From NCBI GenBank assembly GCA_964623775.1, contig CAZUVH010000005.1, forward strand, positions 1,546 through 65,545: a stretch of DNA of 64,000 bases. The letters are read 5' to 3'. Source of the DNA: an uncultured Candidatus Saccharibacteria bacterium. GTDB taxonomy: Bacteria; Patescibacteriota; Minisyncoccia; Phycocordibacterales; UBA2100. Below, one piece after another: positions 1 through 64,000 of this stretch; position 1 is the first letter of the stretch, and each line of letters starts with the position of its first letter. The notes below the pieces were generated by a model. That model was not told the origin of the DNA and did no database searches. It saw nothing but the letters and a program-made list of their open reading frames with translations. The translations under genes and the position numbers were made by a program.

Positions 1-881
1 GCGGCAGGTTCTGCAGATGCAGCAGGCTGTGTAGGCGCAGAAGGATTGCCACCTGCCTCTCTCTGAGAAAATATCTGTCGGATATGAGCGAGGTCGTCGA
101 CTGAGAAGAAATCGATGAGGACTTTGCCACCCTGCTCTTTCTTCTCGATGCGCACGCGCGTGCCAAGCTTTTCGGTGAGTTCGCGCTCAAGAAGTAGAAG
201 CTCTGGTGACAGATCAGTCTTGCGAGTCTTTTCTGTCGCGATGCGTCGCGCTACCTGCTCGGAGTCGCGCACGGTGAGCTTACGCGTGACAATTTCATGG
301 AAAAGAGTCTTTTGCTCAGCTGGGCGATCCATAAGCATGAGAAGCGGGCGGGTATGGCCTTCGCTGATGTCGCCTGCACCGAGCGCGTCCTGCATCTCTT
401 TTGGAAGTGAAAGGATGCGAAGTGTGTTGGATACATATTCGCGACTCTTGCCGACACGCTTACCGATCTCGACATGTTTGAGGCCGAATTCAGCGGCGAG
501 ACGCTGGAACGCGAGCGCACGGTCAATCGGATTGAGATCTTCGCGCTGCAAATTTTCGATGATCGCGAGCTCGAGCTTCATGCGGTCGTCGTCCTCGCCA
601 TTTCTGATCACCACGGGCACGGCTGCGATACCAGCGAGCTTGGAGGCGCGTAATCGGCGCTCACCTGCGATCAATTCATATTTAACGAAAATACCCTCGC
701 CCGGCCTCTCTATCTCTTTGCGCGTGACGGTAAGCGGCTGAAGGACGCCGTATTGACGGATGGACTCCGCGAGCGAGGCAAGCGCCGCCTCGTCAAACGC
801 CTTGCGGGGCTGGAAGGGATTGGGCTCTATGCGATCTACCTCAACCCAAAATATAGAATCCGACTGATACGGGCTCGACAT
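1..881 (-). CDS. parB: Chromosome partitioning protein ParB/Spo0J. 3' end runs off the window start, which is why it is absent from the ORF track
   Basis: Own minus-strand translation: MSSPYQSDSIFWVEVDRIEPNPFQPRKAFDE...YELIAGERRLRASKLAGIAAVPVVI...LERELTEKLGTRVRIE. ATG at 881. Confidence 0.85.
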   Translation of the reverse strand, partial: MSSPYQSDSIFWVEVDRIEPNPFQPRKAFDEAALASLAESIRQYGVLQPLTVTRKEIERPGEGIFVKYELIAGERRLRASKLAGIAAVPVVIRNGEDDDRMKLELAIIENLQREDLNPIDRALAFQRLAAEFGLKHVEIGKRVGKSREYVSNTLRILSLPKEMQDALGAGDISEGHTRPLLMLMDRPAEQKTLFHEIVTRKLTVRDSEQVARRIATEKTRKTDLSPELLLLERELTEKLGTRVRIEKKEQGGKVLIDFFSVDDLAHIRQIFSQREAGGNPSAPTQPAASAEPA

Positions 882-945
882 GGGGAAATTATATCAAATT
901 TAAACGGCCCACCGAATGCGGCGGGCCGTCGAATGAGCTGATCGA

Positions 946-1356
946 TCACAGAGGCGCGTCGGCACGAATGCTGAAAGTGAGACCTTCCGGGTTGTCATTC
1001 CATATACCGAACCCCTTCCTGATCACGAGCCAACGGTCGGTGTACGGCACATCCGCACTACGCCACGTGACCTTCAGGACCATAAGATCCTGATTCTCGG
1101 TCTGCATCGCCTTCACCACCGCCGAAATCAGCACTTTCTGATAGCGAGGCGGCAGTACTGCGAACTTTGCAAGGAGCTCGGGCTCCAAAAATCGCAAATT
1201 TCGACCATAGTCGCCGGAGATATCGAAAATGTCGCTCGTTCGCTCCTTGTGGAACATCTCCTCGATATCACGATTACTGCCCCCACCGTACTGCTCGAGT
1301 AACGTACCAATTTCACCGTCGATCCGAGATTTAACCTGTAGCCTTGTTTCGGGCAC
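946..1356 (-). CDS. Hypothetical protein, 136 aa, GTG start
   Basis: Non-repetitive ORF. GAGGGAG RBS 6 nt upstream of GTG at 1356. Confidence 0.5.
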   Translation of the reverse strand: MPETRLQVKSRIDGEIGTLLEQYGGGSNRDIEEMFHKERTSDIFDISGDYGRNLRFLEPELLAKFAVLPPRYQKVLISAVVKAMQTENQDLMVLKVTWRSADVPYTDRWLVIRKGFGIWNDNPEGLTFSIRADAPL

Positions 1357-1422
1357 GTGAGGCTCCCTCTTTTAAAAACGCTGCTTGGCATAGTACCATC
1401 CTATTGGCAGATGTCAATATTG

Positions 1423-1503
1423 TGCCGAAGGAGGGAGTCGAACCCTCACGAGTTGCCTCGATCGATTTTGAGTCGATTGCGTCTGCCATTCCGCCACTTC
1501 GGC
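1423..1503 (-). tRNA. tRNA-Leu(CAA)
   Basis: RC reads GCCGAAGTGGCGGAATGGCAGACGCAATCGACTCAAAATCGAT + long variable arm + GGGTTCGACTCCCTCCTTCGGCA. Anticodon loop CTCAAAA. Confidence 0.85.
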
Positions 1504-1516
1504 ATTACAGGTGAAA

Positions 1517-1888
1517 TCATACGGTTTTTCGGCCAAATATCCAATATCGGGTCTTTTCGACAAGCCGGTAGATCAACATAGCGATGAGCGAAAAGCCGGG
1601 CAGCGATCCGATTATTCCAATCCATCGGAGATGCGGGTACTCACGCAGGATGCGCATCACCGCGTCCGATCCGCGATACATCTTGCCGCCTTCATCAATC
1701 ACGTGGACATCGCGCATCGCAGCCTCCTTACTCACTCCCTCAGGCAATATGCTCGTAGAGATATCGGAGAGGGCAAAGTGCGAGCCGCGTTTTGAGAGGT
1801 CTATCGTTTCAGCGAGTCCGGCGCAGAGATTACATACGCCGTCGTAATAGATCTTCACTTTTGGCTCGGGCTTGTTTTCCATCTCCAT
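1517..1888 (-). CDS. DCC-family thiol-disulfide oxidoreductase (DUF393), start at internal Met
   Basis: KIYYDGVCNLC motif. Divergent from miaA. Confidence 0.6.
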   Translation of the reverse strand: MEMENKPEPKVKIYYDGVCNLCAGLAETIDLSKRGSHFALSDISTSILPEGVSKEAAMRDVHVIDEGGKMYRGSDAVMRILREYPHLRWIGIIGSLPGFSLIAMLIYRLVEKTRYWIFGRKTV

Positions 1889-1907
1889 CCCCACTATTGT
1901 AGCGCGT

Positions 1908-2852
1908 ATGCAGAGGCCCAAAGTTCTCATTATTGTAGGTCCCACCGCATCGGGCAAAAGCGCACTCGGTGTAGCGCTTGCGCGGAAGTTCTCGGCCCGA
2001 GGCCGATCCGCCTTGGGCGGAAACGGCGCAGAGATAATCTCTGCTGATTCCCGGCAAGTCTACCGAGGACTCGACATCGGCACAGGCAAAATCACCAACC
2101 GCGAAATGCGTGGCGTGCCGCATCACCTTCTCGACGTCGCTTCGCCAAAAAGGAAATTCTCCGCCGCCAATTTCATCAATGACGCAAAGGTCGCTATCGC
2201 GAATATTTCGCAAAAAGGAAAAGTGCCGATGATTGTCGGCGGGACGGGATACTACATCGACGCACTCGTTGGGCGCATCCTTGTCCCCGACGTACCGCCG
2301 AATATCAAGCTGCGCGCAGAACTCTCAAAAAAAACGGCGGTCGAGCTCTATGCGCTCTTGGGCCAGATGGATCCGCGTCGTGCACGCGCAATGGCGACGC
2401 TAAGCGAACGCAACAACAAAGTGCGACTCATCCGTGCGCTCGAGATCGTCGCAGCCACAGGCCGAGTACCCGCACCGACCGACACGTCCCAATCCGATTT
2501 CGATACACTCTGGATCGGCATCAATCCCCCACTGAAGGCGCTTGAGAATAAAATTGAAAAAAGGCTCATCGCGCGCATCAAAAAAGGCATGATCGCCGAG
2601 GCGGTGCGACTAAAAAAGGAGGGCCTCTCATACAAGCGAATGGAAGAGCTTGGTCTCGAATACCGCTCACTTGCGCGATTCCTGCAGAAGAAAATTACGA
2701 GACAGGAAATGATCGAGGAATTAAAGCGCGATATCCGCCGCTATGCTAAAAAGCAGATGATGTATTGGAAGCGTAATACCGATATCCGATGGTTTCCGCC
2801 GACCAAAAAAGGATTACTGGAAAAGACCGTCAGGGACTGGCTTAAAAAGTGA
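1908..2852 (+). CDS. miaA: tRNA dimethylallyltransferase MiaA
   Basis: P-loop GPTASGKS, QVYRGLDIGTGKIT. Start placed at MQRPKVLIIVGP. Confidence 0.9.
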   Translation: MQRPKVLIIVGPTASGKSALGVALARKFSARGRSALGGNGAEIISADSRQVYRGLDIGTGKITNREMRGVPHHLLDVASPKRKFSAANFINDAKVAIANISQKGKVPMIVGGTGYYIDALVGRILVPDVPPNIKLRAELSKKTAVELYALLGQMDPRRARAMATLSERNNKVRLIRALEIVAATGRVPAPTDTSQSDFDTLWIGINPPLKALENKIEKRLIARIKKGMIAEAVRLKKEGLSYKRMEELGLEYRSLARFLQKKITRQEMIEELKRDIRRYAKKQMMYWKRNTDIRWFPPTKKGLLEKTVRDWLKK

Positions 2853-3249
2853 CGCCCGCATCAATCAGTTTCTTGATGTAGTCGTCCATCTTGTCGAGGG
2901 TTTTCATTTCTTCATAGGTAAACCACCCATACGCATCGTGTTCCCGACTCAACGTTGGTTCGCCTTCAACATCTGCAATATATTCAATCCTCACCACATG
3001 CCGTTGATCGGGCCAGATCATGTCCTGCGCCGCGAGAAGTCGTGGCTCGCTTGTCATGGTGAGTCCGGTCTCTTCTTTGACCTCGCGTGCCAGATTTTCC
3101 ATAAGCGTGACACCCGGATCAATCCGCCCTCCCGCAAGATCCCACTTACCCACCCCGCGTTCCTCGTAGGGCGATCGTCGCATGAGCAAATACTTCCCTT
3201 CTTTATTTTTGAGTAAAACCTTTACACCAACCTGAAGCTCCATAATCAC
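2842..3249 (-). CDS. NUDIX hydrolase
   Basis: Nudix box GGRIDPGVTLMENLAREVKEETGL. Confidence 0.8.
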   Translation of the reverse strand: MIMELQVGVKVLLKNKEGKYLLMRRSPYEERGVGKWDLAGGRIDPGVTLMENLAREVKEETGLTMTSEPRLLAAQDMIWPDQRHVVRIEYIADVEGEPTLSREHDAYGWFTYEEMKTLDKMDDYIKKLIDAGVTF

Positions 3250-4199
3250 CTTTGGGGAGGACCGACTTCGATAATGCGAGGACCACCATCATCATCCAGG
3301 CGCCTTCTCCCCCGCGACTCATCAAGATCTTTGAGACTCGGTCTCCCCGCGGATTGCGGCGGAGCTACTTCAGATGCCACTTTGGAAGTCGATTGATTCA
3401 CCTTGATATCGTACGACTGCTTGATTTTGCCCGGCACATAGTGGACACCCGCACATACCGGCTCATTGGGAACGTCATTATATGACACAAAACGCACTTC
3501 GGCTTTTAAAAATGTGCGATATGCCTCCTGTAGATTTGGATATTCCTTTACGAAGTCAAAATTCTTGTCGAAAACACTGCGAACGTGGAAATCGTTGTAA
3601 ATCTTTCCCCATGCCGCAAGGTTTTCAGGCGTAATACGATCAGCCGTTGTTGATTCGTAATACCATATACCACTCATATCTGCGACGGCAAATACGTTTT
3701 TTTCGACAGGTGACCCCATTAGGGCATAGCTGGACATGGTCTGCTTCTGAGCCTGCGCATTCTCTACGCCCACATCTTCGGGGCTCGGAGACGTATATGG
3801 AATCGGGTACTTGATTCCCCTATCTTTAAGTTTCTGTACCGGATGTGTGTGAAAACTACAACGCACCTCAATTGTCTGCCCCCGTGCGCTCTTTTGCACA
3901 TGACGCATTTCCGCAAGACTGTCATATTCAACATTATTCGCTTCGCCACTTATAACGGATGGCCACATTTGCGGTCCGTTCTTTATCTTGAGAAAAGTCG
4001 TCGCGCTTTCATTTTTTTCTCGCATCACTGCATTGCGGATATTTTGTGTGACAGCGATATTCCATGAGGTGCCTTGAGTAATCTCAAGCGCCTGCGCCGG
4101 TCCACTATCTACAGCCCCCAAAAGAGCAGTGGCAAAGGCAGCGGCCTCCACGACACCTGACCGACGCTTATCTGGACCCTTTGACCCCTCGAGCGACAT
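3246..4199 (-). CDS. Hypothetical protein, 317 aa, with N-terminal hydrophobic segment. 4-bp overlap with the downstream NUDIX gene
   Basis: Long non-repetitive ORF. Operon-like overlap. Confidence 0.55.
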   Translation of the reverse strand: MSLEGSKGPDKRRSGVVEAAAFATALLGAVDSGPAQALEITQGTSWNIAVTQNIRNAVMREKNESATTFLKIKNGPQMWPSVISGEANNVEYDSLAEMRHVQKSARGQTIEVRCSFHTHPVQKLKDRGIKYPIPYTSPSPEDVGVENAQAQKQTMSSYALMGSPVEKNVFAVADMSGIWYYESTTADRITPENLAAWGKIYNDFHVRSVFDKNFDFVKEYPNLQEAYRTFLKAEVRFVSYNDVPNEPVCAGVHYVPGKIKQSYDIKVNQSTSKVASEVAPPQSAGRPSLKDLDESRGRRRLDDDGGPRIIEVGPPQR

Positions 4200-4246
4200 G
4201 GACCCATAATATCACCCCAAATTCTTGAAAAATCATTGCAAATCGA

Positions 4247-4993
4247 GTGCTATACTTTTTATACATGTATACGCTTTCACCAAGAAATCTCATACTGGAC
4301 AACCCCGCTCGGCGGTATGTACTTAAGATTCACGACCTCCCTGCCGAAGAAAAGCCACGTGAGAAAATGCTCGCGCTCGGACCTGCCTCGCTCTCCACCC
4401 AGGAGCTTCTCGCGGCACTCCTTAATACCGGCACGAAAAAAGAAGACGTGCTCTCGATGTCCGTGCGCATCATGAGAGAGTATGGCGAACGCAGCATTAT
4501 GAGTGCGCGCAACCCTGCCAAACTCGCTGAGGATCTCGATATTCCTATCGGTAAGGCAATTCAGATCGTCGCAGCCGCGGAGCTGGGCCAGCGCTTCTTT
4601 GAGCGAAATGGCGCGAGTGCCGCCGTCATTCGTACAGCAAAGGATGTATTCGATTACGTCAGCGACATGCGAGACTTGCCAAAAGAACACTTGCGAGGAA
4701 TTTACCTCAATGCACATTACAAAATCATTCACGACGAAGTCATATCGATCGGCACCGTCGACACGAGCATTATTCATCCGCGCGAGGTCTTCAAGCCGGC
4801 TCTCCAATATTCGGCTGCAGCCGTCGTCCTGGTGCACAATCACCCGTCGGGTTCGACGGAGCCAAGCACTGCCGATATTGAAATAACGAAACAACTGATC
4901 GAGGCGGGGGCACTGCTTGCTATCGACCTCATTGATCACGTGATCGTCACCAAGAGTGAATTTGCTAGTATTCCTGCTCAATACCGCACATGA
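4247..4993 (+). CDS. radC: RadC-like JAB/MPN domain protein. True start may be a few codons downstream
   Basis: HNHPSG motif. LPAEEKPREKMLALGP N-terminal HhH region. Confidence 0.85.
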   Translation: MLYFLYMYTLSPRNLILDNPARRYVLKIHDLPAEEKPREKMLALGPASLSTQELLAALLNTGTKKEDVLSMSVRIMREYGERSIMSARNPAKLAEDLDIPIGKAIQIVAAAELGQRFFERNGASAAVIRTAKDVFDYVSDMRDLPKEHLRGIYLNAHYKIIHDEVISIGTVDTSIIHPREVFKPALQYSAAAVVLVHNHPSGSTEPSTADIEITKQLIEAGALLAIDLIDHVIVTKSEFASIPAQYRT

Positions 4994-5280
4994 GCAGCCT
5001 CACTATCGCGGCACCCCGCTCCTACACAATCCGACCGCGGGCTTTTTATATCCGTGAAAGCCTCTCACCAGAAGACGAGGTTGATTTCCATATAGCCCAG
5101 GGTGATTACTTCCCCACACTGGCCACAATCATGGGATTACTCGCGGAATTCCTAGGCGACGCCGCCCGAAAAGGTGAGACTCCGCGCAGTTTCCAAATAA
5201 TGACGCTCCAGAGATTAAAGGAAGACCTTCTGTATACAGATCGTCATTACACCATTGTCCGGAAAACCGACAATAAATAG
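4990..5280 (+). CDS. Hypothetical small protein, 96 aa, ATGA overlap with radC
   Basis: Translationally coupled ORF. No recognisable domain. Confidence 0.35.
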   Translation: MSSLTIAAPRSYTIRPRAFYIRESLSPEDEVDFHIAQGDYFPTLATIMGLLAEFLGDAARKGETPRSFQIMTLQRLKEDLLYTDRHYTIVRKTDNK

Positions 5281-5333
5281 ACCTGCGTGTCCGGGTTGCA
5301 AAGTTGCTGTTTTTTGGGTATAGTCTTGCGAAT

Positions 5334-5492
5334 ATGTCACAGGATCAACTCATAAAAATCGCTTGTTCGAAGTGCGGCCGCACCAACTATTGGACGCGCA
5401 AGAATAAGAAGCTGGTTACCCGCAAGATCGAACTCAAGAAATTCTGCAAGTGGTGCCGCGCTCAGACGAAGCACAAAGAAGCTAAGAAATAA
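5334..5492 (+). CDS. rpmG: 50S ribosomal protein L33
   Basis: MSQDQLIKIACSKCGRTNYWTRKNKK...LKKFCKWCRAQTKHKE. Two Cys pairs. Confidence 0.85.
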   Translation: MSQDQLIKIACSKCGRTNYWTRKNKKLVTRKIELKKFCKWCRAQTKHKEAKK

Positions 5493-5608
5493 AAAAACTC
5501 TGCAATACCTGGCGATGTCTCGTCGCCACTTGCAGAAGGAGGGGGTCGGGGAACCTACAGGTTCCCCGTGGAGGAAGGATTGGGAAAACCGTGGGTTTCC
5601 CAGCGCTG

Positions 5609-5655
5609 CTAGTGGTGCCGCGCTCAGACGAAGCACAAGGAGGCAAAAAAATAAA
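5609..5655 (+). repeat. Direct repeat duplicating the last ~40 nt of rpmG (5446-5492). The two copies flank a 115-bp hairpin-rich insert
   Basis: agtggtgccgcgctcagacgaagcacaa(a/g)ga(a/g)gc... occurs twice. Confidence 0.7.
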
Positions 5656-5681
5656 AAGGCGATCATAAGCCGCCTTTTTTT
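5654..5681. terminator. Bidirectional rho-independent terminator
   Basis: AAAAAGGCG-loop-CGCCTTTTTTT. Confidence 0.6.
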
Positions 5682-5686
5682 AAAAG

Positions 5687-5835
5687 TTAGACTGCTCTCA
5701 CTCGGAGGTTTCGATAATATCCTTTTTTCAAGGCGAGTTCTTCTGCCTCTCTTTTCGTGGCAGCCTGCACATAGTCCTCCTTCCAACTCACACTCAAACC
5801 AGAAGGGGTAGCAATACCAATCTGCCATTTCTTCA
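5687..5835 (-). CDS. Hypothetical small protein, 49 aa (MKKWQIGIATPSG...)
   Basis: GGAGAG RBS before ATG at 5835. Terminator at 5654-5681 on the same strand. Confidence 0.3.
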
Positions 5836-5918
5836 TCCTGCTCTCCATGATTTGATTCCGACCAACAATATAGCACTCATAGAAAAAGAAGTCATTTTGA
5901 GCTACTATAGGCATTCAG

Positions 5919-5989
5919 GGGCGATTAGTTTAGTGGTAGAACAGCGGTCTCCAAAACCGCTAGTGGGGGTTCGATTCCCTCATCGCCCG
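5919..5989 (+). tRNA. tRNA-Trp(CCA)
   Basis: GGGCGATTAGTTTAGTGGTAGAAC-AGCGGTCTCCAAAACCGCT-AGTGGGGGTTCGATTCCCTCATCGCCCG. Confidence 0.85.
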
Positions 5990-5999
5990 CAAACAAGGA

Positions 6000-6389
6000 T
6001 TAACACAACTGACCCCAGAGATGGCTGCCAGTGAAGGTGTACATGATCGTATCGACGAGGAGCCATGCAGCGAGGATACCGGTGAGGCCCACTAGAACGT
6101 TCCAGAAAATGCCTTTTGCCTTTGTCACCTCGCTTACATTTCCACGATTCGTCAACATTTTGAGACCTGCCCACGCAAAGAGGATTGCGGCGACGAAGAC
6201 AGAAAAATAAATACCGAAATTGAGCACCCGTTGGGCTAGTGTTGCTAGACTACACACGGTGCAGTCCACTCCGTTACATGGGACGATTTGACTCGGAATT
6301 CCTGACTGCGCAAACACGAGTGCGGGAGAGATCGCGACAAGAAGCATGAAAAGCGACATATACCAACGCAAAGCTCGACTTGTATACAT
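6000..6389 (-). CDS. Small secreted or membrane protein with signal peptide + two TM helices. Same architecture as the 29281-31281 array (possible pilin-like paralog)
   Basis: MYTSRALRWYMSLFMLLVAISPALVFAQS... then TM1-KMLTNRGNVSEVTKAKG-TM2 with conserved W/G positions. Confidence 0.5.
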   Translation of the reverse strand: MYTSRALRWYMSLFMLLVAISPALVFAQSGIPSQIVPCNGVDCTVCSLATLAQRVLNFGIYFSVFVAAILFAWAGLKMLTNRGNVSEVTKAKGIFWNVLVGLTGILAAWLLVDTIMYTFTGSHLWGQLC

Positions 6390-6439
6390 GTGAATAATTG
6401 TAGCACTCAAATCGCCCCGCAAACGGGTATAATGCCGCC

Positions 6440-6817
6440 ATGAGTCAATCAATATTGGTCATCGAAGACGAGCAGGTGATGCGCCTCGCGGTTACTGATC
6501 GACTGAAAAAAGAGGGCTATTCCGTACTCGAGGCCGACAACGGCACGCGTGGTATGGAAATGGCGCTCAGCAATCAGCCCGATCTTATCGTCCTCGACAA
6601 TCGCATGCCAGAAATGGGCGGATATCAGATGCTAAGGACACTTCGTGAGCGCGGTAATTGGGGCGCTGCCGTACCCGTCATCTTTTTTACCAATGTCGAG
6701 CTCACTGCCGACGCTGAGGACGATGTTGCGCAGACAAATCCCGCACACTATCTCGTTAAAAGCGAGACGAGTCTGGACACACTCGTTGCCAAGATCCGCG
6801 AGCTTCTACGCACATAA
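6440..6817 (+). CDS. Single-domain response regulator receiver (CheY-like)
   Basis: VIEDE...LIVLDNRMPEMGG, conserved Asp. No output domain. Confidence 0.8.
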   Translation: MSQSILVIEDEQVMRLAVTDRLKKEGYSVLEADNGTRGMEMALSNQPDLIVLDNRMPEMGGYQMLRTLRERGNWGAAVPVIFFTNVELTADAEDDVAQTNPAHYLVKSETSLDTLVAKIRELLRT

Positions 6818-6850
6818 AAAGGGCGGAAAGCATATTCCGCCCTTCAGACG

Positions 6851-7294
6851 CTACCAATTACCCGTGTAGGTCACAAAATTTTGTTCGCAATATTTATTGA
6901 CCACGTCCGTATGCAGTGGGAAGCACAGAGTCGGCTTGGTCCAATCGTCCACGGTGAACAAGAGCCTCTCCGAAGTTTCCTTGTTCTTCTTGAAGCGATG
7001 CATCTTCACTCCATCAGGTCCGATCGCGGCGAAGATCAAAATTCTATCACCATCAGGCGTACTTCGTACGTCATACACCCTCATGTAATCCGGATTTGTG
7101 GAGACCGTGACGGACGCCTCCTGATTGATTTCCCTCGCAAGTGCGACACGCCAGTCTTCGCCCAATTCGACATATCCACCGGGCAAAGCGAGCTCCCCCT
7201 TGTGCGGCGCGATGCTTCGTCGCACCAAAAGCAGCTCTTGTGGTTTCGGGAAAACGAGACCGACGACGACAGGAGTGGGATTTTTGTATGCCAT
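6851..7294 (-). CDS. NUDIX hydrolase. The ORF-track N-terminus runs through tRNA-Tyr; start reassigned to MAYKNPT
   Basis: Nudix-box-like GGYVELGEDWRVALAREINQEASV. ATG at 7294. Confidence 0.7.
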   Translation of the reverse strand: MAYKNPTPVVVGLVFPKPQELLLVRRSIAPHKGELALPGGYVELGEDWRVALAREINQEASVTVSTNPDYMRVYDVRSTPDGDRILIFAAIGPDGVKMHRFKKNKETSERLLFTVDDWTKPTLCFPLHTDVVNKYCEQNFVTYTGNW

Positions 7295-7415
7295 CTTGTT
7301 CTCCAGTTTGACTACTCTGCATTGAACATATATATGAGAGCGTCTGCCGTCAAGAAGGCGCTGAATTACCATGTTCGCTAGCCCTGCAGCAAAAATTCGT
7401 GCATAATATCTGCAC

Positions 7416-7501
7416 GCGTCGTTACCCAAGTGGTCAAAGGGGACTGGCTGTAAACCAGTTGACTTCGGTCTTCGTTGGTTCGAATCCAACACGGCGCACC
7501 A
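7416..7501 (+). tRNA. tRNA-Tyr(GTA), CCA encoded
   Basis: GCGTCGTTACCCAAGTGGTCAAAGGGGACTGGCTGTAAACCAGTT + long variable arm + GTTGGTTCGAATCCAACACGGCGCACCA. Confidence 0.85.
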
Positions 7502-7542
7502 AATGAAAGAGCGCTCGGTTGAGCGCTCTTGGAGGCAATTTC

Positions 7543-7920
7543 TCACGACAGGAGTGCCTGTAACTCCTCCCGTAGGGATGAGTCTTCTCCTGCACTAAAT
7601 TTTACAATGAGAAGTTTCGCACGGTCGATATCAGTGGCTTTAACTGCTGCACGCACGGCTCCGCGTCTCGCAACAGCACCCTCGACACTTGTGGCTGTCG
7701 TCAAATTTGCGATCTCCTCCTCAAGTGCAGAGACGGCGGCGTAAGCATTATGTGCCTCCGCAGAGCCCTGATCTATCACATGTTCAGCAATATAAATCCC
7801 TGCGCTGACCTTAACATTCAATTGCTCGACCTCTTCCTGAATCTGCAGACAGCGAATTTGGTGTTTGATAGCCCGCGTCGAAGGAAGCGGAATTCGTTTG
7901 CCGAAGCGACGAGTCTCCAT
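7543..7920 (-). CDS. rpsT: 30S ribosomal protein S20 (tentative)
   Basis: METRRFGKR...STRAIKHQIR...DRAKLLIVKFSAGE resembles S20. GAGAGGAG RBS 8 nt upstream. Confidence 0.5.
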   Translation of the reverse strand: METRRFGKRIPLPSTRAIKHQIRCLQIQEEVEQLNVKVSAGIYIAEHVIDQGSAEAHNAYAAVSALEEEIANLTTATSVEGAVARRGAVRAAVKATDIDRAKLLIVKFSAGEDSSLREELQALLS

Positions 7921-8054
7921 GATAATTCTCCTCTCATCCAGAGTTAACCTACACATGATTCCGGCGCGGGTCAACGCGCAGAGGAGTGGCCGATGCGCGA
8001 TTTGACTCCGCCGCTTTTTAATGTTTAATAGTGCGAGCCAACAAGGAGACCGGG

Positions 8055-8756
8055 ATGAAGATTCTCGTTAGGGTCGTGGACTGGACCTTTGGTGCCATCT
8101 TGCGCTGGTGCATTTACCAGCTTGTAAGGCCGTATGTGTGGTACAAACATCCGGTCACGATTGTGGGGGGCGATGCGGCCCTTTCAGTGAAAGAGAGTGG
8201 CGCTATCGCTTTGGCGGAGCATCACTCGATGATGGACGGGCCACTTCTCACTGCCATAGCGTGGCCATACGCGCGCATTAGGCCGACAGCAAAATACGCC
8301 CAGTACATGAAATGGTATTTCCGGTGGGCAATGGTGCTCTTCAGCGTGATCCGGCTCAACCCACCCAAACATTGGCCAAAGGAGCGCCGAGAAGCGGAGA
8401 AGCTGCGCGGAATCGATACTATGAGCAAGGTGATCGCAAATGGCTGGGTCCTTCTTCTTTTTCCAGCAGGCATCATTCGCACCGGCGAAAAAACGGTGAT
8501 CGACCCATGGCTCACCGGCGCATACACCATGATCGAGAGACATCCCGACAAACCGGTACTACTCTTGCGGCATCGCGGGCTTCATGCGTCGGAGGATAAG
8601 GGTTTTTTCAAGCGTTGCCCCGTGCACATTGAGATCACCCGCATCGACAATGTGTCGCTCAAAGGCGGCCCCGCCGAATTCAATAAGCGACTCGAGCTCT
8701 TTTTCAACGCAGGCATTCCGCTCGCCGTGAACGAGCCAGTGAGAAAATATGCCTAA
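8055..8756 (+). CDS. Lysophospholipid acyltransferase (PlsC/LPLAT family)
   Basis: HXXXXD motif HHSMMDG. FPAG..RTG motif. AGGAG RBS. Confidence 0.7.
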   Translation: MKILVRVVDWTFGAILRWCIYQLVRPYVWYKHPVTIVGGDAALSVKESGAIALAEHHSMMDGPLLTAIAWPYARIRPTAKYAQYMKWYFRWAMVLFSVIRLNPPKHWPKERREAEKLRGIDTMSKVIANGWVLLLFPAGIIRTGEKTVIDPWLTGAYTMIERHPDKPVLLLRHRGLHASEDKGFFKRCPVHIEITRIDNVSLKGGPAEFNKRLELFFNAGIPLAVNEPVRKYA

Positions 8757-8760
8757 TAGC

Positions 8761-8798
8761 AAAACGCGCCACAGCTGTGGCGCGTTTTTTTCTTTTTG
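8761..8798. terminator. Bidirectional terminator between the convergent acyltransferase and clpB
   Basis: Perfect palindrome AAAACGCGCCACAG/CTGTGGCGCGTTTT flanked by T-runs. Confidence 0.7.
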
Positions 8799-8802
8799 TT
8801 GA

Positions 8803-17315: not shown

Positions 17316-18812
17316 ATGGAAAAAACCGAAACACAATCAATGGAGCGACCCCCTATTGTGGTCATCATGGGCCACGTCGATCACGGTAAATCGACACTTC
17401 TCGATTTTATCCGCAAATCCAATATCGTTGCCGGCGAAGCGGGTGGTATCACGCAGCATGTCGCCGCATATGAAGTGGAGCGTGAGCGCGAAGGCAAGAC
17501 GAAACGCATCACCTTTATCGACACGCCCGGCCATGCCGCATTCGGGGCCATTCGCGCGCGTGGTGCCAATGTCGCCGACATCGCAGTACTCGTCGTCGCG
17601 GCTGATGATGGTGTAAAAGCGCAGACACTCGAAGCGCTCCAGCAAATCCGCGAATCAAACATCCCCTTCATCGTCGCGATCAACAAAATCGACAAGCCCA
17701 ATGCCGATATCAATCGCACGCAGGCGAGCCTTATGGAAAAAGAAGTCTTTCTCGAAAAGCTCGGCGGCGACACGCCGTGGGCCGCTATTTCAGCAAAGCA
17801 GGGCACCGGTGTCGATGAACTGCTCGATCTGATACTTATCGTCGCGGAACTAAATGAATACAAAGCTAATCCCGAAGTGCCCGCGAGCGGGTTCGTGATC
17901 GAGGCGCACCGTGATCAAAAGCGTGGCATCGCCGCGACACTCATCATCACCAACGGCACTTTGAAAAGCGGCATGGCAGTCCTTGCTGGCCGCGCAATCT
18001 CGCCCGTACGTATCATGGAAGATCATCGCGGCAAGACACTCAAGGAGGCCACCTTTTCTACCCCCGTGCAGCTCATCGGCTTCGACGTATTGCCGGATGT
18101 GGGTGCAGAGTTCAAATCGTTCAAAAAGAAGGGTGAGGCAGAGGCTGCCCGCCCTGCCCGACAAAAGGCACCTGACCTTGCAGTGGTCGACGAAAATAGC
18201 GAGCAGTTCGCGATGCCGGTCATCGTACGTGCTGATACACAAGGCTCGCTTGATGCTATCGAGCACGAGCTCGTAAAAATCGGCGACGAGCATACGCGCG
18301 TCTCGATCGTGCAATCCGGCCTTGGCGACGTCACTGAGGGCGACGCGAAAGCCGCGATGGCCGGAAAAAATCAGGCGGTGATTGTGGGCTTCAATGTCGG
18401 CATCGACCCAATCGCGCAAGATTATGTGCGTCAGCAAGGTATCCGCGTAGATTTTTTCGATATCATCTACAAAATGACGGAAAAATTGCAGGAAGTGCTC
18501 GAAGAAGCAACACCGAAGCGCGAGGTCGAGGAGGTCGTCGGACGCGTCAAAGTGCTGAAGCTTTTCTCGGAGCGTAAAGACGAGCGCACAATAGGTGCTC
18601 GTGCCGAAGAGGGTTACCTAACGAGAAAGGCGCTCGTGCGTATCATACGCCGCGGCACCGAAGTCGGTATGGGCAGGATCACGAATATCCAGGCCAACAA
18701 GCAGGACACTGGTCGCGTCGACGCCGTGACCGAATTCGGTGCGCAGATCGCCACCGACTTTGAAGTCGCGCCGGGCGATATACTGGAACATATCGTAACA
18801 ACGATGAAATAA
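17316..18812 (+). CDS. infB: Translation initiation factor IF-2, short form lacking N-terminal domains
   Basis: G-domain GHVDHGKSTLLD, DTPGH, NKID. 498 aa. Confidence 0.9.
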   Translation: MEKTETQSMERPPIVVIMGHVDHGKSTLLDFIRKSNIVAGEAGGITQHVAAYEVEREREGKTKRITFIDTPGHAAFGAIRARGANVADIAVLVVAADDGVKAQTLEALQQIRESNIPFIVAINKIDKPNADINRTQASLMEKEVFLEKLGGDTPWAAISAKQGTGVDELLDLILIVAELNEYKANPEVPASGFVIEAHRDQKRGIAATLIITNGTLKSGMAVLAGRAISPVRIMEDHRGKTLKEATFSTPVQLIGFDVLPDVGAEFKSFKKKGEAEAARPARQKAPDLAVVDENSEQFAMPVIVRADTQGSLDAIEHELVKIGDEHTRVSIVQSGLGDVTEGDAKAAMAGKNQAVIVGFNVGIDPIAQDYVRQQGIRVDFFDIIYKMTEKLQEVLEEATPKREVEEVVGRVKVLKLFSERKDERTIGARAEEGYLTRKALVRIIRRGTEVGMGRITNIQANKQDTGRVDAVTEFGAQIATDFEVAPGDILEHIVTTMK

Positions 18813-18816
18813 TTGT

Positions 18817-19143
18817 ATGGGCGACGAACATCGATCAATCAAAATAGCCGAAGAGATACAGCACCAGGCGGCAGACTTCTTTGCGCACGAAGCCAATCGC
18901 AACACTCTTATCACAATTACGCGCACCCAGCTCTCACCTAATCAGCGCGACATTACGATTTACTTTTCTGTGCTTCCAGCAGCTGAGGAGCAGCGCGCGC
19001 ACAGTTTTATAGAGAGAAAGCGCAATGACTTCATCATATATTTGCGCAGGCACACAAAAATCGGCATTTTGCCGAAAGTGTCATTTGAAATCGATTTTGG
19101 CGAAAAAAACCGCCAACGCATCGACGACCTGACTCGTAGCTAA
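18817..19143 (+). CDS. rbfA: Ribosome-binding factor A
   Basis: Immediately downstream of infB. RbfA-like ...ITITRTQLSPNQRDITIYFSVL. Confidence 0.7.
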   Translation: MGDEHRSIKIAEEIQHQAADFFAHEANRNTLITITRTQLSPNQRDITIYFSVLPAAEEQRAHSFIERKRNDFIIYLRRHTKIGILPKVSFEIDFGEKNRQRIDDLTRS

Positions 19144-19206
19144 AAGATTTGACATAATTTCTTTTCAATTATATAATATTCCTAGCGTTCGCAAAGGGAG
19201 CTGTCG

Positions 19207-19521
19207 ATGACAGAAGCAAGTGAAGTAGAGGCCTTGAAATCCAGGGTTGCCAGTGCTCTCAAGGTCGCGGAGTCGTTCGGAGCGTTCGACGGCGCCCACC
19301 ACAAGATGTGGGTGATCGACCAGATGGTCCGCACACTGACAGGCTGTCCCTTTGTTCAGAAAGAACGGCCGTATCGCGAGCACGGTGATCGTGGAAAGGA
19401 ACTTACCCACAAATACTCTACGCTTGGCGAGTCGCCCGAATATCTCGCTTTCGTCGCGAAGTTTGACGAAGACGACGAGGGCGAAAAAAACAATGGCTGG
19501 GATGTAGGCGTAGCGCCCTAA
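19207..19521 (+). CDS. Hypothetical protein, 104 aa
   Basis: RBS GGGAG. Strong terminator AGGAGGTCTCAAATTGAGACCTCCTTTTTTTT at 19525-19557. Confidence 0.5.
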   Translation: MTEASEVEALKSRVASALKVAESFGAFDGAHHKMWVIDQMVRTLTGCPFVQKERPYREHGDRGKELTHKYSTLGESPEYLAFVAKFDEDDEGEKNNGWDVGVAP

Positions 19522-19669
19522 ACAAGGAGGTCTCAATTTGAGACCTCCTTTTTTTATCGGCACTGGGACTCGGTAAAAATCACGAACACATCAACCGTCT
19601 TACGCATAAATAGAGCTGTTGGACATTAACTACATTATTCATACGCATATACGTACGTTTAATGTAGAC

Positions 19670-20233
19670 CTATGCGAGTCCAAACGTGTCGAGAAGCAGT
19701 TTATCGTTCTCGATGGAATCCACTATCAGATACTGCATGTCTTTACCGACTCGTAACTCAGCTTTTAGCAACGCCACAAAGTCCTCGCAATTGTGCGGGT
19801 ACACCCAGACACTGTGTTGAAGTCGATGAAAACCGTGCGAAACGAGCGAATGGCGGAGCCTGTCTCTTAGTCCTTTCTTACTGTTGGGTACATCAAATAT
19901 CAGAAGGCGCCATTTACCATCCCATTTTTTGGGCCGCGCAAGAGAGCCGGATGAAAGTTGGAGTCGAAGCAGTTCCTTCTCCCCTTTGCGCGTAAGCATG
20001 AGGAAGCCATCCTTTCTCGCAATTAAGCCCTGCTGTATCATGCGATTACGAGCTACACGAATCGATTCATCACGACGGCCAATTCGAATGAATCCCAGCT
20101 TATCAAGCGCTCCAATAACATTCGGAACTACGACAGCAAGACTGAGGAGTCCTGCGACCTTCACCGATTCGAGCAACATGAATTTTATATTCGCGCGCCT
20201 TGCTCTTTGTCTACTTTTCTCCTCGAGACTCAT
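19670..20233 (-). CDS. PaaX-like transcriptional regulator family protein
   Basis: C-terminal WDGKWRLLIFDVPNSKKGLRDRLRHSLVSHGFHRLQHSVWVYP matches the PaaX C-terminal pattern. Confidence 0.5.
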   Translation of the reverse strand: MSLEEKSRQRARRANIKFMLLESVKVAGLLSLAVVVPNVIGALDKLGFIRIGRRDESIRVARNRMIQQGLIARKDGFLMLTRKGEKELLRLQLSSGSLARPKKWDGKWRLLIFDVPNSKKGLRDRLRHSLVSHGFHRLQHSVWVYPHNCEDFVALLKAELRVGKDMQYLIVDSIENDKLLLDTFGLA

Positions 20234-20322
20234 ACATTAATTATACGCATGTGCTTTGTTTTAATGTAGTCATGTCTGTGGTCTAATCAATGGGGCAATT
20301 CGGTGGTATATTGTTCGCAATC

Positions 20323-20395
20323 GGCCACATGGCGAAGTAGCAACGCGGCGGTCTGCAAAACCGCTACTGGGTGGGTGCAACTCCCACTGTGGCCT
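20323..20395 (+). tRNA. tRNA-Cys(GCA)
   Basis: GGCCACA...GCGGTCTGCAAAACCGC...GTGGGTGCAACTCCCACTGTGGCCT. Confidence 0.75.
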
Positions 20396-20419
20396 CAAGT
20401 CAGTTATAGTAGTGCTAAA

Positions 20420-20502
20420 GCCGGGGTGGCGGAATGGTTTACGCAGAAGACTTAAAATCTTTGACCAGCAATGGTTTGTGGGTTCGAGTCCCACCCCCGG
20501 CA
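20420..20502 (+). tRNA. tRNA-Leu(TAA)
   Basis: GCCGGGGTGGCGGAATGGTTTACGCAGAAGACTTAAAATCTTT + long variable arm + GTGGGTTCGAGTCCCACCCCCGGCA. Confidence 0.85.
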
Positions 20503-20560
20503 CAGATTGAGCGGAGCGAAAGTTGAGCTGGGGAGCACAGCGTCTGCGCGCTGTGCGTGA

Positions 20561-20581
20561 CCGAGTCCCACCCCCCGCACA
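20561..20581 (+). repeat. 21-bp direct repeat of the tRNA-Leu(TAA) 3' end (20485-20505), one mismatch
   Basis: CGAGTCCCACCCCC(G/C)GCACAG twice, 76 bp apart. Palindrome GCACAGCGTCTGCGCGCTGTGC between the copies. Confidence 0.6.
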
Positions 20582-20590
20582 GAGCTCAAA

Positions 20591-21658
20591 TTACAGTTGT
20601 CGCGCTGACCTGCGAAGCGGGAGCGTGAAGTAGAGCGTTGTTGAGGGATTTCTCCCCGCGCGTGACTCCACTTTGATCTTCCCTTTATGCGCCTTGATTA
20701 TTTGGGATGCAAAATAGAGTCCGAGTCCGCGCTCATCCACCGTATCGCCAATTTCGGGCTGCATAAACATTTGCTCAAGATCCTTTTTTGCGACACGCGG
20801 ACCACGACTGGTCACCGACACGACAGCGCACCCGTCACGACTCTCGACGGTGACATCAACCACTGAGTCCGGCTCCCCATGCGAGAGGGCACTCTCAAGG
20901 AGGCGCATAATCACCTGCCGAATGCGTGGAGCATCAATATAGACGAAACGATCAAGTGTATCGTGCACGCGAATCAGACGCCTCTCCCACGCATTACTGA
21001 CGGTGGTCGAAGTGCTTTTTACAAGCTTGCCGAGATCCGTCACCGCGAGAGAGACGTCGGTCACTCCTTTTTCGTAGGAGCGAATATCCACGAGCGTATC
21101 TGAAAGGCCTCTCAATTTGGCGGTCTCTTCGCGCAATTCCATAGTCTCTGGCCCGCGTTTCCCTGCTCCGAGCGTCAGGAGCTCGCCGAGCACTGCTACT
21201 GAAGCGAGCGGCGTGCGCATATCGCGTGCGGCCATTTTAATAAATGCCGATCGATACTGCTGTACCTTTTTACTCTTGGTTACATCATCAAATATTTGCA
21301 CGTAAAGAATTCGGGAGCGCACCTTTATCGGGTATGTCGTCGTCCGGATATTGAAGAAGCGTCCGTTTTTCTTTCGATTAATTATTTCCTCCGAAATAAA
21401 CGGTTTCATTTTTTTAAGATGACTCCACATCAGTCGATATACCCGCTGCGGCGTTTTTCCGCTTTGCAGTATCCGCGGATTTTTCCCTTTTACTTCGCGG
21501 AAAGAATATCCAGTGATCTTTTCCCATGCGGGATTCACATACACTATTTCCGCCCTATCATCCGTCATCAGCGTGGGCCTCGGAGAGAGGTCGGCAAGTA
21601 TGCGAAAAGCGGCCACATCTTCATTTTGTTCAGACGTTTTCATGTTTCCTTTGGTCAT
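20591..21658 (-). CDS. PAS-domain sensor histidine kinase homolog (HisKA + HATPase_c). Phospho-acceptor His not conserved
   Basis: PAS region VNPAWEKITGYS. H-box region reads AARDMRTPL where HELRTPL is expected. GLGL G2 box present. Confidence 0.7.
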   Translation of the reverse strand: MTKGNMKTSEQNEDVAAFRILADLSPRPTLMTDDRAEIVYVNPAWEKITGYSFREVKGKNPRILQSGKTPQRVYRLMWSHLKKMKPFISEEIINRKKNGRFFNIRTTTYPIKVRSRILYVQIFDDVTKSKKVQQYRSAFIKMAARDMRTPLASVAVLGELLTLGAGKRGPETMELREETAKLRGLSDTLVDIRSYEKGVTDVSLAVTDLGKLVKSTSTTVSNAWERRLIRVHDTLDRFVYIDAPRIRQVIMRLLESALSHGEPDSVVDVTVESRDGCAVVSVTSRGPRVAKKDLEQMFMQPEIGDTVDERGLGLYFASQIIKAHKGKIKVESRAGRNPSTTLYFTLPLRRSARQL

Positions 21659-21668
21659 ATATCCACAG

Positions 21669-22970
21669 ATGCTGTCAACATACAGTATCGCTGGCGGCTT
21701 GCCACCAGTCTACATGAAATGTTCTAATGAGATCATGAATTTTATATCCGATCTTTGGTCGCTCGCTTACTATTTTATTGTTCAGGGTTTCGGGCTCGTT
21801 CTTGCCGGCGCTGCTGCCGTCATTTTTCTTTATCTCGTGCTCCGCAAGCATCACTCGCTCCAAAATACGCTACTTCTCAGCGCTTTTTTCGTGGGCGTCA
21901 TGCTCTTCTTCTGGTTCCCCGTCGGCGTACCGCGTAATCTGGCATACCCATTCGGCATCACCACCTACGGTCCGGCCGACGGCCCCATGCTCCCGATCAA
22001 AAACGTATTTACGTTTTTTGCAAATTTGGGCGATTTTGAGCGCGTCAAAGATATTGCGCGCGATCCGCGCGACGTACCACCACCTATTACACGCACGGCA
22101 CCTTCCGAGGTCGAGATCACTATCACTACAAAAGAGGTTCTCTCTGAAATTGCCCCTGGTGTCGTCGTAAATTACTGGACATTTGACGGTACGGTACCGG
22201 GGCCCTTCCTGCGCGTACGCGAAGGCGATACCGTACACCTGACACTCAAAAACGACCCGTCGAGCCTCCACATGCATTCGATCGATTTGCATGCAGTGAC
22301 AGGCCCTGGTGGTGGCGCTACCGTCACCGACATCAAGCCGGGCGAGAGCAAGACGATGAAGTTCAAGGCTCTCAATCCCGGACTCTACGTATATCACTGT
22401 GCGCACCCCAACGTCGCCAATCACATGGCGCACGGTATGTATGGCCTCATTCTCGTGGAACCGAAAGAGGGCCTGCCGAAAGTCGATAAGGAGCTCTACG
22501 TGATGCAGGGCGAATTCTATACAGCAAGCCGCGGCAAGAAAGGTCTGCAAGTGATTGACTCAGGGACAATGCTCGATGGCAATCCGTCGTTTGTCGTATT
22601 CAACGGCCGCGTCGGCGCGATCTCCAAAGACAGGCTTTCGGTCAACCAGGATGAAAAGGTGCGCATGTACGTGGGCAACGGCGGAGTAAATCTGATCTCG
22701 TCGTTCCACGTGATCGGCGAAATATTCGACACCGTGTACCCAGAAGCGCAAATGGGCGGAGCCAACTTCCACAATGTACAGACCACGATCGTACCCGCTG
22801 GCGGTGCAGCAATTGTTGAATTTACTCCGGAAGTACCGGGTAATTACATTCTCGTCGATCACGCGCTCGCACGCCTCGACAAGGGCGCCTGGGGCACCAT
22901 GAGCGTAACCGGTGAGCAACGACCTGATATATTCTTCGGCGATCCTTCGGGTGGCGGCAGCGGTCACTAG
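21669..22970 (+). CDS. nirK: Copper-containing nitrite reductase NirK-like (two-domain cupredoxin) with N-terminal membrane segment. Start uncertain (21669, 21714 or 21735)
   Basis: Type-1/type-2 Cu ligand blocks HMHSIDLHAV and YVYHCAHPNVANHMAHGMYG. Confidence 0.75.
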   Translation: MLSTYSIAGGLPPVYMKCSNEIMNFISDLWSLAYYFIVQGFGLVLAGAAAVIFLYLVLRKHHSLQNTLLLSAFFVGVMLFFWFPVGVPRNLAYPFGITTYGPADGPMLPIKNVFTFFANLGDFERVKDIARDPRDVPPPITRTAPSEVEITITTKEVLSEIAPGVVVNYWTFDGTVPGPFLRVREGDTVHLTLKNDPSSLHMHSIDLHAVTGPGGGATVTDIKPGESKTMKFKALNPGLYVYHCAHPNVANHMAHGMYGLILVEPKEGLPKVDKELYVMQGEFYTASRGKKGLQVIDSGTMLDGNPSFVVFNGRVGAISKDRLSVNQDEKVRMYVGNGGVNLISSFHVIGEIFDTVYPEAQMGGANFHNVQTTIVPAGGAAIVEFTPEVPGNYILVDHALARLDKGAWGTMSVTGEQRPDIFFGDPSGGGSGH

Positions 22971-23037
22971 GAAAAGTTTGCGTGACGCCTTTTGTGGTGT
23001 TAAAGTCCTGCCGGATCAAAATAGGAGGATTACTTCG

Positions 23038-23583
23038 ATGAGTGAACGAATTGAGATGCCACTGCCGCGGGATAAGATGGGCAGATGGGAGATTTGCCAT
23101 CTTGTACCGAAAGCAGCGGGCCGTCCCCACACCTACGAATTTATCGATTATCTCGCCACACAATTCGAGGTGGACGTAACGACTCCGGAAAATTTTTTAC
23201 TTCAAGTTGAGCTCGCATTTGGAGACCTCGGGAGAGGGACTGATGCATTCTCGGGTGCACCGATCCGGCACGAGGCAGTTGATCGCGTCCCCACAGTCGA
23301 GAGGTACGTGCGAATGGATCTCCCTGCGATCATTGATGTACTTTTTTCTCCCGAATATGCGGCGGCCATTAAAAAATGCCAAGAGGAAGTCCTCGCCGAG
23401 GCCAAGAGACTCGAGCCGATATTCAGCGTTGCAAAAAGACGAGAGCAGGAACAAATGGTCGATGCCCACCTGGAGTCGATCAATACTCCAAAGGGGCCAT
23501 CGAGACCCCTCACTGCCGCTCTTTCGAAGCCACGCAGACGAAAAGCGAAAAAGGTACGAAAGCGCACAAGGAAGAATAAGTGA
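23038..23583 (+). CDS. Hypothetical protein with lysine/arginine-rich C-terminus
   Basis: AGGAGG RBS + ATG at 23038. Confidence 0.5.
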   Translation: MSERIEMPLPRDKMGRWEICHLVPKAAGRPHTYEFIDYLATQFEVDVTTPENFLLQVELAFGDLGRGTDAFSGAPIRHEAVDRVPTVERYVRMDLPAIIDVLFSPEYAAAIKKCQEEVLAEAKRLEPIFSVAKRREQEQMVDAHLESINTPKGPSRPLTAALSKPRRRKAKKVRKRTRKNK

Positions 23584-23657
23584 TCTCAAGCGCCACCCCA
23601 TACGGGTGGCGTTTCTTTTTTGGAATGGTAGCGTTGACTCAGAAAAAGGAGTCTCAG

Positions 23658-24449
23658 ATGATAGTACGTGAGCTGAATAAATACTTGCGGTCACTCGTCG
23701 ACCTCCCATCGATCGGTGTCTGCCGTAGCGTTGATCGCATCATTGTCGGCAATTCGGAAATGGAAATCACCAAGGTCGGCGTGTGTTGGATGCCATACCT
23801 GTCGACACTGCGCAGGGCTCATGAGCTCGGTATCAATACACTCGTCGTGCATGAACCGACCTTTTACGAACACTGGGAAACCTCGCCACCCGCCCTCGCC
23901 GCAGAACGCGCCGAAAAGATGAAATTCATCTCAGAGTCTGGTATCGCGATCATCAGATGCCATGATGTGCTCGACGCGATCCCTGATTGGGGAGTTCCCT
24001 TCTCGCTCGGTAAGGCGCTCGGATTTACCAACGCAGACATTGTCCGTTCGCGTCGATATTTCAACGTCTACGGATTAAAGCAGCCGCTTCGGGCATACAC
24101 GGTGGCGTATCGGCTCGCAAAAAAGCTGCGTATTTTTGGGCAAAGGTATTCTCACTTCGCAGGAGACCCGGATCGTATCATCGAAAGCGTCGGTGTCGGG
24201 ACGGGCTACAACTGCGACCCGATCGAATACAAAGACATGGATGCAGGCCTGTACATTGCTATCAGCGATCGCGCGATGTCGTGGATCCAACCAGTCGCCG
24301 CGCAGGATTTCGGACAACCGCTCCTTGTCATCGAGCACGGCGTGAGCGAGGAGCCAGGAGTCATCGCACTCTACGAGCATCTTCGTGAGCGATTCAAAGA
24401 CATTGAATTCACTCACTTTGCCCAAGGCCATTCATATGCCTGGGTATGA
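23658..24449 (+). CDS. Nif3-family (DUF34) dinuclear metal-centre protein
   Basis: AGGAG RBS. Nif3-like N-terminus ...INTLVVHEP. Terminator GGCGCCGACCTTGAGGTCGGCGC at 24452-24485. Confidence 0.6.
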   Translation: MIVRELNKYLRSLVDLPSIGVCRSVDRIIVGNSEMEITKVGVCWMPYLSTLRRAHELGINTLVVHEPTFYEHWETSPPALAAERAEKMKFISESGIAIIRCHDVLDAIPDWGVPFSLGKALGFTNADIVRSRRYFNVYGLKQPLRAYTVAYRLAKKLRIFGQRYSHFAGDPDRIIESVGVGTGYNCDPIEYKDMDAGLYIAISDRAMSWIQPVAAQDFGQPLLVIEHGVSEEPGVIALYEHLRERFKDIEFTHFAQGHSYAWV

Positions 24450-24539
24450 AATTCGGCGCCGACCTTGAGGTCGGCGCTTTCTGTATTACAGGACCAGACT
24501 CTTTAAAAATCCTGATTTTGCGGTAATATCCTAAGTAAT

Positions 24540-24612
24540 CCGCCCTTAGCTCAGCTGGTAGAGCAGATCCCTCTTAAGGATAAGGTCGAAGGTTCGATCC
24601 CTTCAGGGCGGA
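24540..24612 (+). tRNA. tRNA-Lys(CTT)
   Basis: CCGCCCTTAGCTCAGCTGGTAGAGCAGATCCCTCTTAAGGATA-AGGTCGAAGGTTCGATCCCTTCAGGGCGGA. Terminator at 24623-24650. Confidence 0.8.
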
Positions 24613-24882
24613 CATGAATGAAAAAGAGTGCCTGCGCACTCTTTTTCTTTACATGTCCGAGCCGGAGCGATGTTCCACAAGCTTGCGGGACCGCGAGGAG
24701 GGGTCGCGGCCGAGGCGAGTGGCGACGAGCCGAGAGCCGTGACGACAGGTCCGAGGCGGAGCGTTGTGAGGCCAGCAGGCCGAACCGCGAGCCGTGGTCA
24801 GAAAATTTTTGCCGCGACGGCGGGCAAAATATCCGTGAGGGCACGTAAAGAAAAACCCCGCCTGTAAAGACGGGGCTTGGGG

Positions 24883-26175
24883 TTACACACACCGACGAAT
24901 GTACGGTGCATTGATTGCCCACAACTCATCGAGAATCTTGCGCGCGGCATCCATATCATCGACCACCGGGTCGACAAAGAGTGCCTGGAGCGCGAGTTCT
25001 TTGGAGCCGTGCACGGCGGCCTCGACTGCAAGCTGCTGATTACTGACAGCAGGAAGAAGCAATTTTGCGCATGCGTCCGGCAAAGTGCTGTTGAACGGAT
25101 ACGGATTGAAGCCCGTTGCATTCGGCAAAAGTGGTACTTCTACAGCCGCTTCGCGCGGTAGATTCGGCACAAATCCCGGACCGTTGTACACGACGCCGGA
25201 TTCTACGAGTTCATGCCGATTGTGCATGATGCCCGCGATGATGGGCGCGGCTTTTTCGCCCGTCGGCCGTTCGAGCCACGTCGCCGCATACGCAGCGTCC
25301 TCACTCGCGTGCTTGAGATACTTCGCGTATTTTTTCCGGTCACGTTCGTCTCTCCGGTAATCGTACCCGCTCCGACACCCTTCGCCTTGCCAGCCGTACG
25401 GAAGATATTCTCCCGTATGACTGTCGCCGCACGTGGGCCAATAGCCGAAGGTACGAAACAGCTCGCGCACGAGCCTCTGACGCGTGGGATCAAACGCGCG
25501 TTCCTTTTCTCGAAGCAGTGGATAGAGATCTTCACCTGTACCCTTGCGTGTAATGCTCAAGAGCCACTGAAAGTGGTTGATGCCCGCACCGTGTACCGCA
25601 ATCTCTTCGTCCGGTACGCCAGTGATTTCCGATATGAGCCAGCGGGAACCGAAAATACCGTGGCAGAGGCCAAGCGCCTTCACCTTTGTATATTTGCCGA
25701 GCGCACACACGATCCGCGATTCAGGATTCGAGAAGTTGATGAAATACGCACCTGCGGCCTGCCGCTCGATATCGCGAACAATATCAAACACCGCCGGTAT
25801 GGTCCGCATGGTAAAGAAGAGTCCGCCGGGACCGCCGTTTTCACCGAGTGACTGCCGTATGCCGTGTTTGCGCGGGACACGGAAATCGTGCTTCCATAAT
25901 TCGTTGCGATTGAGCGCGATCGAATTGATGACAAATTCTGCGCCGTCCAGTGCGAGGCGTCGATCGACCGTGTGCTCGATCCTCAGGCCTCGGCCTGTGT
26001 GGGCGTTCCAATGTCGCACCATCGCAGCCATTTGTTCAAGCTTCACTTTGTCCGTGTCGACAAGAGTGAGCGTGCTACCGCAAAAGTCGTCCGAGAAAAA
26101 AAAGTCCTTGAGCGACGGGCCGAAGCAGTTGCTCCCGACGCCGATCGCCACAATTTTCGTCCTTATATTCGCCAT
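24883..26175 (-). CDS. Glycoside hydrolase family 4 (NAD- and Mn-dependent glycosidase)
   Basis: N-terminal Rossmann KIVAIGVGSNCFGP. GGAGG RBS before ATG at 26175. Confidence 0.7.
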   Translation of the reverse strand: MANIRTKIVAIGVGSNCFGPSLKDFFFSDDFCGSTLTLVDTDKVKLEQMAAMVRHWNAHTGRGLRIEHTVDRRLALDGAEFVINSIALNRNELWKHDFRVPRKHGIRQSLGENGGPGGLFFTMRTIPAVFDIVRDIERQAAGAYFINFSNPESRIVCALGKYTKVKALGLCHGIFGSRWLISEITGVPDEEIAVHGAGINHFQWLLSITRKGTGEDLYPLLREKERAFDPTRQRLVRELFRTFGYWPTCGDSHTGEYLPYGWQGEGCRSGYDYRRDERDRKKYAKYLKHASEDAAYAATWLERPTGEKAAPIIAGIMHNRHELVESGVVYNGPGFVPNLPREAAVEVPLLPNATGFNPYPFNSTLPDACAKLLLPAVSNQQLAVEAAVHGSKELALQALFVDPVVDDMDAARKILDELWAINAPYIRRCV

Positions 26176-26305
26176 GTTTTCCTCCAATGGCCACTGCACT
26201 TACTATAGCAGCAGTACATGCCAGAGGACACGGGGCGCTCGACAATCGCTACGAAGAGGCAATAATACACAGAGGAAATAGACGTAAACAAGAGAGGAGG
26301 CGCGG

Positions 26306-27361
26306 ATGATCGGTAAGATCATAGTTTCTGTCCGCTCCTTCTTCCGGAGCGGCATTATTCGATGCTTTTGGGGCAACAAAAAATTCGCTTTCCTCGCATA
26401 TGGAATGCTCGCCATTTTGATGTTGGTCACGAGTGCCAATGTCTGGGGAGCGTTTTATTTTGCGGAGCTTGTGAAAACGCACGGCGATATGCTGCAGTAT
26501 TCGACGACCGAAGGCTCGTATCTGATAATCGTGTTCAAGGTGCTTTTCATCTGGCTTGCCATTTTCGCCACGACCGATGCGCTCAAGTATTTCGTGAAGA
26601 GCCGCCTTGCCGCCTACTGGCGCCGTGAAGCACGGTACTGGTACGAAGAGCGCGCCGAGGCCAATCCGCAGAAGGTCAGTCATATCGGACAGCGTATTAT
26701 CGACACACCGAAAGAGATCGTCGAAAAAATGCTGGATGTCATAGTCGACGGGTATCGTGCAATCAACTCGCTCATTTTTTTCGTCCCGATGACGATACAA
26801 CTGAGCACGCATTTCGAGCCGGTTGCGTACGCCTTCATGCAGTCCTATCTCGGTTTCGGCTTTCACATTCCGTGGCTCTTGTTGTGGATCCTTGTCATCA
26901 TATTTCTCATCGAGACCGGGGTCTCGCATATCATCGGCAGACGACTCCCCCAGCTCGAATCCGAGAAGCAAAAGGCTGTATCACTTGCACGAAAGATCGC
27001 TGAGAAGTCGCACTCCAACAACCATAGCGGTCGACTCTTGCCGACACTTGCGGATAATCATCTTCGCAGGCGTACCAAACTTGCGATCAAGATGCTTTTC
27101 ATCCGCGAAAAACGGCAGATCAATTGGCAGTCCGCGCTCGTGTTGTGGCAGATCACGTACGGCATTCTCTGGTCGATCGGCCCCATGCTCGTCATTGGAT
27201 ATTTTGTGGCAGTCCTCCTTACGGTCACGCTCGGCATTATGTCCAAGGCCATGGCCGCACTCAATGAAGTCCATTCATCTCTCGCCGTGATTCCCAATTC
27301 GTGGCCAAAAATCATGGATATCCGGGGCGGTCTAAAATTGCTCAGGCGTATCGAGGAATGA
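26306..27361 (+). CDS. Hypothetical polytopic membrane protein (possibly SbmA/BacA- or ABC-TMD-like)
   Basis: GAGGAGG RBS. About 6 TM helices. Terminator at 27383-27415. Confidence 0.5.
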   Translation: MIGKIIVSVRSFFRSGIIRCFWGNKKFAFLAYGMLAILMLVTSANVWGAFYFAELVKTHGDMLQYSTTEGSYLIIVFKVLFIWLAIFATTDALKYFVKSRLAAYWRREARYWYEERAEANPQKVSHIGQRIIDTPKEIVEKMLDVIVDGYRAINSLIFFVPMTIQLSTHFEPVAYAFMQSYLGFGFHIPWLLLWILVIIFLIETGVSHIIGRRLPQLESEKQKAVSLARKIAEKSHSNNHSGRLLPTLADNHLRRRTKLAIKMLFIREKRQINWQSALVLWQITYGILWSIGPMLVIGYFVAVLLTVTLGIMSKAMAALNEVHSSLAVIPNSWPKIMDIRGGLKLLRRIEE

Positions 27362-27491
27362 CGGTCTGACACATTCCCTCTCCCGCTCCACATCAGGTGG
27401 AGCGGTTTCTTGTTTACGGGTCACGCTACACCCACCCTTTCGAGAGCGAGATTTCCTGCTACCATTCCAATCAGAAGAAAGAGAGGAAACA

Positions 27492-28778
27492 ATGTCGGCA
27501 AGAAACATCTACGAGGCACCGCTGCCGCTTCATCTGCCGTTCGTACATAAAGGTTCTGCAACTGCCTCGCATCAGGTAAACGGCAGTCCAGGCAGCAATT
27601 GGGATATTTTTGAGCGAGAAGTGTGGGCAAAAGAAATGCTTGCGCAGGGCAAGAATCCCGAAGATTTTATCGCGGGCAACGCATGCGAATTCATGACGCG
27701 CTACCGTGACGATTTCAAACGCGCGCACGAGCTCGGCCACAACGCCATCAGAATAAGTTTTGATTGGGCACTTGTCGAGCGTGAGCGCGGAAAATTTGAA
27801 ACTGAAGTTCTCGTGAAGTGGAGAACTATGGTCGAGACTGCGATTGCGTGCGGTCTTGAGGTCGTCGGCACCGGCTATCATTGGACGCATCCTGGCTGGT
27901 TTGAGGCGCTCGGCGGCTGGAAGCATTCGGACGCACCAATGTTGTACGCAAAATTCTTTGCAAAGCTACTGGAATACGTCGGCGATAAAGTGCGCTGGTG
28001 GACTGTATTCAATGAGCCCAGCTGGTATCTGCCATCTTCGTACCGCTGGGGAATCAATCCCCCGCGAGAAGCGAGCGAGGACGGCTACAAACGTGCCTTC
28101 GACAATATGGTCTGGGCGCACAGGCATGTATACGCACTCATCAAGCAACGCAACCCTACGGCGATGGTGGGCATCGGAGAGGCTGACAATTGGACTGAGT
28201 ATACCGATCCGTCTATGGAATCGAACGAAGTTCATTTTGTCGATCGGATCATCAATAAGCTCGATTTCATCGGCGTTCAGATGTACATGCATTCGAAGTA
28301 CGACCCCGCCGGCAACAAACTCGGCTGGGATGGTCACGACCCCTGCGTCGAGCACCCTGTGCAATCCGACATGCCGTGGGGCATGTGCCCGCGACTTGCA
28401 TACGAGGTCGTAAAGAAATATGCCGCACGCTATCCCGGCAAGCCGATAATGATCACGGAGCACGGTCATGCGGTGAGGGAAATGGTCGACGACAATCGTC
28501 GCTGCTGGTATATCTGGGAGTCGCTCAAGTGGCTCTCAAAGGCGATCGACGAGGGCGTGCCATTGATCGGCTACCTGCACTGGAGCTTGCTGCGTAACTT
28601 CGAATGGCTGAAGGGCTGGGAACAAGATTTCGGCCTCATCCATGTCGACCTTAAGACGCAAACGCGCACCGAGCGTACCTCGGCGCACCTTCTGCGCGAC
28701 ATCTTCAATGCTGGCGCGCTCACGCAGGAGATCGCCGACAAATATGCGCATGTAATCAAACATCCGCACTGCTCATAA
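27492..28778 (+). CDS. Glycoside hydrolase family 1 beta-glucosidase
   Basis: Acid/base TVFNEP and nucleophile ITEHG motifs. RBS GAGAGGAAAC. Terminator at 28784-28812. Confidence 0.85.
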   Translation: MSARNIYEAPLPLHLPFVHKGSATASHQVNGSPGSNWDIFEREVWAKEMLAQGKNPEDFIAGNACEFMTRYRDDFKRAHELGHNAIRISFDWALVERERGKFETEVLVKWRTMVETAIACGLEVVGTGYHWTHPGWFEALGGWKHSDAPMLYAKFFAKLLEYVGDKVRWWTVFNEPSWYLPSSYRWGINPPREASEDGYKRAFDNMVWAHRHVYALIKQRNPTAMVGIGEADNWTEYTDPSMESNEVHFVDRIINKLDFIGVQMYMHSKYDPAGNKLGWDGHDPCVEHPVQSDMPWGMCPRLAYEVVKKYAARYPGKPIMITEHGHAVREMVDDNRRCWYIWESLKWLSKAIDEGVPLIGYLHWSLLRNFEWLKGWEQDFGLIHVDLKTQTRTERTSAHLLRDIFNAGALTQEIADKYAHVIKHPHCS

Positions 28779-28818
28779 AAATCAAAGTCCCCGCAGTGCG
28801 GGGACTTTTTTATAGAAC

Positions 28819-29088
28819 TTATGGTCGGACCTGGACACAGGGGCCGCCGGGGACACAGAAACCGACGCCGGGCCTACGATCTTCGTAGTAGTCGCGATCG
28901 TCGTAATACCGCCGCGGTGGCGCATATTCGTATCGCGGCTCGACATGCCGTCGCGGCACGCAGTACGGATCGAGCGCCACATAGGCGCCGTTGGGGTAGT
29001 GGCGATGCGGACAGCCGTTGTAGTGGGCTGATGCGAGAGAGGTGGAGCCGAGAATCACAAATGCCGACAAGAGCAGTGCTTTGCGCAT
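28819..29088 (-). CDS. Small secreted Cys/Tyr/Arg-rich protein
   Basis: AGGAGG RBS. Signal peptide MRKALLLSAFVILGSTSLASA. Confidence 0.5.
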   Translation of the reverse strand: MRKALLLSAFVILGSTSLASAHYNGCPHRHYPNGAYVALDPYCVPRRHVEPRYEYAPPRRYYDDRDYYEDRRPGVGFCVPGGPCVQVRP

Positions 29089-29189
29089 GTATACCTCCTT
29101 GAACAATGCGACCGAGGGAAATTATACATCAGGAAAAACCTCTTTCCCAAGAGGCATAAATCACAAAAATGCTATAGGATACAAAGATT

Positions 29190-29272
29190 GGGCAGGTGGC
29201 GGAATTGGTAGACGCACTAGGCTTAGGACCTAGCGGAGTAATCCATTGGGAGTTCGAGTCTCCCCCTGCCCA
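29190..29272 (+). tRNA. tRNA-Leu(TAG)
   Basis: GGGCAGGTGGCGGAATTGGTAGACGCACTAGGCTTAGGACCTAG + long variable arm + GGGAGTTCGAGTCTCCCCCTGCCCA. Confidence 0.85.
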
Positions 29273-29280
29273 CAAAGAAA

Positions 29281-29604
29281 TCAAGGATTGCCACCAAAAT
29301 TAATCGGCGCGGTGACGTTGTTGATGCGGCTCGTGTCAAAATTGCCCTGCAGGGCACCAAGCTGGAAAGTGTTGTCGAGAAGCGCGAGGATGCCATAGAC
29401 AGAGATCATAATGAGCATACCGACGATTCCCCAGAGCATGTGCTGCTTGCCCTCGCTCCTCTTACTTTCATTCTCAACATTGATGAGGAATTGAACCAAT
29501 CCCCATATAAACATGAAGAATCCCGCAGCAAACACGAGCAGGATCGCTGGATCGATTATGTATGTGACGAAGCGTCCGATGAGATTTTCTGTTGAGCCGC
29601 CCAT
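29281..29604 (-). CDS. Small double-TM protein, paralog 1 of the pilin-like (VirB2/TrbC-topology) array
   Basis: TM1-NESKRSEGKQHMLWG-TM2 pattern shared with neighbours. Confidence 0.5.
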   Translation of the reverse strand: MGGSTENLIGRFVTYIIDPAILLVFAAGFFMFIWGLVQFLINVENESKRSEGKQHMLWGIVGMLIMISVYGILALLDNTFQLGALQGNFDTSRINNVTAPINFGGNP

Positions 29605-29657
29605 AGGTACTGATTATACGTGAAAAAGCCCCGCTCTGCGGGGCTTTTTAGGGATAT

Positions 29658-30008
29658 CTAGAATGCACCCGTATTAATTTGGATACCCTTCGGAATGACA
29701 GGGTCTGTCGAGGTTACCTTGAAGGTGCTCTGGAGGAGGCGAATGATGCCCCAGATCGACACCATCACGAAGATAGCGACGACGCCATAGAACATAATCT
29801 GCAAGCCTTCAGACTTCTTCTCACCTACCTCGGTGAGGTACTTGATCAAGCCCCAAAAGAAGATGACGATCGCGAGCGTAATGAAGAGGCCGATAGCGGC
29901 ATTGAGGAAGGTATTGGCAAGAGCAAGGGTGTCGAGGAGCGTGGCCGCACTCGCCAAGGCCGGCAAGAAAAGTGATGCTCCAGCTGAAATGCCAATTAAT
30001 CTTCGCAT
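29658..30008 (-). CDS. Small double-TM protein with signal peptide, paralog 2 of the pilin-like array
   Basis: MRRLIGISAGASLFLPALASA signal. TM1-VGEKKSEGLQIMFYG-TM2. Confidence 0.55.
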   Translation of the reverse strand: MRRLIGISAGASLFLPALASAATLLDTLALANTFLNAAIGLFITLAIVIFFWGLIKYLTEVGEKKSEGLQIMFYGVVAIFVMVSIWGIIRLLQSTFKVTSTDPVIPKGIQINTGAF

Positions 30009-30098
30009 AATATCAATATAGTTTATTGTTAGTCCTTTAATCGTACTGCCCTCGGCGCAAAATACAATACGGATTTTGAGCCGAATGGGGATAGTGCT

Positions 30099-30503
30099 TT
30101 AGTGTTCATCTTTGCCCCCTCCACCGCTTCCCTTAATAACCTCGATCACGATATAGCCCACGAAGAGTATTGCGATAATCGCGATAAGTGCTGTAACTGC
30201 TGCGGGATGGGATATGAAGTATTGCTGGACCGCAACCAGTACAACGAGCACGAAGAGCGTCACGACCCCCCACTCCATGATACGAATGCCTTCTGAGCGC
30301 CCAATAGTGCCGATTCGAACCATCCATACAATAAGACCAGCCACAAACGCAATTATGGCACCGACGAGCATGAGCCCAACGAATATGTTGAAAAGTCCGA
30401 ATATATCAGCTCCGGTGATACCAGCTCCTGAGCCACCGACAGTCCCCGTACCTGTCGCGGCAACGAGCCCATGTAGAAATCTATTTTTATTATGTGTGTT
30501 CAT
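30099..30503 (-). CDS. Small double-TM protein, paralog 3 of the pilin-like array
   Basis: Gly-rich N-terminus. TM1-GRSEGIRIMEWG-TM2. 4-bp overlap with the upstream gene. Confidence 0.5.
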   Translation of the reverse strand: MNTHNKNRFLHGLVAATGTGTVGGSGAGITGADIFGLFNIFVGLMLVGAIIAFVAGLIVWMVRIGTIGRSEGIRIMEWGVVTLFVLVVLVAVQQYFISHPAAVTALIAIIAILFVGYIVIEVIKGSGGGGKDEH

Positions 30504-30916
30504 TGGAAAGTACCGGGTGGTACGGGTGGGGCAAATGTTCCTGAATTGTCTTGCTCTACGAATCCTCCACCGCCCCCACCGGCGCTCGGAAATTGATCGC
30601 CGCCAAAGAGAGAATTTTGTAGAAGCTGAAGTATCCCCCAGATCGACACCATCACAAAAAGCACGATGATGCCCCAGAAAAAGTAGGCCTTTATTTTTTC
30701 GGCATTCGCCGCGCCTCCCTTTTGGAAATTCATGACATTGGTCGAGACACCGTAAAAATAGACGACGAGTCCAAGTACGAGGAGCACAACGACGGCGTTG
30801 TTCATCAATACCACGAGCACGTTGGCAAGTTCTTGGAAAGTCTTGGGCGCCGCCAAGGAGACTGCTGGTATCGCCAGGAGTGCGATTGGTGCAAGCTGAA
30901 GGAAGCGACGCATCAT
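30500..30916 (-). CDS. Small double-TM protein with signal peptide, paralog 4 of the pilin-like array
   Basis: MMRRFLQLAPIALLAIPAVSLAAP signal. TM1-KGGAANAEKIKAYFFWG-TM2. Gly-rich tail. Confidence 0.5.
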   Translation of the reverse strand: MMRRFLQLAPIALLAIPAVSLAAPKTFQELANVLVVLMNNAVVVLLVLGLVVYFYGVSTNVMNFQKGGAANAEKIKAYFFWGIIVLFVMVSIWGILQLLQNSLFGGDQFPSAGGGGGGFVEQDNSGTFAPPVPPGTFQ

Positions 30917-31281
30917 ATACCAGTGGTCAGCTGCGAGACCGTACCGCCGATCAGGGTGGCAATGACCCATGCGCCCATGATAAGTAATGCACCAATGATG
31001 ACGTACAAGAAATTCTTTTTTGCTTCGCCGAGCTTGCCTACATTCCCCTGTGCAGTGACGAACAAAAAACCGGCATACACTACAAAGAGTGTAATGATTG
31101 GGAGCGCAACCATCACGAGGACCCTGAGTGCGCCCGCAATGAATTCTGAAATGTCTTTGAACTTGAGCGGGTTTTCGAGCTGAGCGCCCTGCTGCGCCTG
31201 TGCGTGAGCGAGCGCAAACATTGCAAAAAAGACAATCACTGCGGGCAGTAGGACTATGAGCGGACGAATTGTTGCATACAT
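30913..31281 (-). CDS. Small double-TM protein with signal peptide, paralog 5 of the pilin-like array
   Basis: MYATIRPLIVLLPAVIVFFAMFALAHA signal. TM1-GKLGEAKKNFLYV-TM2. Confidence 0.5.
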   Translation of the reverse strand: MYATIRPLIVLLPAVIVFFAMFALAHAQAQQGAQLENPLKFKDISEFIAGALRVLVMVALPIITLFVVYAGFLFVTAQGNVGKLGEAKKNFLYVIIGALLIMGAWVIATLIGGTVSQLTTGI

Positions 31282-31288
31282 ACGATTA

Positions 31289-32629
31289 TTATAGCCCGAG
31301 TATTCGGGCGATTTCCTGATCGGCCCTTTGGACTGCCTCGCTCACGCTTGCTGCGCCACTTGTCGTGCTTTCAATCATCCCCTGAAAGGCGGCATTTGTT
31401 TTTTCAGGATCAGGATCAATCCATGCGCGGGAAATGATCGCCGCTCTGTTGAAGACCTCCTGATCCCCTGTCGTCTTTTGCGCCAGTACATCGCGGCGCG
31501 CAGAAGGAATGCCGATTGCGGTCGAGAACGCCTTGCTCAAATCCGTTGACGCAAGAAGGTAGGCAGCCGTGACGGCTCCCGCAGGATTCCTGCTCCCGCG
31601 CGCTGTCGCAAATCCGAATACATGTCCATACGTGAGCGAGCGCGCACCGCCGCGGATCTGCGGAAGTGACGCGGGAGCAAAATTAAGATTGGGATTCATG
31701 CGCCGTATCAATGGCTCTTCGCTTGCGTATCCGATATAGATCCCGAGATCACCTGCCGCAAAAGCAGCGCGCGAACTGGCCATCGCGCGATTCCAGGAGT
31801 AGTCGTTCTTCGACGGATCAGCAAAGCCGGTGTAGAAACGGAGCGCGCTCTCTGCTGCCTGTGCCGCGTCTCCAGCTCTCGACGAGAGCGCCGGCACGAG
31901 GCGATTGGAGCCATCGAGCGCCGTGATAGATCCGCCTGCCTGCATGATGAGCGTTGCGAGGATGTCTTTTGCGTTGTCGATATTTTTGTATTCACCAAAG
32001 GCAATCGCGCTTTTCTTGATCGCGTTGGTCTGATCCCGTACCGTGACCGAATTTTGGTTGACGCTCGCGCTTCCATTATTGATATATGTCGACATCGGAA
32101 TGAGTTCATCCCAATACGACGGCGGCTTCGCGTACCCGGCAGTCGCCAGAAGATCGCGATTCCAATACATTACGAGTGGATCGTCGAGAAACGGTATCGC
32201 GAGTATTGCCTCGAGATTCTTCGAAACGAACGGGTTGGCGGCCTCGATAAACGTCGCCTCAAACTGCTCAAGCGGCAGCGATTCAAAACCAATCGGCAAG
32301 ATCATCCCGGCGTTCTTCACAGCGTTGTCTTGGCGAAGGATGAAGAGATCAGGCCCTTGGCCACTCGCGAGTGCTGTCGTGAGATCCGCCTCGTATGTGG
32401 CAGGATCGTGCTGCTCGTATGAGACCTGTGCAAGCGCAGGTGTCGTCTCCGATGCCTGCCGAATGACCGCGTTGACAGCGGTCTCGTCGAGCGTGCCCCA
32501 AATACGCACGCTCCCCACGCCATTGTTGCCCGTACCGCCGACAGCAAACGCAAAGATGAGGACACCCGAGACGGCAAAAGCGCCGAAAACGATGAGTAAT
32601 ATGGTCTGGAATTTTGAAAGTGATTTCAT
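31289..32629 (-). CDS. Membrane-anchored extracellular solute-binding protein (SBP family 1-like)
   Basis: N-terminal TM MKSLSKFQTILLIVFGAFAV. DPLVMYWNRDLLATAGYAKPPSYWDEL block typical of sugar-binding SBPs. 7-bp gap to the pilin-like genes. Confidence 0.6.
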   Translation of the reverse strand: MKSLSKFQTILLIVFGAFAVSGVLIFAFAVGGTGNNGVGSVRIWGTLDETAVNAVIRQASETTPALAQVSYEQHDPATYEADLTTALASGQGPDLFILRQDNAVKNAGMILPIGFESLPLEQFEATFIEAANPFVSKNLEAILAIPFLDDPLVMYWNRDLLATAGYAKPPSYWDELIPMSTYINNGSASVNQNSVTVRDQTNAIKKSAIAFGEYKNIDNAKDILATLIMQAGGSITALDGSNRLVPALSSRAGDAAQAAESALRFYTGFADPSKNDYSWNRAMASSRAAFAAGDLGIYIGYASEEPLIRRMNPNLNFAPASLPQIRGGARSLTYGHVFGFATARGSRNPAGAVTAAYLLASTDLSKAFSTAIGIPSARRDVLAQKTTGDQEVFNRAAIISRAWIDPDPEKTNAAFQGMIESTTSGAASVSEAVQRADQEIARILGL

Positions 32630-32633
32630 AAAA

Positions 32634-33221
32634 TTATTTTTTAGATGCGTGATTGGTAGGCTTAAAGATGAGGCCATAGTGGTGCGCCCCTGCAGGAAAA
32701 TCGCGCAGGAATTCAAACCCATTATCACGAGCGTATGCAAAAGCCATCTCTTTTTTCACAACTTCACTTTTTTGGGGCCCCATACCGCCCCACGAATCAC
32801 TCCAGTCGATCACAATAAGCTTACCGGTGGGCTTTAAGATCCTGTGCGCTTCGATAAAAACGGCTTCCTTGTTTTCGATCTGAAAAAGGAGATTCGAGAT
32901 GAGCACTATATCGAGATGGCGGTCAGTGACCTTGCTGCTGCGACGCGCCTCGAGATCGGCCCAGATTACCGAAACATTCTTAAATCCGCGTTTTGTCGCT
33001 TCGTTTTGCGTACGCTTCAAAAGATCGCGCTGGACGTCGATTGCATATACATGCCCGCTGCCGGCGAGCCACTCTGCGATCGCAAGGACATAGTGCCCGC
33101 TACCTGACCCAAAATCAGCGACATGCATTCCATGGTCTATGCCAAAAGTCGCCACATTCGCATGCGGATGCGCAAAACCTTCCGTATTGAGCGGTTTATG
33201 ACGATGTGCAGTGTGCTGCAT
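32634..33221 (-). CDS. Class I SAM-dependent methyltransferase
   Basis: Motif I VADFGSGSGHY. Confidence 0.75.
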   Translation of the reverse strand: MQHTAHRHKPLNTEGFAHPHANVATFGIDHGMHVADFGSGSGHYVLAIAEWLAGSGHVYAIDVQRDLLKRTQNEATKRGFKNVSVIWADLEARRSSKVTDRHLDIVLISNLLFQIENKEAVFIEAHRILKPTGKLIVIDWSDSWGGMGPQKSEVVKKEMAFAYARDNGFEFLRDFPAGAHHYGLIFKPTNHASKK

Positions 33222-33286
33222 CGCTTTAAATTATAGCAACAAAAGAGGCGCCCTATTCGGGCGCCTCGTAATGAACTGTGGGCAGC

Positions 33287-33772
33287 TTATGCCAGACTCT
33301 CGAGAACTCGGATCTCTGTGCCTGCGTCAACCATCTTGATGCGTCGCGATACCTCATCAGCTTCACTTTTTATCTGCCATAGCGAAGCCGTTATCGCCGC
33401 GAACATCTGATCTGAAATGCTCTTTGGACCAGTACCGTCCACAAGCTTACTGAGGTCGAAATTAATTTTTACTTCTTTTTTTATGTCGCTCTTGGAGTAC
33501 ACTGTGTTGATACAGATGACTGACTTCGTCAGAAGTGTGGTATAGCTGGCACCCCCCATATACTTGAATTCGATATACTCGACAAGCGGCTCAATCCACT
33601 GATGTGCAGCCATTTTTTCTTGTAAAAGTTCCACCGTGCGGCTCAGCGATGATTTGCAGTGGCGTGAAGTTGGCTTTTGTTGCCCACCACAAAGTTCGTG
33701 TCCCGGGTATATCATCGAATCAGTCAGTATTCTCGTCATTTCAACCTCCATAGGCCTCGCAGGACCTTTCAT
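33287..33772 (-). CDS. Hypothetical protein
   Basis: 161-aa ORF, no recognisable motif. Confidence 0.4.
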   Translation of the reverse strand: MKGPARPMEVEMTRILTDSMIYPGHELCGGQQKPTSRHCKSSLSRTVELLQEKMAAHQWIEPLVEYIEFKYMGGASYTTLLTKSVICINTVYSKSDIKKEVKINFDLSKLVDGTGPKSISDQMFAAITASLWQIKSEADEVSRRIKMVDAGTEIRVLESLA

Positions 33773-33937
33773 GACTGAACCGTCATAGTTCAGCTGACGA
33801 ATTAATACAATAAAATATCAATGATGTAAAGCGGCGGTGTTCGATATACATACAAATCTCACGGTCGTGAGAGTAGTGTGTAGTGGTTAGAAATTTTAGA
33901 GTTTTCGTACAACAAAAGGCTCCGCGATGCGCAGAGC

Positions 33938-34183
33938 CTACTCTTTATTCAAATACTTTTTGTCGGGCTCAAACAATCCCTGTCTCACATATCCGCACGA
34001 CTCGTACAATCCACCGCCGAGCGGATAAGGATGATCAAAATGCCACTCCGATATGTCCTCACCAAAAGCCGCAATGATAGTGAAGATCACATACCTCACC
34101 TTGTCCGGAGAATCTGAGGTGATCCGATATTCAGTCAGATCTTTGATTCTCGTCGTGTCTTTATCGATCAGGGCTTCGCGCAT
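33938..34183 (-). CDS. Small hypothetical protein, paralog P3 of a 3-member family ending in ...GYV
   Basis: Own-strand terminator GGCTCTGCGCATCGCGGAGCC-TTTTGTTGT. Shares YRITSDSPD / HP...G..Y..GYV pattern with P1 and P2. Confidence 0.4.
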   Translation of the reverse strand: MREALIDKDTTRIKDLTEYRITSDSPDKVRYVIFTIIAAFGEDISEWHFDHPYPLGGGLYESCGYVRQGLFEPDKKYLNKE

Positions 34184-34301
34184 GTGCGCCCCCGTTCATA
34201 CTGACCCGCAATGGATCAGCTTCACCAATCATTACGCCCAATGCATACCTCGGTCAAGCGACAAAAAAGAAGACCCTGCTGTGAAGCAGGGTCATTCGTT
34301 T

Positions 34302-34517
34302 CTATTCGACGATACTCAGGCTCGAGACGACGTATCCTCGTGTCCTGCATTCATTGCCGGTACACGATATCGGGCGAAACAACGACCCGATGACGAGGGG
34401 GTGCTTCTCGATGTCGCTGACGATCTCCTGAACCGCTTCCACGGTGCTGGCGACCACGTCGTATCGCCATGAACCGGGACCATCTGGTCTCCGTCTTACG
34501 TTGAGTGAATTACGCAT
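34302..34517 (-). CDS. Small hypothetical protein, paralog P2 (start trimmed to avoid frame overlap)
   Basis: RRPDGPGSWRYDVVASTVEAVQEI...HPLVIGSLF...TRGYV. About 35% identical to P1. Confidence 0.35.
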   Translation of the reverse strand: MRNSLNVRRRPDGPGSWRYDVVASTVEAVQEIVSDIEKHPLVIGSLFRPISCTGNECRTRGYVVSSLSIVE

Positions 34518-34530
34518 TACACTCTCCTGT

Positions 34531-34770
34531 TCACGTCTGTTGTATGGGATAGATTCGTCGCTGCACATATCCTCGTGTCTGATATTTACCTTCCGGAGTC
34601 CGGAAGGGGTTGTGAAACTCAGACGCAACGATATTGGGTCCATTCATGATCTCGGAAATTTTCGTCTGGATCTCTCCTTCTGAGTCTCCAGTAATCTGAT
34701 AGGCGGTGTGGCCCGGGTGATCCGGCAACGCCCTCATTTCGACATAGGCTGTCATGGACTGCCTCCCCAT
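34531..34770 (-). CDS. Small hypothetical protein, paralog P1, immediately downstream of gyrA
   Basis: LPDHPGHTAYQITGDSEGEIQTKISEI...GPNIVASEF...TRGYV. Confidence 0.4.
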   Translation of the reverse strand: MGRQSMTAYVEMRALPDHPGHTAYQITGDSEGEIQTKISEIMNGPNIVASEFHNPFRTPEGKYQTRGYVQRRIYPIQQT

Positions 34771-34802
34771 GCACTTCTGTAAGATTTACTTGTGAAATTA
34801 TA

Positions 34803-37304
34803 CTACTTTTTCTTCTCGGAGTCAATCTCTTCTTGCGCTTCAAATACGACGAATGATGCGAGCGAATCCCCTTCGCGCATTTTCATGACGCGGACGCCTT
34901 GTGTAGCGCGTGAGAGTGTCGGGATCTCATCGAGGCCCGTGCGGATGGTCTGGGATTTCTTGGACATCGCGACCAATTCACCATCGCCGAGAATGACTGA
35001 TGCACCGACAAGCTGCTTGGTCTTTGCGGTGATCGACATCGTCTTGATACCACTACCGCCTCGGCCTTGTATTTTGTATTCAGAAAGTTTGGTCTTCTTG
35101 CCATAGCCGCTCGAAGATACCGCGAGCAATTCTGCGTCTTTGGCATCTTTGGGTACGACGCCAGTGCCGACGATCGTGTCGCCACCACCGAGCTTGATAC
35201 CGCGCACGCCTGCCGCCTGGCGGCCCATTTCGCGCACATCTTTTTCATCAAATCGAATCGCCTGCCCTTTGGCCGTGACGAGGACGACGCTATCGCCTTT
35301 TTTTACGAAAGAAGCGGAGATGAGCGCGTCACCCTTGTCGAGATTGATCGCGATAAGCCCTGAGCGGCGGACTTCGTAGAATTTATTGGCGGCTACTTTC
35401 TTCACCGTACCGTCTTTGGTCGCCATGACGAGCGCGAGGCCTTCCACGACTTTCTTTTCCTTTGGCATCGCGAGGATCGAGGTGATCTGTTCATCCTGCT
35501 CAAGCGAGAGGAAATTCATGATCGACTTGCCTTTGGTCGCGCGCTTACCCTCTGGAAGATCGTACATCTTGAGCTGGTACACCTTGCCGCGATTCGAGAA
35601 AAAGAGGAGATCCGAGTGCGCGCTCGCCGTGAGGAATTGCGTCACGAAGTCCTCTTCTTTTGTATCAAGATCAACGACACCGACGCCGCCGCGCTTCTGA
35701 CGACGATACTCTGCCGGATTCGTGCGCTTGATATACCCACCGGATGTAAGTACGAGTACGGAATCTTCGTCGGCAATCAAATCTTCGGCCGAAAGGATGG
35801 TCGCGCCGCGCTTCACGATCTTGGTGCGGCGATCATCGCCGTATTTTTCGATGACTTCATTGATCTCTTTGGTGATGAGCGCCATCATCTTTTTTTCTGA
35901 CTTGAGAAGGGAAGTCAGATATTCGATCGCGGCCTGTACTTCGGCGAGCTCATCTTCGATCTTCTTGCGCTCGAGGCCAGAGAGGCGCTGGAGGCGCATT
36001 TCGAGGATCGCATTCGCCTGAATTTCAGAGAATTTGAATTTGCTCATGAGGCCGGCGCGGGCATCATCGGTATCTTTGGATTTCTTGATCAACTTAATGA
36101 TCTCGTCGATGTGATCGAGCGCCTTGGAGAGGCCGAGCAGAATATGCTCGCGCGCCTTCGCCTTTTCGAGGTCGAATTTCGTGCGGCGCGTAACCACTTC
36201 TTTGCGGTGCGCGATGAAGTATTCGAGCAGAGCCTTGAGCGAAAGTGTCTGGGGTACGCCATCGACGAGTGCGAGGACGTTGTAGTGGAAGGTGTCTTCG
36301 AGCTGCGTGTGTTTGTATAGGTAATTGAGCACCGTCTGGGCGTTGGCATTATTTTTAAGCTCGATCACGATGCGGATGTCTTTTGCAGATTCATCACGGA
36401 TGTCGCGGATGCCCTCGAGCTTCTTCTCGTGGACGAGGTCAGCAATTTTTGTAATCAAATCTGCCTTGACGACGCGATAGGGAATTGAGGTAACGATGAT
36501 TTGATAATCCCCTTTCTTCCCTTCTACGATTTCGGCATCGCCGCGCACAACGACCGGCCCGCGACCTGTCGAGTACGCGTGCTTAATGTCAGTCTGGTTG
36601 AAAGCGATGCAGCCGGTAGGGAAATCTGGTCCTTGTACAAACTGCATGAGATCTTCGGTCGTGGCATCAGGATTTTCGATGAGATGAATCGCAGCGGTGC
36701 ATACTTCTCGCAAATTATGCGGCGGGATGTTGGTCGCCATACCGACAGCGATGCCGAGTGTGCCATTCAAAAGAAGATTCGGGATCGCGGCAGGAAGTAC
36801 CGACGGCTCTTTTTTGGTGTTGTCATAATTCGGGCGGAAGTCGACAGTCTCCTTCTCGATATCCTTGAGCATCTCCCCTGCCAATTTGGACATTTTTGCC
36901 TCGGTATAACGGTATGCGGCTGCGCCGTCGCCGTCGATCGAGCCGAAGTTGCCCTGGCCGATGATGAGCGGATAGCGCATCGTAAAATCCTGCGCCATCT
37001 TGACCATCGAGTCGTACACCGCGACGTCGCCGTGCGGGTGGTATTTACCGATCACGTCGCCCACCACGGTAGCTGATTTGCGCGTCTTGGCACCTGAGTG
37101 GAGTCCCGCTTCGAGCATGGCGTAGAGAATGCGGCGGTGCACCGGCTTCAAGCCATCGCGCACATCCGGAAGCGCGCGGGCGGTGATGACGGTCATCGCA
37201 TAGTCGAGATACGACTCGCGCATTTCTGTCGTGATAGAACGCGACACAATTCCTTTTACGGGCACCGGATTTTCTGGTGCCTTTGCGTCTTTTTTCGCCG
37301 CCAT
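34803..37304 (-). CDS. gyrA: DNA gyrase subunit A
   Basis: 833 aa. Active-site region AAMRYTE-like ([10 protein letters not shown]). QRDR-like block [14 protein letters not shown]-terminal beta-pinwheel repeats. Confidence 0.92.
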
Positions 37305-37344
37305 ATTTTCACGATTCTATCACAAAATGAGCCCTATTTCACGC

Positions 37345-37373
37345 TTGACAGTGCCATGTTGTGGTGCTATAAT
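37345..37373 (+). promoter_or_regulatory. Perfect sigma70 consensus promoter
   Basis: TTGACA-17 nt-TATAAT. Confidence 0.7.
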
Positions 37374-37402
37374 GTAAATTGGAACATCAAGGGAGGAGCT
37401 CC

Positions 37403-37735
37403 ATGACTGAGCCGTTTGTCTGGTGTCGTAGGTATTCGTATTTCCAGAAAAAGGAAAACGACCAAGTGTACCACCCTACTCACCTTCCGCCTGCCGGTTC
37501 GGTCGCTCGCTCCGAACCGAGAAAGGCAAAAACTCGGCCGGTGTTGAAGTCGGTCGAATCCCACGAGGATGACTGCATTCGCCTTCCCTCGCACAGCTCC
37601 CACAAGTGGACTGAGAGCGAAGGAGAGCGCGAGTGGTCGTTCAGCAATGACGTCAATTGCTGGAAAACCCAACGCCGCTCGAAGTGGCGCCGCACCAGGA
37701 GCTGCACCATTCTGCCGTCGGAGGTTCGTGTCTGA
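37403..37735 (+). other. Small ORF (110 aa, W/R/S/C-rich, no hydrophobic core) or roughly 400-nt ncRNA, driven by the consensus promoter
   Basis: AAGGGAGGAG RBS + ATG. Translation looks non-protein-like. Enclosed by promoter and strong terminator. Confidence 0.35.
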
Positions 37736-37750
37736 GCTTTTCTCACATTC

Positions 37751-37791
37751 GCCGCCGCGCATCTTCGGATGTCGCGGCGGTTTCTTTTTTT
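37751..37791 (+). terminator. Strong rho-independent terminator with UUCG tetraloop
   Basis: CCGCCGCGCATC-TTCG-GATGTCGCGGCGG-TTTCTTTTTTT. Confidence 0.8.
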
Positions 37792-37885
37792 AAAAAATGA
37801 GGGATCTATTGACAACCTGACAACTGGTTGTACTGTGCATTTAGTTGCTTTCGATGCGTACAAACAAGAAAACTGGAGAACCGTG

Positions 37886-38041
37886 ATGTGCAATGAAATG
37901 AAGAAAGTGGGCCGATACGAGAAAATACGTGCAGAAGAGAGGCAGGCAAAAATCTTTCTGTACGGCTGTGCAGTTGTCATCACACTCGTGACCGGCATCT
38001 ACATGTTCCTACAGAATTCTCCTGCACCTTCGATTCACTGA
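37886..38041 (+). CDS. Hypothetical 51-aa membrane peptide
   Basis: GGAG RBS. Single TM. Followed by the bidirectional terminator at 38056-38090. Confidence 0.35.
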   Translation: MCNEMKKVGRYEKIRAEERQAKIFLYGCAVVITLVTGIYMFLQNSPAPSIH

Positions 38042-38055
38042 GGTGCAGTGCCCCG

Positions 38056-38090
38056 ACCGCCGCGTCCACGGACGCGGCGGTATTTTTTTT
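38056..38090. terminator. Bidirectional terminator
   Basis: ACCGCCGCGTCC-ACG-GACGCGGCGGT-ATTTTTTTT. Confidence 0.75.
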
Positions 38091-38475
38091 AAATACCGTT
38101 AGGATTAATGAATTGGTTGGTATCCGATTCCCCCACCTGCATCACCGTCTGCTGCTGCACCGCACCACTAGAATTATTTTGATTGCGTAGATCCTGAAGA
38201 TCCTGATTTGATTCTGCACCACGATTATTGATCATCTGCTGCGCCTCTCGGACAGACGTCGGATTGAAATCATTCTGCGCACCGCTGTCGATCTGCATCT
38301 GTTGCGAATTGTTCCTTATTTTCTGTATGAAAAAATACCCCCACGCGATCATGAGGATGATGACGACCGTGATCGCGATGCCGCCTGCGACCACCTTCTT
38401 TTCGTCCTTTTCATTATTCCCTCCCGCGGCTTTCTCGATTCCGGTCTGGACCATCGAGTAATTATAACGCACCAA
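38089..38475 (-). CDS. Membrane-anchored Gln/Asn-rich hypothetical protein
   Basis: One TM helix. Low-complexity Q/N-rich C-terminal region. Confidence 0.4.
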   Translation of the reverse strand: MVRYNYSMVQTGIEKAAGGNNEKDEKKVVAGGIAITVVIILMIAWGYFFIQKIRNNSQQMQIDSGAQNDFNPTSVREAQQMINNRGAESNQDLQDLRNQNNSSGAVQQQTVMQVGESDTNQFINPNGI

Positions 38476-38528
38476 TGGCTTGAGGGGCCGTTGTTTGATA
38501 CAGTCGGGTGCAGGAAAGGGAGGTGCTC

Positions 38529-38774
38529 ATGCCAAAGCTTGAGAGTGGTTCGGAAGAAATCATCGTGAGTTTTCGTCGCGGGACGTCTGCGCAGAAAATC
38601 CTCGAACTCGTCGCGGCACAGAATTGCACGCTGCACAACAACTTTGACGGATCGACCCGCGTCAATATCGTCCTCGTCCCGGCAGGCAAACGGCAGGAGA
38701 TGATCAAAAAATTTCAGGCACTGCCCGAAGTCGAACGTGCCTACAGCGCCGGAACACCGACGTTTTTTTCATAA
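38529..38774 (+). CDS. Hypothetical protein, 81 aa
   Basis: AGGGAGG RBS. Terminator AACCTCGC...GCGAGGTT-TTCGTTT at 38781-38810. Confidence 0.5.
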   Translation: MPKLESGSEEIIVSFRRGTSAQKILELVAAQNCTLHNNFDGSTRVNIVLVPAGKRQEMIKKFQALPEVERAYSAGTPTFFS

Positions 38775-38817
38775 CACATTAACCTCGCCTCCACCGCGAG
38801 GTTTTCGTTTGCCAAGC

Positions 38818-39438
38818 TTAGGCCGCGAGCACGACGACATCGCCGTCTTTGCCCACCAGATCTTTGCGCTTGAGTGTGAGCTTATCTACCGGCTTCACAC
38901 CTTCGTCGCCTGCTTCTTTCAAAAATTGTTTGAGCGTCTTGTCGTCGTAGAGGATCGGGATGATGAGCTTGGCTTCGAGCTTCACGGCGAGCTTCGCTGC
39001 TTCTGCGGGATTGAGCGTGCCCTTGCCGCCGATCGGGATGATGAGAATATCGGGCGAATCCATTTCCAAAATTTCAGAAGGAAGATCGAGGTCGCCAAGC
39101 GCGCCCATGTACATCACATTGATATCATCGAAGAGCACCGAGTAGACTGTATTTATTTTCCCCTCACCACCATAGGTCGAGCCTGATGGGAATCCGGCGA
39201 CGGTCGTCTCTTTGACTTCGTACTCGCCAGCGCCATCGACGACAAAAGGCTGCTTGTCGCCACGACCAGCTTCTTCGGCACCGTTCATGTCAGGATGATT
39301 GAGTGAGATGAGTGCGACGTCCGCACCGAAATTCGTCGGTTTGAATTCTTTACTCTTCTTTGAGATCGGGCCAAATACGAGCGTCGTATCGCCCGCCACC
39401 GCCTTTACGCAACTACCTTCGTGGAATGTGAGAATCAT
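38818..39438 (-). CDS. MBL-fold metal-dependent hydrolase (UPF0173-like)
   Basis: MILTFHEGSCVKAVAGDTTLVFGP...SLNHPDM... metallo-beta-lactamase-fold pattern. Confidence 0.6.
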   Translation of the reverse strand: MILTFHEGSCVKAVAGDTTLVFGPISKKSKEFKPTNFGADVALISLNHPDMNGAEEAGRGDKQPFVVDGAGEYEVKETTVAGFPSGSTYGGEGKINTVYSVLFDDINVMYMGALGDLDLPSEILEMDSPDILIIPIGGKGTLNPAEAAKLAVKLEAKLIIPILYDDKTLKQFLKEAGDEGVKPVDKLTLKRKDLVGKDGDVVVLAA

Positions 39439-39528
39439 GCGGGCTAGTATACCGCGCAATCTTACAATTCGCACAGATTTGCAATATTACGTATTTATTG
39501 TATAATGGTCGCGGCAAAGGAGGATCCC

Positions 39529-39738
39529 ATGACCCCGGCTCAAATCGACGCCCTGCGACAAAGGTTTGCTGGGCACACCAACGTTTTGAAACTGATCGAT
39601 CACTTTGAGGAGAAAGATCCTCGCATTCTCGAATCACTCGGCTATATGACCGAGGAGGGTCTTCTGAAGTCCACGGGACTGCGCTTCACTGATATCGACA
39701 ACTTCAGTAAGGACGTGATGGAGAAGATCAAACGTTGA
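39529..39738 (+). CDS. Hypothetical protein, 69 aa
   Basis: AGGAGG RBS. Terminator AGCCCCCGG...CCGGGGGCT at 39751-39777. Confidence 0.5.
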   Translation: MTPAQIDALRQRFAGHTNVLKLIDHFEEKDPRILESLGYMTEEGLLKSTGLRFTDIDNFSKDVMEKIKR

Positions 39739-39910
39739 GAATCCTTACTCAGCCCCCGGAAATAACCCGGGGGCTTTGACTTTACTGGGCTCCTTCTATA
39801 TATTGTGTCCACGGGCTCAGGCCCGATTATTAATTAATAGTACGTTTGGGTAACGCTTCCCTTCCGATAGCCAAGGTAGCGCAAGAAGGATAGCCTCAAA
39901 CGAATCACAC

Positions 39911-41038
39911 ATGTCTACAGCAACATCCGCCCAAGGCGGATCGGCCCTGGGCCGAGACGAGAATGAGGAAGTTATATTAGAAAAGACCGGCCCAATGGCC
40001 GAGTTCTTGAAGATCGCTCCGGAGCCGCCGGTAATCGACGATGTCGTCGAGGGTCCGGTCATCGCGATCGGCCGCGCACGCGTATTCGTAGATCTCCACC
40101 CGTTTGGTACTGGTATCATCTATGGCCGCGAATACCTCTCGGCACGCGAGACTTTGAAGAATGTAAATATCGGCGACACGGTGACCGCCAAGGTCGTCGG
40201 CGCTGAAAATGAAGACGGCTACATCGAGCTCTCGCTCCGCGAAGCTCGCCAGGCACTCATCTGGAACGAAGCCGAGACAGCGATGCAGAAAAAGTCATCG
40301 TTCGAACTTGCAATCACCGATGCCAACAAGGGCGGTCTCATCATCAATTGGAACGGCATTCAGGGATTCCTCCCTGCATCGCAGCTCTCACCTGCTCACT
40401 ATCCGCGCGTCCCGGACGGCGATAAGGAGAAGATTTTTGCAGAGCTCAAGCGCATGGTCGGCACCAAGCTCGAGGTCATGATCATCACCGCAAATCCGAA
40501 AGAGCAGAAGCTCATCTTCAGCGAAAAGGGTGCGGGCGTATCCGAACGAGCATCGCTCGTCGAGAAGTATCACATCGGCGATGTCTTGGACGGCGTCGTT
40601 ACTGGTGCCACCGAATTCGGCGTCTTCGTAAAGATCGAAGAGGGATTGGAAGGACTCGTGCACATTTCCGAAATGGATTGGGCACTCGTCGAGAATCCGA
40701 AGAGCCGCTACAAGGCAGGCGATGCAGTCAAGGTGAAAGTCATCGAGATCAAAGACGACAAGATCTCTCTCTCAATCAAGGCACTCGTAGACGATCCGTG
40801 GAAGGCCGCAGGTGCGAAGTACAAGAAGGACGACAAGGTGGAAGCCGTCGTCATCAAGTACAACAAGCACGGCGCGCTCGCCTCGATCGAGGAAGGCGTC
40901 GCAGGATTGGTACACGTGTCCGAATACGGCACCGAGGACGAACTTCGCGCGAAGCTCGAGCTCGGCAAGGTGTATCCATTCACCATTACCTTCTTCGAAC
41001 CAAAAGATCGTCGCATGACTCTAAAGCCGGTTCAGTAA
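39911..41038 (+). CDS. rpsA: 30S ribosomal protein S1 (short, 4 S1 domains). Start uncertain
   Basis: Repeated S1-domain blocks GDVLDGVVTGATEFGVFVKI, GDAVKVKVIEIKDDKISLSIK. Terminator at 41061-41090. Confidence 0.8.
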   Translation: MSTATSAQGGSALGRDENEEVILEKTGPMAEFLKIAPEPPVIDDVVEGPVIAIGRARVFVDLHPFGTGIIYGREYLSARETLKNVNIGDTVTAKVVGAENEDGYIELSLREARQALIWNEAETAMQKKSSFELAITDANKGGLIINWNGIQGFLPASQLSPAHYPRVPDGDKEKIFAELKRMVGTKLEVMIITANPKEQKLIFSEKGAGVSERASLVEKYHIGDVLDGVVTGATEFGVFVKIEEGLEGLVHISEMDWALVENPKSRYKAGDAVKVKVIEIKDDKISLSIKALVDDPWKAAGAKYKKDDKVEAVVIKYNKHGALASIEEGVAGLVHVSEYGTEDELRAKLELGKVYPFTITFFEPKDRRMTLKPVQ

Positions 41039-41101
41039 ATCGATCTAACGATCAAAAAGAAAAACCGCCAGCGCAAGCTGGCGGTTTTTTGATCCGAGTC
41101 G

Positions 41102-41389
41102 CTACTCGGCGAATTTGCAATTCTGGATGAAAAGAACGAGCGGATTGATCGCGACCGCAGATATGTGGTCGGATACTGACGTGCCACCGATCTCATGTGC
41201 GAGTGATTCAATGTGATCAATTACCGCTTGCCGATAGCACCTATGCCGGCAGTCGCATATGTCGCCGACTTTCTCCAGTATCGCTTTTGCACGCCCGAGT
41301 CGGAGCTCCTCCGCCGAGAACGCTTTGTTGCGGTCGCGCGTCTCCCGTATGCGCGACTCAAAGATGTGAATGAGTGTTTGAAACTGCAT
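41102..41389 (-). CDS. Hypothetical protein, 95 aa
   Basis: Non-repetitive ORF between bidirectional terminator and an ambiguous upstream region. Confidence 0.4.
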   Translation of the reverse strand: MQFQTLIHIFESRIRETRDRNKAFSAEELRLGRAKAILEKVGDICDCRHRCYRQAVIDHIESLAHEIGGTSVSDHISAVAINPLVLFIQNCKFAE

Positions 41390-41885
41390 ATCAGCCTCCG
41401 AAGCATTCAGTGAGAAATGCGCGTACTCGGAATAAGGCGGGGAAACGCGAGCTGAGGAAATAGTGATTGTGTCCGCAATGACAAGTCAGATATTCGTTGT
41501 AGCCCGGGAATCCGTGCGCATAATCGATCGATACGTGAGGGCCGTGTCTCAAAAGATAGAGCGGCAATCTGCGCGGCGAACCATGTTTCGGATCACCAAC
41601 TGGCCATTCACCAAAATCGACCTCGCCGACCTGGATTGGAGCAAACAAGAGTCTGATTTGATTCCCACGCGAAATCTCCGAGGGTACGCGCGCTGCGGAA
41701 TGATCCTGCTTATGGAATTTTGCATACGCCCGATCTTTTCTGAAGGTCTCAGCGTCGATGATGCGGCCCATTTTTCTCTCCTATTGAACTGAGACAAGAG
41801 TACGTGGTATTTGATACGGGTCAATCTGTTTGACATGAATTTAAAAAATATGTATTGTAATAAAAGGAAATCAACGGAGACTCCC

Positions 41886-42206
41886 ATGAAAAACGCGCTT
41901 GTAATTGCAGTCTTACTATTCACACTGCCCGGCCCTGCCCTAGCAAGCGACAAGCCGCTCGAAGTAGTCTGCGTCCTCAAGGATGAGGCGGTCGCACGCA
42001 TCAACCTGTTTATCGATGGGTATCAGAGGTTGAGTGGGAAGATCCTCTCCGTAGAGGAGCGGGCCGACATGCTCTCTGACGCACAGAGCATGCTCCCCTC
42101 GTATCTGCGGGTCGTCGAGACCAAGGCGGATTGCCCCAAAGGCACGCGGATCTACCGCACGTCGACGGACCCCAATATCAGACCTCACTACGAGGACAAT
42201 AAATGA
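41886..42206 (+). CDS. Small secreted protein
   Basis: GGAG RBS. Signal peptide MKNALVIAVLLFTLPGPALASD. Terminator AAAGCCCCGAC-GAA-GTCGGGGCTTT at 42209-42240. Confidence 0.55.
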   Translation: MKNALVIAVLLFTLPGPALASDKPLEVVCVLKDEAVARINLFIDGYQRLSGKILSVEERADMLSDAQSMLPSYLRVVETKADCPKGTRIYRTSTDPNIRPHYEDNK

Positions 42207-42234
42207 GCAAAAGCCCCGACGAAGTCGGGGCTTT

Positions 42235-42834
42235 CTATTTGGCGGTATTAAACTCGTTCATCGCGCGCTCGTGACCGTGGAGGACGGTCGTCTCGAGTGC
42301 GACGGAGATTTTTTTGAAAAGGCGATTCAATTCTTCCATTTGCGCGGAAGTGAATTTTGCCAAGATAAAAGTGTTGACCACTTTTTTCCCTTCCGGCTTC
42401 TTCAGATTACCCGCGGCGGTCGAGGGTGAGACGCCGATTCTGATGCGCGTGAATTTTTTCGTCTTGACCGAACGCATAATCGACTCCAATCCTTTGTGCC
42501 CGCCCGATCCGCGATCGTACGACATCTTTACTGCGCCAAGCGGGAGATCAAGATCGTCGTACACGACGATCATGCGCTCCGCGAGTTTCGGACTTTTGAC
42601 CAATTTTGCGACCGCGAGGCCGGATTTGTTCATAAATGTGTCGGGCAAAAGGAGTGCGACGACATTTTTGTCGATCATGCCGGAGGAGGTGGTCGATTTC
42701 GTCTTCTTGTCTGTGTGCCAACCACTAAAATTTTTCTCTTTTGCAAAAAATTCCACCGCCATGCGACCCGCATTGTGCCGCGTCTTTGCGTATTCCTCTC
42801 CCGGATTACCGAGACCGACGATTACCCATCCCAT
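42235..42834 (-). CDS. pth: Peptidyl-tRNA hydrolase
   Basis: MGWVIVGLGNPG...HNAG... Pth signature. Catalytic His context. Confidence 0.9.
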   Translation of the reverse strand: MGWVIVGLGNPGEEYAKTRHNAGRMAVEFFAKEKNFSGWHTDKKTKSTTSSGMIDKNVVALLLPDTFMNKSGLAVAKLVKSPKLAERMIVVYDDLDLPLGAVKMSYDRGSGGHKGLESIMRSVKTKKFTRIRIGVSPSTAAGNLKKPEGKKVVNTFILAKFTSAQMEELNRLFKKISVALETTVLHGHERAMNEFNTAK

Positions 42835-43010
42835 GGCGATACATAGTAGCAGATTTTCTAGGTGCGCAAGACTGTCGGAGTTCGCGTCGCACAATTTTTG
42901 AAAAAAATTCTGGACAAAATGAAAAAATCAACGTGAGTTATCCACAATTCGCTCGGCACCACCCTAAAGCACTTGGTGTCAATGATGGCGACGTAGTAAA
43001 ATGCGCGCAC

Positions 43011-43613
43011 ATGCCTCCATCCGTGATGCCAAATGTTCCATCACCGGAGACTCAAAAGAGTGGATCTCGTTCGTTGCTGGGTTATACACTCGTCGCACTC
43101 GCCGTCGCGCTCTTCATACGCTTCTTTATTGCGGCACCATACGTCGTTTCCGGCGCATCGATGGAGCCTGTATTCGACAATTGGCACTATCTCATCGTCG
43201 ATCGCGTCTCATATAGATTGAGTGATCCACAGCGTGGCGACGTTGTCGTCTTCAATATGCCGGGAGACAGCGGCCGAGCACTCATCAAGCGCATCATCGG
43301 CCTGCCGGGCGAGACAATAATCCTTTTTGGCGACGGACCAGGCGTGACCATCATCAACGAAGAGCACCCCGAGGGGCTCACTATCGACGAACCATACCTC
43401 GACCCGACCAATCTGGGCGGCGCTACCGACATGAGAGTTAATTTGGGTGCCAATCAGTACTTCGTGCTCGGCGACAATCGCCGCGTCTCATCGGATTCCC
43501 GCATCTGGGGCGCACTCCCGCGCCAAGATATCGTCGGGCGCGCACTCCTTCGTCTCTACCCGCTCGACAAGCTCGGCGTCTTGCCGGGAGAAGTACGCTA
43601 CCAAACGGATTAA
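43011..43613 (+). CDS. lepB: Signal peptidase I. Start uncertain (43011 or 43026)
   Basis: SGASMEP (catalytic Ser), KRIIGLPGE, GDNR..SSDSR boxes. Confidence 0.85.
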   Translation: MPPSVMPNVPSPETQKSGSRSLLGYTLVALAVALFIRFFIAAPYVVSGASMEPVFDNWHYLIVDRVSYRLSDPQRGDVVVFNMPGDSGRALIKRIIGLPGETIILFGDGPGVTIINEEHPEGLTIDEPYLDPTNLGGATDMRVNLGANQYFVLGDNRRVSSDSRIWGALPRQDIVGRALLRLYPLDKLGVLPGEVRYQTD

Positions 43614-43629
43614 TAGCCAATAAATTATT

Positions 43630-44853
43630 ATGATTCGACTCAAAGATACGAAGTTTGGAACAACTTCATCGTTTCTTAATCATGCGATCCGCGTTGCGGA
43701 ATTCTACGGCTTCGCACCGCTCGACGAGATGGATCGCCAGAGTCTGAATATCAATCGCACCAAGAACAAGCCCAAGGGCGACTCCGATTTCACCTTCACG
43801 AGGCGCGACGAGCGCTCCCTCCCAGCGGGTGTGCGCAAATGCGTGGCGTGCGTGCCGGTCAAGGTCAATGCGGAAAATGTGCAGACGCGCGAACCGCTCC
43901 TCGCGTGGCGCGTGTCGGGAGGCACGGCTGCGATGCCGACCAAGGGACTCGAGCTCCATGTGATCGGTACATCCTCCGCGCTTGCCGAGGCACTCCTCAT
44001 CGTCGTTGCGCACGCGATCACTCAAGAGGCCGGTATCAAGCAGCGCGTCTTGTGCGTCAACAACATCGGTTCATACGAATCATCCAATCGATACGTGCGC
44101 GACGTCGGCGTGTATCTGCGCAAGCATATCGAATCAATCAGTCCCACGCTGCGTCCGCGCATCGTCGACGATCCGCTCGGCACGCTCATCCAGCTCATCG
44201 AAAAGGGTCACCCAGCAATCCCACGTGCGCCACAAGCAATGGAATACCTGACCGAAGAAGAGCGCCGCCGATTCTGGGAATTGCTCGAATACCTCGAGAT
44301 CTTCGGATTGCCCTACGAATTGAATGCGCAGGTCCTCGGCAGCCGCGATCTATGGGCACACTCGCTCTACGAAATCTCGGCCGTCGATGAAGAGACGGGC
44401 GCACGCATCGCACTCGCTTTCGGCGGACGCAATGATCCGCTCGCGACGCGCCTCGCTGGTCGCCACACGCCTGCCGCCATGATCACGATCTCGTGCGAAG
44501 TACGCGGCTCGACGCGCGTGAAGCAGGATGCGCGCGGACTTCCGGGTATCTATTTTGCTCATCTCGGCGGCGAAGCGCGCCGTCGCTCACTCTCAGTGAT
44601 GGAGAACCTGCGCAACGCTGCAATCCCTGTGCACCATGGGCTTTGCTACGATCGGATCGGCGAACAAATGGCCGCAGCCCGCTCCCTCGCCGTGCCGTAC
44701 GTGCTCATCATGGGTCACAAAGAAGCGATGGAGGGCACGATCCTCGTGCGCGAAGTCGCCACGAATTCGCAGCAAGCCGTCCCCGTCGCCGAACTCCCCA
44801 ATTACATCAAGCGTCGCCGCGTAGGTAGCTGGAAAATGTCCGAGAAGGCATAG
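43630..44853 (+). CDS. hisS: Histidyl-tRNA synthetase-like class II aaRS (divergent; HisRS/HisZ family)
   Basis: GGRNDPL (HisRS GGRYD motif). C-terminal anticodon-binding-domain block AVPYVLIMGHKEAMEGTILVREV. Motif 2 weak. Confidence 0.55.
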   Translation: MIRLKDTKFGTTSSFLNHAIRVAEFYGFAPLDEMDRQSLNINRTKNKPKGDSDFTFTRRDERSLPAGVRKCVACVPVKVNAENVQTREPLLAWRVSGGTAAMPTKGLELHVIGTSSALAEALLIVVAHAITQEAGIKQRVLCVNNIGSYESSNRYVRDVGVYLRKHIESISPTLRPRIVDDPLGTLIQLIEKGHPAIPRAPQAMEYLTEEERRRFWELLEYLEIFGLPYELNAQVLGSRDLWAHSLYEISAVDEETGARIALAFGGRNDPLATRLAGRHTPAAMITISCEVRGSTRVKQDARGLPGIYFAHLGGEARRRSLSVMENLRNAAIPVHHGLCYDRIGEQMAAARSLAVPYVLIMGHKEAMEGTILVREVATNSQQAVPVAELPNYIKRRRVGSWKMSEKA

Positions 44854-44980
44854 CGCATAGAGGGCGCGAGGCCGTCCGGTATTTCCCGGACGGCCTTTTT
44901 TGAATGTTCATGAATGGGTCATGATTCATTACTGCTTGGACAATGACCCCGTACAGTTACGGCAGTTTATTAATTAACTA

Positions 44981-45406
44981 TTGTCATATATGAACTATGC
45001 ATTCAGGATCAATTTCGCTCTCGCGCTCGTCGTGATCGCGTTTTTCACTCTCGCGTCCTTTGCGTCGGCGCAGACGACCAACTACTACACCTCGATGAAT
45101 CCAAGCCCAGGAAGCAACCCGAGCGTGACGAATGCAATTCTACCCGGATCGACAAATATACCGACCGGTAACACGAACAATGCGGTTATTCCGGGTGTCC
45201 AAAATACCGGAACTACCCAAGTGCCCGGCGTGCCCAATACGGGCTCGACCCCTCCGGCAAGCTCAGGCCAGGTGGGCCCACAGACTCCCGGAGTTCCGAA
45301 TACCGGGGCGGGCGGCGAATCTCTCGCCACGACGATCGCACTCGCAGTATCGGCGCTACTCGCGCTCGCAGGAATCGTCACGTACCTGAGGACCAGGGAG
45401 ATGTAG
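44981..45406 (+). CDS. Secreted Pro/Thr/Gly/Asn-rich repeat protein with C-terminal TM anchor
   Basis: Signal peptide. (V/I)PGV.NTG repeats. Hydrophobic C-terminus LATTIALAVSALLALAGIV. Confidence 0.5.
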   Translation: MSYMNYAFRINFALALVVIAFFTLASFASAQTTNYYTSMNPSPGSNPSVTNAILPGSTNIPTGNTNNAVIPGVQNTGTTQVPGVPNTGSTPPASSGQVGPQTPGVPNTGAGGESLATTIALAVSALLALAGIVTYLRTREM

Positions 45407-45502
45407 TGTCTGGCAGATACAGGGAGGCCTCGCCTCCCTGTTGTGTGCCCGTATACGCACACCTTTACTAAGCCAGGGGGCTGTGATATATTCCCTCCAC
45501 AT

Positions 45503-45814
45503 ATGAGTATCAATGCAGAAGTCACAAAAACCGGCAATGAAACCGCCCTTGCGACTATTCGCAAATTTACCCGCCGCGTCCAGGGTGCCAATCTCGTTAA
45601 GACCGTCCGCGGCCAGCGATACTTCGTCCGCGACTCATCGAAAATCGTCAAAAAGAAGCGCGCACTCAAGCTCTTGAAGCGCCGCAAGGACTACAATCAG
45701 GCCGTCAAGGAAGGCAAGATCATTGAGGCAGCTCCTCGCCACAATTACCGTGAACGCCCACGAGAGGAGGCTCCACAGAAGCAGGGTCTCGAGAGCACCC
45801 CGATCGCTCGCTAG
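45503..45814 (+). CDS. rpsU: 30S ribosomal protein S21 with C-terminal extension
   Basis: IRKFTRRVQGANLVKTVRGQRYFVRDSSKIVKKKRA. Confidence 0.65.
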   Translation: MSINAEVTKTGNETALATIRKFTRRVQGANLVKTVRGQRYFVRDSSKIVKKKRALKLLKRRKDYNQAVKEGKIIEAAPRHNYRERPREEAPQKQGLESTPIAR

Positions 45815-45820
45815 TAATAA

Positions 45821-46219
45821 ATGGGCATTGATATTCGAAACACACTGAGGGGCCCAGCACCTTTCGCGAAAGGTGCTGGGCGTTTGCCGTTTGAAGAAAT
45901 CGCGAAAAAAATATTGGGATCGAAATACGAACTCTCACTGGTCATCTGTGGCGACGGTCTCGCACAGCGGATGAATCGCGAGTATCGAAAGAAAACCTAC
46001 AAGCCCAATGTGCTTTCGTTCCCCCTCTCAAAAAATGAGGGTGAAATATTTCTCAACGTCCGCTGCGCTGAGCGCGAATCGCGCACATACGGGGTGCCCC
46101 TGAAGGAGCGTCTTGCCCTCCTCTTCGTGCACGGATGCTTTCATCTCAAAGGCCTCGATCATGGCAAAAAAATGGAAGCGAAGGAACAGAGAGTCCTCAA
46201 AGCGTTCAAGCTTTCATAA
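45821..46219 (+). CDS. ybeY: Endoribonuclease YbeY
   Basis: HGCFHLKGLDH zinc-binding motif. Confidence 0.85.
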   Translation: MGIDIRNTLRGPAPFAKGAGRLPFEEIAKKILGSKYELSLVICGDGLAQRMNREYRKKTYKPNVLSFPLSKNEGEIFLNVRCAERESRTYGVPLKERLALLFVHGCFHLKGLDHGKKMEAKEQRVLKAFKLS

Positions 46220-46267
46220 AACAATCTTTTGTACTAGGATGCCTCCAGTTTCATAGAGGAGACAGCG

Positions 46268-47443
46268 GTGAAAAAGACAGCAGATGTCATCATTGTCGGC
46301 AGTAGTGGCGCTCATGGAAGTGCCGCGCTCTACCAGGCAGCGCTTATGGGAGGCGGTGTGATCGGCATTGATCAACACCCGCCCGGGCATCGACACGGCT
46401 CGTCGCATGGGCAGTCGCGTATCACCCGATTGGCTACTGCCGAAGGTACTGAGTTTACGTGGCTTGCACGACGCTCGCTGGATAATTGGAAGGCCCTGGA
46501 GGAGAAGCTCGATCTGCATCGAAAGCTCTACTTGCCCAACGGCGCTCTAATGATCGGGCAGCAGAAAAATACAACGTCGTTCCACGGCAAACAAGATTTC
46601 GTCAAAAGGACAGTACGTGTCGCCACGAAAAACGATGTACCACACCTGATATACAGCGCGGATGATCTGCGTGAGAAATATCCACTCTTTAAGGTACAGG
46701 ACGATGAGTACGCTTACTTCGAGCCGACCGGGGGTGTGCTCTTCCCCGAGGCCTGCATAGCAGCCAATCATCGGGCTGCCGTGGAATATGGCGCGACAAT
46801 CTACACCGACACCACTGTCAACGAGATCGAAGATGCAAACGGCACTGTCATTGTGCGCACATCTGCAGGAGACATGCATGCGAAAAAATGCATTGTCGCC
46901 GTTGGTCCGTACATCCATAATTTCCTGCCGAGGAAATATCACAAGTACTTCAATGTGACGCGACAGGTGATGTTCTGGTTCAAGCCGAACTCAAGCGAGT
47001 TCATGTTCCGTCCGGAACATTTCCCTGTATTCATCTGGGAGCGTCACGGCATCTATGGATTTCCCGACCTTGGTACGGGGATGATGAAGGTAGCGTCGGG
47101 CGATAAGGGCTTCGAGGTACCGATGAAATCGGCACGTCAACCCGATCCGTTTCTTCTCAAGGGAGAAATGGAAAACATGCATCGTACGTTGCTCGATTGC
47201 ATACCTGCAGCCGCAGGTTCGTCCTGGACATATGACACGTGTCTATACACCAATACACCCGACGATGGATTCGTCATTGATCGGCATCCCGACATGTACA
47301 ACGTGACGCTCGTCTCAGCCTGTTCCGGTCATGCGTTCAAGCACTCGGCCGCGATCGGCGAGATTGCGGCACGTATCGCCCTGAACAACTGGGGTAATGA
47401 CGATCCGGATTTGTCTGAATTCAATCTCACCCGATTCAGGTAA
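46268..47443 (+). CDS. FAD-dependent oxidoreductase (DAO family, sarcosine-oxidase-like)
   Basis: N-terminal dinucleotide motif DVIIVGSSGAHG. C-terminal SGHAFKHSAAIGE. Confidence 0.7.
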   Translation: MKKTADVIIVGSSGAHGSAALYQAALMGGGVIGIDQHPPGHRHGSSHGQSRITRLATAEGTEFTWLARRSLDNWKALEEKLDLHRKLYLPNGALMIGQQKNTTSFHGKQDFVKRTVRVATKNDVPHLIYSADDLREKYPLFKVQDDEYAYFEPTGGVLFPEACIAANHRAAVEYGATIYTDTTVNEIEDANGTVIVRTSAGDMHAKKCIVAVGPYIHNFLPRKYHKYFNVTRQVMFWFKPNSSEFMFRPEHFPVFIWERHGIYGFPDLGTGMMKVASGDKGFEVPMKSARQPDPFLLKGEMENMHRTLLDCIPAAAGSSWTYDTCLYTNTPDDGFVIDRHPDMYNVTLVSACSGHAFKHSAAIGEIAARIALNNWGNDDPDLSEFNLTRFR

Positions 47444-47564
47444 TATGAGGCCCGCGCCAAGCGCGGGCCTCTTTTCTTTTCCACGGCATTTTGGGATTAA
47501 AAGTCCTCTTCGAGGGCGTATAATAGAGAGTAAGAACGGCGCTGTCGCGCATGTTCGCTATACA

Positions 47565-48737
47565 ATGGCACGGCGCATTTACACAGGAATAGACATCGGC
47601 ACGTATCACATCAAAGTCGTGATCGCTGCGCCGGGCGAAAATCCTGATCTCCCGATGCAGATTCTCGGCACGGGCACTGCGAGTTCCAAGGGCATGCGAC
47701 ACGGCTATATTATTGATACAAAAGAAGCGACCAAAAGCATCCGTGAGGCGCTTGTGCGCGCATCGCAAGCCGCGAAGATCCACGTAATGAAAGCACGCGT
47801 CGCTTTGGGCGGCGTCTCGCTCGACGAGATGCGCTCGACCGGCGACGTCACACTCACCGCTTCGGGCGGTGTCGTCACCGATCGCGATATCGAACGAGCG
47901 CTCCGAGAGAGCGAGAAACGCGTAGCGTCAAAACTGACCAACCGCACCGTGATTCACACGATCCCACTCGAATACCGCGTGGACGGCAATAAGGTCTTTG
48001 GCAAACCCCAGGGCCTTCAGGGCACCAAGCTCGCCGTCGATACCCTCCTCGTCACCATGCTCTCGCAGCACCACGACGATCTCATCGAAGCCGTCGAGGG
48101 CGCGGGCGTCGAAGTGCAGGGCGTTATGGCATCCTCGCTCGCCGCCTCGCTCGTCACACTCACCAAGGCGCAGAAGACTGCAGGCGTCGTCTTGGCAAAT
48201 ATTGGCGCCGAGACGCTCTCTATTATTGTGTTCGACAACAACATCCCAATTTCGCTCAAAATCCTTCCGACCGGCTCAGGAGACATCACCAATACGATTG
48301 CGCTGCAGTTCCAGATCCCACTCACTGAGGCGGAGACCCTGAAGCGCGGCGGTGTCACTGGTAGCGATATTCCGACCAAGCGAATGCAGATGATCGTCAC
48401 GAGCCAGCTAAAAGACATGTTTTTGCTCGTCAATTCGCACCTCAAGTCGATCGGCCGCCAAAAACTCTTGCCTGCCGGCATCGTCATTACCGGCGGCGGA
48501 AGCTCGTTTGTAAATGCATCCGAGATCGCGCGAGCGGTGCTCAAGTTGCCGTCGCAGATCGGCCAGGTCGGATTCTTGCCACGCACCTCGAGCGTCGATG
48601 CTACCTGGGCCGTAGCATACGGCCTCTGCCGCTGGGCGTACGGCGAAGATCAAAACGGTGGCAAATACAGTTTTACTGAAATCTCTTCAAATCTCTTCGA
48701 GACAATCAAACAAGGGCTTCGCTCACTTCTTCCTTAA
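47565..48737 (+). CDS. ftsA: Cell division protein FtsA
   Basis: Actin-fold start IYTGIDIGTYHIKVVIA. IVITGGGS motif. Confidence 0.85.
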   Translation: MARRIYTGIDIGTYHIKVVIAAPGENPDLPMQILGTGTASSKGMRHGYIIDTKEATKSIREALVRASQAAKIHVMKARVALGGVSLDEMRSTGDVTLTASGGVVTDRDIERALRESEKRVASKLTNRTVIHTIPLEYRVDGNKVFGKPQGLQGTKLAVDTLLVTMLSQHHDDLIEAVEGAGVEVQGVMASSLAASLVTLTKAQKTAGVVLANIGAETLSIIVFDNNIPISLKILPTGSGDITNTIALQFQIPLTEAETLKRGGVTGSDIPTKRMQMIVTSQLKDMFLLVNSHLKSIGRQKLLPAGIVITGGGSSFVNASEIARAVLKLPSQIGQVGFLPRTSSVDATWAVAYGLCRWAYGEDQNGGKYSFTEISSNLFETIKQGLRSLLP

Positions 48738-48758
48738 ATAAAAAACAAACAACCGCCC

Positions 48759-49160
48759 TTACTCCGAGGACGGTTGAGATTCCCACAAAATTTTGTCGAG
48801 GATTTTTTTATAGCGATAATATTCTTTCCTCGAGCCGGCACCTGTCGCCGCAAATTCTAATACCTGCGTGGCGCAGAGCTGGAAAAGAGCCGCTGCCAAA
48901 AATTCGGTCAGCAAGACGGGGTCTATATCCTTTTTTATAATCATCTCGGGTGCGACAGCCTTAAGGTGATCTTCGGCTATGTCAAATATTGCCTGATGCA
49001 CCGTATCGAGCTTTTCCTCCAGGATGAGGGTGGCATTCTCTTTCGCATTCGGAAATTTGATGATCTCGGCCACGTTTTCCTCCACACATCTTGAGAACTG
49101 GACCTGTGTGAATCGTCCCGCGTCCTGGAATATTGTCAATTGTAAGCCCGTGCCGAGCAA
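48759..49160 (-). CDS. Hypothetical protein on the opposite strand between ftsA and ftsZ
   Basis: 133-aa helical-looking ORF in a 590-bp ftsA-ftsZ gap. Confidence 0.35.
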   Translation of the reverse strand: MLGTGLQLTIFQDAGRFTQVQFSRCVEENVAEIIKFPNAKENATLILEEKLDTVHQAIFDIAEDHLKAVAPEMIIKKDIDPVLLTEFLAAALFQLCATQVLEFAATGAGSRKEYYRYKKILDKILWESQPSSE

Positions 49161-49325
49161 AACGTCTCTATTTCGTAACCAACTGTGTTGGTTTCGAGCT
49201 CCTCGGCTCGGAAATATTAAAGCGAAGCTTTATATTTCTCTCGCCCTACGTCGCTCGTAGCGTGAAATTGAATGATGTATGTGTCAAGATTGCCGAAACC
49301 CCCTACGTGATATCATGTCCGAACT

Positions 49326-50513
49326 ATGACAAAGCAAGTGCACTCCGAAGTAGAATCGTTCGCAAGAATCCGGGTAGTTGGAGTCGGAGGCTCGGGCGGC
49401 AATGCCGTCAATCACATGGTCTCTTCGCACGTACAGGGCGTCGATTTCATCGCGGTGAACACCGATTTGCAGGATATTCACAAATCAAAAGCCAAAAGAA
49501 AAATTCATATCGGTAAGGCACTCACTCGAGGACTTGGCACCGGCATGAATCCCGAGCAAGGAAGGCAGGCAGCTGACGAGACGCGCGAGGAAATCCAGGA
49601 TGCACTCAAGGGTTCCGACATGGTCTTTATCACCTGCGGCATGGGTGGCGGCACTGGCACAGGCGCAGCACCGATCGTAGCAAAAATCGCACGCGAGATG
49701 GGTGCGCTCACCGTGGGCGTTGTCACCAAGCCCTTCAGCTTCGAAGGTGCGCAGCGCGCGCGATTGGCTGAAGCTGGTATTCTCGAATTGCGCAAAGCGG
49801 TAGACGCCGTAATCATCATCCCCAACGACAAATTACTTGCGATCGTCTCGCGTGAGACGGGTATCAAGAACGCCTTCGCGATGTGCGACGACATCTTGAA
49901 ACAAGCAGTCGAGGGCATCTCTGATCTCATCACGACGACCGGCATCATCAACGTCGACTTCGCCGATGTGCGCGCTGTCATGGCCAATGCGGGTTCGGCG
50001 CTCATGGGTATCGGCCATGCCACAGGCGAGAAACGCGCCGAAATGGCCGCTCGCGCAGCTATCAACTCGCCGCTTCTTGAAGTCTCGATCACGGGTGCAA
50101 AAGGCGTCCTCTTCTCGATCGCCGGTGGCGACGATCTGGGCATGCTCGAAGTGCAGGATGCGGCCAACGTCATCACCGAGGCTATCGATCAGGATGCAAA
50201 GGTCATCTTCGGCGCTGTCACCGACGAGACGCTCAAGAAAGGTCAGGTCCGCGTCACCGTTATCGCGACCGGATTTCCCGAAGGCAACAACGTGCGCGCC
50301 TCGCTCATTCCGAGTACTCAGCGCTACGTGACCCGCAAGGATCAGGACGTACCGCCGATCTCTCGCTCACAGCAGGAGGAGCGCAAACCGGAATTCAAGG
50401 AAAAACCAGTCGTAAAGGAGCAACCAAAACCGACGCCTCCGCCGCCAACAAAGGCAGATGAGGATGACGACGATAGCTGGGGCGGACTCCCGTCGTTCTT
50501 GCGACGAAACTAA
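49326..50513 (+). CDS. ftsZ: Cell division protein FtsZ
   Basis: GVGGSGGNAVNHM and GGGTGTGAAP tubulin signature. Confidence 0.95.
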   Translation: MTKQVHSEVESFARIRVVGVGGSGGNAVNHMVSSHVQGVDFIAVNTDLQDIHKSKAKRKIHIGKALTRGLGTGMNPEQGRQAADETREEIQDALKGSDMVFITCGMGGGTGTGAAPIVAKIAREMGALTVGVVTKPFSFEGAQRARLAEAGILELRKAVDAVIIIPNDKLLAIVSRETGIKNAFAMCDDILKQAVEGISDLITTTGIINVDFADVRAVMANAGSALMGIGHATGEKRAEMAARAAINSPLLEVSITGAKGVLFSIAGGDDLGMLEVQDAANVITEAIDQDAKVIFGAVTDETLKKGQVRVTVIATGFPEGNNVRASLIPSTQRYVTRKDQDVPPISRSQQEERKPEFKEKPVVKEQPKPTPPPPTKADEDDDDSWGGLPSFLRRN

Positions 50514-50567
50514 TCACCATATTTTTTTAGAAACGCTCCGGCTCTGCGGGGTTATAATTACTGCATC

Positions 50568-51530
50568 ATGATTGATACCTTCGAACTCGCAATTATCGGA
50601 GGCGGTCCAGCGGGGGCCGCCGCAGCCGTGTATGCCGCACGCAAGCGCCTCAAGACGATCCAGATTGTCGGCGAATGGGGCGGCCAGAGCACCGTCTCGA
50701 CCGACATCCATAATTGGATCGGCACTCCTTCGATCTCTGGCGCCGATCTTGCAAAGAATTTGCGCGAACACACGGAAAAATACAAAGGCGACTATCTGAC
50801 CGTTCTCTCGCCGATGGTAGCGACAAAGCTGGAGCCGCAAAACGACTACGTAGACGTCACGGTGTCGACCCAAGGCCGATCCGCCTCGGGCGGAAAAAAC
50901 GGCGAGGTCTACCGCGTAAAAGCGGTGATCGTCGCCACCGGTGCCAATCGCCGCAAACTCGAGATTCCAGGCGCTGCCGAGTACGATCAAAAAGGTCTCA
51001 CCTATTGCGCATCGTGCGACGGCCCGCTTTTCGCGGATCAGGACGTGGCCGTAGTCGGCGGCGGCAATGCCGCTTTCGAGACCGCACTTCAGCTGCTCGC
51101 CTACTGCAAATCGGTTTCACTTCTGAATCGCACCGAGAATTTCCGCGCCGACGAGGTCACCGTCGCCGCCGCAAAAGCCGATCCAAAGATGAAAATAATT
51201 ACAAACGCAGAGCCAACAGCCGTCGTCGGTGAACAATTTGTTACCGGCATCAAATACAAAGATGCAAAGTCCGGAAATGAAACACTGCTTCCCGTCTCCG
51301 GCATCTTCGTCGAAATCGGCCTTATCCCAAATACCGGATGGATCGGCACAGCGCTCGATATGACAGCCGTGAAGCAGATCAAAGTCGACCCTCGCACGCA
51401 GCGCACCTCGCATCCACGCGTCTGGGCTGCGGGAGATTGCTCCGACGTCCTCTACCATCAGAACAACATCTCCGCCGGCGACGCCGTCAAAGCTCTCGAG
51501 GACGTGTACATGTTTCTAAGACGTGCTTGA
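50568..51530 (+). CDS. trxB: Thioredoxin-disulfide reductase
   Basis: IIGGGPAG FAD motif. Redox CASCDG. VVGGGNAA NADPH motif. Terminator at 51603-51630. Confidence 0.9.
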   Translation: MIDTFELAIIGGGPAGAAAAVYAARKRLKTIQIVGEWGGQSTVSTDIHNWIGTPSISGADLAKNLREHTEKYKGDYLTVLSPMVATKLEPQNDYVDVTVSTQGRSASGGKNGEVYRVKAVIVATGANRRKLEIPGAAEYDQKGLTYCASCDGPLFADQDVAVVGGGNAAFETALQLLAYCKSVSLLNRTENFRADEVTVAAAKADPKMKIITNAEPTAVVGEQFVTGIKYKDAKSGNETLLPVSGIFVEIGLIPNTGWIGTALDMTAVKQIKVDPRTQRTSHPRVWAAGDCSDVLYHQNNISAGDAVKALEDVYMFLRRA

Positions 51531-51632
51531 ATTTGAACCGGTAGTATATAGGTCAAGATACAGGGGTGAGTCATACGGATCTCATGAAAGTATTCCAATA
51601 GAAAGAGCGTCCACGGGGACGCTCTTGAAGTA

Positions 51633-51956
51633 TCATTTTCGGGATGAGCCCGGAACAGCTAAACCGTTCCGAAAGAATTGCGCACCTTCTGCCTGCAGAC
51701 ACGAGTAGAGGCAAAATGGTCCGTTCAGAAGACAAATATCGAAAGCGGTCTTTTCAATTCTGTCTGCCAGTTCAGAAGCCCGCATACCTTTTGTCTCGTG
51801 CAGATAAGTCGCATGTGAGGCGCTTATGGCAATATATCCACTGCCAAACCAGAGAAGAAGAAGTGAGGCGGTTATTAAGCCCGCCCAGTCTTTTGTTCGC
51901 CACATGACGACAACTACGAGGGCGAAACAAGCAACAACAAGCAAGACTACAGTCAT
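51633..51956 (-). CDS. Possible small membrane protein
   Basis: N-terminal 2 TM. C-terminal half low-quality. Confidence 0.25.
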   Translation of the reverse strand: MTVVLLVVACFALVVVVMWRTKDWAGLITASLLLLWFGSGYIAISASHATYLHETKGMRASELADRIEKTAFDICLLNGPFCLYSCLQAEGAQFFRNGLAVPGSSRK

Positions 51957-52120
51957 GACGCAACCCCCATCTTTATCCTACTAAAATTGTACCACATAAA
52001 ATCAAACGGCGCAAGCTTTGCCATAACCGAGAAGCAACGCTTCTCGGTTTGATCGTTCTGGAACAATCGCTGTAAATAATGTAAGTTGTGAGCGGATCAT
52101 AGCTTGTAGAGGAGACCACT

Positions 52121-52690
52121 GTGGCCGATACGATCCTCCCTGAGATCGAGGTCAGCATCGACGGAGAATTTACGGGCCCGATTCCGGGCGTGTATTCCAT
52201 GATTTCCATGGGAGCCGTCGCGTACGATAAAGACGAGCGGGAAATCTCCCGTTTCAAAGTGAATCTGACGATGATCCGTGGGACGGCGTACCATCCTCGT
52301 CAACTGAGGTGGTGGGAAGAACACCCCGCTGCCTGGGAAGCCGCAAAGAAAGATCCCCTCCCGCCATGGAAAGCGATGCGGGTATTCGATACATGGCTCA
52401 AGACATTGCCCGGCCGGCCCCGACTGATCGGATGGCCGCTGCCCGTCGACTTCATGTTTTTCTACTGGTACTACTGGCGATATCTCAAAAAGGATCCGCC
52501 CTTTGGATTCGATGGAATCGACATCAAGACTTTTGCCATGTGCAAGCTCAATAAGCGGACCATGGGCGAAGTGAAGCATTCCGAGGTAAAGCAGCTCGTC
52601 GGTATGCCCCTCGTGGAGCTGCCGCACATACCTGATCAGGACGCGGAAGACCAGGCGCAAATGCACTTCAAACTCCGCGCACTTCCGTGA
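52121..52690 (+). CDS. DEDDh 3'-5' exonuclease (DnaQ/RNase T-like), GTG start
   Basis: GGAG RBS. Exo I SIDGEFTG. Exo III H....D near C-terminus. Terminator AAACCCGC-TCCG-GCGGGTTT at 52701-52728. Confidence 0.6.
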   Translation: MADTILPEIEVSIDGEFTGPIPGVYSMISMGAVAYDKDEREISRFKVNLTMIRGTAYHPRQLRWWEEHPAAWEAAKKDPLPPWKAMRVFDTWLKTLPGRPRLIGWPLPVDFMFFYWYYWRYLKKDPPFGFDGIDIKTFAMCKLNKRTMGEVKHSEVKQLVGMPLVELPHIPDQDAEDQAQMHFKLRALP

Positions 52691-53018
52691 AATCCCTTCG
52701 AAACCCGCTCCGGCGGGTTTCTTTTTTTATACTGGACTTCCCTGTCAATTATTGTCCCGCTTGATTTTGATGAAGAAAGAATGACGCGCAACTGTGCGGA
52801 ATGAGCGCTTCATGAAATTTTTTCAACTTTTTTCCCGTTGACCCATGTATATCAACCGATAAGGTGATCTCAGTATGCAAACGATTCCATTCGTGTCACC
52901 TGCATGTGCACGTGAATGGCTGCATACGCATTAGCAGCATTACCAAATCACTAAAAACATTACATGCGTAATCAAATTGCGAAATCGCAATAGTGGGTCT
53001 TGGGTACGCAACTCATTT

Positions 53019-54764
53019 ATGAGTTCAGCACAATCTGCCGTCCTTACCAAGGCGGCGAGCCTCACGGCACTCTTCAGCATCGTGGGCACTACTCTCGTGG
53101 GCGTGATTATTTCACTTTTCACGCCGTTATCAGCCTCAGCAGCGACATGGTCCAATAGTGCGATCAGCGAGCAGACCTCGCTTTTCACCGCAACGTTCGA
53201 CGCCACGCCAACAATGTACGGCGGTGACGTAGTCATCGGATTCTCGCCCGTCGTCGCAGACGCATACGAAGATCTCGCAGCGATCATCCGCTTCAACAAC
53301 GCGGGTAAGATCGATGCGCGCAATGCGGGTACGTATGTGGCGCGAACCTCGATGAGCTACACCGCAGGCGTCTCATACCGATTCCGTATGGTCGTCAACG
53401 TCCCGGCCAAGACGTATTCGGTGTTCGTCACGGGTCCGGGGCAAACCGAGGTCTCAATAGCGACGGATTACAAATTCAGAAGCGAACAAGCTGCCGCTTC
53501 ATCGCTCAAGTACCGCGCACAATACGCGTCATCAGGCGATGCAACGGTAAGTAACTTCGCAATAACGGTAAACACTTCGACTCCGGCTCCAGCACCCGCG
53601 TCGACCCCCACTCCGACTCCAACACCAACACCGACTCCTCCTGTCTCAACCAAATTCTCTGTTGGTAAGCAAGTTATTTCGACAGCGACGGTTAGTGTCC
53701 GCCAAAATCCAGCTGGTACGCTTCTTGGCACTCATCCGACAGGATCTGTAGCGACCGTGACAGGCGGGCCCATCTCAGCAGTTCTCTACGGTACGACAGT
53801 TATTTGGTGGAAACTCGACTTCACTTCAGGTGTTGATGGTTGGGTAGGCGAAGACAGACTTGCGGCATACACAGGGACACCGACTCCGACCCCTGCACCA
53901 ACGCCAACCCCGACACCCGCTCCGACACCGACTCCAACACCAACAACTTCAGGCGCGGACAGATTCGGAATTAAGCAGCTCTACCAAACGATGTCGGGCG
54001 GGAAAGATTGGACATCGAAATGGGACACTGGAACAGCGCGCTCGTTCACAGGAGTCGACCCGCAAGACGCGTGGTTTGACGCCGATCACGGAGACGCAAG
54101 TTATAAGGTGAATGGCAGCGGAGAATTCTCGATCACGGGCCAATATCCCCGCATGTACATCCATGATCCGCAGATGAACGTGGCCAATAGCTGGCGCAAC
54201 GTCGAGATGACAGTGTACGCCAAGCGCGTCTCGGACGCGGGTACTCCATGGGGAGGCATCGTGGGTATCGCGCGCACCAATCACGGCACGACCGGCAATG
54301 AGAATGTCGACAAATGCGACACACGCGGTGTCGGCGCTCGCATCCGCTATGACGGCAAAATCGACTTCGAGAAGGAGACGAGTCATCCTGCGTCAGTGCC
54401 GGTCGCAAGCAAGCAGTACTTCCAAGGAGGTCTCCCTATGAACAAGTGGATCGGTTACAAGTACGTCATTTACGACATGCCGGATGGCAACGTAAAGCTT
54501 GAGCTCTGGATCGATGAGACAGACGGCGCAAACGGCGGCTCATGGAAGAAGATCAACGAGTTCATAGACACGGGCACCAACTTCGGCCAAAACGGCACTG
54601 CCTGCAAATCAGGCGTGAATCCTGGACTTCGTTTGACCAATTCCAACAGCCGTCCCGGATCTGAATCGGGCAAACCGAACATCTCGGTCTACTGGCGATC
54701 AGACGACGTAGGTACAAACGGCCTTGTCTACAAGAAGATGAGTGTTCGTGAGATCCAACCGTAA
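53019..54764 (+). CDS. Secreted multi-domain protein: N-terminal domain, PT linker, bacterial SH3-like domain, PT linker, C-terminal beta-sandwich (lectin/glycanase-like) domain
   Basis: Signal/[32 protein letters not shown] linkers. SH3b-like ...[20 protein letters not shown]. Confidence 0.6.
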
Positions 54765-54875
54765 GTCAATCTCGCAAACAAAAACAAAAAACGCGGGGAC
54801 CATTCCCCGCGTTTTTGTTTTGTACATACTGCGGCGTTCACCGCTACTTCACTCAAGAATCAGATAATCCTTTTT

Positions 54876-56876
54876 ATGAACAAAATATTTCTTCGCTCAT
54901 TGGCGCTCGCCTTTGCGCTCATCTTTATTGTTGCGATACAGCCGGTATCTGCGCAGCTACTTCCACGAGTCGAAGACAACGCGCGTCCGGAAGTAAAAGG
55001 GGTAAAGGTTTCCCTCGAGGAAGATCACACTCATCCCGAAATCGACAGGAAAAAAATCACGAAACCCGACGGAAGCAATGCGAGCGGGGAAACAATGCAG
55101 TCCCGACAAAAAGAGCAGCCGCGTGCAGGGGCACGTCTTCAGGTCGCGCCGCTCGCCTCTGAGCCCGCCTCATCGGCACAGGCTTCGTCGCCGCAACCCT
55201 CCGCAATTTCCGCTGCGGAAGTACCCAACCTGATCAGTAACCCTGACCTCGAGACGGCCGGCTCCCCCGGATTGCCGCAGAGTTGGCAAAAGGGTGGCTA
55301 TGGGGCCAATACGCGCACACTCACCTATCCGGTCACGAGCATGAACGGCACGAAATCCATTGAGGTCGCAATTACGAGCTATACGGGTGGCGATGCGAAA
55401 TGGTTTTTCAACGATGTGGGTGTAAGCGGTGGAAGTACGTACGAGTTTTCTGACGACTATAAATCGAGCACGCAATCGTACGTAACGGTGCGATTCGCGT
55501 TCCCCAACGGCACCTTCACATACCACGGCATAGCGACATTGCCGCCAAGCGCGACCGTACAGCGCTACACGGGTCAATTTACCGCCCCTGCTGGCGCGAC
55601 ATCAGCTACCGTCTTTCACCTCATACAAAGTGTGGGCACGCTCTCTACCGACAATTATTCTCTGACGGCTGTCGGTTCAAATCCGCCACCACCCCCCCCG
55701 CCCCCGCCTCCCCCTACATCCGGCAACCTCATCCCCAACGGCAATTTCGAAACAACGGGTACCAACGGCTTGCCGACAGGATGGGCCACCGGAAAATGGG
55801 GCACGAACAATGCAGTATTTGCGTACCCGGTCGCGGGGCCTGAGGGATCGAAGGCCGCACGCGTCTCGATGACGACACGCACAAGCGGAGACGCGAAGTG
55901 GCATTTCACGCCACTCGCCCTCTCTGCCGGCCCCTATACGTATAGTAATCAATACAGCGCCGACGTGCCGACCTTCATGACCGTACAATTTCAAAATTCA
56001 AGCGGAGGTCTCTCCTATCTCGATATCGGCACACTGCCAGCCTCAAGCGGATGGAACGCTGCGACTGCCAACTTCACGGTACCCGCAGGCACAACCAACG
56101 TGACTGTTTTCCACCTCCTCAATCGCCCCGGGTCTCTCACGATCGATAATGTGAGTCTCACCGGAGACGGCACACCCCCGCCACCACCCCCTCCTGGCGG
56201 CAATATCTTCGACACAGGTGCGGTCACGCTGCGATTCGATGACAACCGCATTTCACAGCAGAACAACGCACTCCCGAAATTAAATTCTGCCGGACTCAAG
56301 GGAACGTTCTACGTCGTCTCGAGACAAAACGCAGACTTCGGTTTCTCGGGCTACATGTCGATCGCGCAGATCAAGGCAGCAGCAGCGCAGGGTCACGAAA
56401 TCGGAGCGCACACGCGTACTCATGCCGATCTCGCCGCACTCTCCAGCTCGCAGCAATTGCAGGAAATCCAGGGCGCTCGGCAAGACATCATCGGATGGGG
56501 TGGCACGGGACCGGTGGGCTCATTCGCCTATCCGTTTGGCTCATATACGGCGACGACTATTCAGATCGTGAAAAATGCGGGATTCACAAGCGCAGCCGCG
56601 ACGATCGACGGTCACGTGACACTTTCATCTGACCCCTACCAGCTTGAGCGTAGACCGGTCAATTCGAATATTTCACTCACTCAGCTCAAGCAGTGGATCG
56701 ATCAAGCAGACGCGAACAACACATGGCTCATTCTCGGCATTCACGATGTCTTACCGAGTTGCGGCAGCAACCTCTACTGCACGACCACAACGACCTTCAA
56801 TGCGATGATCGACTACCTTGTTCAAAAAGGTGTTCCTGTCGTGACGACTGCAGAGGGAATCCAGTCACTCCAGTAA
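54876..56876 (+). CDS. Secreted polysaccharide deacetylase (CE4/NodB) with two CBM-like beta-sandwich repeats joined by poly-Pro linkers
   Basis: Signal peptide. Two about 150-aa repeats (LI.N.DLET.G..GLP..W). PPPPPPPPPP linkers. NodB motifs LRFDDN, HEIGAHTRTH. Confidence 0.7.
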   Translation: MNKIFLRSLALAFALIFIVAIQPVSAQLLPRVEDNARPEVKGVKVSLEEDHTHPEIDRKKITKPDGSNASGETMQSRQKEQPRAGARLQVAPLASEPASSAQASSPQPSAISAAEVPNLISNPDLETAGSPGLPQSWQKGGYGANTRTLTYPVTSMNGTKSIEVAITSYTGGDAKWFFNDVGVSGGSTYEFSDDYKSSTQSYVTVRFAFPNGTFTYHGIATLPPSATVQRYTGQFTAPAGATSATVFHLIQSVGTLSTDNYSLTAVGSNPPPPPPPPPPPTSGNLIPNGNFETTGTNGLPTGWATGKWGTNNAVFAYPVAGPEGSKAARVSMTTRTSGDAKWHFTPLALSAGPYTYSNQYSADVPTFMTVQFQNSSGGLSYLDIGTLPASSGWNAATANFTVPAGTTNVTVFHLLNRPGSLTIDNVSLTGDGTPPPPPPPGGNIFDTGAVTLRFDDNRISQQNNALPKLNSAGLKGTFYVVSRQNADFGFSGYMSIAQIKAAAAQGHEIGAHTRTHADLAALSSSQQLQEIQGARQDIIGWGGTGPVGSFAYPFGSYTATTIQIVKNAGFTSAAATIDGHVTLSSDPYQLERRPVNSNISLTQLKQWIDQADANNTWLILGIHDVLPSCGSNLYCTTTTTFNAMIDYLVQKGVPVVTTAEGIQSLQ

Positions 56877-56999
56877 GTTTCAAGTTTGAGAAAATTGATG
56901 AGATGCGAGGCGCGGAGAATGCGGCGCGCGAGTCGTATAGTGTATACGATGAGCGCGACGCAGAGCTCTGCAACGACGCAGCTCGCGATTTTATCAAAC

Positions 57000-59069
57000 T
57001 TATATTCTAAGCACGCTTAATAAACTAGTGTAGTCGTCGGTCCACAGTGGCGCCTGCTTCACATCAGGCGGCAAGAACAAGTGGGCATCAGTAAATACGG
57101 GTGCGGCAAAGGCCTTGGGATCTTTCACGAGCAATACCCACACTGAGGGCGTGCCCATCTCGCTCGATGATCCGGAATCTCGTATGATTTTTCCGGTAAA
57201 TCCGAGCTGCAGCGCGATTTTGAGTACCACGGGTGGCAAATCAAGGTAACGATTCGATGTGTGGACGGCGATGATGCTCTGCGGCGAGCGCAAATGCGAT
57301 GCGTACATCGCGAATGCTTGATACGTAAGGAGGTGCACCGGAATTGTGTCGTCGGTGAAAGCGTCGAGGACGAGTATGTCATACTCTCCTTTTTGCTCAT
57401 CGCGCAGCTCTTGTTCAAGACTCAGTCGGCCATCGCCCATGTGGACGTCGATTCCGTCACAATTCTGTAGATAGCTGAAATTCGTTCGTGCGATCTGTAC
57501 GATGCGCGGATCAATCTCGTAATAGACAAACGTGTCTCCAGGACGGCAATAGGCGGCGATCGATCCGGTACCGAGCCCGACAATGCCGGCGCGCAAATCC
57601 CCGTCCTTGCCAGCGCCCCTGCGAAGCGATAGCTCATACAGCATCGCACGACCGAAACCGCTGCTGGGCACGTAATAGCCGCTCGGCGCGTGTTGCCACT
57701 CCTTCATGCGTGATTGATACCCATGGATCGTCGAACCATGCATGAGAACCGTCATCTGGTCCTGGAAGCGCACTTTCACCGCTCCGTAGAAATTGCGCGA
57801 AGCGATAAATGGCGCACCGGTGTCCGTATACATGAGATTGAAAAAGAGCCCGAACGAGAGGAGCCCAAACGCGATTTTGATTAATCGTATGTTGCCCGCA
57901 TCCAGAATTCTTGGAAAAAAATCTTCGGAAAGTTTCCATCCGGCGAGAGCGGCGATGATCGCCATACACAGCGTAAATTCCCAAAAGTCGGTAAATATGA
58001 CCGGCGCGAGGATACTGCCCAAGAGGATGCCGAGCATGCCGCCAAAAGATATAAGGAGATAAAAAAGCGGCAGTCGCTGTACCGAAGGACGTGATCGGTA
58101 AAGCTCGGCACTGAAAAAAAGGCTCCCCAAGAAAAGAAGTGCGAGGTTCGCACCAACCTCGTATGAGACGAAAAACGGGCCCGCCCCGCGATAATCGTAT
58201 GCAAAGTACAGCGAGACGAGAACGAGCGCTGGCACGTATATCGACTGCCCTCTACCTCCAAACGCGAGAATAAGCGCGCCGAGGTAGAGCATGAGCGGCA
58301 TGATCCACAAGAGCGGCACGGGGGCGACCGTCTGCGTGATCGTCGTGGTCGTCGCAAGCAGGAGCAATGCCGGGATCGCTGCGTACGCCACCCACATGAG
58401 TGCGGTGCGCGCGTGTACAGCCGGCGCCTGCATACGTTGTGCTCGACTCACGTTCGATGAATTGCGCAGAAATTTCAGTGTAATGACGAGCGTGACGATG
58501 GTGTATGCGACAAAGAGCACCGTCCAGATGCCCTTCTCGCTTGAAAGCGGTATGAAGGGCTCGATAAGAAAAATGTATCCAATAAGCGCGAGGAGTGAAC
58601 CTGCATTCGAGAGTGCATACAGTTTATAGGGCTCGCTATCTGATGTGAGCCCATACCAATACTGGAGAAGCGGCCCTGTCGTCGAAAGTAAAAAATACGG
58701 CGCTCCGATCATTACAAAAAGCGCAAAGAGTACCCCAATCGCCGGCGAATCATTCACAAACGCAAGTACTTGCGTTTGTGAAAAGAGAGATGCTATCGAC
58801 AAAAAAAGAGCGAACGCGACGACGCAGGCATGGATGATCGCCTGTTTCCTGCCGTCATACATGGCGAGCACATACACGTACGCGTAGCCAACGAATAGCA
58901 TGCCGGTGAAAAAAAGGAGGCTTGTCGCCCACACCGAAGACGACCCGCCAAAGTACGGCAGTAAGTACTTCCCTGCGATCGGCTGTATGACGAAAAGCAG
59001 AAATGCGCTCAAAAAGATGGTGAGCGCATACATGAGATACGTGGTAGAGAGCCGCTCCTTGATCGACAT
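57000..59069 (-). CDS. Polytopic membrane protein fused to a spermidine-synthase-like (aminopropyl/methyltransferase fold) C-terminal domain
   Basis: At least 12 TM helices. C-terminal YYEIDPRIV...YDILVLDAF block. Confidence 0.6.
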   Translation of the reverse strand: MSIKERLSTTYLMYALTIFLSAFLLFVIQPIAGKYLLPYFGGSSSVWATSLLFFTGMLFVGYAYVYVLAMYDGRKQAIIHACVVAFALFLSIASLFSQTQVLAFVNDSPAIGVLFALFVMIGAPYFLLSTTGPLLQYWYGLTSDSEPYKLYALSNAGSLLALIGYIFLIEPFIPLSSEKGIWTVLFVAYTIVTLVITLKFLRNSSNVSRAQRMQAPAVHARTALMWVAYAAIPALLLLATTTTITQTVAPVPLLWIMPLMLYLGALILAFGGRGQSIYVPALVLVSLYFAYDYRGAGPFFVSYEVGANLALLFLGSLFFSAELYRSRPSVQRLPLFYLLISFGGMLGILLGSILAPVIFTDFWEFTLCMAIIAALAGWKLSEDFFPRILDAGNIRLIKIAFGLLSFGLFFNLMYTDTGAPFIASRNFYGAVKVRFQDQMTVLMHGSTIHGYQSRMKEWQHAPSGYYVPSSGFGRAMLYELSLRRGAGKDGDLRAGIVGLGTGSIAAYCRPGDTFVYYEIDPRIVQIARTNFSYLQNCDGIDVHMGDGRLSLEQELRDEQKGEYDILVLDAFTDDTIPVHLLTYQAFAMYASHLRSPQSIIAVHTSNRYLDLPPVVLKIALQLGFTGKIIRDSGSSSEMGTPSVWVLLVKDPKAFAAPVFTDAHLFLPPDVKQAPLWTDDYTSLLSVLRI

Positions 59070-59130
59070 AGTAGAAGCAGTGTACACGAAAAAAAGCCCT
59101 GCTGTCGGCAGGGCTTTCGATTGAGTCAAT

Positions 59131-59772
59131 TCACCAAGGAGTTTCCTCTTGCTCCAGCAGAGTGAGCGGATCTCCCCGCTCAATACGATGTTGCCGTACA
59201 AATTCAATCAAGTCCGAGGGTTGAATCATGTCATTAGAATTTTCGGCATTCATCGAGTCGGCATATTCAAGCAATCGATCCAAGACCTCGAAGATCCCTT
59301 CGCGCACCGTAGCTGGACCCACCCAACCTGCCGCGATTTTGTCAGTATTGATTTCATTTTGGACATACGCTTTGCGACTGGCTATTAATTGGAGTCTTGC
59401 GAACGCCTCATACCCGCCCTTCAGGTGCGCAAATTCATGCGCAATAATCCCTTCTAGTGCGCGGATTGAAGATCGCTCTACGATAACTGGCGACAATAGT
59501 ATGACGTGAACCGCAGGTGAAGGTTTCTGAAGAAAACCAGCGTTTACGAACGAATAGACACCAGGATACCTTTTGCCCGTCCATTCACACACGAGGTATG
59601 GCTCGGTGATGCCAACCAAGGATCGTACCCGCTTCACCGTTTCGTGAACTCGTGCATTTGAGCTCTCTTGGACTTTCATTCCCTCCAACTGCCCAATTCC
59701 AAAAAGCGGACAGTCGTCCGCAAACGCGGGCGCAGTGAGTAGTGCAAAGAGAAGTCCGATGATGAGACGCAT
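59131..59772 (-). CDS. Secreted zinc metallopeptidase (HExxH)
   Basis: Signal peptide MRLIIGLLFALLTAPAFA. IIAHEFAH motif. Confidence 0.6.
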   Translation of the reverse strand: MRLIIGLLFALLTAPAFADDCPLFGIGQLEGMKVQESSNARVHETVKRVRSLVGITEPYLVCEWTGKRYPGVYSFVNAGFLQKPSPAVHVILLSPVIVERSSIRALEGIIAHEFAHLKGGYEAFARLQLIASRKAYVQNEINTDKIAAGWVGPATVREGIFEVLDRLLEYADSMNAENSNDMIQPSDLIEFVRQHRIERGDPLTLLEQEETPW

Positions 59773-59902
59773 CTCCCATCTCCCTATAACTATTGACTGC
59801 CGACACAGTAGAACAATGTCTGCATTTGGTCAATTTTGACAAACCAACCTCAGGTGCGACCATTCAGGTCAGATAAAATTGTCCAACCTTGAGGAGATCC
59901 CG

Positions 59903-60508
59903 ATGAAAATTCTCGGCTTCGATGGTTCTACGCACAAACGCGGTGGATCCGTCACGCGCCTACTTCACGAAGCGCTCAAAGCTGCGGCCGATGAGGCACC
60001 GCATTTCGGCGAGACTGTATCGTCCGAAATAATCACCCTGCTCGATGTCTGCGAACAGCCCGACGTCCCCTTCTACGATTACAAAATCCCGGGACAACCC
60101 GACCCCGTCAAAGCGATATTCGAAAAAATGCGCGACGCAGACGGATTTATATTCGCAACGCCGGTCAATTGGTACAACGTGAGCTCGCCGATGAAATTCT
60201 TCATCGACTGGCTCACTGACCTCGTGGATCCGGAGTGGCAAGACGTCATGGAAGGAAAGCCGGCCGGAATCATCGCGCATTGCAACGATGACGGCGGCAA
60301 TCAAGCTGCAATGAGTATGATGGCTCCGCTCTTTCATTTTGGAGCAGCGTTTGGTCCGTATGCCCCCTTTTATCGCAACGAACTTGCGGCCGAGAAAAGC
60401 GCGGATAGGTGGCAGATGACTCACCAACTACTCGTGGGTCAAAATGTCGTCCGGATGATTGCATGCCTGCGGCACAACCACCGCGGCTGGCATTTGACGG
60501 ACGAGTAA
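59903..60508 (+). CDS. NAD(P)H-dependent FMN reductase / flavodoxin-like fold protein
   Basis: GAGGAG RBS. MKILGFDGSTHKRGGS...IFATPVNWYNVS pattern. Confidence 0.65.
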   Translation: MKILGFDGSTHKRGGSVTRLLHEALKAAADEAPHFGETVSSEIITLLDVCEQPDVPFYDYKIPGQPDPVKAIFEKMRDADGFIFATPVNWYNVSSPMKFFIDWLTDLVDPEWQDVMEGKPAGIIAHCNDDGGNQAAMSMMAPLFHFGAAFGPYAPFYRNELAAEKSADRWQMTHQLLVGQNVVRMIACLRHNHRGWHLTDE

Positions 60509-60583
60509 TCGATCCGCCGTGTCTCAGATGACACGGCGGTTTTCCTTTTTCGCGTCTTTACCAAATGAGAGGAAGCTCTTAGG

Positions 60584-61270
60584 ATGATTCATATGCCTAC
60601 GGCTACTGACGAGAAAAAGTGGGACATGCTCAAGCACGGCATGCACATATGCTCGATCTATCGGAATCACGAGGAGCAATTTTCTCCGATTCTCCCCTTT
60701 TTCCGATACGGATTCGACAACAAAGAAAAGTGTGTGTATGTCTTCGACCAGGAGCCTCCGCAGCCGATCTATACAGAGTTTGATCACGTCCAGAATTTTC
60801 CCCGCGACTTCAAAACTGCGCGGCAGATCGAGGTGATCCCCTATGAAGACGTCTACACAAAGGAGGGGGCTTTTGACCCCGACAAGACAATGTCGCTTTT
60901 CAACGAAAGTGTCACCCACTCTCATGATCAGGGTTATTCCGGCTTGCGGGTGGCAGGAGAGATGGGTTGGACGCTTTTGAGTGGTACGCCGATATCGAAA
61001 CTCATCCAGTACGAATTAAAGCTCAATACTTTCTTTCCGAACAAGGACCTCATCGGCATATGTCAGTATCATGAAGCGAGTTTTGATCGCGACATCCTCA
61101 CCGACATAATCTGCACCCACCCGTATGTCATCCTCTATGGCAAAATCTATGAAAATAAATATTTTTATACGAGCCCCGAATACGTGCACAATCCCTCGCG
61201 GAAGCTGCGGCCGGAATACTACGAAACGATGGTCTCGATATTACTCGAGCAAGAGCCGATGATCGGTTGA
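60584..61270 (+). CDS. MEDS-domain protein
   Basis: HICSIYRNHEE start of the MEDS pattern. Bidirectional terminator at 61283-61308. Confidence 0.5.
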   Translation: MIHMPTATDEKKWDMLKHGMHICSIYRNHEEQFSPILPFFRYGFDNKEKCVYVFDQEPPQPIYTEFDHVQNFPRDFKTARQIEVIPYEDVYTKEGAFDPDKTMSLFNESVTHSHDQGYSGLRVAGEMGWTLLSGTPISKLIQYELKLNTFFPNKDLIGICQYHEASFDRDILTDIICTHPYVILYGKIYENKYFYTSPEYVHNPSRKLRPEYYETMVSILLEQEPMIG

Positions 61271-61322
61271 AATTTCAATAAAAAAAGAGCCCTGAGTGGG
61301 GCTCTTAAAGTTGTGCACAGAC

Positions 61323-61913
61323 TCACGCACCGACGCGCTGAGCGAAAGAAAGTTGCGGCTGGGCGTAGAATGCCGCTTTCTCCACCACCTCTTCCATCGT
61401 GTCGTAAATCGGGAATCCAGGCAGCGCGAGCTCGAAGTTACGCTTGATCGTCCGGAGACCCGGAAAATCTTTTTCCGCACCGATCACGACCCGCAGATTC
61501 GGATTGTGCTGCAGATGACCGCGCCACTCGCCGATTTCACCGCGAGTATCCATGGCATACGGCATACCATCGGGACGCTCTTCTTTCTGTGTCGCGAGCC
61601 AGAAAATGACGCAGCCTGTCGGCCACAGCTCTGCCGCCTGCACGAGATAGTGCCGCTCCCAGTCCGTCTGGCGCTCGAAGAAATTCACATCCGATAGAGA
61701 TTGAGCGATGTGGCTGGTCTCCCTTTCGAGGTACTCGTGATACTTGTAGTGTGGGTGCGAAGACGCGTAGCGACTCGGATTGACTACGATCAGATCATTG
61801 AGCCGCTTCTTCAACATCTCCGACATCGGCACATGCCAGTCACCGCCGCCAAGGATCGGACCGGCGAGGAAGAACATCGGGAGCGCGCGAAAGCCGTCCA
61901 AGACGGGGTGCAT
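61323..61913 (-). CDS. Hypothetical protein with nucleoside 2-deoxyribosyltransferase-like (FLAGP) motif
   Basis: PMFFLAGPILGGGDWH. Confidence 0.4.
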   Translation of the reverse strand: MHPVLDGFRALPMFFLAGPILGGGDWHVPMSEMLKKRLNDLIVVNPSRYASSHPHYKYHEYLERETSHIAQSLSDVNFFERQTDWERHYLVQAAELWPTGCVIFWLATQKEERPDGMPYAMDTRGEIGEWRGHLQHNPNLRVVIGAEKDFPGLRTIKRNFELALPGFPIYDTMEEVVEKAAFYAQPQLSFAQRVGA

Positions 61914-62048
61914 TTTGGGAAGGACTAAAAACATGCGTACAAATCCTTTGCGTGATTTCTGCCAGCACTATGACATAAATTTTAGAGTAAATCAAATTTC
62001 GACATCAAGCGGCCCGATCGAAAATTACGATTTGGTATACTGACTCAT

Positions 62049-62531
62049 ATGAACACACAACCCAAGAATACGATTAGCCTCTGGTTTGAAAAAGACGCAC
62101 TTGCCGCGGCAGAATTTTATGCTGCCACTTTTCCTGATAGCAAGGTTGGCGCCGTTTTCCATGCACCCTCTGATTTTCCGGGCGGCAAGGCGGGCGACGT
62201 GCTGACGGTGGAATTTACCGTATGTGGTATCCCCTGCATTGGTATCAATGGTGGGCCGGTCTTCAAGCAGTCTGAGGCTTTCTCTTTTCAGATCGCGACG
62301 GATGATCAGGAGGAAACGGATCGCTACTGGAATGCGATCGTCGGCAATGGCGGTCAGGAAAGCGCATGCGGCTGGTGCAAGGACAAATGGGGTCTGTCTT
62401 GGCAGATCACTCCGCGCGTATTGACTGAAGCAATGGCTGCAGGCGGAGCCGAGGCAAAGCGCGCCTTCGATGCGATGATGACAATGCAAAAAATTGACGT
62501 CGCCGCGATAGAGGCGGCTCGCAGAGGCTAA
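62049..62531 (+). CDS. VOC-superfamily protein (3-demethylubiquinone-9 3-methyltransferase / PhnB-like domain)
   Basis: ISLWFEKDALAAAEFY...CGWCKDKWGLSWQI. Confidence 0.7.
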   Translation: MNTQPKNTISLWFEKDALAAAEFYAATFPDSKVGAVFHAPSDFPGGKAGDVLTVEFTVCGIPCIGINGGPVFKQSEAFSFQIATDDQEETDRYWNAIVGNGGQESACGWCKDKWGLSWQITPRVLTEAMAAGGAEAKRAFDAMMTMQKIDVAAIEAARRG

Positions 62532-62545
62532 GCTTCGTATATTCG

Positions 62546-62971
62546 TTATTTTTTTGGAGCGAGTTCCACAGTCCACTCAATACCGTATTTGTCTCTAAAC
62601 ATCGCAAAGTAGGTACCCCAAGGGCTCTGATCCATCGGCATTTCAACCGTCCCACCTGCTGAAAGGCCGCTGAAAATCCTGTCTACTTCCTCTTTGCTTT
62701 CTGCGATAACCGCGATCTTAGACCGATTTTCGTTCTCGTTGACCCGTCCCATGCTTTCCGGAACGTCGTTTGCAATCAAGACGTTGCTGCCGATCGGTAG
62801 AGTGATGCGCATTATTTTATGTGCCTCGTTTTCAGGTACTGGGAACTCGGCGCTTGCTATGTCTTTAAAACGAGTGATTCTCCCGAACTCTCCGCCAAAA
62901 ACGGATTTGTAAAATGTAAACGCTTCCTCGGCATTTCCGTTGAAATTGATGTAGGGATTGATCGTTGCCAT
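62546..62971 (-). CDS. VOC-superfamily (glyoxalase/PhnB-like) protein
   Basis: YINFNGNAEEAFTFYKSVFGG...DKYGIEW. Confidence 0.7.
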   Translation of the reverse strand: MATINPYINFNGNAEEAFTFYKSVFGGEFGRITRFKDIASAEFPVPENEAHKIMRITLPIGSNVLIANDVPESMGRVNENENRSKIAVIAESKEEVDRIFSGLSAGGTVEMPMDQSPWGTYFAMFRDKYGIEWTVELAPKK

Positions 62972-63031
62972 AATTATTATTTTTTATGAGCTAATTATTT
63001 TTCCTCATAAAAGGATTATATCATTTGAGCC

Positions 63032-63586
63032 TTAAGGGTTGGGATTGTGTTTTTCGTCCCTTTCTTTAAATAAATCATAAGGTACACCTGGCGGGTAAAG
63101 GTCTTTCACCTTTTTTAATATCGTTTGGTAAGTCCCCTCCTCATCTGGAGACCAAAATCCTTTAAATTTTCCAGTGTTAAGGTTCTTACGCGGAAGTCTT
63201 CCGGCAACTATGTAGTATCCAATCCTTTCCAAAATCTCTTCTTCATCATCTGTGAACTGCAGATTCTCTACATCGGCGGCCATTACATTCAAACTGTGTT
63301 GCGAATATTTACCTATCTGTATTTCACCATTACCTGAAGTAATTTTTTTCTGCATGACCAAAAGTCCTTTTAAAAGACATTCTATGCTCATTCCTTTTAG
63401 CATTAAAAGGACTGGCGTGTGATATTGCTTACCATTATTAAAATTTCCGGTTCTATAAGTTTCGGAAGCATGGTCTTCTTTCTCAAGAACTTTGATTGCA
63501 GCTTCTAATCTTTCAGAGTAAATGAGCCATAACCTATAATCAGTTATAAGTTCATCAAACCCTTTTCTTTCATCTATTTCGTTCAT
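63032..63586 (-). CDS. Hypothetical protein in an AT-rich segment
   Basis: 184-aa ORF. Local GC clearly lower than surroundings. Confidence 0.4.
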   Translation of the reverse strand: MNEIDERKGFDELITDYRLWLIYSERLEAAIKVLEKEDHASETYRTGNFNNGKQYHTPVLLMLKGMSIECLLKGLLVMQKKITSGNGEIQIGKYSQHSLNVMAADVENLQFTDDEEEILERIGYYIVAGRLPRKNLNTGKFKGFWSPDEEGTYQTILKKVKDLYPPGVPYDLFKERDEKHNPNP

Positions 63587-63733
63587 GAGGGCACAGGTTG
63601 CAAAGTATTATTGGTGCTTCGCCCCATTATACTCAGCACACATCAACCTTGGCTCGCGGTCGCAAGGCGACATCGCTCCGGCCGTCACAAAAGCAGAAAA
63701 ACCTGCAGCAGTGCAGGTTTGTTCTGTAATTTG

Positions 63734-63805
63734 TGACCCTACCGGGAATCGAACCCGGGTTAACGCCTTGAAAAGGCGCTGTCCTAACCACTAGACGATA
63801 GGGCC
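63734..63805 (-). tRNA. tRNA-Glu(TTC)
   Basis: RC: GGCCCTATCGTCTAGTGGTTAGGACAGCGCCTTTTCAAGGCGTTAACCCGGGTTCGATTCCCGGTAGGGTCA. Own-strand terminator at 63688-63720. Confidence 0.85.
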
Positions 63806-63907
63806 TAAAAACATCCCTACCGTTGGATCGATAGGGCCTTGCGGGACAATATAACGTATTTTCTAATGTTAATAAAGTGTGGTATTTTGGTCAGGTTCGA
63901 CCCAAAA

Positions 63908-63993
63908 GGAGAGGTGGCTGAGTGGTCTAAAGCACCGGTTTCGAAAACCGGCATACTCAAAAGGTATCGAGAGTTCGAATCTCTCCCTCTCCG
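63908..63993 (+). tRNA. tRNA-Ser(CGA)
   Basis: GGAGAGGTGGCTGAGTGGTCTAAAGCACCGGTTTCGAAAACCGG + long variable arm + GAGAGTTCGAATCTCTCCCTCTCCG. Confidence 0.85.
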
Positions 63994-64000
63994 CAGATTT

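Follow-up and report, generated by a model that had tools for sequence, protein, structure and literature searches.

Known VirB2-like pilins and pilin arrays

The conjugative pilins of the TrbC/VirB2 family (PF04956) from Gram-negative T4SS, among them the T-pilus subunit of Agrobacterium and the pilin of RP4, have a long signal peptide and two hydrophobic helices joined by a short basic loop. Small two-helix membrane proteins that fall into the same profile family are encoded by Mycoplasma ICEs (NF045849, Mbov_0395), where they occur as single genes in mobile elements together with transfer genes. Several tandem virB2-like genes of divergent sequence are found in Bartonella and Anaplasma, and are read as antigenic or host-adaptation variants (see discussion in PMC12102498). 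In Patescibacteria, 441 VirB2-like arrays of 2–11 genes each have been described in 383 assemblies, being most abundant in Microgenomatia and Saccharimonadia, with emphasis on their variability and on possible host-range variation (Quinonero-Coronel et al. 2025, PMC12102498). The array of Southlakia epibionticum (SEML1_0014–0019) lies inside a type IV secretion system (T4SS) cluster with VirB4, PrgI and VirB6-like genes, and comprises six PF18895 pilins, with or without PF04956, each of which was scored essential; the six are therefore not redundant (Wang et al. 2023, PMC10633639).

The locus analysed here is contained in a 64-kb stretch of DNA (the window) from a tiny-genome member of the same phylum and shares with the Patescibacterial arrays the size of the products (about 100–185 aa), the presence of five to six tandem divergent paralogues (about 25% identity) and an extra solitary pilin gene. 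Whereas the published arrays are concentrated in the two classes named above, the present one belongs to Paceibacteria (Kaiserbacteria-like). Also, in contrast to Southlakia, the array forms one operon with the genes for a solute-binding protein (SBP) and a methyltransferase (MTase), adjoining gyrA. It is a minus-strand run of five genes for small hairpin membrane proteins (29281–31281), preceded by the SBP and MTase genes. The features are as follows:

33245–33267, minus strand: terminator-like GC hairpin, closing the gene upstream of MTase
32634–33221, minus strand: MTase, 195 aa, class I SAM-dependent methyltransferase, first gene of the module
31289–32629, minus strand: SBP, 446 aa, membrane-anchored family-1 solute-binding protein
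30913–31281, minus strand: P5, 122 aa, TrbC/VirB2-like T4SS_pilin with predicted signal peptide and helical hairpin
30500–30916, minus strand: P4, 138 aa with revised start, pilin-like hairpin with variable Gly/Pro-rich C-terminal tail
30099–30503, minus strand: P3, 134 aa, pilin-like hairpin with predicted third hydrophobic helix and charged C-terminal tail
29658–30008, minus strand: P2, 116 aa, pilin-like hairpin
29623–29649, minus strand: stem-loop with T-run (terminator- or attenuator-like) in the P2–P1 gap, from sequence and RNA folding
29613–29618, minus strand: TATAAT after the P2–P1 stem-loop, from sequence
29281–29604, minus strand: P1, 107 aa, pilin-like hairpin without signal peptide
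29190–29273, plus strand: tRNA-Leu(tag), found by ARAGORN; convergent with P1, conserved syntenic boundary of the operon
6000–6389 (within 6000–6452), minus strand: P6, solitary T4SS_pilin of the P5 subfamily
5919–5990: tRNA-Trp, located beside P6

Organization and conservation of the locus

All these genes lie where the original prediction had placed them, and the spacers that it gave were confirmed: SBP ends 7 nt ahead of P5, and MTase 4 nt ahead of SBP. Its description of the array genes as separated by tiny gaps or 4-bp overlaps holds in part: the start codon of P4 overlaps the stop codon of P5 in an ATGA and P3 likewise overlaps P4, but P3 and P2 are 90 nt apart and P2 and P1 53 nt. The longest open reading frame listed for P4 spans 30500–30970; to judge from the sequence, translation most likely starts at 30916 (MMRRF...), giving the 138-aa product. 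The hairpin in the P2–P1 gap is predicted to be stable (ΔG −21.5 kcal/mol, z −3.5), carries an attached T-run and is followed by a TATAAT 8 nt ahead of the P1 ATG; 34 of 68 relatives have a stable hairpin (ΔG ≤ −10) in the corresponding place. A second TATAAT, located beyond the 33245–33267 hairpin and 8 nt ahead of the MTase ATG, is likely to mark the start of the transcription unit.

The order gyrA–MTase–SBP–P5–P4–P3–P2–P1–tRNA-Leu recurs in 76 GTDB species-level loci and 80 metagenome loci, counted wherever the contig was long enough; the gene families that recur in the relatives' flanks are housekeeping ones only. P1 is always the final gene of the array. The tRNA-Leu gene follows it in 26 of the 27 relatives scanned and, given this conserved synteny, was rejected as a mark of integration. 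The organism, for which CPR membership had been raised as a possibility, is indeed a CPR member, and its Kaiserbacteria-like relatives carry the same operon; in this Kaiserbacteria-like Patescibacterium the locus forms a conserved module of the core genome. In a more distant lineage (locus L170, GyrA 66% identical), the MTase and SBP genes are followed by six PF18895 genes, with a P6-type gene first and a P1-type gene last. P6 is 23 kb away from the operon in the present genome and its orthologues are solitary, between ClpB and L33; the P6-type gene at the head of the L170 array instead bears out the earlier claim that the sixth paralogue is part of the same system.

When compared with the complete genome CP066682.1, the proteins were found to have one-to-one orthologues sharing 35–72% identity, whereas paralogues are 22–38% identical. 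The median identity to orthologues is highest for P2 (66%) and lowest for P3 (34%), the fastest-evolving member. P1–P5 are five old, distinct orthologous groups whose order is identical in all related genomes examined, and all array genes are under purifying selection, with dN/dS of 0.15–0.22 overall, 0.10–0.16 in the hairpin cores and 0.20–0.29 in the exposed tails. Such a fixed set under purifying selection differs from the variability stressed for the published Patescibacterial arrays.

Family assignment and topology of the pilin-like proteins

PF18895 (Pfam T4SS_pilin, curated cut-off 26.6 bits) was the top Pfam family for all six proteins. P5 (33.4 bits, E 4.8e-8) and P6 (29.4 bits, E 8.4e-7) scored above the cut-off, P1 just under it (25.9 bits, E 1e-5) and P2 at 22.6 bits (E 1e-4); in the same Pfam profile search, P3 and P4 of the present genome (14 bits for P4) had no significant match to PF18895. 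This family was matched by 43 of 44 orthologues of P2 (best E 4.8e-9), 37 of 44 of P1, 10 of 43 of P3 and, at E ≤ 0.01, 3 of 44 of P4, and it was the most frequent Pfam match in each of these groups, other families being hit by at most five orthologues. P5 also aligned to nearly the whole TrbC/VirB2 model (PF04956, positions 10–97 of 98) at 27.6 bits, just under the cut-off of 27.9 bits, while the 27.4 bits of P1 against NF045849 (the Mbov_0395 pilin-like conjugal transfer protein) are well under the cut-off of 40. As judged from these profile matches, the similarity to PF18895 is far beyond chance and the predicted membership of P1–P6 in the VirB2/TrbC-related T4SS_pilin superfamily is supported.

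Two subfamilies could be distinguished within the array. P1–P4 are mutually homologous, with HHalign probabilities of 90–99.8% (P4–P2, 99.8%; P4–P1, 98.9%; P3–P2, 98.8%). P5 has only a distant relation to this group (at best 53.5%, to P4) and pairs with P6 (30% identity). The search with P5 yielded 431 homologues, those among the matches listed being 58–100% identical. No hits were obtained when P5 and P2 were compared by tblastn with 72,556 plasmids, so that it is only at the profile level that the proteins are related to classical conjugative pilins; a profile search found no match among PDB sequences. In a Foldseek comparison of the P5 model with the PDB, no match had an E-value below 1, and the matches listed did not include solved VirB2/TraA pilins. 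The present genes further differ from TrbC/VirB2 systems in encoding five to six subunits rather than one major pilin, in lacking adjacent virB3 and virB4 and in residing in a host with a monoderm-type envelope, and from the Mbov_0395 genes in being chromosomal, core and arrayed.

The architecture originally proposed for the paralogues, usually a signal peptide and then two membrane helices with a short Lys/Glu/Gly loop between them, holds in general, the hairpin and loop being shared; P1 has no predicted signal peptide, and P3 of the present genome has a weak N-terminus and three predicted hydrophobic segments ahead of its charged tail. The AF2 model of P5 (pLDDT 83.7; helices 6–30, 44–76 and 81–120) confidently predicts a signal helix plus a helical hairpin. 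P6 comprises a signal peptide, an N-terminal segment containing Cys and a hairpin, and its homologues cover 100% of the 129-aa form in the alignment. The aromatic-Gly position noted earlier in the second helix proved to be genuine, being nearly invariant at the helix start (W57/G58 in P1, W79/G80 in P4, W77 in P3). The tail motif VTSTDPxIPKGIQ of P2 is conserved as well.

Solute-binding protein and methyltransferase

That the SBP and MTase genes share the operon with the array had been suggested before and is upheld by their conservation across relatives: SBP is kept directly upstream of P5, and MTase directly upstream of SBP, in the related loci (for MTase, those long enough) and in L170. SBP matches Pfam SBP_bac_1 (58 bits) as well as SBP_bac_8, and its closest PDB sequences are family-1 sugar-binding proteins. 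In its AF2 model (pLDDT 89.9) the fold is MalE-like and of carbohydrate type, and Foldseek superposes the model on proteins that bind maltose or sugars (E~1e-20, TM 0.61–0.78). Unlike MalE-type proteins of ABC transporters, SBP is predicted to be anchored by a single N-terminal TM helix, and its gene in every case shares a transcript with pilin-like genes; the 64-kb window was found to contain neither an ABC permease nor an ATPase that could serve as its partner. MTase matches Methyltransf_31 at 74 bits.

Possible function of the module

Genes for VirB4, VirB6, PrgI, TrsD and VirD4 were not found in the window, in agreement with the original prediction as regards VirB4, VirB6 and an ATPase partner, and the related genomes have no T4SS machinery genes at distances of up to 10 kb from the operon. 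Of ten Kaiserbacteria genomes that carry the operon, published tables score eight as VirB4-positive, the two negative ones being draft MAGs. Since no machinery is encoded nearby, it is family membership, together with this published genome-level co-occurrence, that links the module to a T4SS. We think it somewhat more probable than the contrary that the module, consisting of MTase, SBP and five distinct pilin-superfamily hairpins, with P6 apart, works as a multi-subunit T4SS pilin set.

By analogy with VirB2-type pilins, the hairpin proteins would enter the membrane through Sec/YidC, keep both termini outside and accumulate there as a pool. The Patescibacterial T4SS of monoderm type (VirB4/TrsD/PrgI/VirB6-like), which Paceibacteria usually encode elsewhere, often near dnaA, might then assemble them into a short pilus or a hetero-oligomeric conduit. 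Each paralogue would have a non-redundant place: P5 and P6 as canonical TrbC-like subunits; P1, P2 and P4 as a second class with exposed C-terminal tails; and P3, with its third helix and charged tail, as a membrane-retained base or adaptor. SBP and MTase may be dedicated accessories, acting for example in recognition of a ligand or host glycan at the apparatus and in modifying a ligand or a subunit. It is in these two roles that the explanation is least certain: we know of no T4SS with an SBP or a methyltransferase as structural partner, and the two could be co-transcribed with the array for unrelated reasons.

An unlikely but distinct possibility is that the module operates independently of any T4SS, SBP capturing a ligand, which is probably a carbohydrate, and either passing it on to a five-hairpin membrane complex of about 11 helices or signalling through this complex, with MTase modifying the ligand or a subunit; the pilin-like fold would then have acquired a new role, as a channel in the membrane or as the scaffold of a receptor. 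SBP and MTase are indeed the sole invariant neighbours of the array, translationally coupled to it, down to a GyrA identity of 66%; T4SS genes and an SBP permease or ATPase are missing from the vicinity, relatives' flanks share only housekeeping families, the two VirB4-negative genomes carry the operon, and the third helix would hold P3 in the membrane. On the other hand, the T4SS pilin is the best family match and the only one that is consistent, the homologous Southlakia array resides inside a T4SS locus and VirB4 is present in most operon-bearing genomes. Orphan SBPs are frequent, and the permease belonging to this one could lie in another part of the genome. Transporter or receptor families composed of VirB2-like hairpins are not known.

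The five-fold tandem amplification under diversifying pressure that had been proposed at the outset, here taken to mean recently amplified surface-filament subunits serving antigenic or host-range variation as in Bartonella and Anaplasma, now seems very unlikely and is already largely refuted by the present results. Low identity among paralogues, the faster evolution of the tails and P3 relative to the hairpin cores, and occasional extra P2- or P1-type copies in relatives (e.g. L010, L032, L040, L165 and L166) would suit such variation, which has been proposed for Patescibacterial arrays in general (PMC12102498). Copy number, order and one-to-one orthology are, however, fixed across about 150 loci, dN/dS does not exceed 0.29 even in the tails, and the motif in the P2 tail is kept; orthology that is fixed, together with low dN/dS, suggests subunits that are distinct and not redundant. 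Each Southlakia array member is essential singly, which argues against interchangeable variants (PMC10633639). That the proteins are instead holin-like, bacteriocin-immunity or generic membrane proteins, matching pilins through hydrophobic composition, is scarcely credible. Hairpin folds are generic, and sporadic weak matches of orthologues to other membrane families include one to a holin (E 3.9e-4); against this stand the predominance of PF18895 among the P2 and P1 orthologues, the full-length match of P5 to two independent pilin models and the conserved core-genome neighbourhood. Moreover, the surroundings yielded no genes for lysis or bacteriocins, and P5 had no tblastn match in 50,697 phage records.

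Pilin arrays as such in Patescibacteria are already published (PMC12102498, PMC10633639). A fixed multi-subunit pilin set, coupled to SBP and MTase and unlinked from virB4, appears to be described here for the first time.

Organization of the operon

Seven tightly packed minus-strand genes lie between positions 29281 and 33221. They are listed here in transcription order, followed by the tRNA gene at the end of the array and by the sixth relative of the small proteins, which is encoded elsewhere in the window.

32634–33221, minus strand, SAM methyltransferase (MTase), 195 aa
31289–32629, minus strand, membrane-anchored family-1 solute-binding protein (SBP), 446 aa
30913–31281, minus strand, pilin-like protein P5
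starting at 30916, minus strand, pilin-like protein P4, 138 aa, with a start matching that of its orthologs
30099–30503, minus strand, pilin-like protein P3
29658–30008, minus strand, pilin-like protein P2
29281–29604, minus strand, pilin-like protein P1
29190–29273, tRNA-Leu(tag), convergent with P1
6000–6389, pilin-like protein P6, adjoined by tRNA-Trp

Apart from minor corrections to gene calls and junctions, the layout of the seven genes and of the neighbouring tRNAs is as the original prediction described it. As read from the sequence, 4 nt separate MTase from SBP and 7 nt separate SBP from P5. The stop codon of P5 overlaps the following ATG as ATGA, and P4 is therefore a 138-aa protein. 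An ATGA overlap is also found at the P4/P3 junction, and the spacers further downstream are longer (90 nt between P3 and P2, 53 nt between P2 and P1). RNA folding placed a 12-bp hairpin followed by a T-run in the P2–P1 spacer (ΔG −21.5 kcal/mol, z −3.5), with a TATAAT downstream of it. A conserved terminator after P2 was considered and rejected, as conservation is only partial: a hairpin is present in 34 of 68 relatives, few of them with T-runs. A strong terminator-like hairpin (33245–33267) closes the gene upstream of MTase and a second TATAAT precedes the MTase ATG. Both hexamers (29613–29618 and ∼33228–33233, minus strand) are perfect and positioned exactly 8 nt 5' of the ATG of P1 and MTase, respectively, with no obvious Shine-Dalgarno sequence in between; the two transcripts may be leaderless or near-leaderless. 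The P3–P2 spacer (30009–30098, minus strand) is unusually long for this operon, and a spacer of about 100 nt occupies the same position in relatives, e.g. 111 nt in the complete Kaiserbacteria genome CP066682.1; an RNA element or a promoter internal to the operon could be located in it.

The stretch between gyrA and MTase (33287–34770, minus strand) contains three small ORFs of 161, 81 and 79 aa. The 161-aa ORF has no Pfam match, and none is attached to the gene calls of the matching contig either. Among relatives the stretch varies in both length and content, with CP066682.1 carrying an unrelated 145-aa gene at this position, and is a variable spot beside a rigid operon.

Architecture and family assignment of the small proteins

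Hydropathy analysis of P2, P4, P5 and P6 revealed two long hydrophobic helices preceded by a signal-peptide-like segment. P1 has the two helices without a signal peptide, and P3, the N-terminus of which is weak in the window genome, has a third hydrophobic helix followed by a charged tail. With the exception of P1 and P3, the small proteins thus display the architecture of the Pfam family T4SS_pilin (PF18895), i.e. a signal peptide and two hydrophobic helices joined by a short polar loop. In alignments of the orthologs, the aromatic-Gly motif predicted for the start of helix 2 hardly varies. An AF2 model of P5 built from 47 homologs (pLDDT 83.7) consists of a signal helix and a helical hairpin with helices at residues 44–76 and 81–120.

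In profile searches, P5 (33.4 bits) and P6 (29.4 bits) scored above the PF18895 gathering cut-off of 26.6 bits, P1 (25.9 bits) and P2 (22.6 bits) just below it, and P4 (14.0 bits) lower still, with no match for P3. When 43–44 orthologs of each of the groups P1–P4 were scanned (counted at E≤0.01), PF18895 was matched by 43/44 orthologs of P2, 37/44 of P1, 10/43 of P3 and 3/44 of P4. It was the most frequent match in every group scanned, and any other family was found in at most five members. The TrbC/VirB2 family (PF04956) was narrowly missed: P5 covers positions 10–97 of the 98-position model at 27.6 bits (E 3.6e-6), 0.3 bits short of the cut-off of 27.9, and P6 scores 12.6 bits, while precomputed PF04956 matches are present on many P5 orthologs. 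The best NCBIfam match of P1, the Mbov_0395 pilin-like conjugal transfer protein known from Mycoplasma ICEs (NF045849), is also below threshold (27.4 bits against a curated 40), the remaining small proteins scoring ∼15–16 bits.

Membership of the small proteins in a pilin family is thus borne out by PF18895 matches in both the window proteins and their orthologs. Of the checks that had been proposed, the profile searches were positive and the structural comparison was uninformative: in a Foldseek search of the P5 model against the PDB every match was above E=1, the two-helix hairpin being too simple to discriminate, and no PDB sequence was matched by a profile of the P5 family. Searches with tblastn at E≤0.01 gave no match for P5 and P2 in annotated plasmids, nor for P5 in phages.

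Profile-profile comparison detected mutual homology of P1–P4 with HHalign probabilities of 90–99.8%. P5 is weakly linked to this group (53.5% with P4, aligned over the full length) and shares 30% identity with P6. These relationships define two subfamilies (P1–P4 and P5/P6) of one pilin-like superfamily, rather than to five equal paralogs.

Conservation of the module

P5 has 431 homologs; among the matches listed, identities are 58–100% and all named sources are Kaiserbacteria, Paceibacterota or Parcubacteria. The same operon follows gyrA in CP066682.1, and its five small proteins correspond one-to-one, position by position, to their orthologs in the window; paralogs within one genome are only 22–38% identical. 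Scanning one genome for each GTDB species yielded 77 loci, of which 76 belong to Patescibacteria, and an independent metagenome scan seeded with P2 added 80 loci out of more than 535 matches. The metagenome scan retrieved close orthologs only and did not widen the phylogenetic range. In both sets the order GyrA-MTase-SBP-P5-P4-P3-P2-P1 is found wherever the contig is long enough, the few exceptions being loci in which one member went undetected or an additional P2- or P1-type copy is present. Extra P2-type copies occur in the related loci L010 (11067–11426), L032 (8254–8685), L040 (10460–10921), L165 and L166, L165 also having an extra P1-type copy, and sit inside the array or a few kb downstream. 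Limited duplication does occur against an otherwise fixed background.

In 26 of 27 relatives P1 is followed by tRNA-Leu(tag) and then by tRNA-Lys, tRNA-Leu(taa) and tRNA-Cys. The tRNA-Leu beside the array is therefore ancestral synteny, which rules it out as an integration site. In compact relatives the tRNA genes Leu(tag), Lys(ctt), Leu(taa) and Cys(gca) form a cluster right behind P1; in the window the same four extend over 9 kb (20323–29273), with genes for GH1, an SbmA/BacA-like membrane protein, GH4, NIF3 and a multicopper oxidase inserted among them. Cargo genes seem to insert preferentially at this tRNA cluster.

The sixth relative and a distant locus

A distant homolog of P6 led to a contig of JGI metagenome 3300036766 (L170), representing a distant lineage. 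It encodes, in this order, GyrA (66% identical to that of the window), MTase (44%), SBP (40%) and six PF18895 genes (5604–7809), namely a P6-type gene, a P5-type gene, three P2-type genes and a final P1-type gene without a signal peptide. This gene content shows that the MTase-SBP-pilin module is older than the Kaiserbacteria clade, that all small members of the module are pilin-family proteins and that the window's solitary P6 is part of one system with the array. The proposed kinship of P6 with the array is thereby confirmed, a P6-type gene being the first array member in L170. Within the Kaiserbacteria clade P6 orthologs are solitary and located between the genes for ClpB and ribosomal protein L33.

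The N-terminal motif PCNGxDCT is common to the window P6 and the P6-type protein of L170, and points to a conserved, disulfide-bonded segment. An L33 (rpmG)-like ORF (5304–5492, plus strand) adjoins P6 in the window; automatic gene calls on the matching Logan contig (L085, 15479–16462) missed it and placed ORFs on the opposite strand. ParB spans the left edge of the window and the MiaA (IPPT) gene is close by, as in relatives.

The solute-binding protein and the methyltransferase

The SBP has a single N-terminal membrane helix and belongs to family 1 according to its matches to PF01547 (58 bits) and PF13416 (45.8 bits). Its AF2 model, a confident one (pLDDT 89.9), has the two-lobe periplasmic-binding fold and superposes on MalE/maltose- and sugar-binding proteins with Foldseek E∼1e-20, and the solved sequences closest to it are family-1 sugar binders. 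Invariant Trp, Asp and Asn residues, usual for carbohydrate binders, are numerous among its homologs. No ABC permease or ATPase genes for the SBP were found in the window or in the annotated loci L004 (a related locus) and L170, and only housekeeping gene families recur in the flanks of relatives; a partner may be encoded in another part of the genome. The MTase falls among class I SAM-dependent methyltransferases (Methyltransf_31, 74 bits, with several related models above their own cut-offs) and is an ordinary enzyme of this class. Translational coupling links both genes to the array, and they are conserved together with it, in L170 as well. No mention of an SBP- or methyltransferase-linked pilin operon was found in the literature searched.

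Evolutionary rate and selection

The module evolves faster than GyrA, for which identity within the clade is ∼83%. Conservation is highest in helix 2 and lowest in the P1 and P4 tails and in the third helix of P3.

Table. Identity and selection for the products of the operon and GyrA. Columns: identity to the CP066682.1 ortholog; median identity to the window protein; dN/dS (pooled Nei-Gojobori estimate from 11 independent locus pairs, alignable positions).
GyrA: –; –; 0.054
MTase: –; 59%; 0.144
SBP: –; 53.5%; 0.147
P5: 65%; 56%; 0.215
P4: 46%; 46%; 0.192
P3: 35%; 34%; 0.223
P2: 72%; 66%; 0.197
P1: 70%; 54%; 0.151

By region, dN/dS is 0.10–0.16 in the hairpin cores and 0.20–0.29 in the tails. 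Nothing in these ratios indicates diversifying selection at positions that can be aligned, outside the indel-rich parts of the tails. Therefore, the idea of a tandem amplification under diversifying pressure is not supported, dN/dS at alignable positions being 0.15–0.22 for the small proteins and no higher than 0.29 in their tails. Of the original prediction, the observation itself holds up and its family-level reading finds support; its evolutionary reading does not.

Secretion machinery and the rival explanation

Pfam and NCBIfam scans of unassigned ORFs detected no VirB4, VirB6, PrgI, TrsD or VirD4 in the 64-kb window, and the only Walker-A proteins are MiaA, ClpB and IF-2, besides an incidental motif match in a TROVE protein. 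The predicted absence of a VirB4, VirB6 or ATPase partner from the window thus holds. A 735-aa ORF (57000–59207, minus strand) with ∼11 predicted membrane helices was considered as VirB6-like and rejected: it matches the fused MFS/spermidine synthase model NF037959 (42.8 bits, cut-off 40) and has a C-terminal aminopropyltransferase-like domain. Beside it are encoded a secreted polysaccharide deacetylase with a carbohydrate-binding module (54876–56876) and a 595-aa secreted protein (52977–54764) that matches no family.

The TROVE protein, a Ro60/TROVE and vWA protein (12713–14389, minus strand), matches PF05731 (142 bits) and PF25045 (212 bits). Located 5' of its gene on the same strand are two tandem matches to Rfam RF01656, at 14444–14512 (47.5 bits) and 14533–14599 (46.8 bits), against a gathering score of 38. 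RF01656 is a nematode stem-bulge RNA family related to Y RNAs, and the arrangement looks like a Ro60/Y-RNA module in a Patescibacterium.

Beyond the family membership, topology, operon structure and conservation of the module, which are established here, a mechanism can be outlined from what is known of VirB2-type pilins. The small proteins would enter the membrane in an orientation that leaves both termini outside and the basic loop inside; after cleavage by signal peptidase they would form a stored membrane pool, from which a VirB4-type ATPase encoded elsewhere would extract subunits and assemble a conduit or a short pilus. According to the main rival explanation, the module operates with the SBP and independently of any T4SS. 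Within 10 kb of the operon, loci of related genomes contain no T4SS genes, the flanks consisting of housekeeping genes only. VirB4 was scored present in 8 of the 10 Kaiserbacteria genomes found here to carry the operon (Table S1 in PMC12102498), and both VirB4-negative ones are draft MAGs; in Paceibacteria virB4 is often found near dnaA/dnaN (PMC12102498).

In the assembly mechanism, P3 is a candidate base that stays in the membrane, on account of its third helix and charged tail; the P1, P2 and P4 tails would lie exposed. More speculatively, the SBP might serve the apparatus in recognising a sugar or glycan, and the MTase might modify a subunit or a ligand. The most far-reaching reading, which we consider rather unlikely, is that the MTase-SBP-pilin module forms a single machine of an undescribed kind. 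This would be a VirB2-like conduit, obligately hetero-oligomeric and built from five to six different subunits, that comes with a membrane-anchored sugar-binding receptor of its own and a methyltransferase for modification. Ultra-small Paceibacteria would employ it to recognise a glycan on the host surface or a nutrient derived from the host, and to import this ligand or signal that it is present, either with a T4SS ATPase encoded elsewhere or without a T4SS.

Comparison with known pilin arrays

Tandem arrays of 2–11 VirB2-like genes, with ∼25% identity within arrays, have been described in 383 Patescibacteria assemblies and read as possibly serving host-range or antigenic variation (PMC12102498). 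Southlakia epibionticum has six PF18895 genes (SEML1_0014–0019, 103–185 aa) inside its T4SS locus, each of which was scored essential (PMC10633639). According to a 2025 review, the potential to make conjugative pili sets Patescibacteria systems apart from all others in monoderms (PMC12857230). The window array is of the same kind as the published Patescibacteria arrays, but differs from them in lacking linkage to virB4, in being fused with SBP and methyltransferase genes, in being fixed in number, order and orthology across the clade, and in being under purifying selection. The one-to-one orthology found here, together with the individual essentiality of the genes in Southlakia, suggests a hetero-oligomeric structure in which every subunit occupies a distinct place. 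Since a fixed set of distinct orthologs is under purifying selection throughout one clade of Paceibacteria, a multi-subunit structure is favoured over antigenic or host-range variation.

A large part of the uncultivated diversity of bacteria belongs to Patescibacteria, which appear to live at the expense of other cells. In Southlakia, the one system tested genetically, the T4SS and the pilin array are essential. If the SBP is a true part of the apparatus, a secretion-pilus scaffold would be joined to ligand capture, a combination that to our knowledge has no precedent in any T4SS. The constant coupling of the array to a sugar-type SBP and a methyltransferase, with no link to virB4, provides testable candidates for the ligand recognised and for subunit modification.

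Follow-up and report, generated by a model that had tools for sequence, protein, structure and literature searches.

Orphan genes are very common in CPR bacteria, and short ORFs are also found within larger regulatory RNAs such as SgrS, RNAIII and SR1, for which base-pairing targets have been identified. Structured RNAs can further be closed by a helix between their two ends, and P1 of RNase P RNA as well as the terminal stems of 6S and SRP RNAs are comparable helices of this kind. The RNase P RNAs of CPR bacteria can be diverged and score below the Rfam thresholds yet keep many conserved RNase P RNA features, and very low scores are needed to detect some of their genes (PMC8172020). Within a window of 64,000 nt, i.e., the whole stretch of DNA that was analyzed here, we studied an element at 37345-37791 that an earlier note had described as a stand-alone expression cassette while leaning toward a translated non-coding sequence or an ncRNA of ~400 nt. 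We favor a different reading and consider it probable that the element is a strain-specific orphan small protein gene, carried on a monocistronic mRNA with a strong promoter, of which the 110-aa product is probably poorly structured. This reading follows from the architecture of the cassette, the coding statistics of its ORF, the same pattern in sister cassettes of the window, the protein genes found in the corresponding slot of relatives and the absence of any matching RNA family.

The element resembles RNase P RNA (RF00010/RF00011 and the diverged CPR forms) in its length of ~370 nt, in a predicted terminal helix directly before the terminator, in its signals for high expression and in belonging to a CPR host where Rfam models can miss the gene. 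It differs from RNase P RNA in that there is no covariance model match at E<=10, that P4 strands like GGAAAGUCC or ACAGAA-CCGGCUUA are absent within 3 mismatches, that it is not syntenic in relatives and that it carries period-3 and codon signals. Scanning 37345-37791 for the two universally conserved P4 strands (CR-I GAGGAAAGUCCGGGC and CR-V ACAGAANCCGGCUUA) gave none within 3 mismatches, and neither RF00010/RF00011 nor the archaeal RNase P models matched at the gathering score or at E<=10, with weaker matches not being displayed. The element is similar in size to tmRNA (RF00023 and its permuted forms) and contains a GGUCGAAUCC string reminiscent of a T-loop, but it lacks both an acceptor/CCA end and a tag reading frame and is negative by ARAGORN and Rfam. 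The supposed T-loop-like element also does not hold up in its geometry because the loop of GGUCGAAUCC comprises 6 nt, as opposed to the 7 nt of a T-loop. ARAGORN found 9 tRNAs and zero tmRNA on the window, and the ARAGORN, Rfam and P4-motif scans all agree with the earlier view that this is neither a tmRNA nor an RNase P RNA.

The scan with Rfam covariance models that had been proposed for the element was run with Rfam 15, which covers families including 6S, SRP, riboswitches, OLE, GOLLD, HEARO, ROOL and raiA. At the gathering score, only tRNAs and two Y-RNA-like matches were detected across the whole window, both of the latter away from the element, and at E<=10 the region 37250-37900 gave only chance-level matches (E 2.5-9, 13-15 bits), most of which fall on the terminator, so that the element fits no family at this threshold. 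A dual-function sRNA or mRNA like SgrS, RNAIII or SR1 would reconcile a structured transcript with a translated small ORF and thus both sets of signals described below. Unlike in these RNAs, the ORF of the element fills the transcript and no complementary target lies within 36900-38600, where a search for repeats or complementary targets returned only the similarity of one terminator to another.

Elsewhere in the window, we observed a Ro60/Rsr orthologue at 12716-14368 on the minus strand (TROVE and vWA_Ro60, E 1e-41 and 5e-63) that is preceded by two tandem RNAs of ~68 nt (14444-14512 and 14533-14599, minus strand). Both pass the gathering score of RF01656 (47.5 and 46.8 bits), the family of nematode stem-bulge RNAs that are homologues of Y RNAs, and their stems (GGGCCGAAGUCAGAGGGUUAUC ... 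CCCUUUGACAUCAACUUGCC) appear to resemble closely the metazoan Ro60-binding helix, as in hY1. This genome thus has an Rsr gene that is accompanied by a pair of miniature Y RNAs, and Y RNAs adjoining rsr are already known in bacteria (PMC4201824).

All signals of the promoter-RBS-ORF-terminator cassette that the earlier note had described are present in the sequence (Table 1). Divergent from gyrA (34803-37304, minus strand), the promoter scan recovered the reported sigma-70 consensus at 12/12 positions (37345..37373, plus strand), with TTGACA at 37345-37350, a 17-nt spacer, TATAAT at 37368-37373 and an extended -10 formed by TG at 37365-37366. Perfect consensus sites would be expected by chance only ~0.016 times in 64 kb over both strands, based on arithmetic from base composition. 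The supposed rarity of such promoters is nonetheless not borne out in this genome, given that the window holds a second 12/12 site at 19149-19177 and two 11/12 sites (17249 and 34825 on the minus strand). Further downstream, AAGGGAGGAG at 37389-37398 places its GGAGG core 6 nt 5' of ATG 37403, which is an ideal spacing, so that both the start signal and the spanning open frame of a protein-coding gene are present in the cassette. The terminator hairpin (G37751-C37780) has a GC-rich, singly bulged stem of 13 bp that is capped by a UUCG loop (-24.7 kcal/mol, z -5.4) and was passed over by the automated terminator scan due to the bulge. It is followed not by the T8 tract reported earlier but by an interrupted U-tract, TTTCTTTTTTT, at 37781-37791. 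The strong local stems noted in the segment, as well as GGTCGAATCC, are likewise present.

Table 1. Features of the element and copies of its terminator stem in the window.
Feature	Coordinates	Strand	Remarks
Shine-Dalgarno (SD) AGGGAGGAG	37390..37398	+	Core GGAGG 37392-37396; GGGAGG-N6-ATG-AC pattern also at the 19149 and 34825(-) cassettes
ORF110	37403..37735	+	110 codons, stop TGA 37733-37735; ends 15 nt 5' of terminator stem
Panhandle 5' arm (predicted)	37390..37415	+	Covers SD and start codon
Panhandle 3' arm (predicted)	37718..37745	+	Covers last codons, stop codon and 10 nt downstream
Intrinsic terminator	37751..37791	+	Bulged 13-bp stem, UUCG loop, then UUUCUUUUUUU
Copies of CGCGGCGGT	20344, 28908, 31646, 37773, 38056, 38073, 42412, 48345

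The 3' arm of the terminator, CGCGGCGGT, recurs as 8 copies in the window where 1.2 would be expected. The copies at 37773 and at 38056/38073 make up intrinsic terminator stems, and the adjacent terminators 37751-37791 and 38056-38090 share it.

ORF110 encodes a basic protein of 110 aa that is rich in Ser, Arg, Glu, Pro and Trp, and its residue counts (S14, R13, E10, P8, W5 and C4, with scarce A3, G2, L4 and I2) agree with the odd, Trp/Arg/Ser/Cys-rich composition that had been noticed before. Several statistics point to coding in the frame defined by the SD, which is open with p=0.038 given the dinucleotide content and shows a period-3 power of 2.12 vs 0.73 in shuffles (p 0.011) as well as an excess of GC3 (GC1/2/3 = 0.51/0.51/0.69; p 0.024). 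When the amino-acid composition is removed, the synonymous-only codon score of 0.065 is ordinary for the genes of this genome (0.093+-0.097) and exceeds the 95th percentile (0.045) of off-frame sequence (-0.098+-0.089). The total codon score of -0.017 lies under the 5th percentile of real-gene chunks (0.069; mean 0.29) and over the off-frame mean (-0.33). Stop codons are depleted across all six frames of the element, with 14 vs 27.6+-4.2 expected. A prediction of ORF110 with AlphaFold2 from the single sequence and without an alignment gave a pLDDT of 46.5, which is uninformative for a single sequence and not supportive. Neither ORF110 nor the ORFs overlapping it are part of a collection of 15 billion proteins, though the GyrA of the same MAG is present there, and the gene caller therefore apparently skipped ORF110.

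No family was found for ORF110 in Pfam, PHROGs, NCBIfam or PADLOC, no match in the PDB and none among 5.8 billion protein clusters. Scans of genome, metagenome and viral collections with back-translated patterns revealed no relative of the element, and blastn against phages and plasmids found nothing. For synteny, we used 165 gyrA loci of related Parcubacteria (1.2 Mb) with GyrA identities from 94% down to ~66%, in which blastn, nhmmer and tblastx with the element returned terminator-like matches only. Two kinds of candidates were rejected: three phmmer matches of ORF110 in 1.84 billion representatives, which are eukaryote-like tandem-repeat proteins with many summed stretches and were judged spurious, and a likeness around RPVLK..HE[ED] to the slot protein of locus L003, which is attributable to chance (E 0.46). 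The cross-genome comparison for a conserved protein or RNA structure that the earlier note had suggested thus yielded no relative in the collections or the 165 loci.

The genome is that of a Candidatus Kaiserbacteria member, and the closest relatives of its GyrA belong to Candidatus Kaiserbacteria and other Parcubacteria/Paceibacteria. Around gyrA, the local gene order runs from a methyltransferase over small ORFs, gyrA and the element to a 51-aa membrane-peptide ORF, a conserved 128-aa membrane protein, Lactamase_B_3 and an S1-domain protein. From relative to relative, the slot between gyrA and the conserved gene for a membrane protein of 120 aa almost always has a different content. It is vacant in L004 and holds a 71-aa membrane protein, a 55-aa peptide and a YdjM-like protein in L001, a 119-aa protein and a Y1-transposase-like gene in L002, a 142-aa protein in L003 and a 255-aa protein with a Nudix-box-like motif in L021, and elsewhere a signal-peptide protein (L008), a membrane protein (L043) or a pilin-like protein (L077). 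Wherever the slot cargo of relatives was readable, it was a protein gene, and comparable promoters and SDs precede some of these genes. In 20 relatives, no Rfam RNA was found at a distance of up to 3 kb from gyrA.

The comparison with L001, the closest relative (GyrA 94%), shows high identity from the gyrA start through the divergent promoter to its TATAAT, with TTGACT-17-TATAAT as the promoter counterpart, while the body downstream is unrelated with identity at random level. Identity resumes at a second promoter island (window 37808-37850) that reads ATTGACAAC.T.ACAA.TGGTTGTAC. These shared promoter islands around an unrelated body mark the element as exchangeable or rapidly remodeled cargo of which the promoter was retained.

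The island at 37808-37850 on the plus strand (~2500-2545 on the minus strand of L001) is the promoter of the next cassette, which comprises the 51-aa membrane-peptide ORF at 37886-38041. It is conserved with L001 even though the bodies on either side of it differ, and an inverted repeat (ACAACC-N8-GGTTGT) over its -35 and spacer could be an operator. In some relatives, gyrA is flanked by proteins related to Y1 (IS200/RAYT-like) transposases with weak or faint Pfam matches (L002 1754-2425 and 5583-6239; L004/L005 5522-6190), and these could be linked to the turnover of the gyrA neighborhood; the ORFs inspected near gyrA in the window include no Y1-like gene. The gyrA gene itself is apparently leaderless, with GTGAAA-17-TAGAAT at 37314-37342 on the minus strand and the -10 box ~8 nt before its ATG. 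Many other genes of the window lack an SD and have a TATAAT-like box at a distance of 6-12 nt from the ATG on its 5' side, and about a third have a clear SD, so that this genome seems to mix two modes of initiation.

Two further cassettes of the window follow the same plan as the ORF110 unit, and both plainly encode small proteins. The one at 19149-19556 (plus strand) combines a 12/12 TTGACA-17-TATAAT promoter with AAGGGAG-N6-ATG-ACA, an ATG at 19207 and a 12-bp terminator, and its ORF of 104 aa (MTEASEVEALKSR...) has a codon score of 0.31, i.e., normal usage. This 104-aa ORF has no Pfam family and is unmatched in the 165 gyrA loci, where an unlinked gene would not be expected. The other (34825-34530, minus strand) starts from an 11/12 promoter overlapping the end of gyrA and continues with GGGGAGG-CAGTCC-ATG-ACA into an ORF of 74 aa. 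The latter (ATG 34755) stands in tandem with a second small ORF of ~71 aa (ATG 34517) within 34825-34305, and homologues of the two are found downstream of gyrA in L001 with 38% and 37% identity. Both share a terminal ...TRGYV motif and look like paralogues.

Like the ORF110 unit, these sister cassettes, which exemplify the stand-alone small ORFan genes in variable islets of CPR genomes, feature a consensus or near-consensus promoter, a leader of ~20-30 nt, a GGGAGG-type SD, an ATG-AC start, ~70-110 codons and an intrinsic terminator, and they have no Pfam family. They differ from ORF110 in their more ordinary composition with codon scores of 0.31 and 0.14 and, in one case, in having a homologue in L001, whereas the ORF110 unit has a stronger predicted helix between its 5' and 3' ends and no homologue.

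While the signals, the open frame, the codon and period-3 statistics, the lack of relatives and the variable slot are directly observed, the transcription and translation of ORF110, any function of its protein and the role of the predicted panhandle are inferred. Pointing away from the promoter of the leaderless gyrA, the consensus promoter with its extended -10 would start transcription near 37380, and the strong SD and ATG 37403 would direct the translation of ORF110, which would fill the transcript and stop 15 nt before the intrinsic terminator. The helix between the regions of the SD and start codon and of the stop codon may stabilize the mRNA or dampen translation. The whole unit occupies, as variable cargo, the hypervariable slot that separates gyrA from the conserved small membrane-protein gene. 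Counted against this reading are the atypical composition, the low total codon score and the absence from the protein collection, the lack of homologues and thus of evidence for purifying selection, the low pLDDT, the predicted pairing of the SD and the fold of the body.

This fold leads to the alternative that the element is a strain-specific structured ncRNA of ~370 nt or a dual-function RNA in which the ORF is incidental and the GGGAGGAGCUC "RBS" is one strand of a closing helix with the 3' end, which we consider rather unlikely. The body folds with a z of -2.9 to -3.0 on the plus strand vs -0.6 on the minus strand and -1.5 to +0.6 for four comparator mRNAs of the window, but z<=-3 is met in 12% of the background windows of this genome and the two halves of the element folded separately only reach z -0.4 and -1.3. 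The excess derives from a single long-range helix that is predicted to join the 5' and 3' ends (p ~0.02), with predicted pair probabilities of 0.87-1.0 between 37391-37401 and 37734-37744, a duplex of -29.0 kcal/mol (p 0.019 vs shuffled 3' ends; equally good pairing is reached by 0.6% of genomic 40-mers) and the SD base-paired at a predicted probability of >=0.98. An RNA gene would also fit the depletion of stops in all six frames, the un-protein-like composition of an ORF that the gene caller apparently skipped and the existence of diverged, sub-threshold RNase P RNAs in CPR genomes (PMC8172020). It is at odds with the failure to find an Rfam family at E<=10, a tmRNA or the P4 motifs, and absence of the element from L001 and the 165 gyrA loci is unlike a housekeeping RNA at a syntenic site. 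Moreover, the period-3 signal, the GC3 excess and the native synonymous codons fall in exactly the SD-defined frame, which is not expected of an RNA gene. With no Rfam match, no homologue in which structure could be tested and a fold z of -2.9 that 12% of ordinary windows of the genome reach as well, the lean of the earlier note toward ncRNA is thus not supported, though the odd amino-acid composition and the predicted SD-sequestering helix keep an RNA alive as a minority option. Its most specific version, in which an undescribed, lineage-restricted structured RNA of ~370 nt, possibly dual-function, would be expressed at very high levels as exchangeable cargo of the gyrA slot with an SD-like site masked by the terminal helix, appears similarly unlikely. 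If true, an RNA would mean a new class of large ncRNA from CPR bacteria, but nothing testable here supports it.

It is also unlikely that the element represents a proto-gene of very recent origin or mere transcribed filler, in which sequence recently captured or scrambled in a recombination-prone slot sits behind a conserved promoter, with an ORF open largely by chance and a product without selected function. Such an origin would explain why it is a singleton in all searches, why the slot content varies in almost all relatives with the promoter islands alone shared with L001, and why composition and total codon score are odd, and the independent contigs of SRR12822863 in Logan, which break at 36957 and 37482, suggest local micro-heterogeneity. 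Yet the open frame, with its chance of 0.038, begins at a strong SD-ATG and closes right ahead of the terminator, host-like synonymous codon use argues against freshly imported or random sequence, and the mutually complementary 5' and 3' ends argue for one coherent unit. The same contig breaks, together with a rise in GC near 37482, would also fit an assembly chimera in which two strain variants had been joined there into an artificial ORF, but we regard this as very improbable. Contig SRR12822863_34785 starts exactly at 37482 and matches the window over 37482-42041 (4,560 nt) at 100%, the frame is open across 37482 and the 5' part is predicted to pair with the very 3' end of the unit. In addition, any minor variant is enough to interrupt a de Bruijn contig. 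Contig SRR12822863_62652 ends at 36957 inside gyrA, which together with _34785 leaves ~524 nt unplaced and points to differences between strains in the gyrA 5' end and the promoter region of what is evidently the same population. Finally, a true gene could lie on the minus strand, co-directional with gyrA, either as an ORF of 131 aa (37367..37762) that is stop-free with a more protein-like Ala/Leu/Gly/Val/Arg composition or as an ORF of 172 aa (37480..37998). We find this hardly credible given that the 131-aa ORF has no promoter or SD, that its start falls inside the terminator hairpin and that its codon (-0.10) and synonymous (-0.123) scores are off-frame-like. Furthermore, the antisense ORFs have no Pfam, PHROG, NCBIfam or PADLOC family, the 131-aa ORF has no homologue and the latter is the exact codon-for-codon antisense frame of the GC3-rich ORF110; antisense frames of GC3-rich ORFs are a known source of spurious open frames.

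As an orphan small protein gene, the ORF110 unit alone matters little and would be one more of its kind in a CPR genome. Its perfect promoter and strong RBS are no curiosity, as this is how stand-alone small genes are normally equipped in this genome. The site just upstream of gyrA emerges as a hotspot of small-gene swapping or rapid remodeling in Kaiserbacteria where the promoter islands are kept, and this slot could serve for studies of how genes turn over, or are born de novo, in episymbiotic bacteria.
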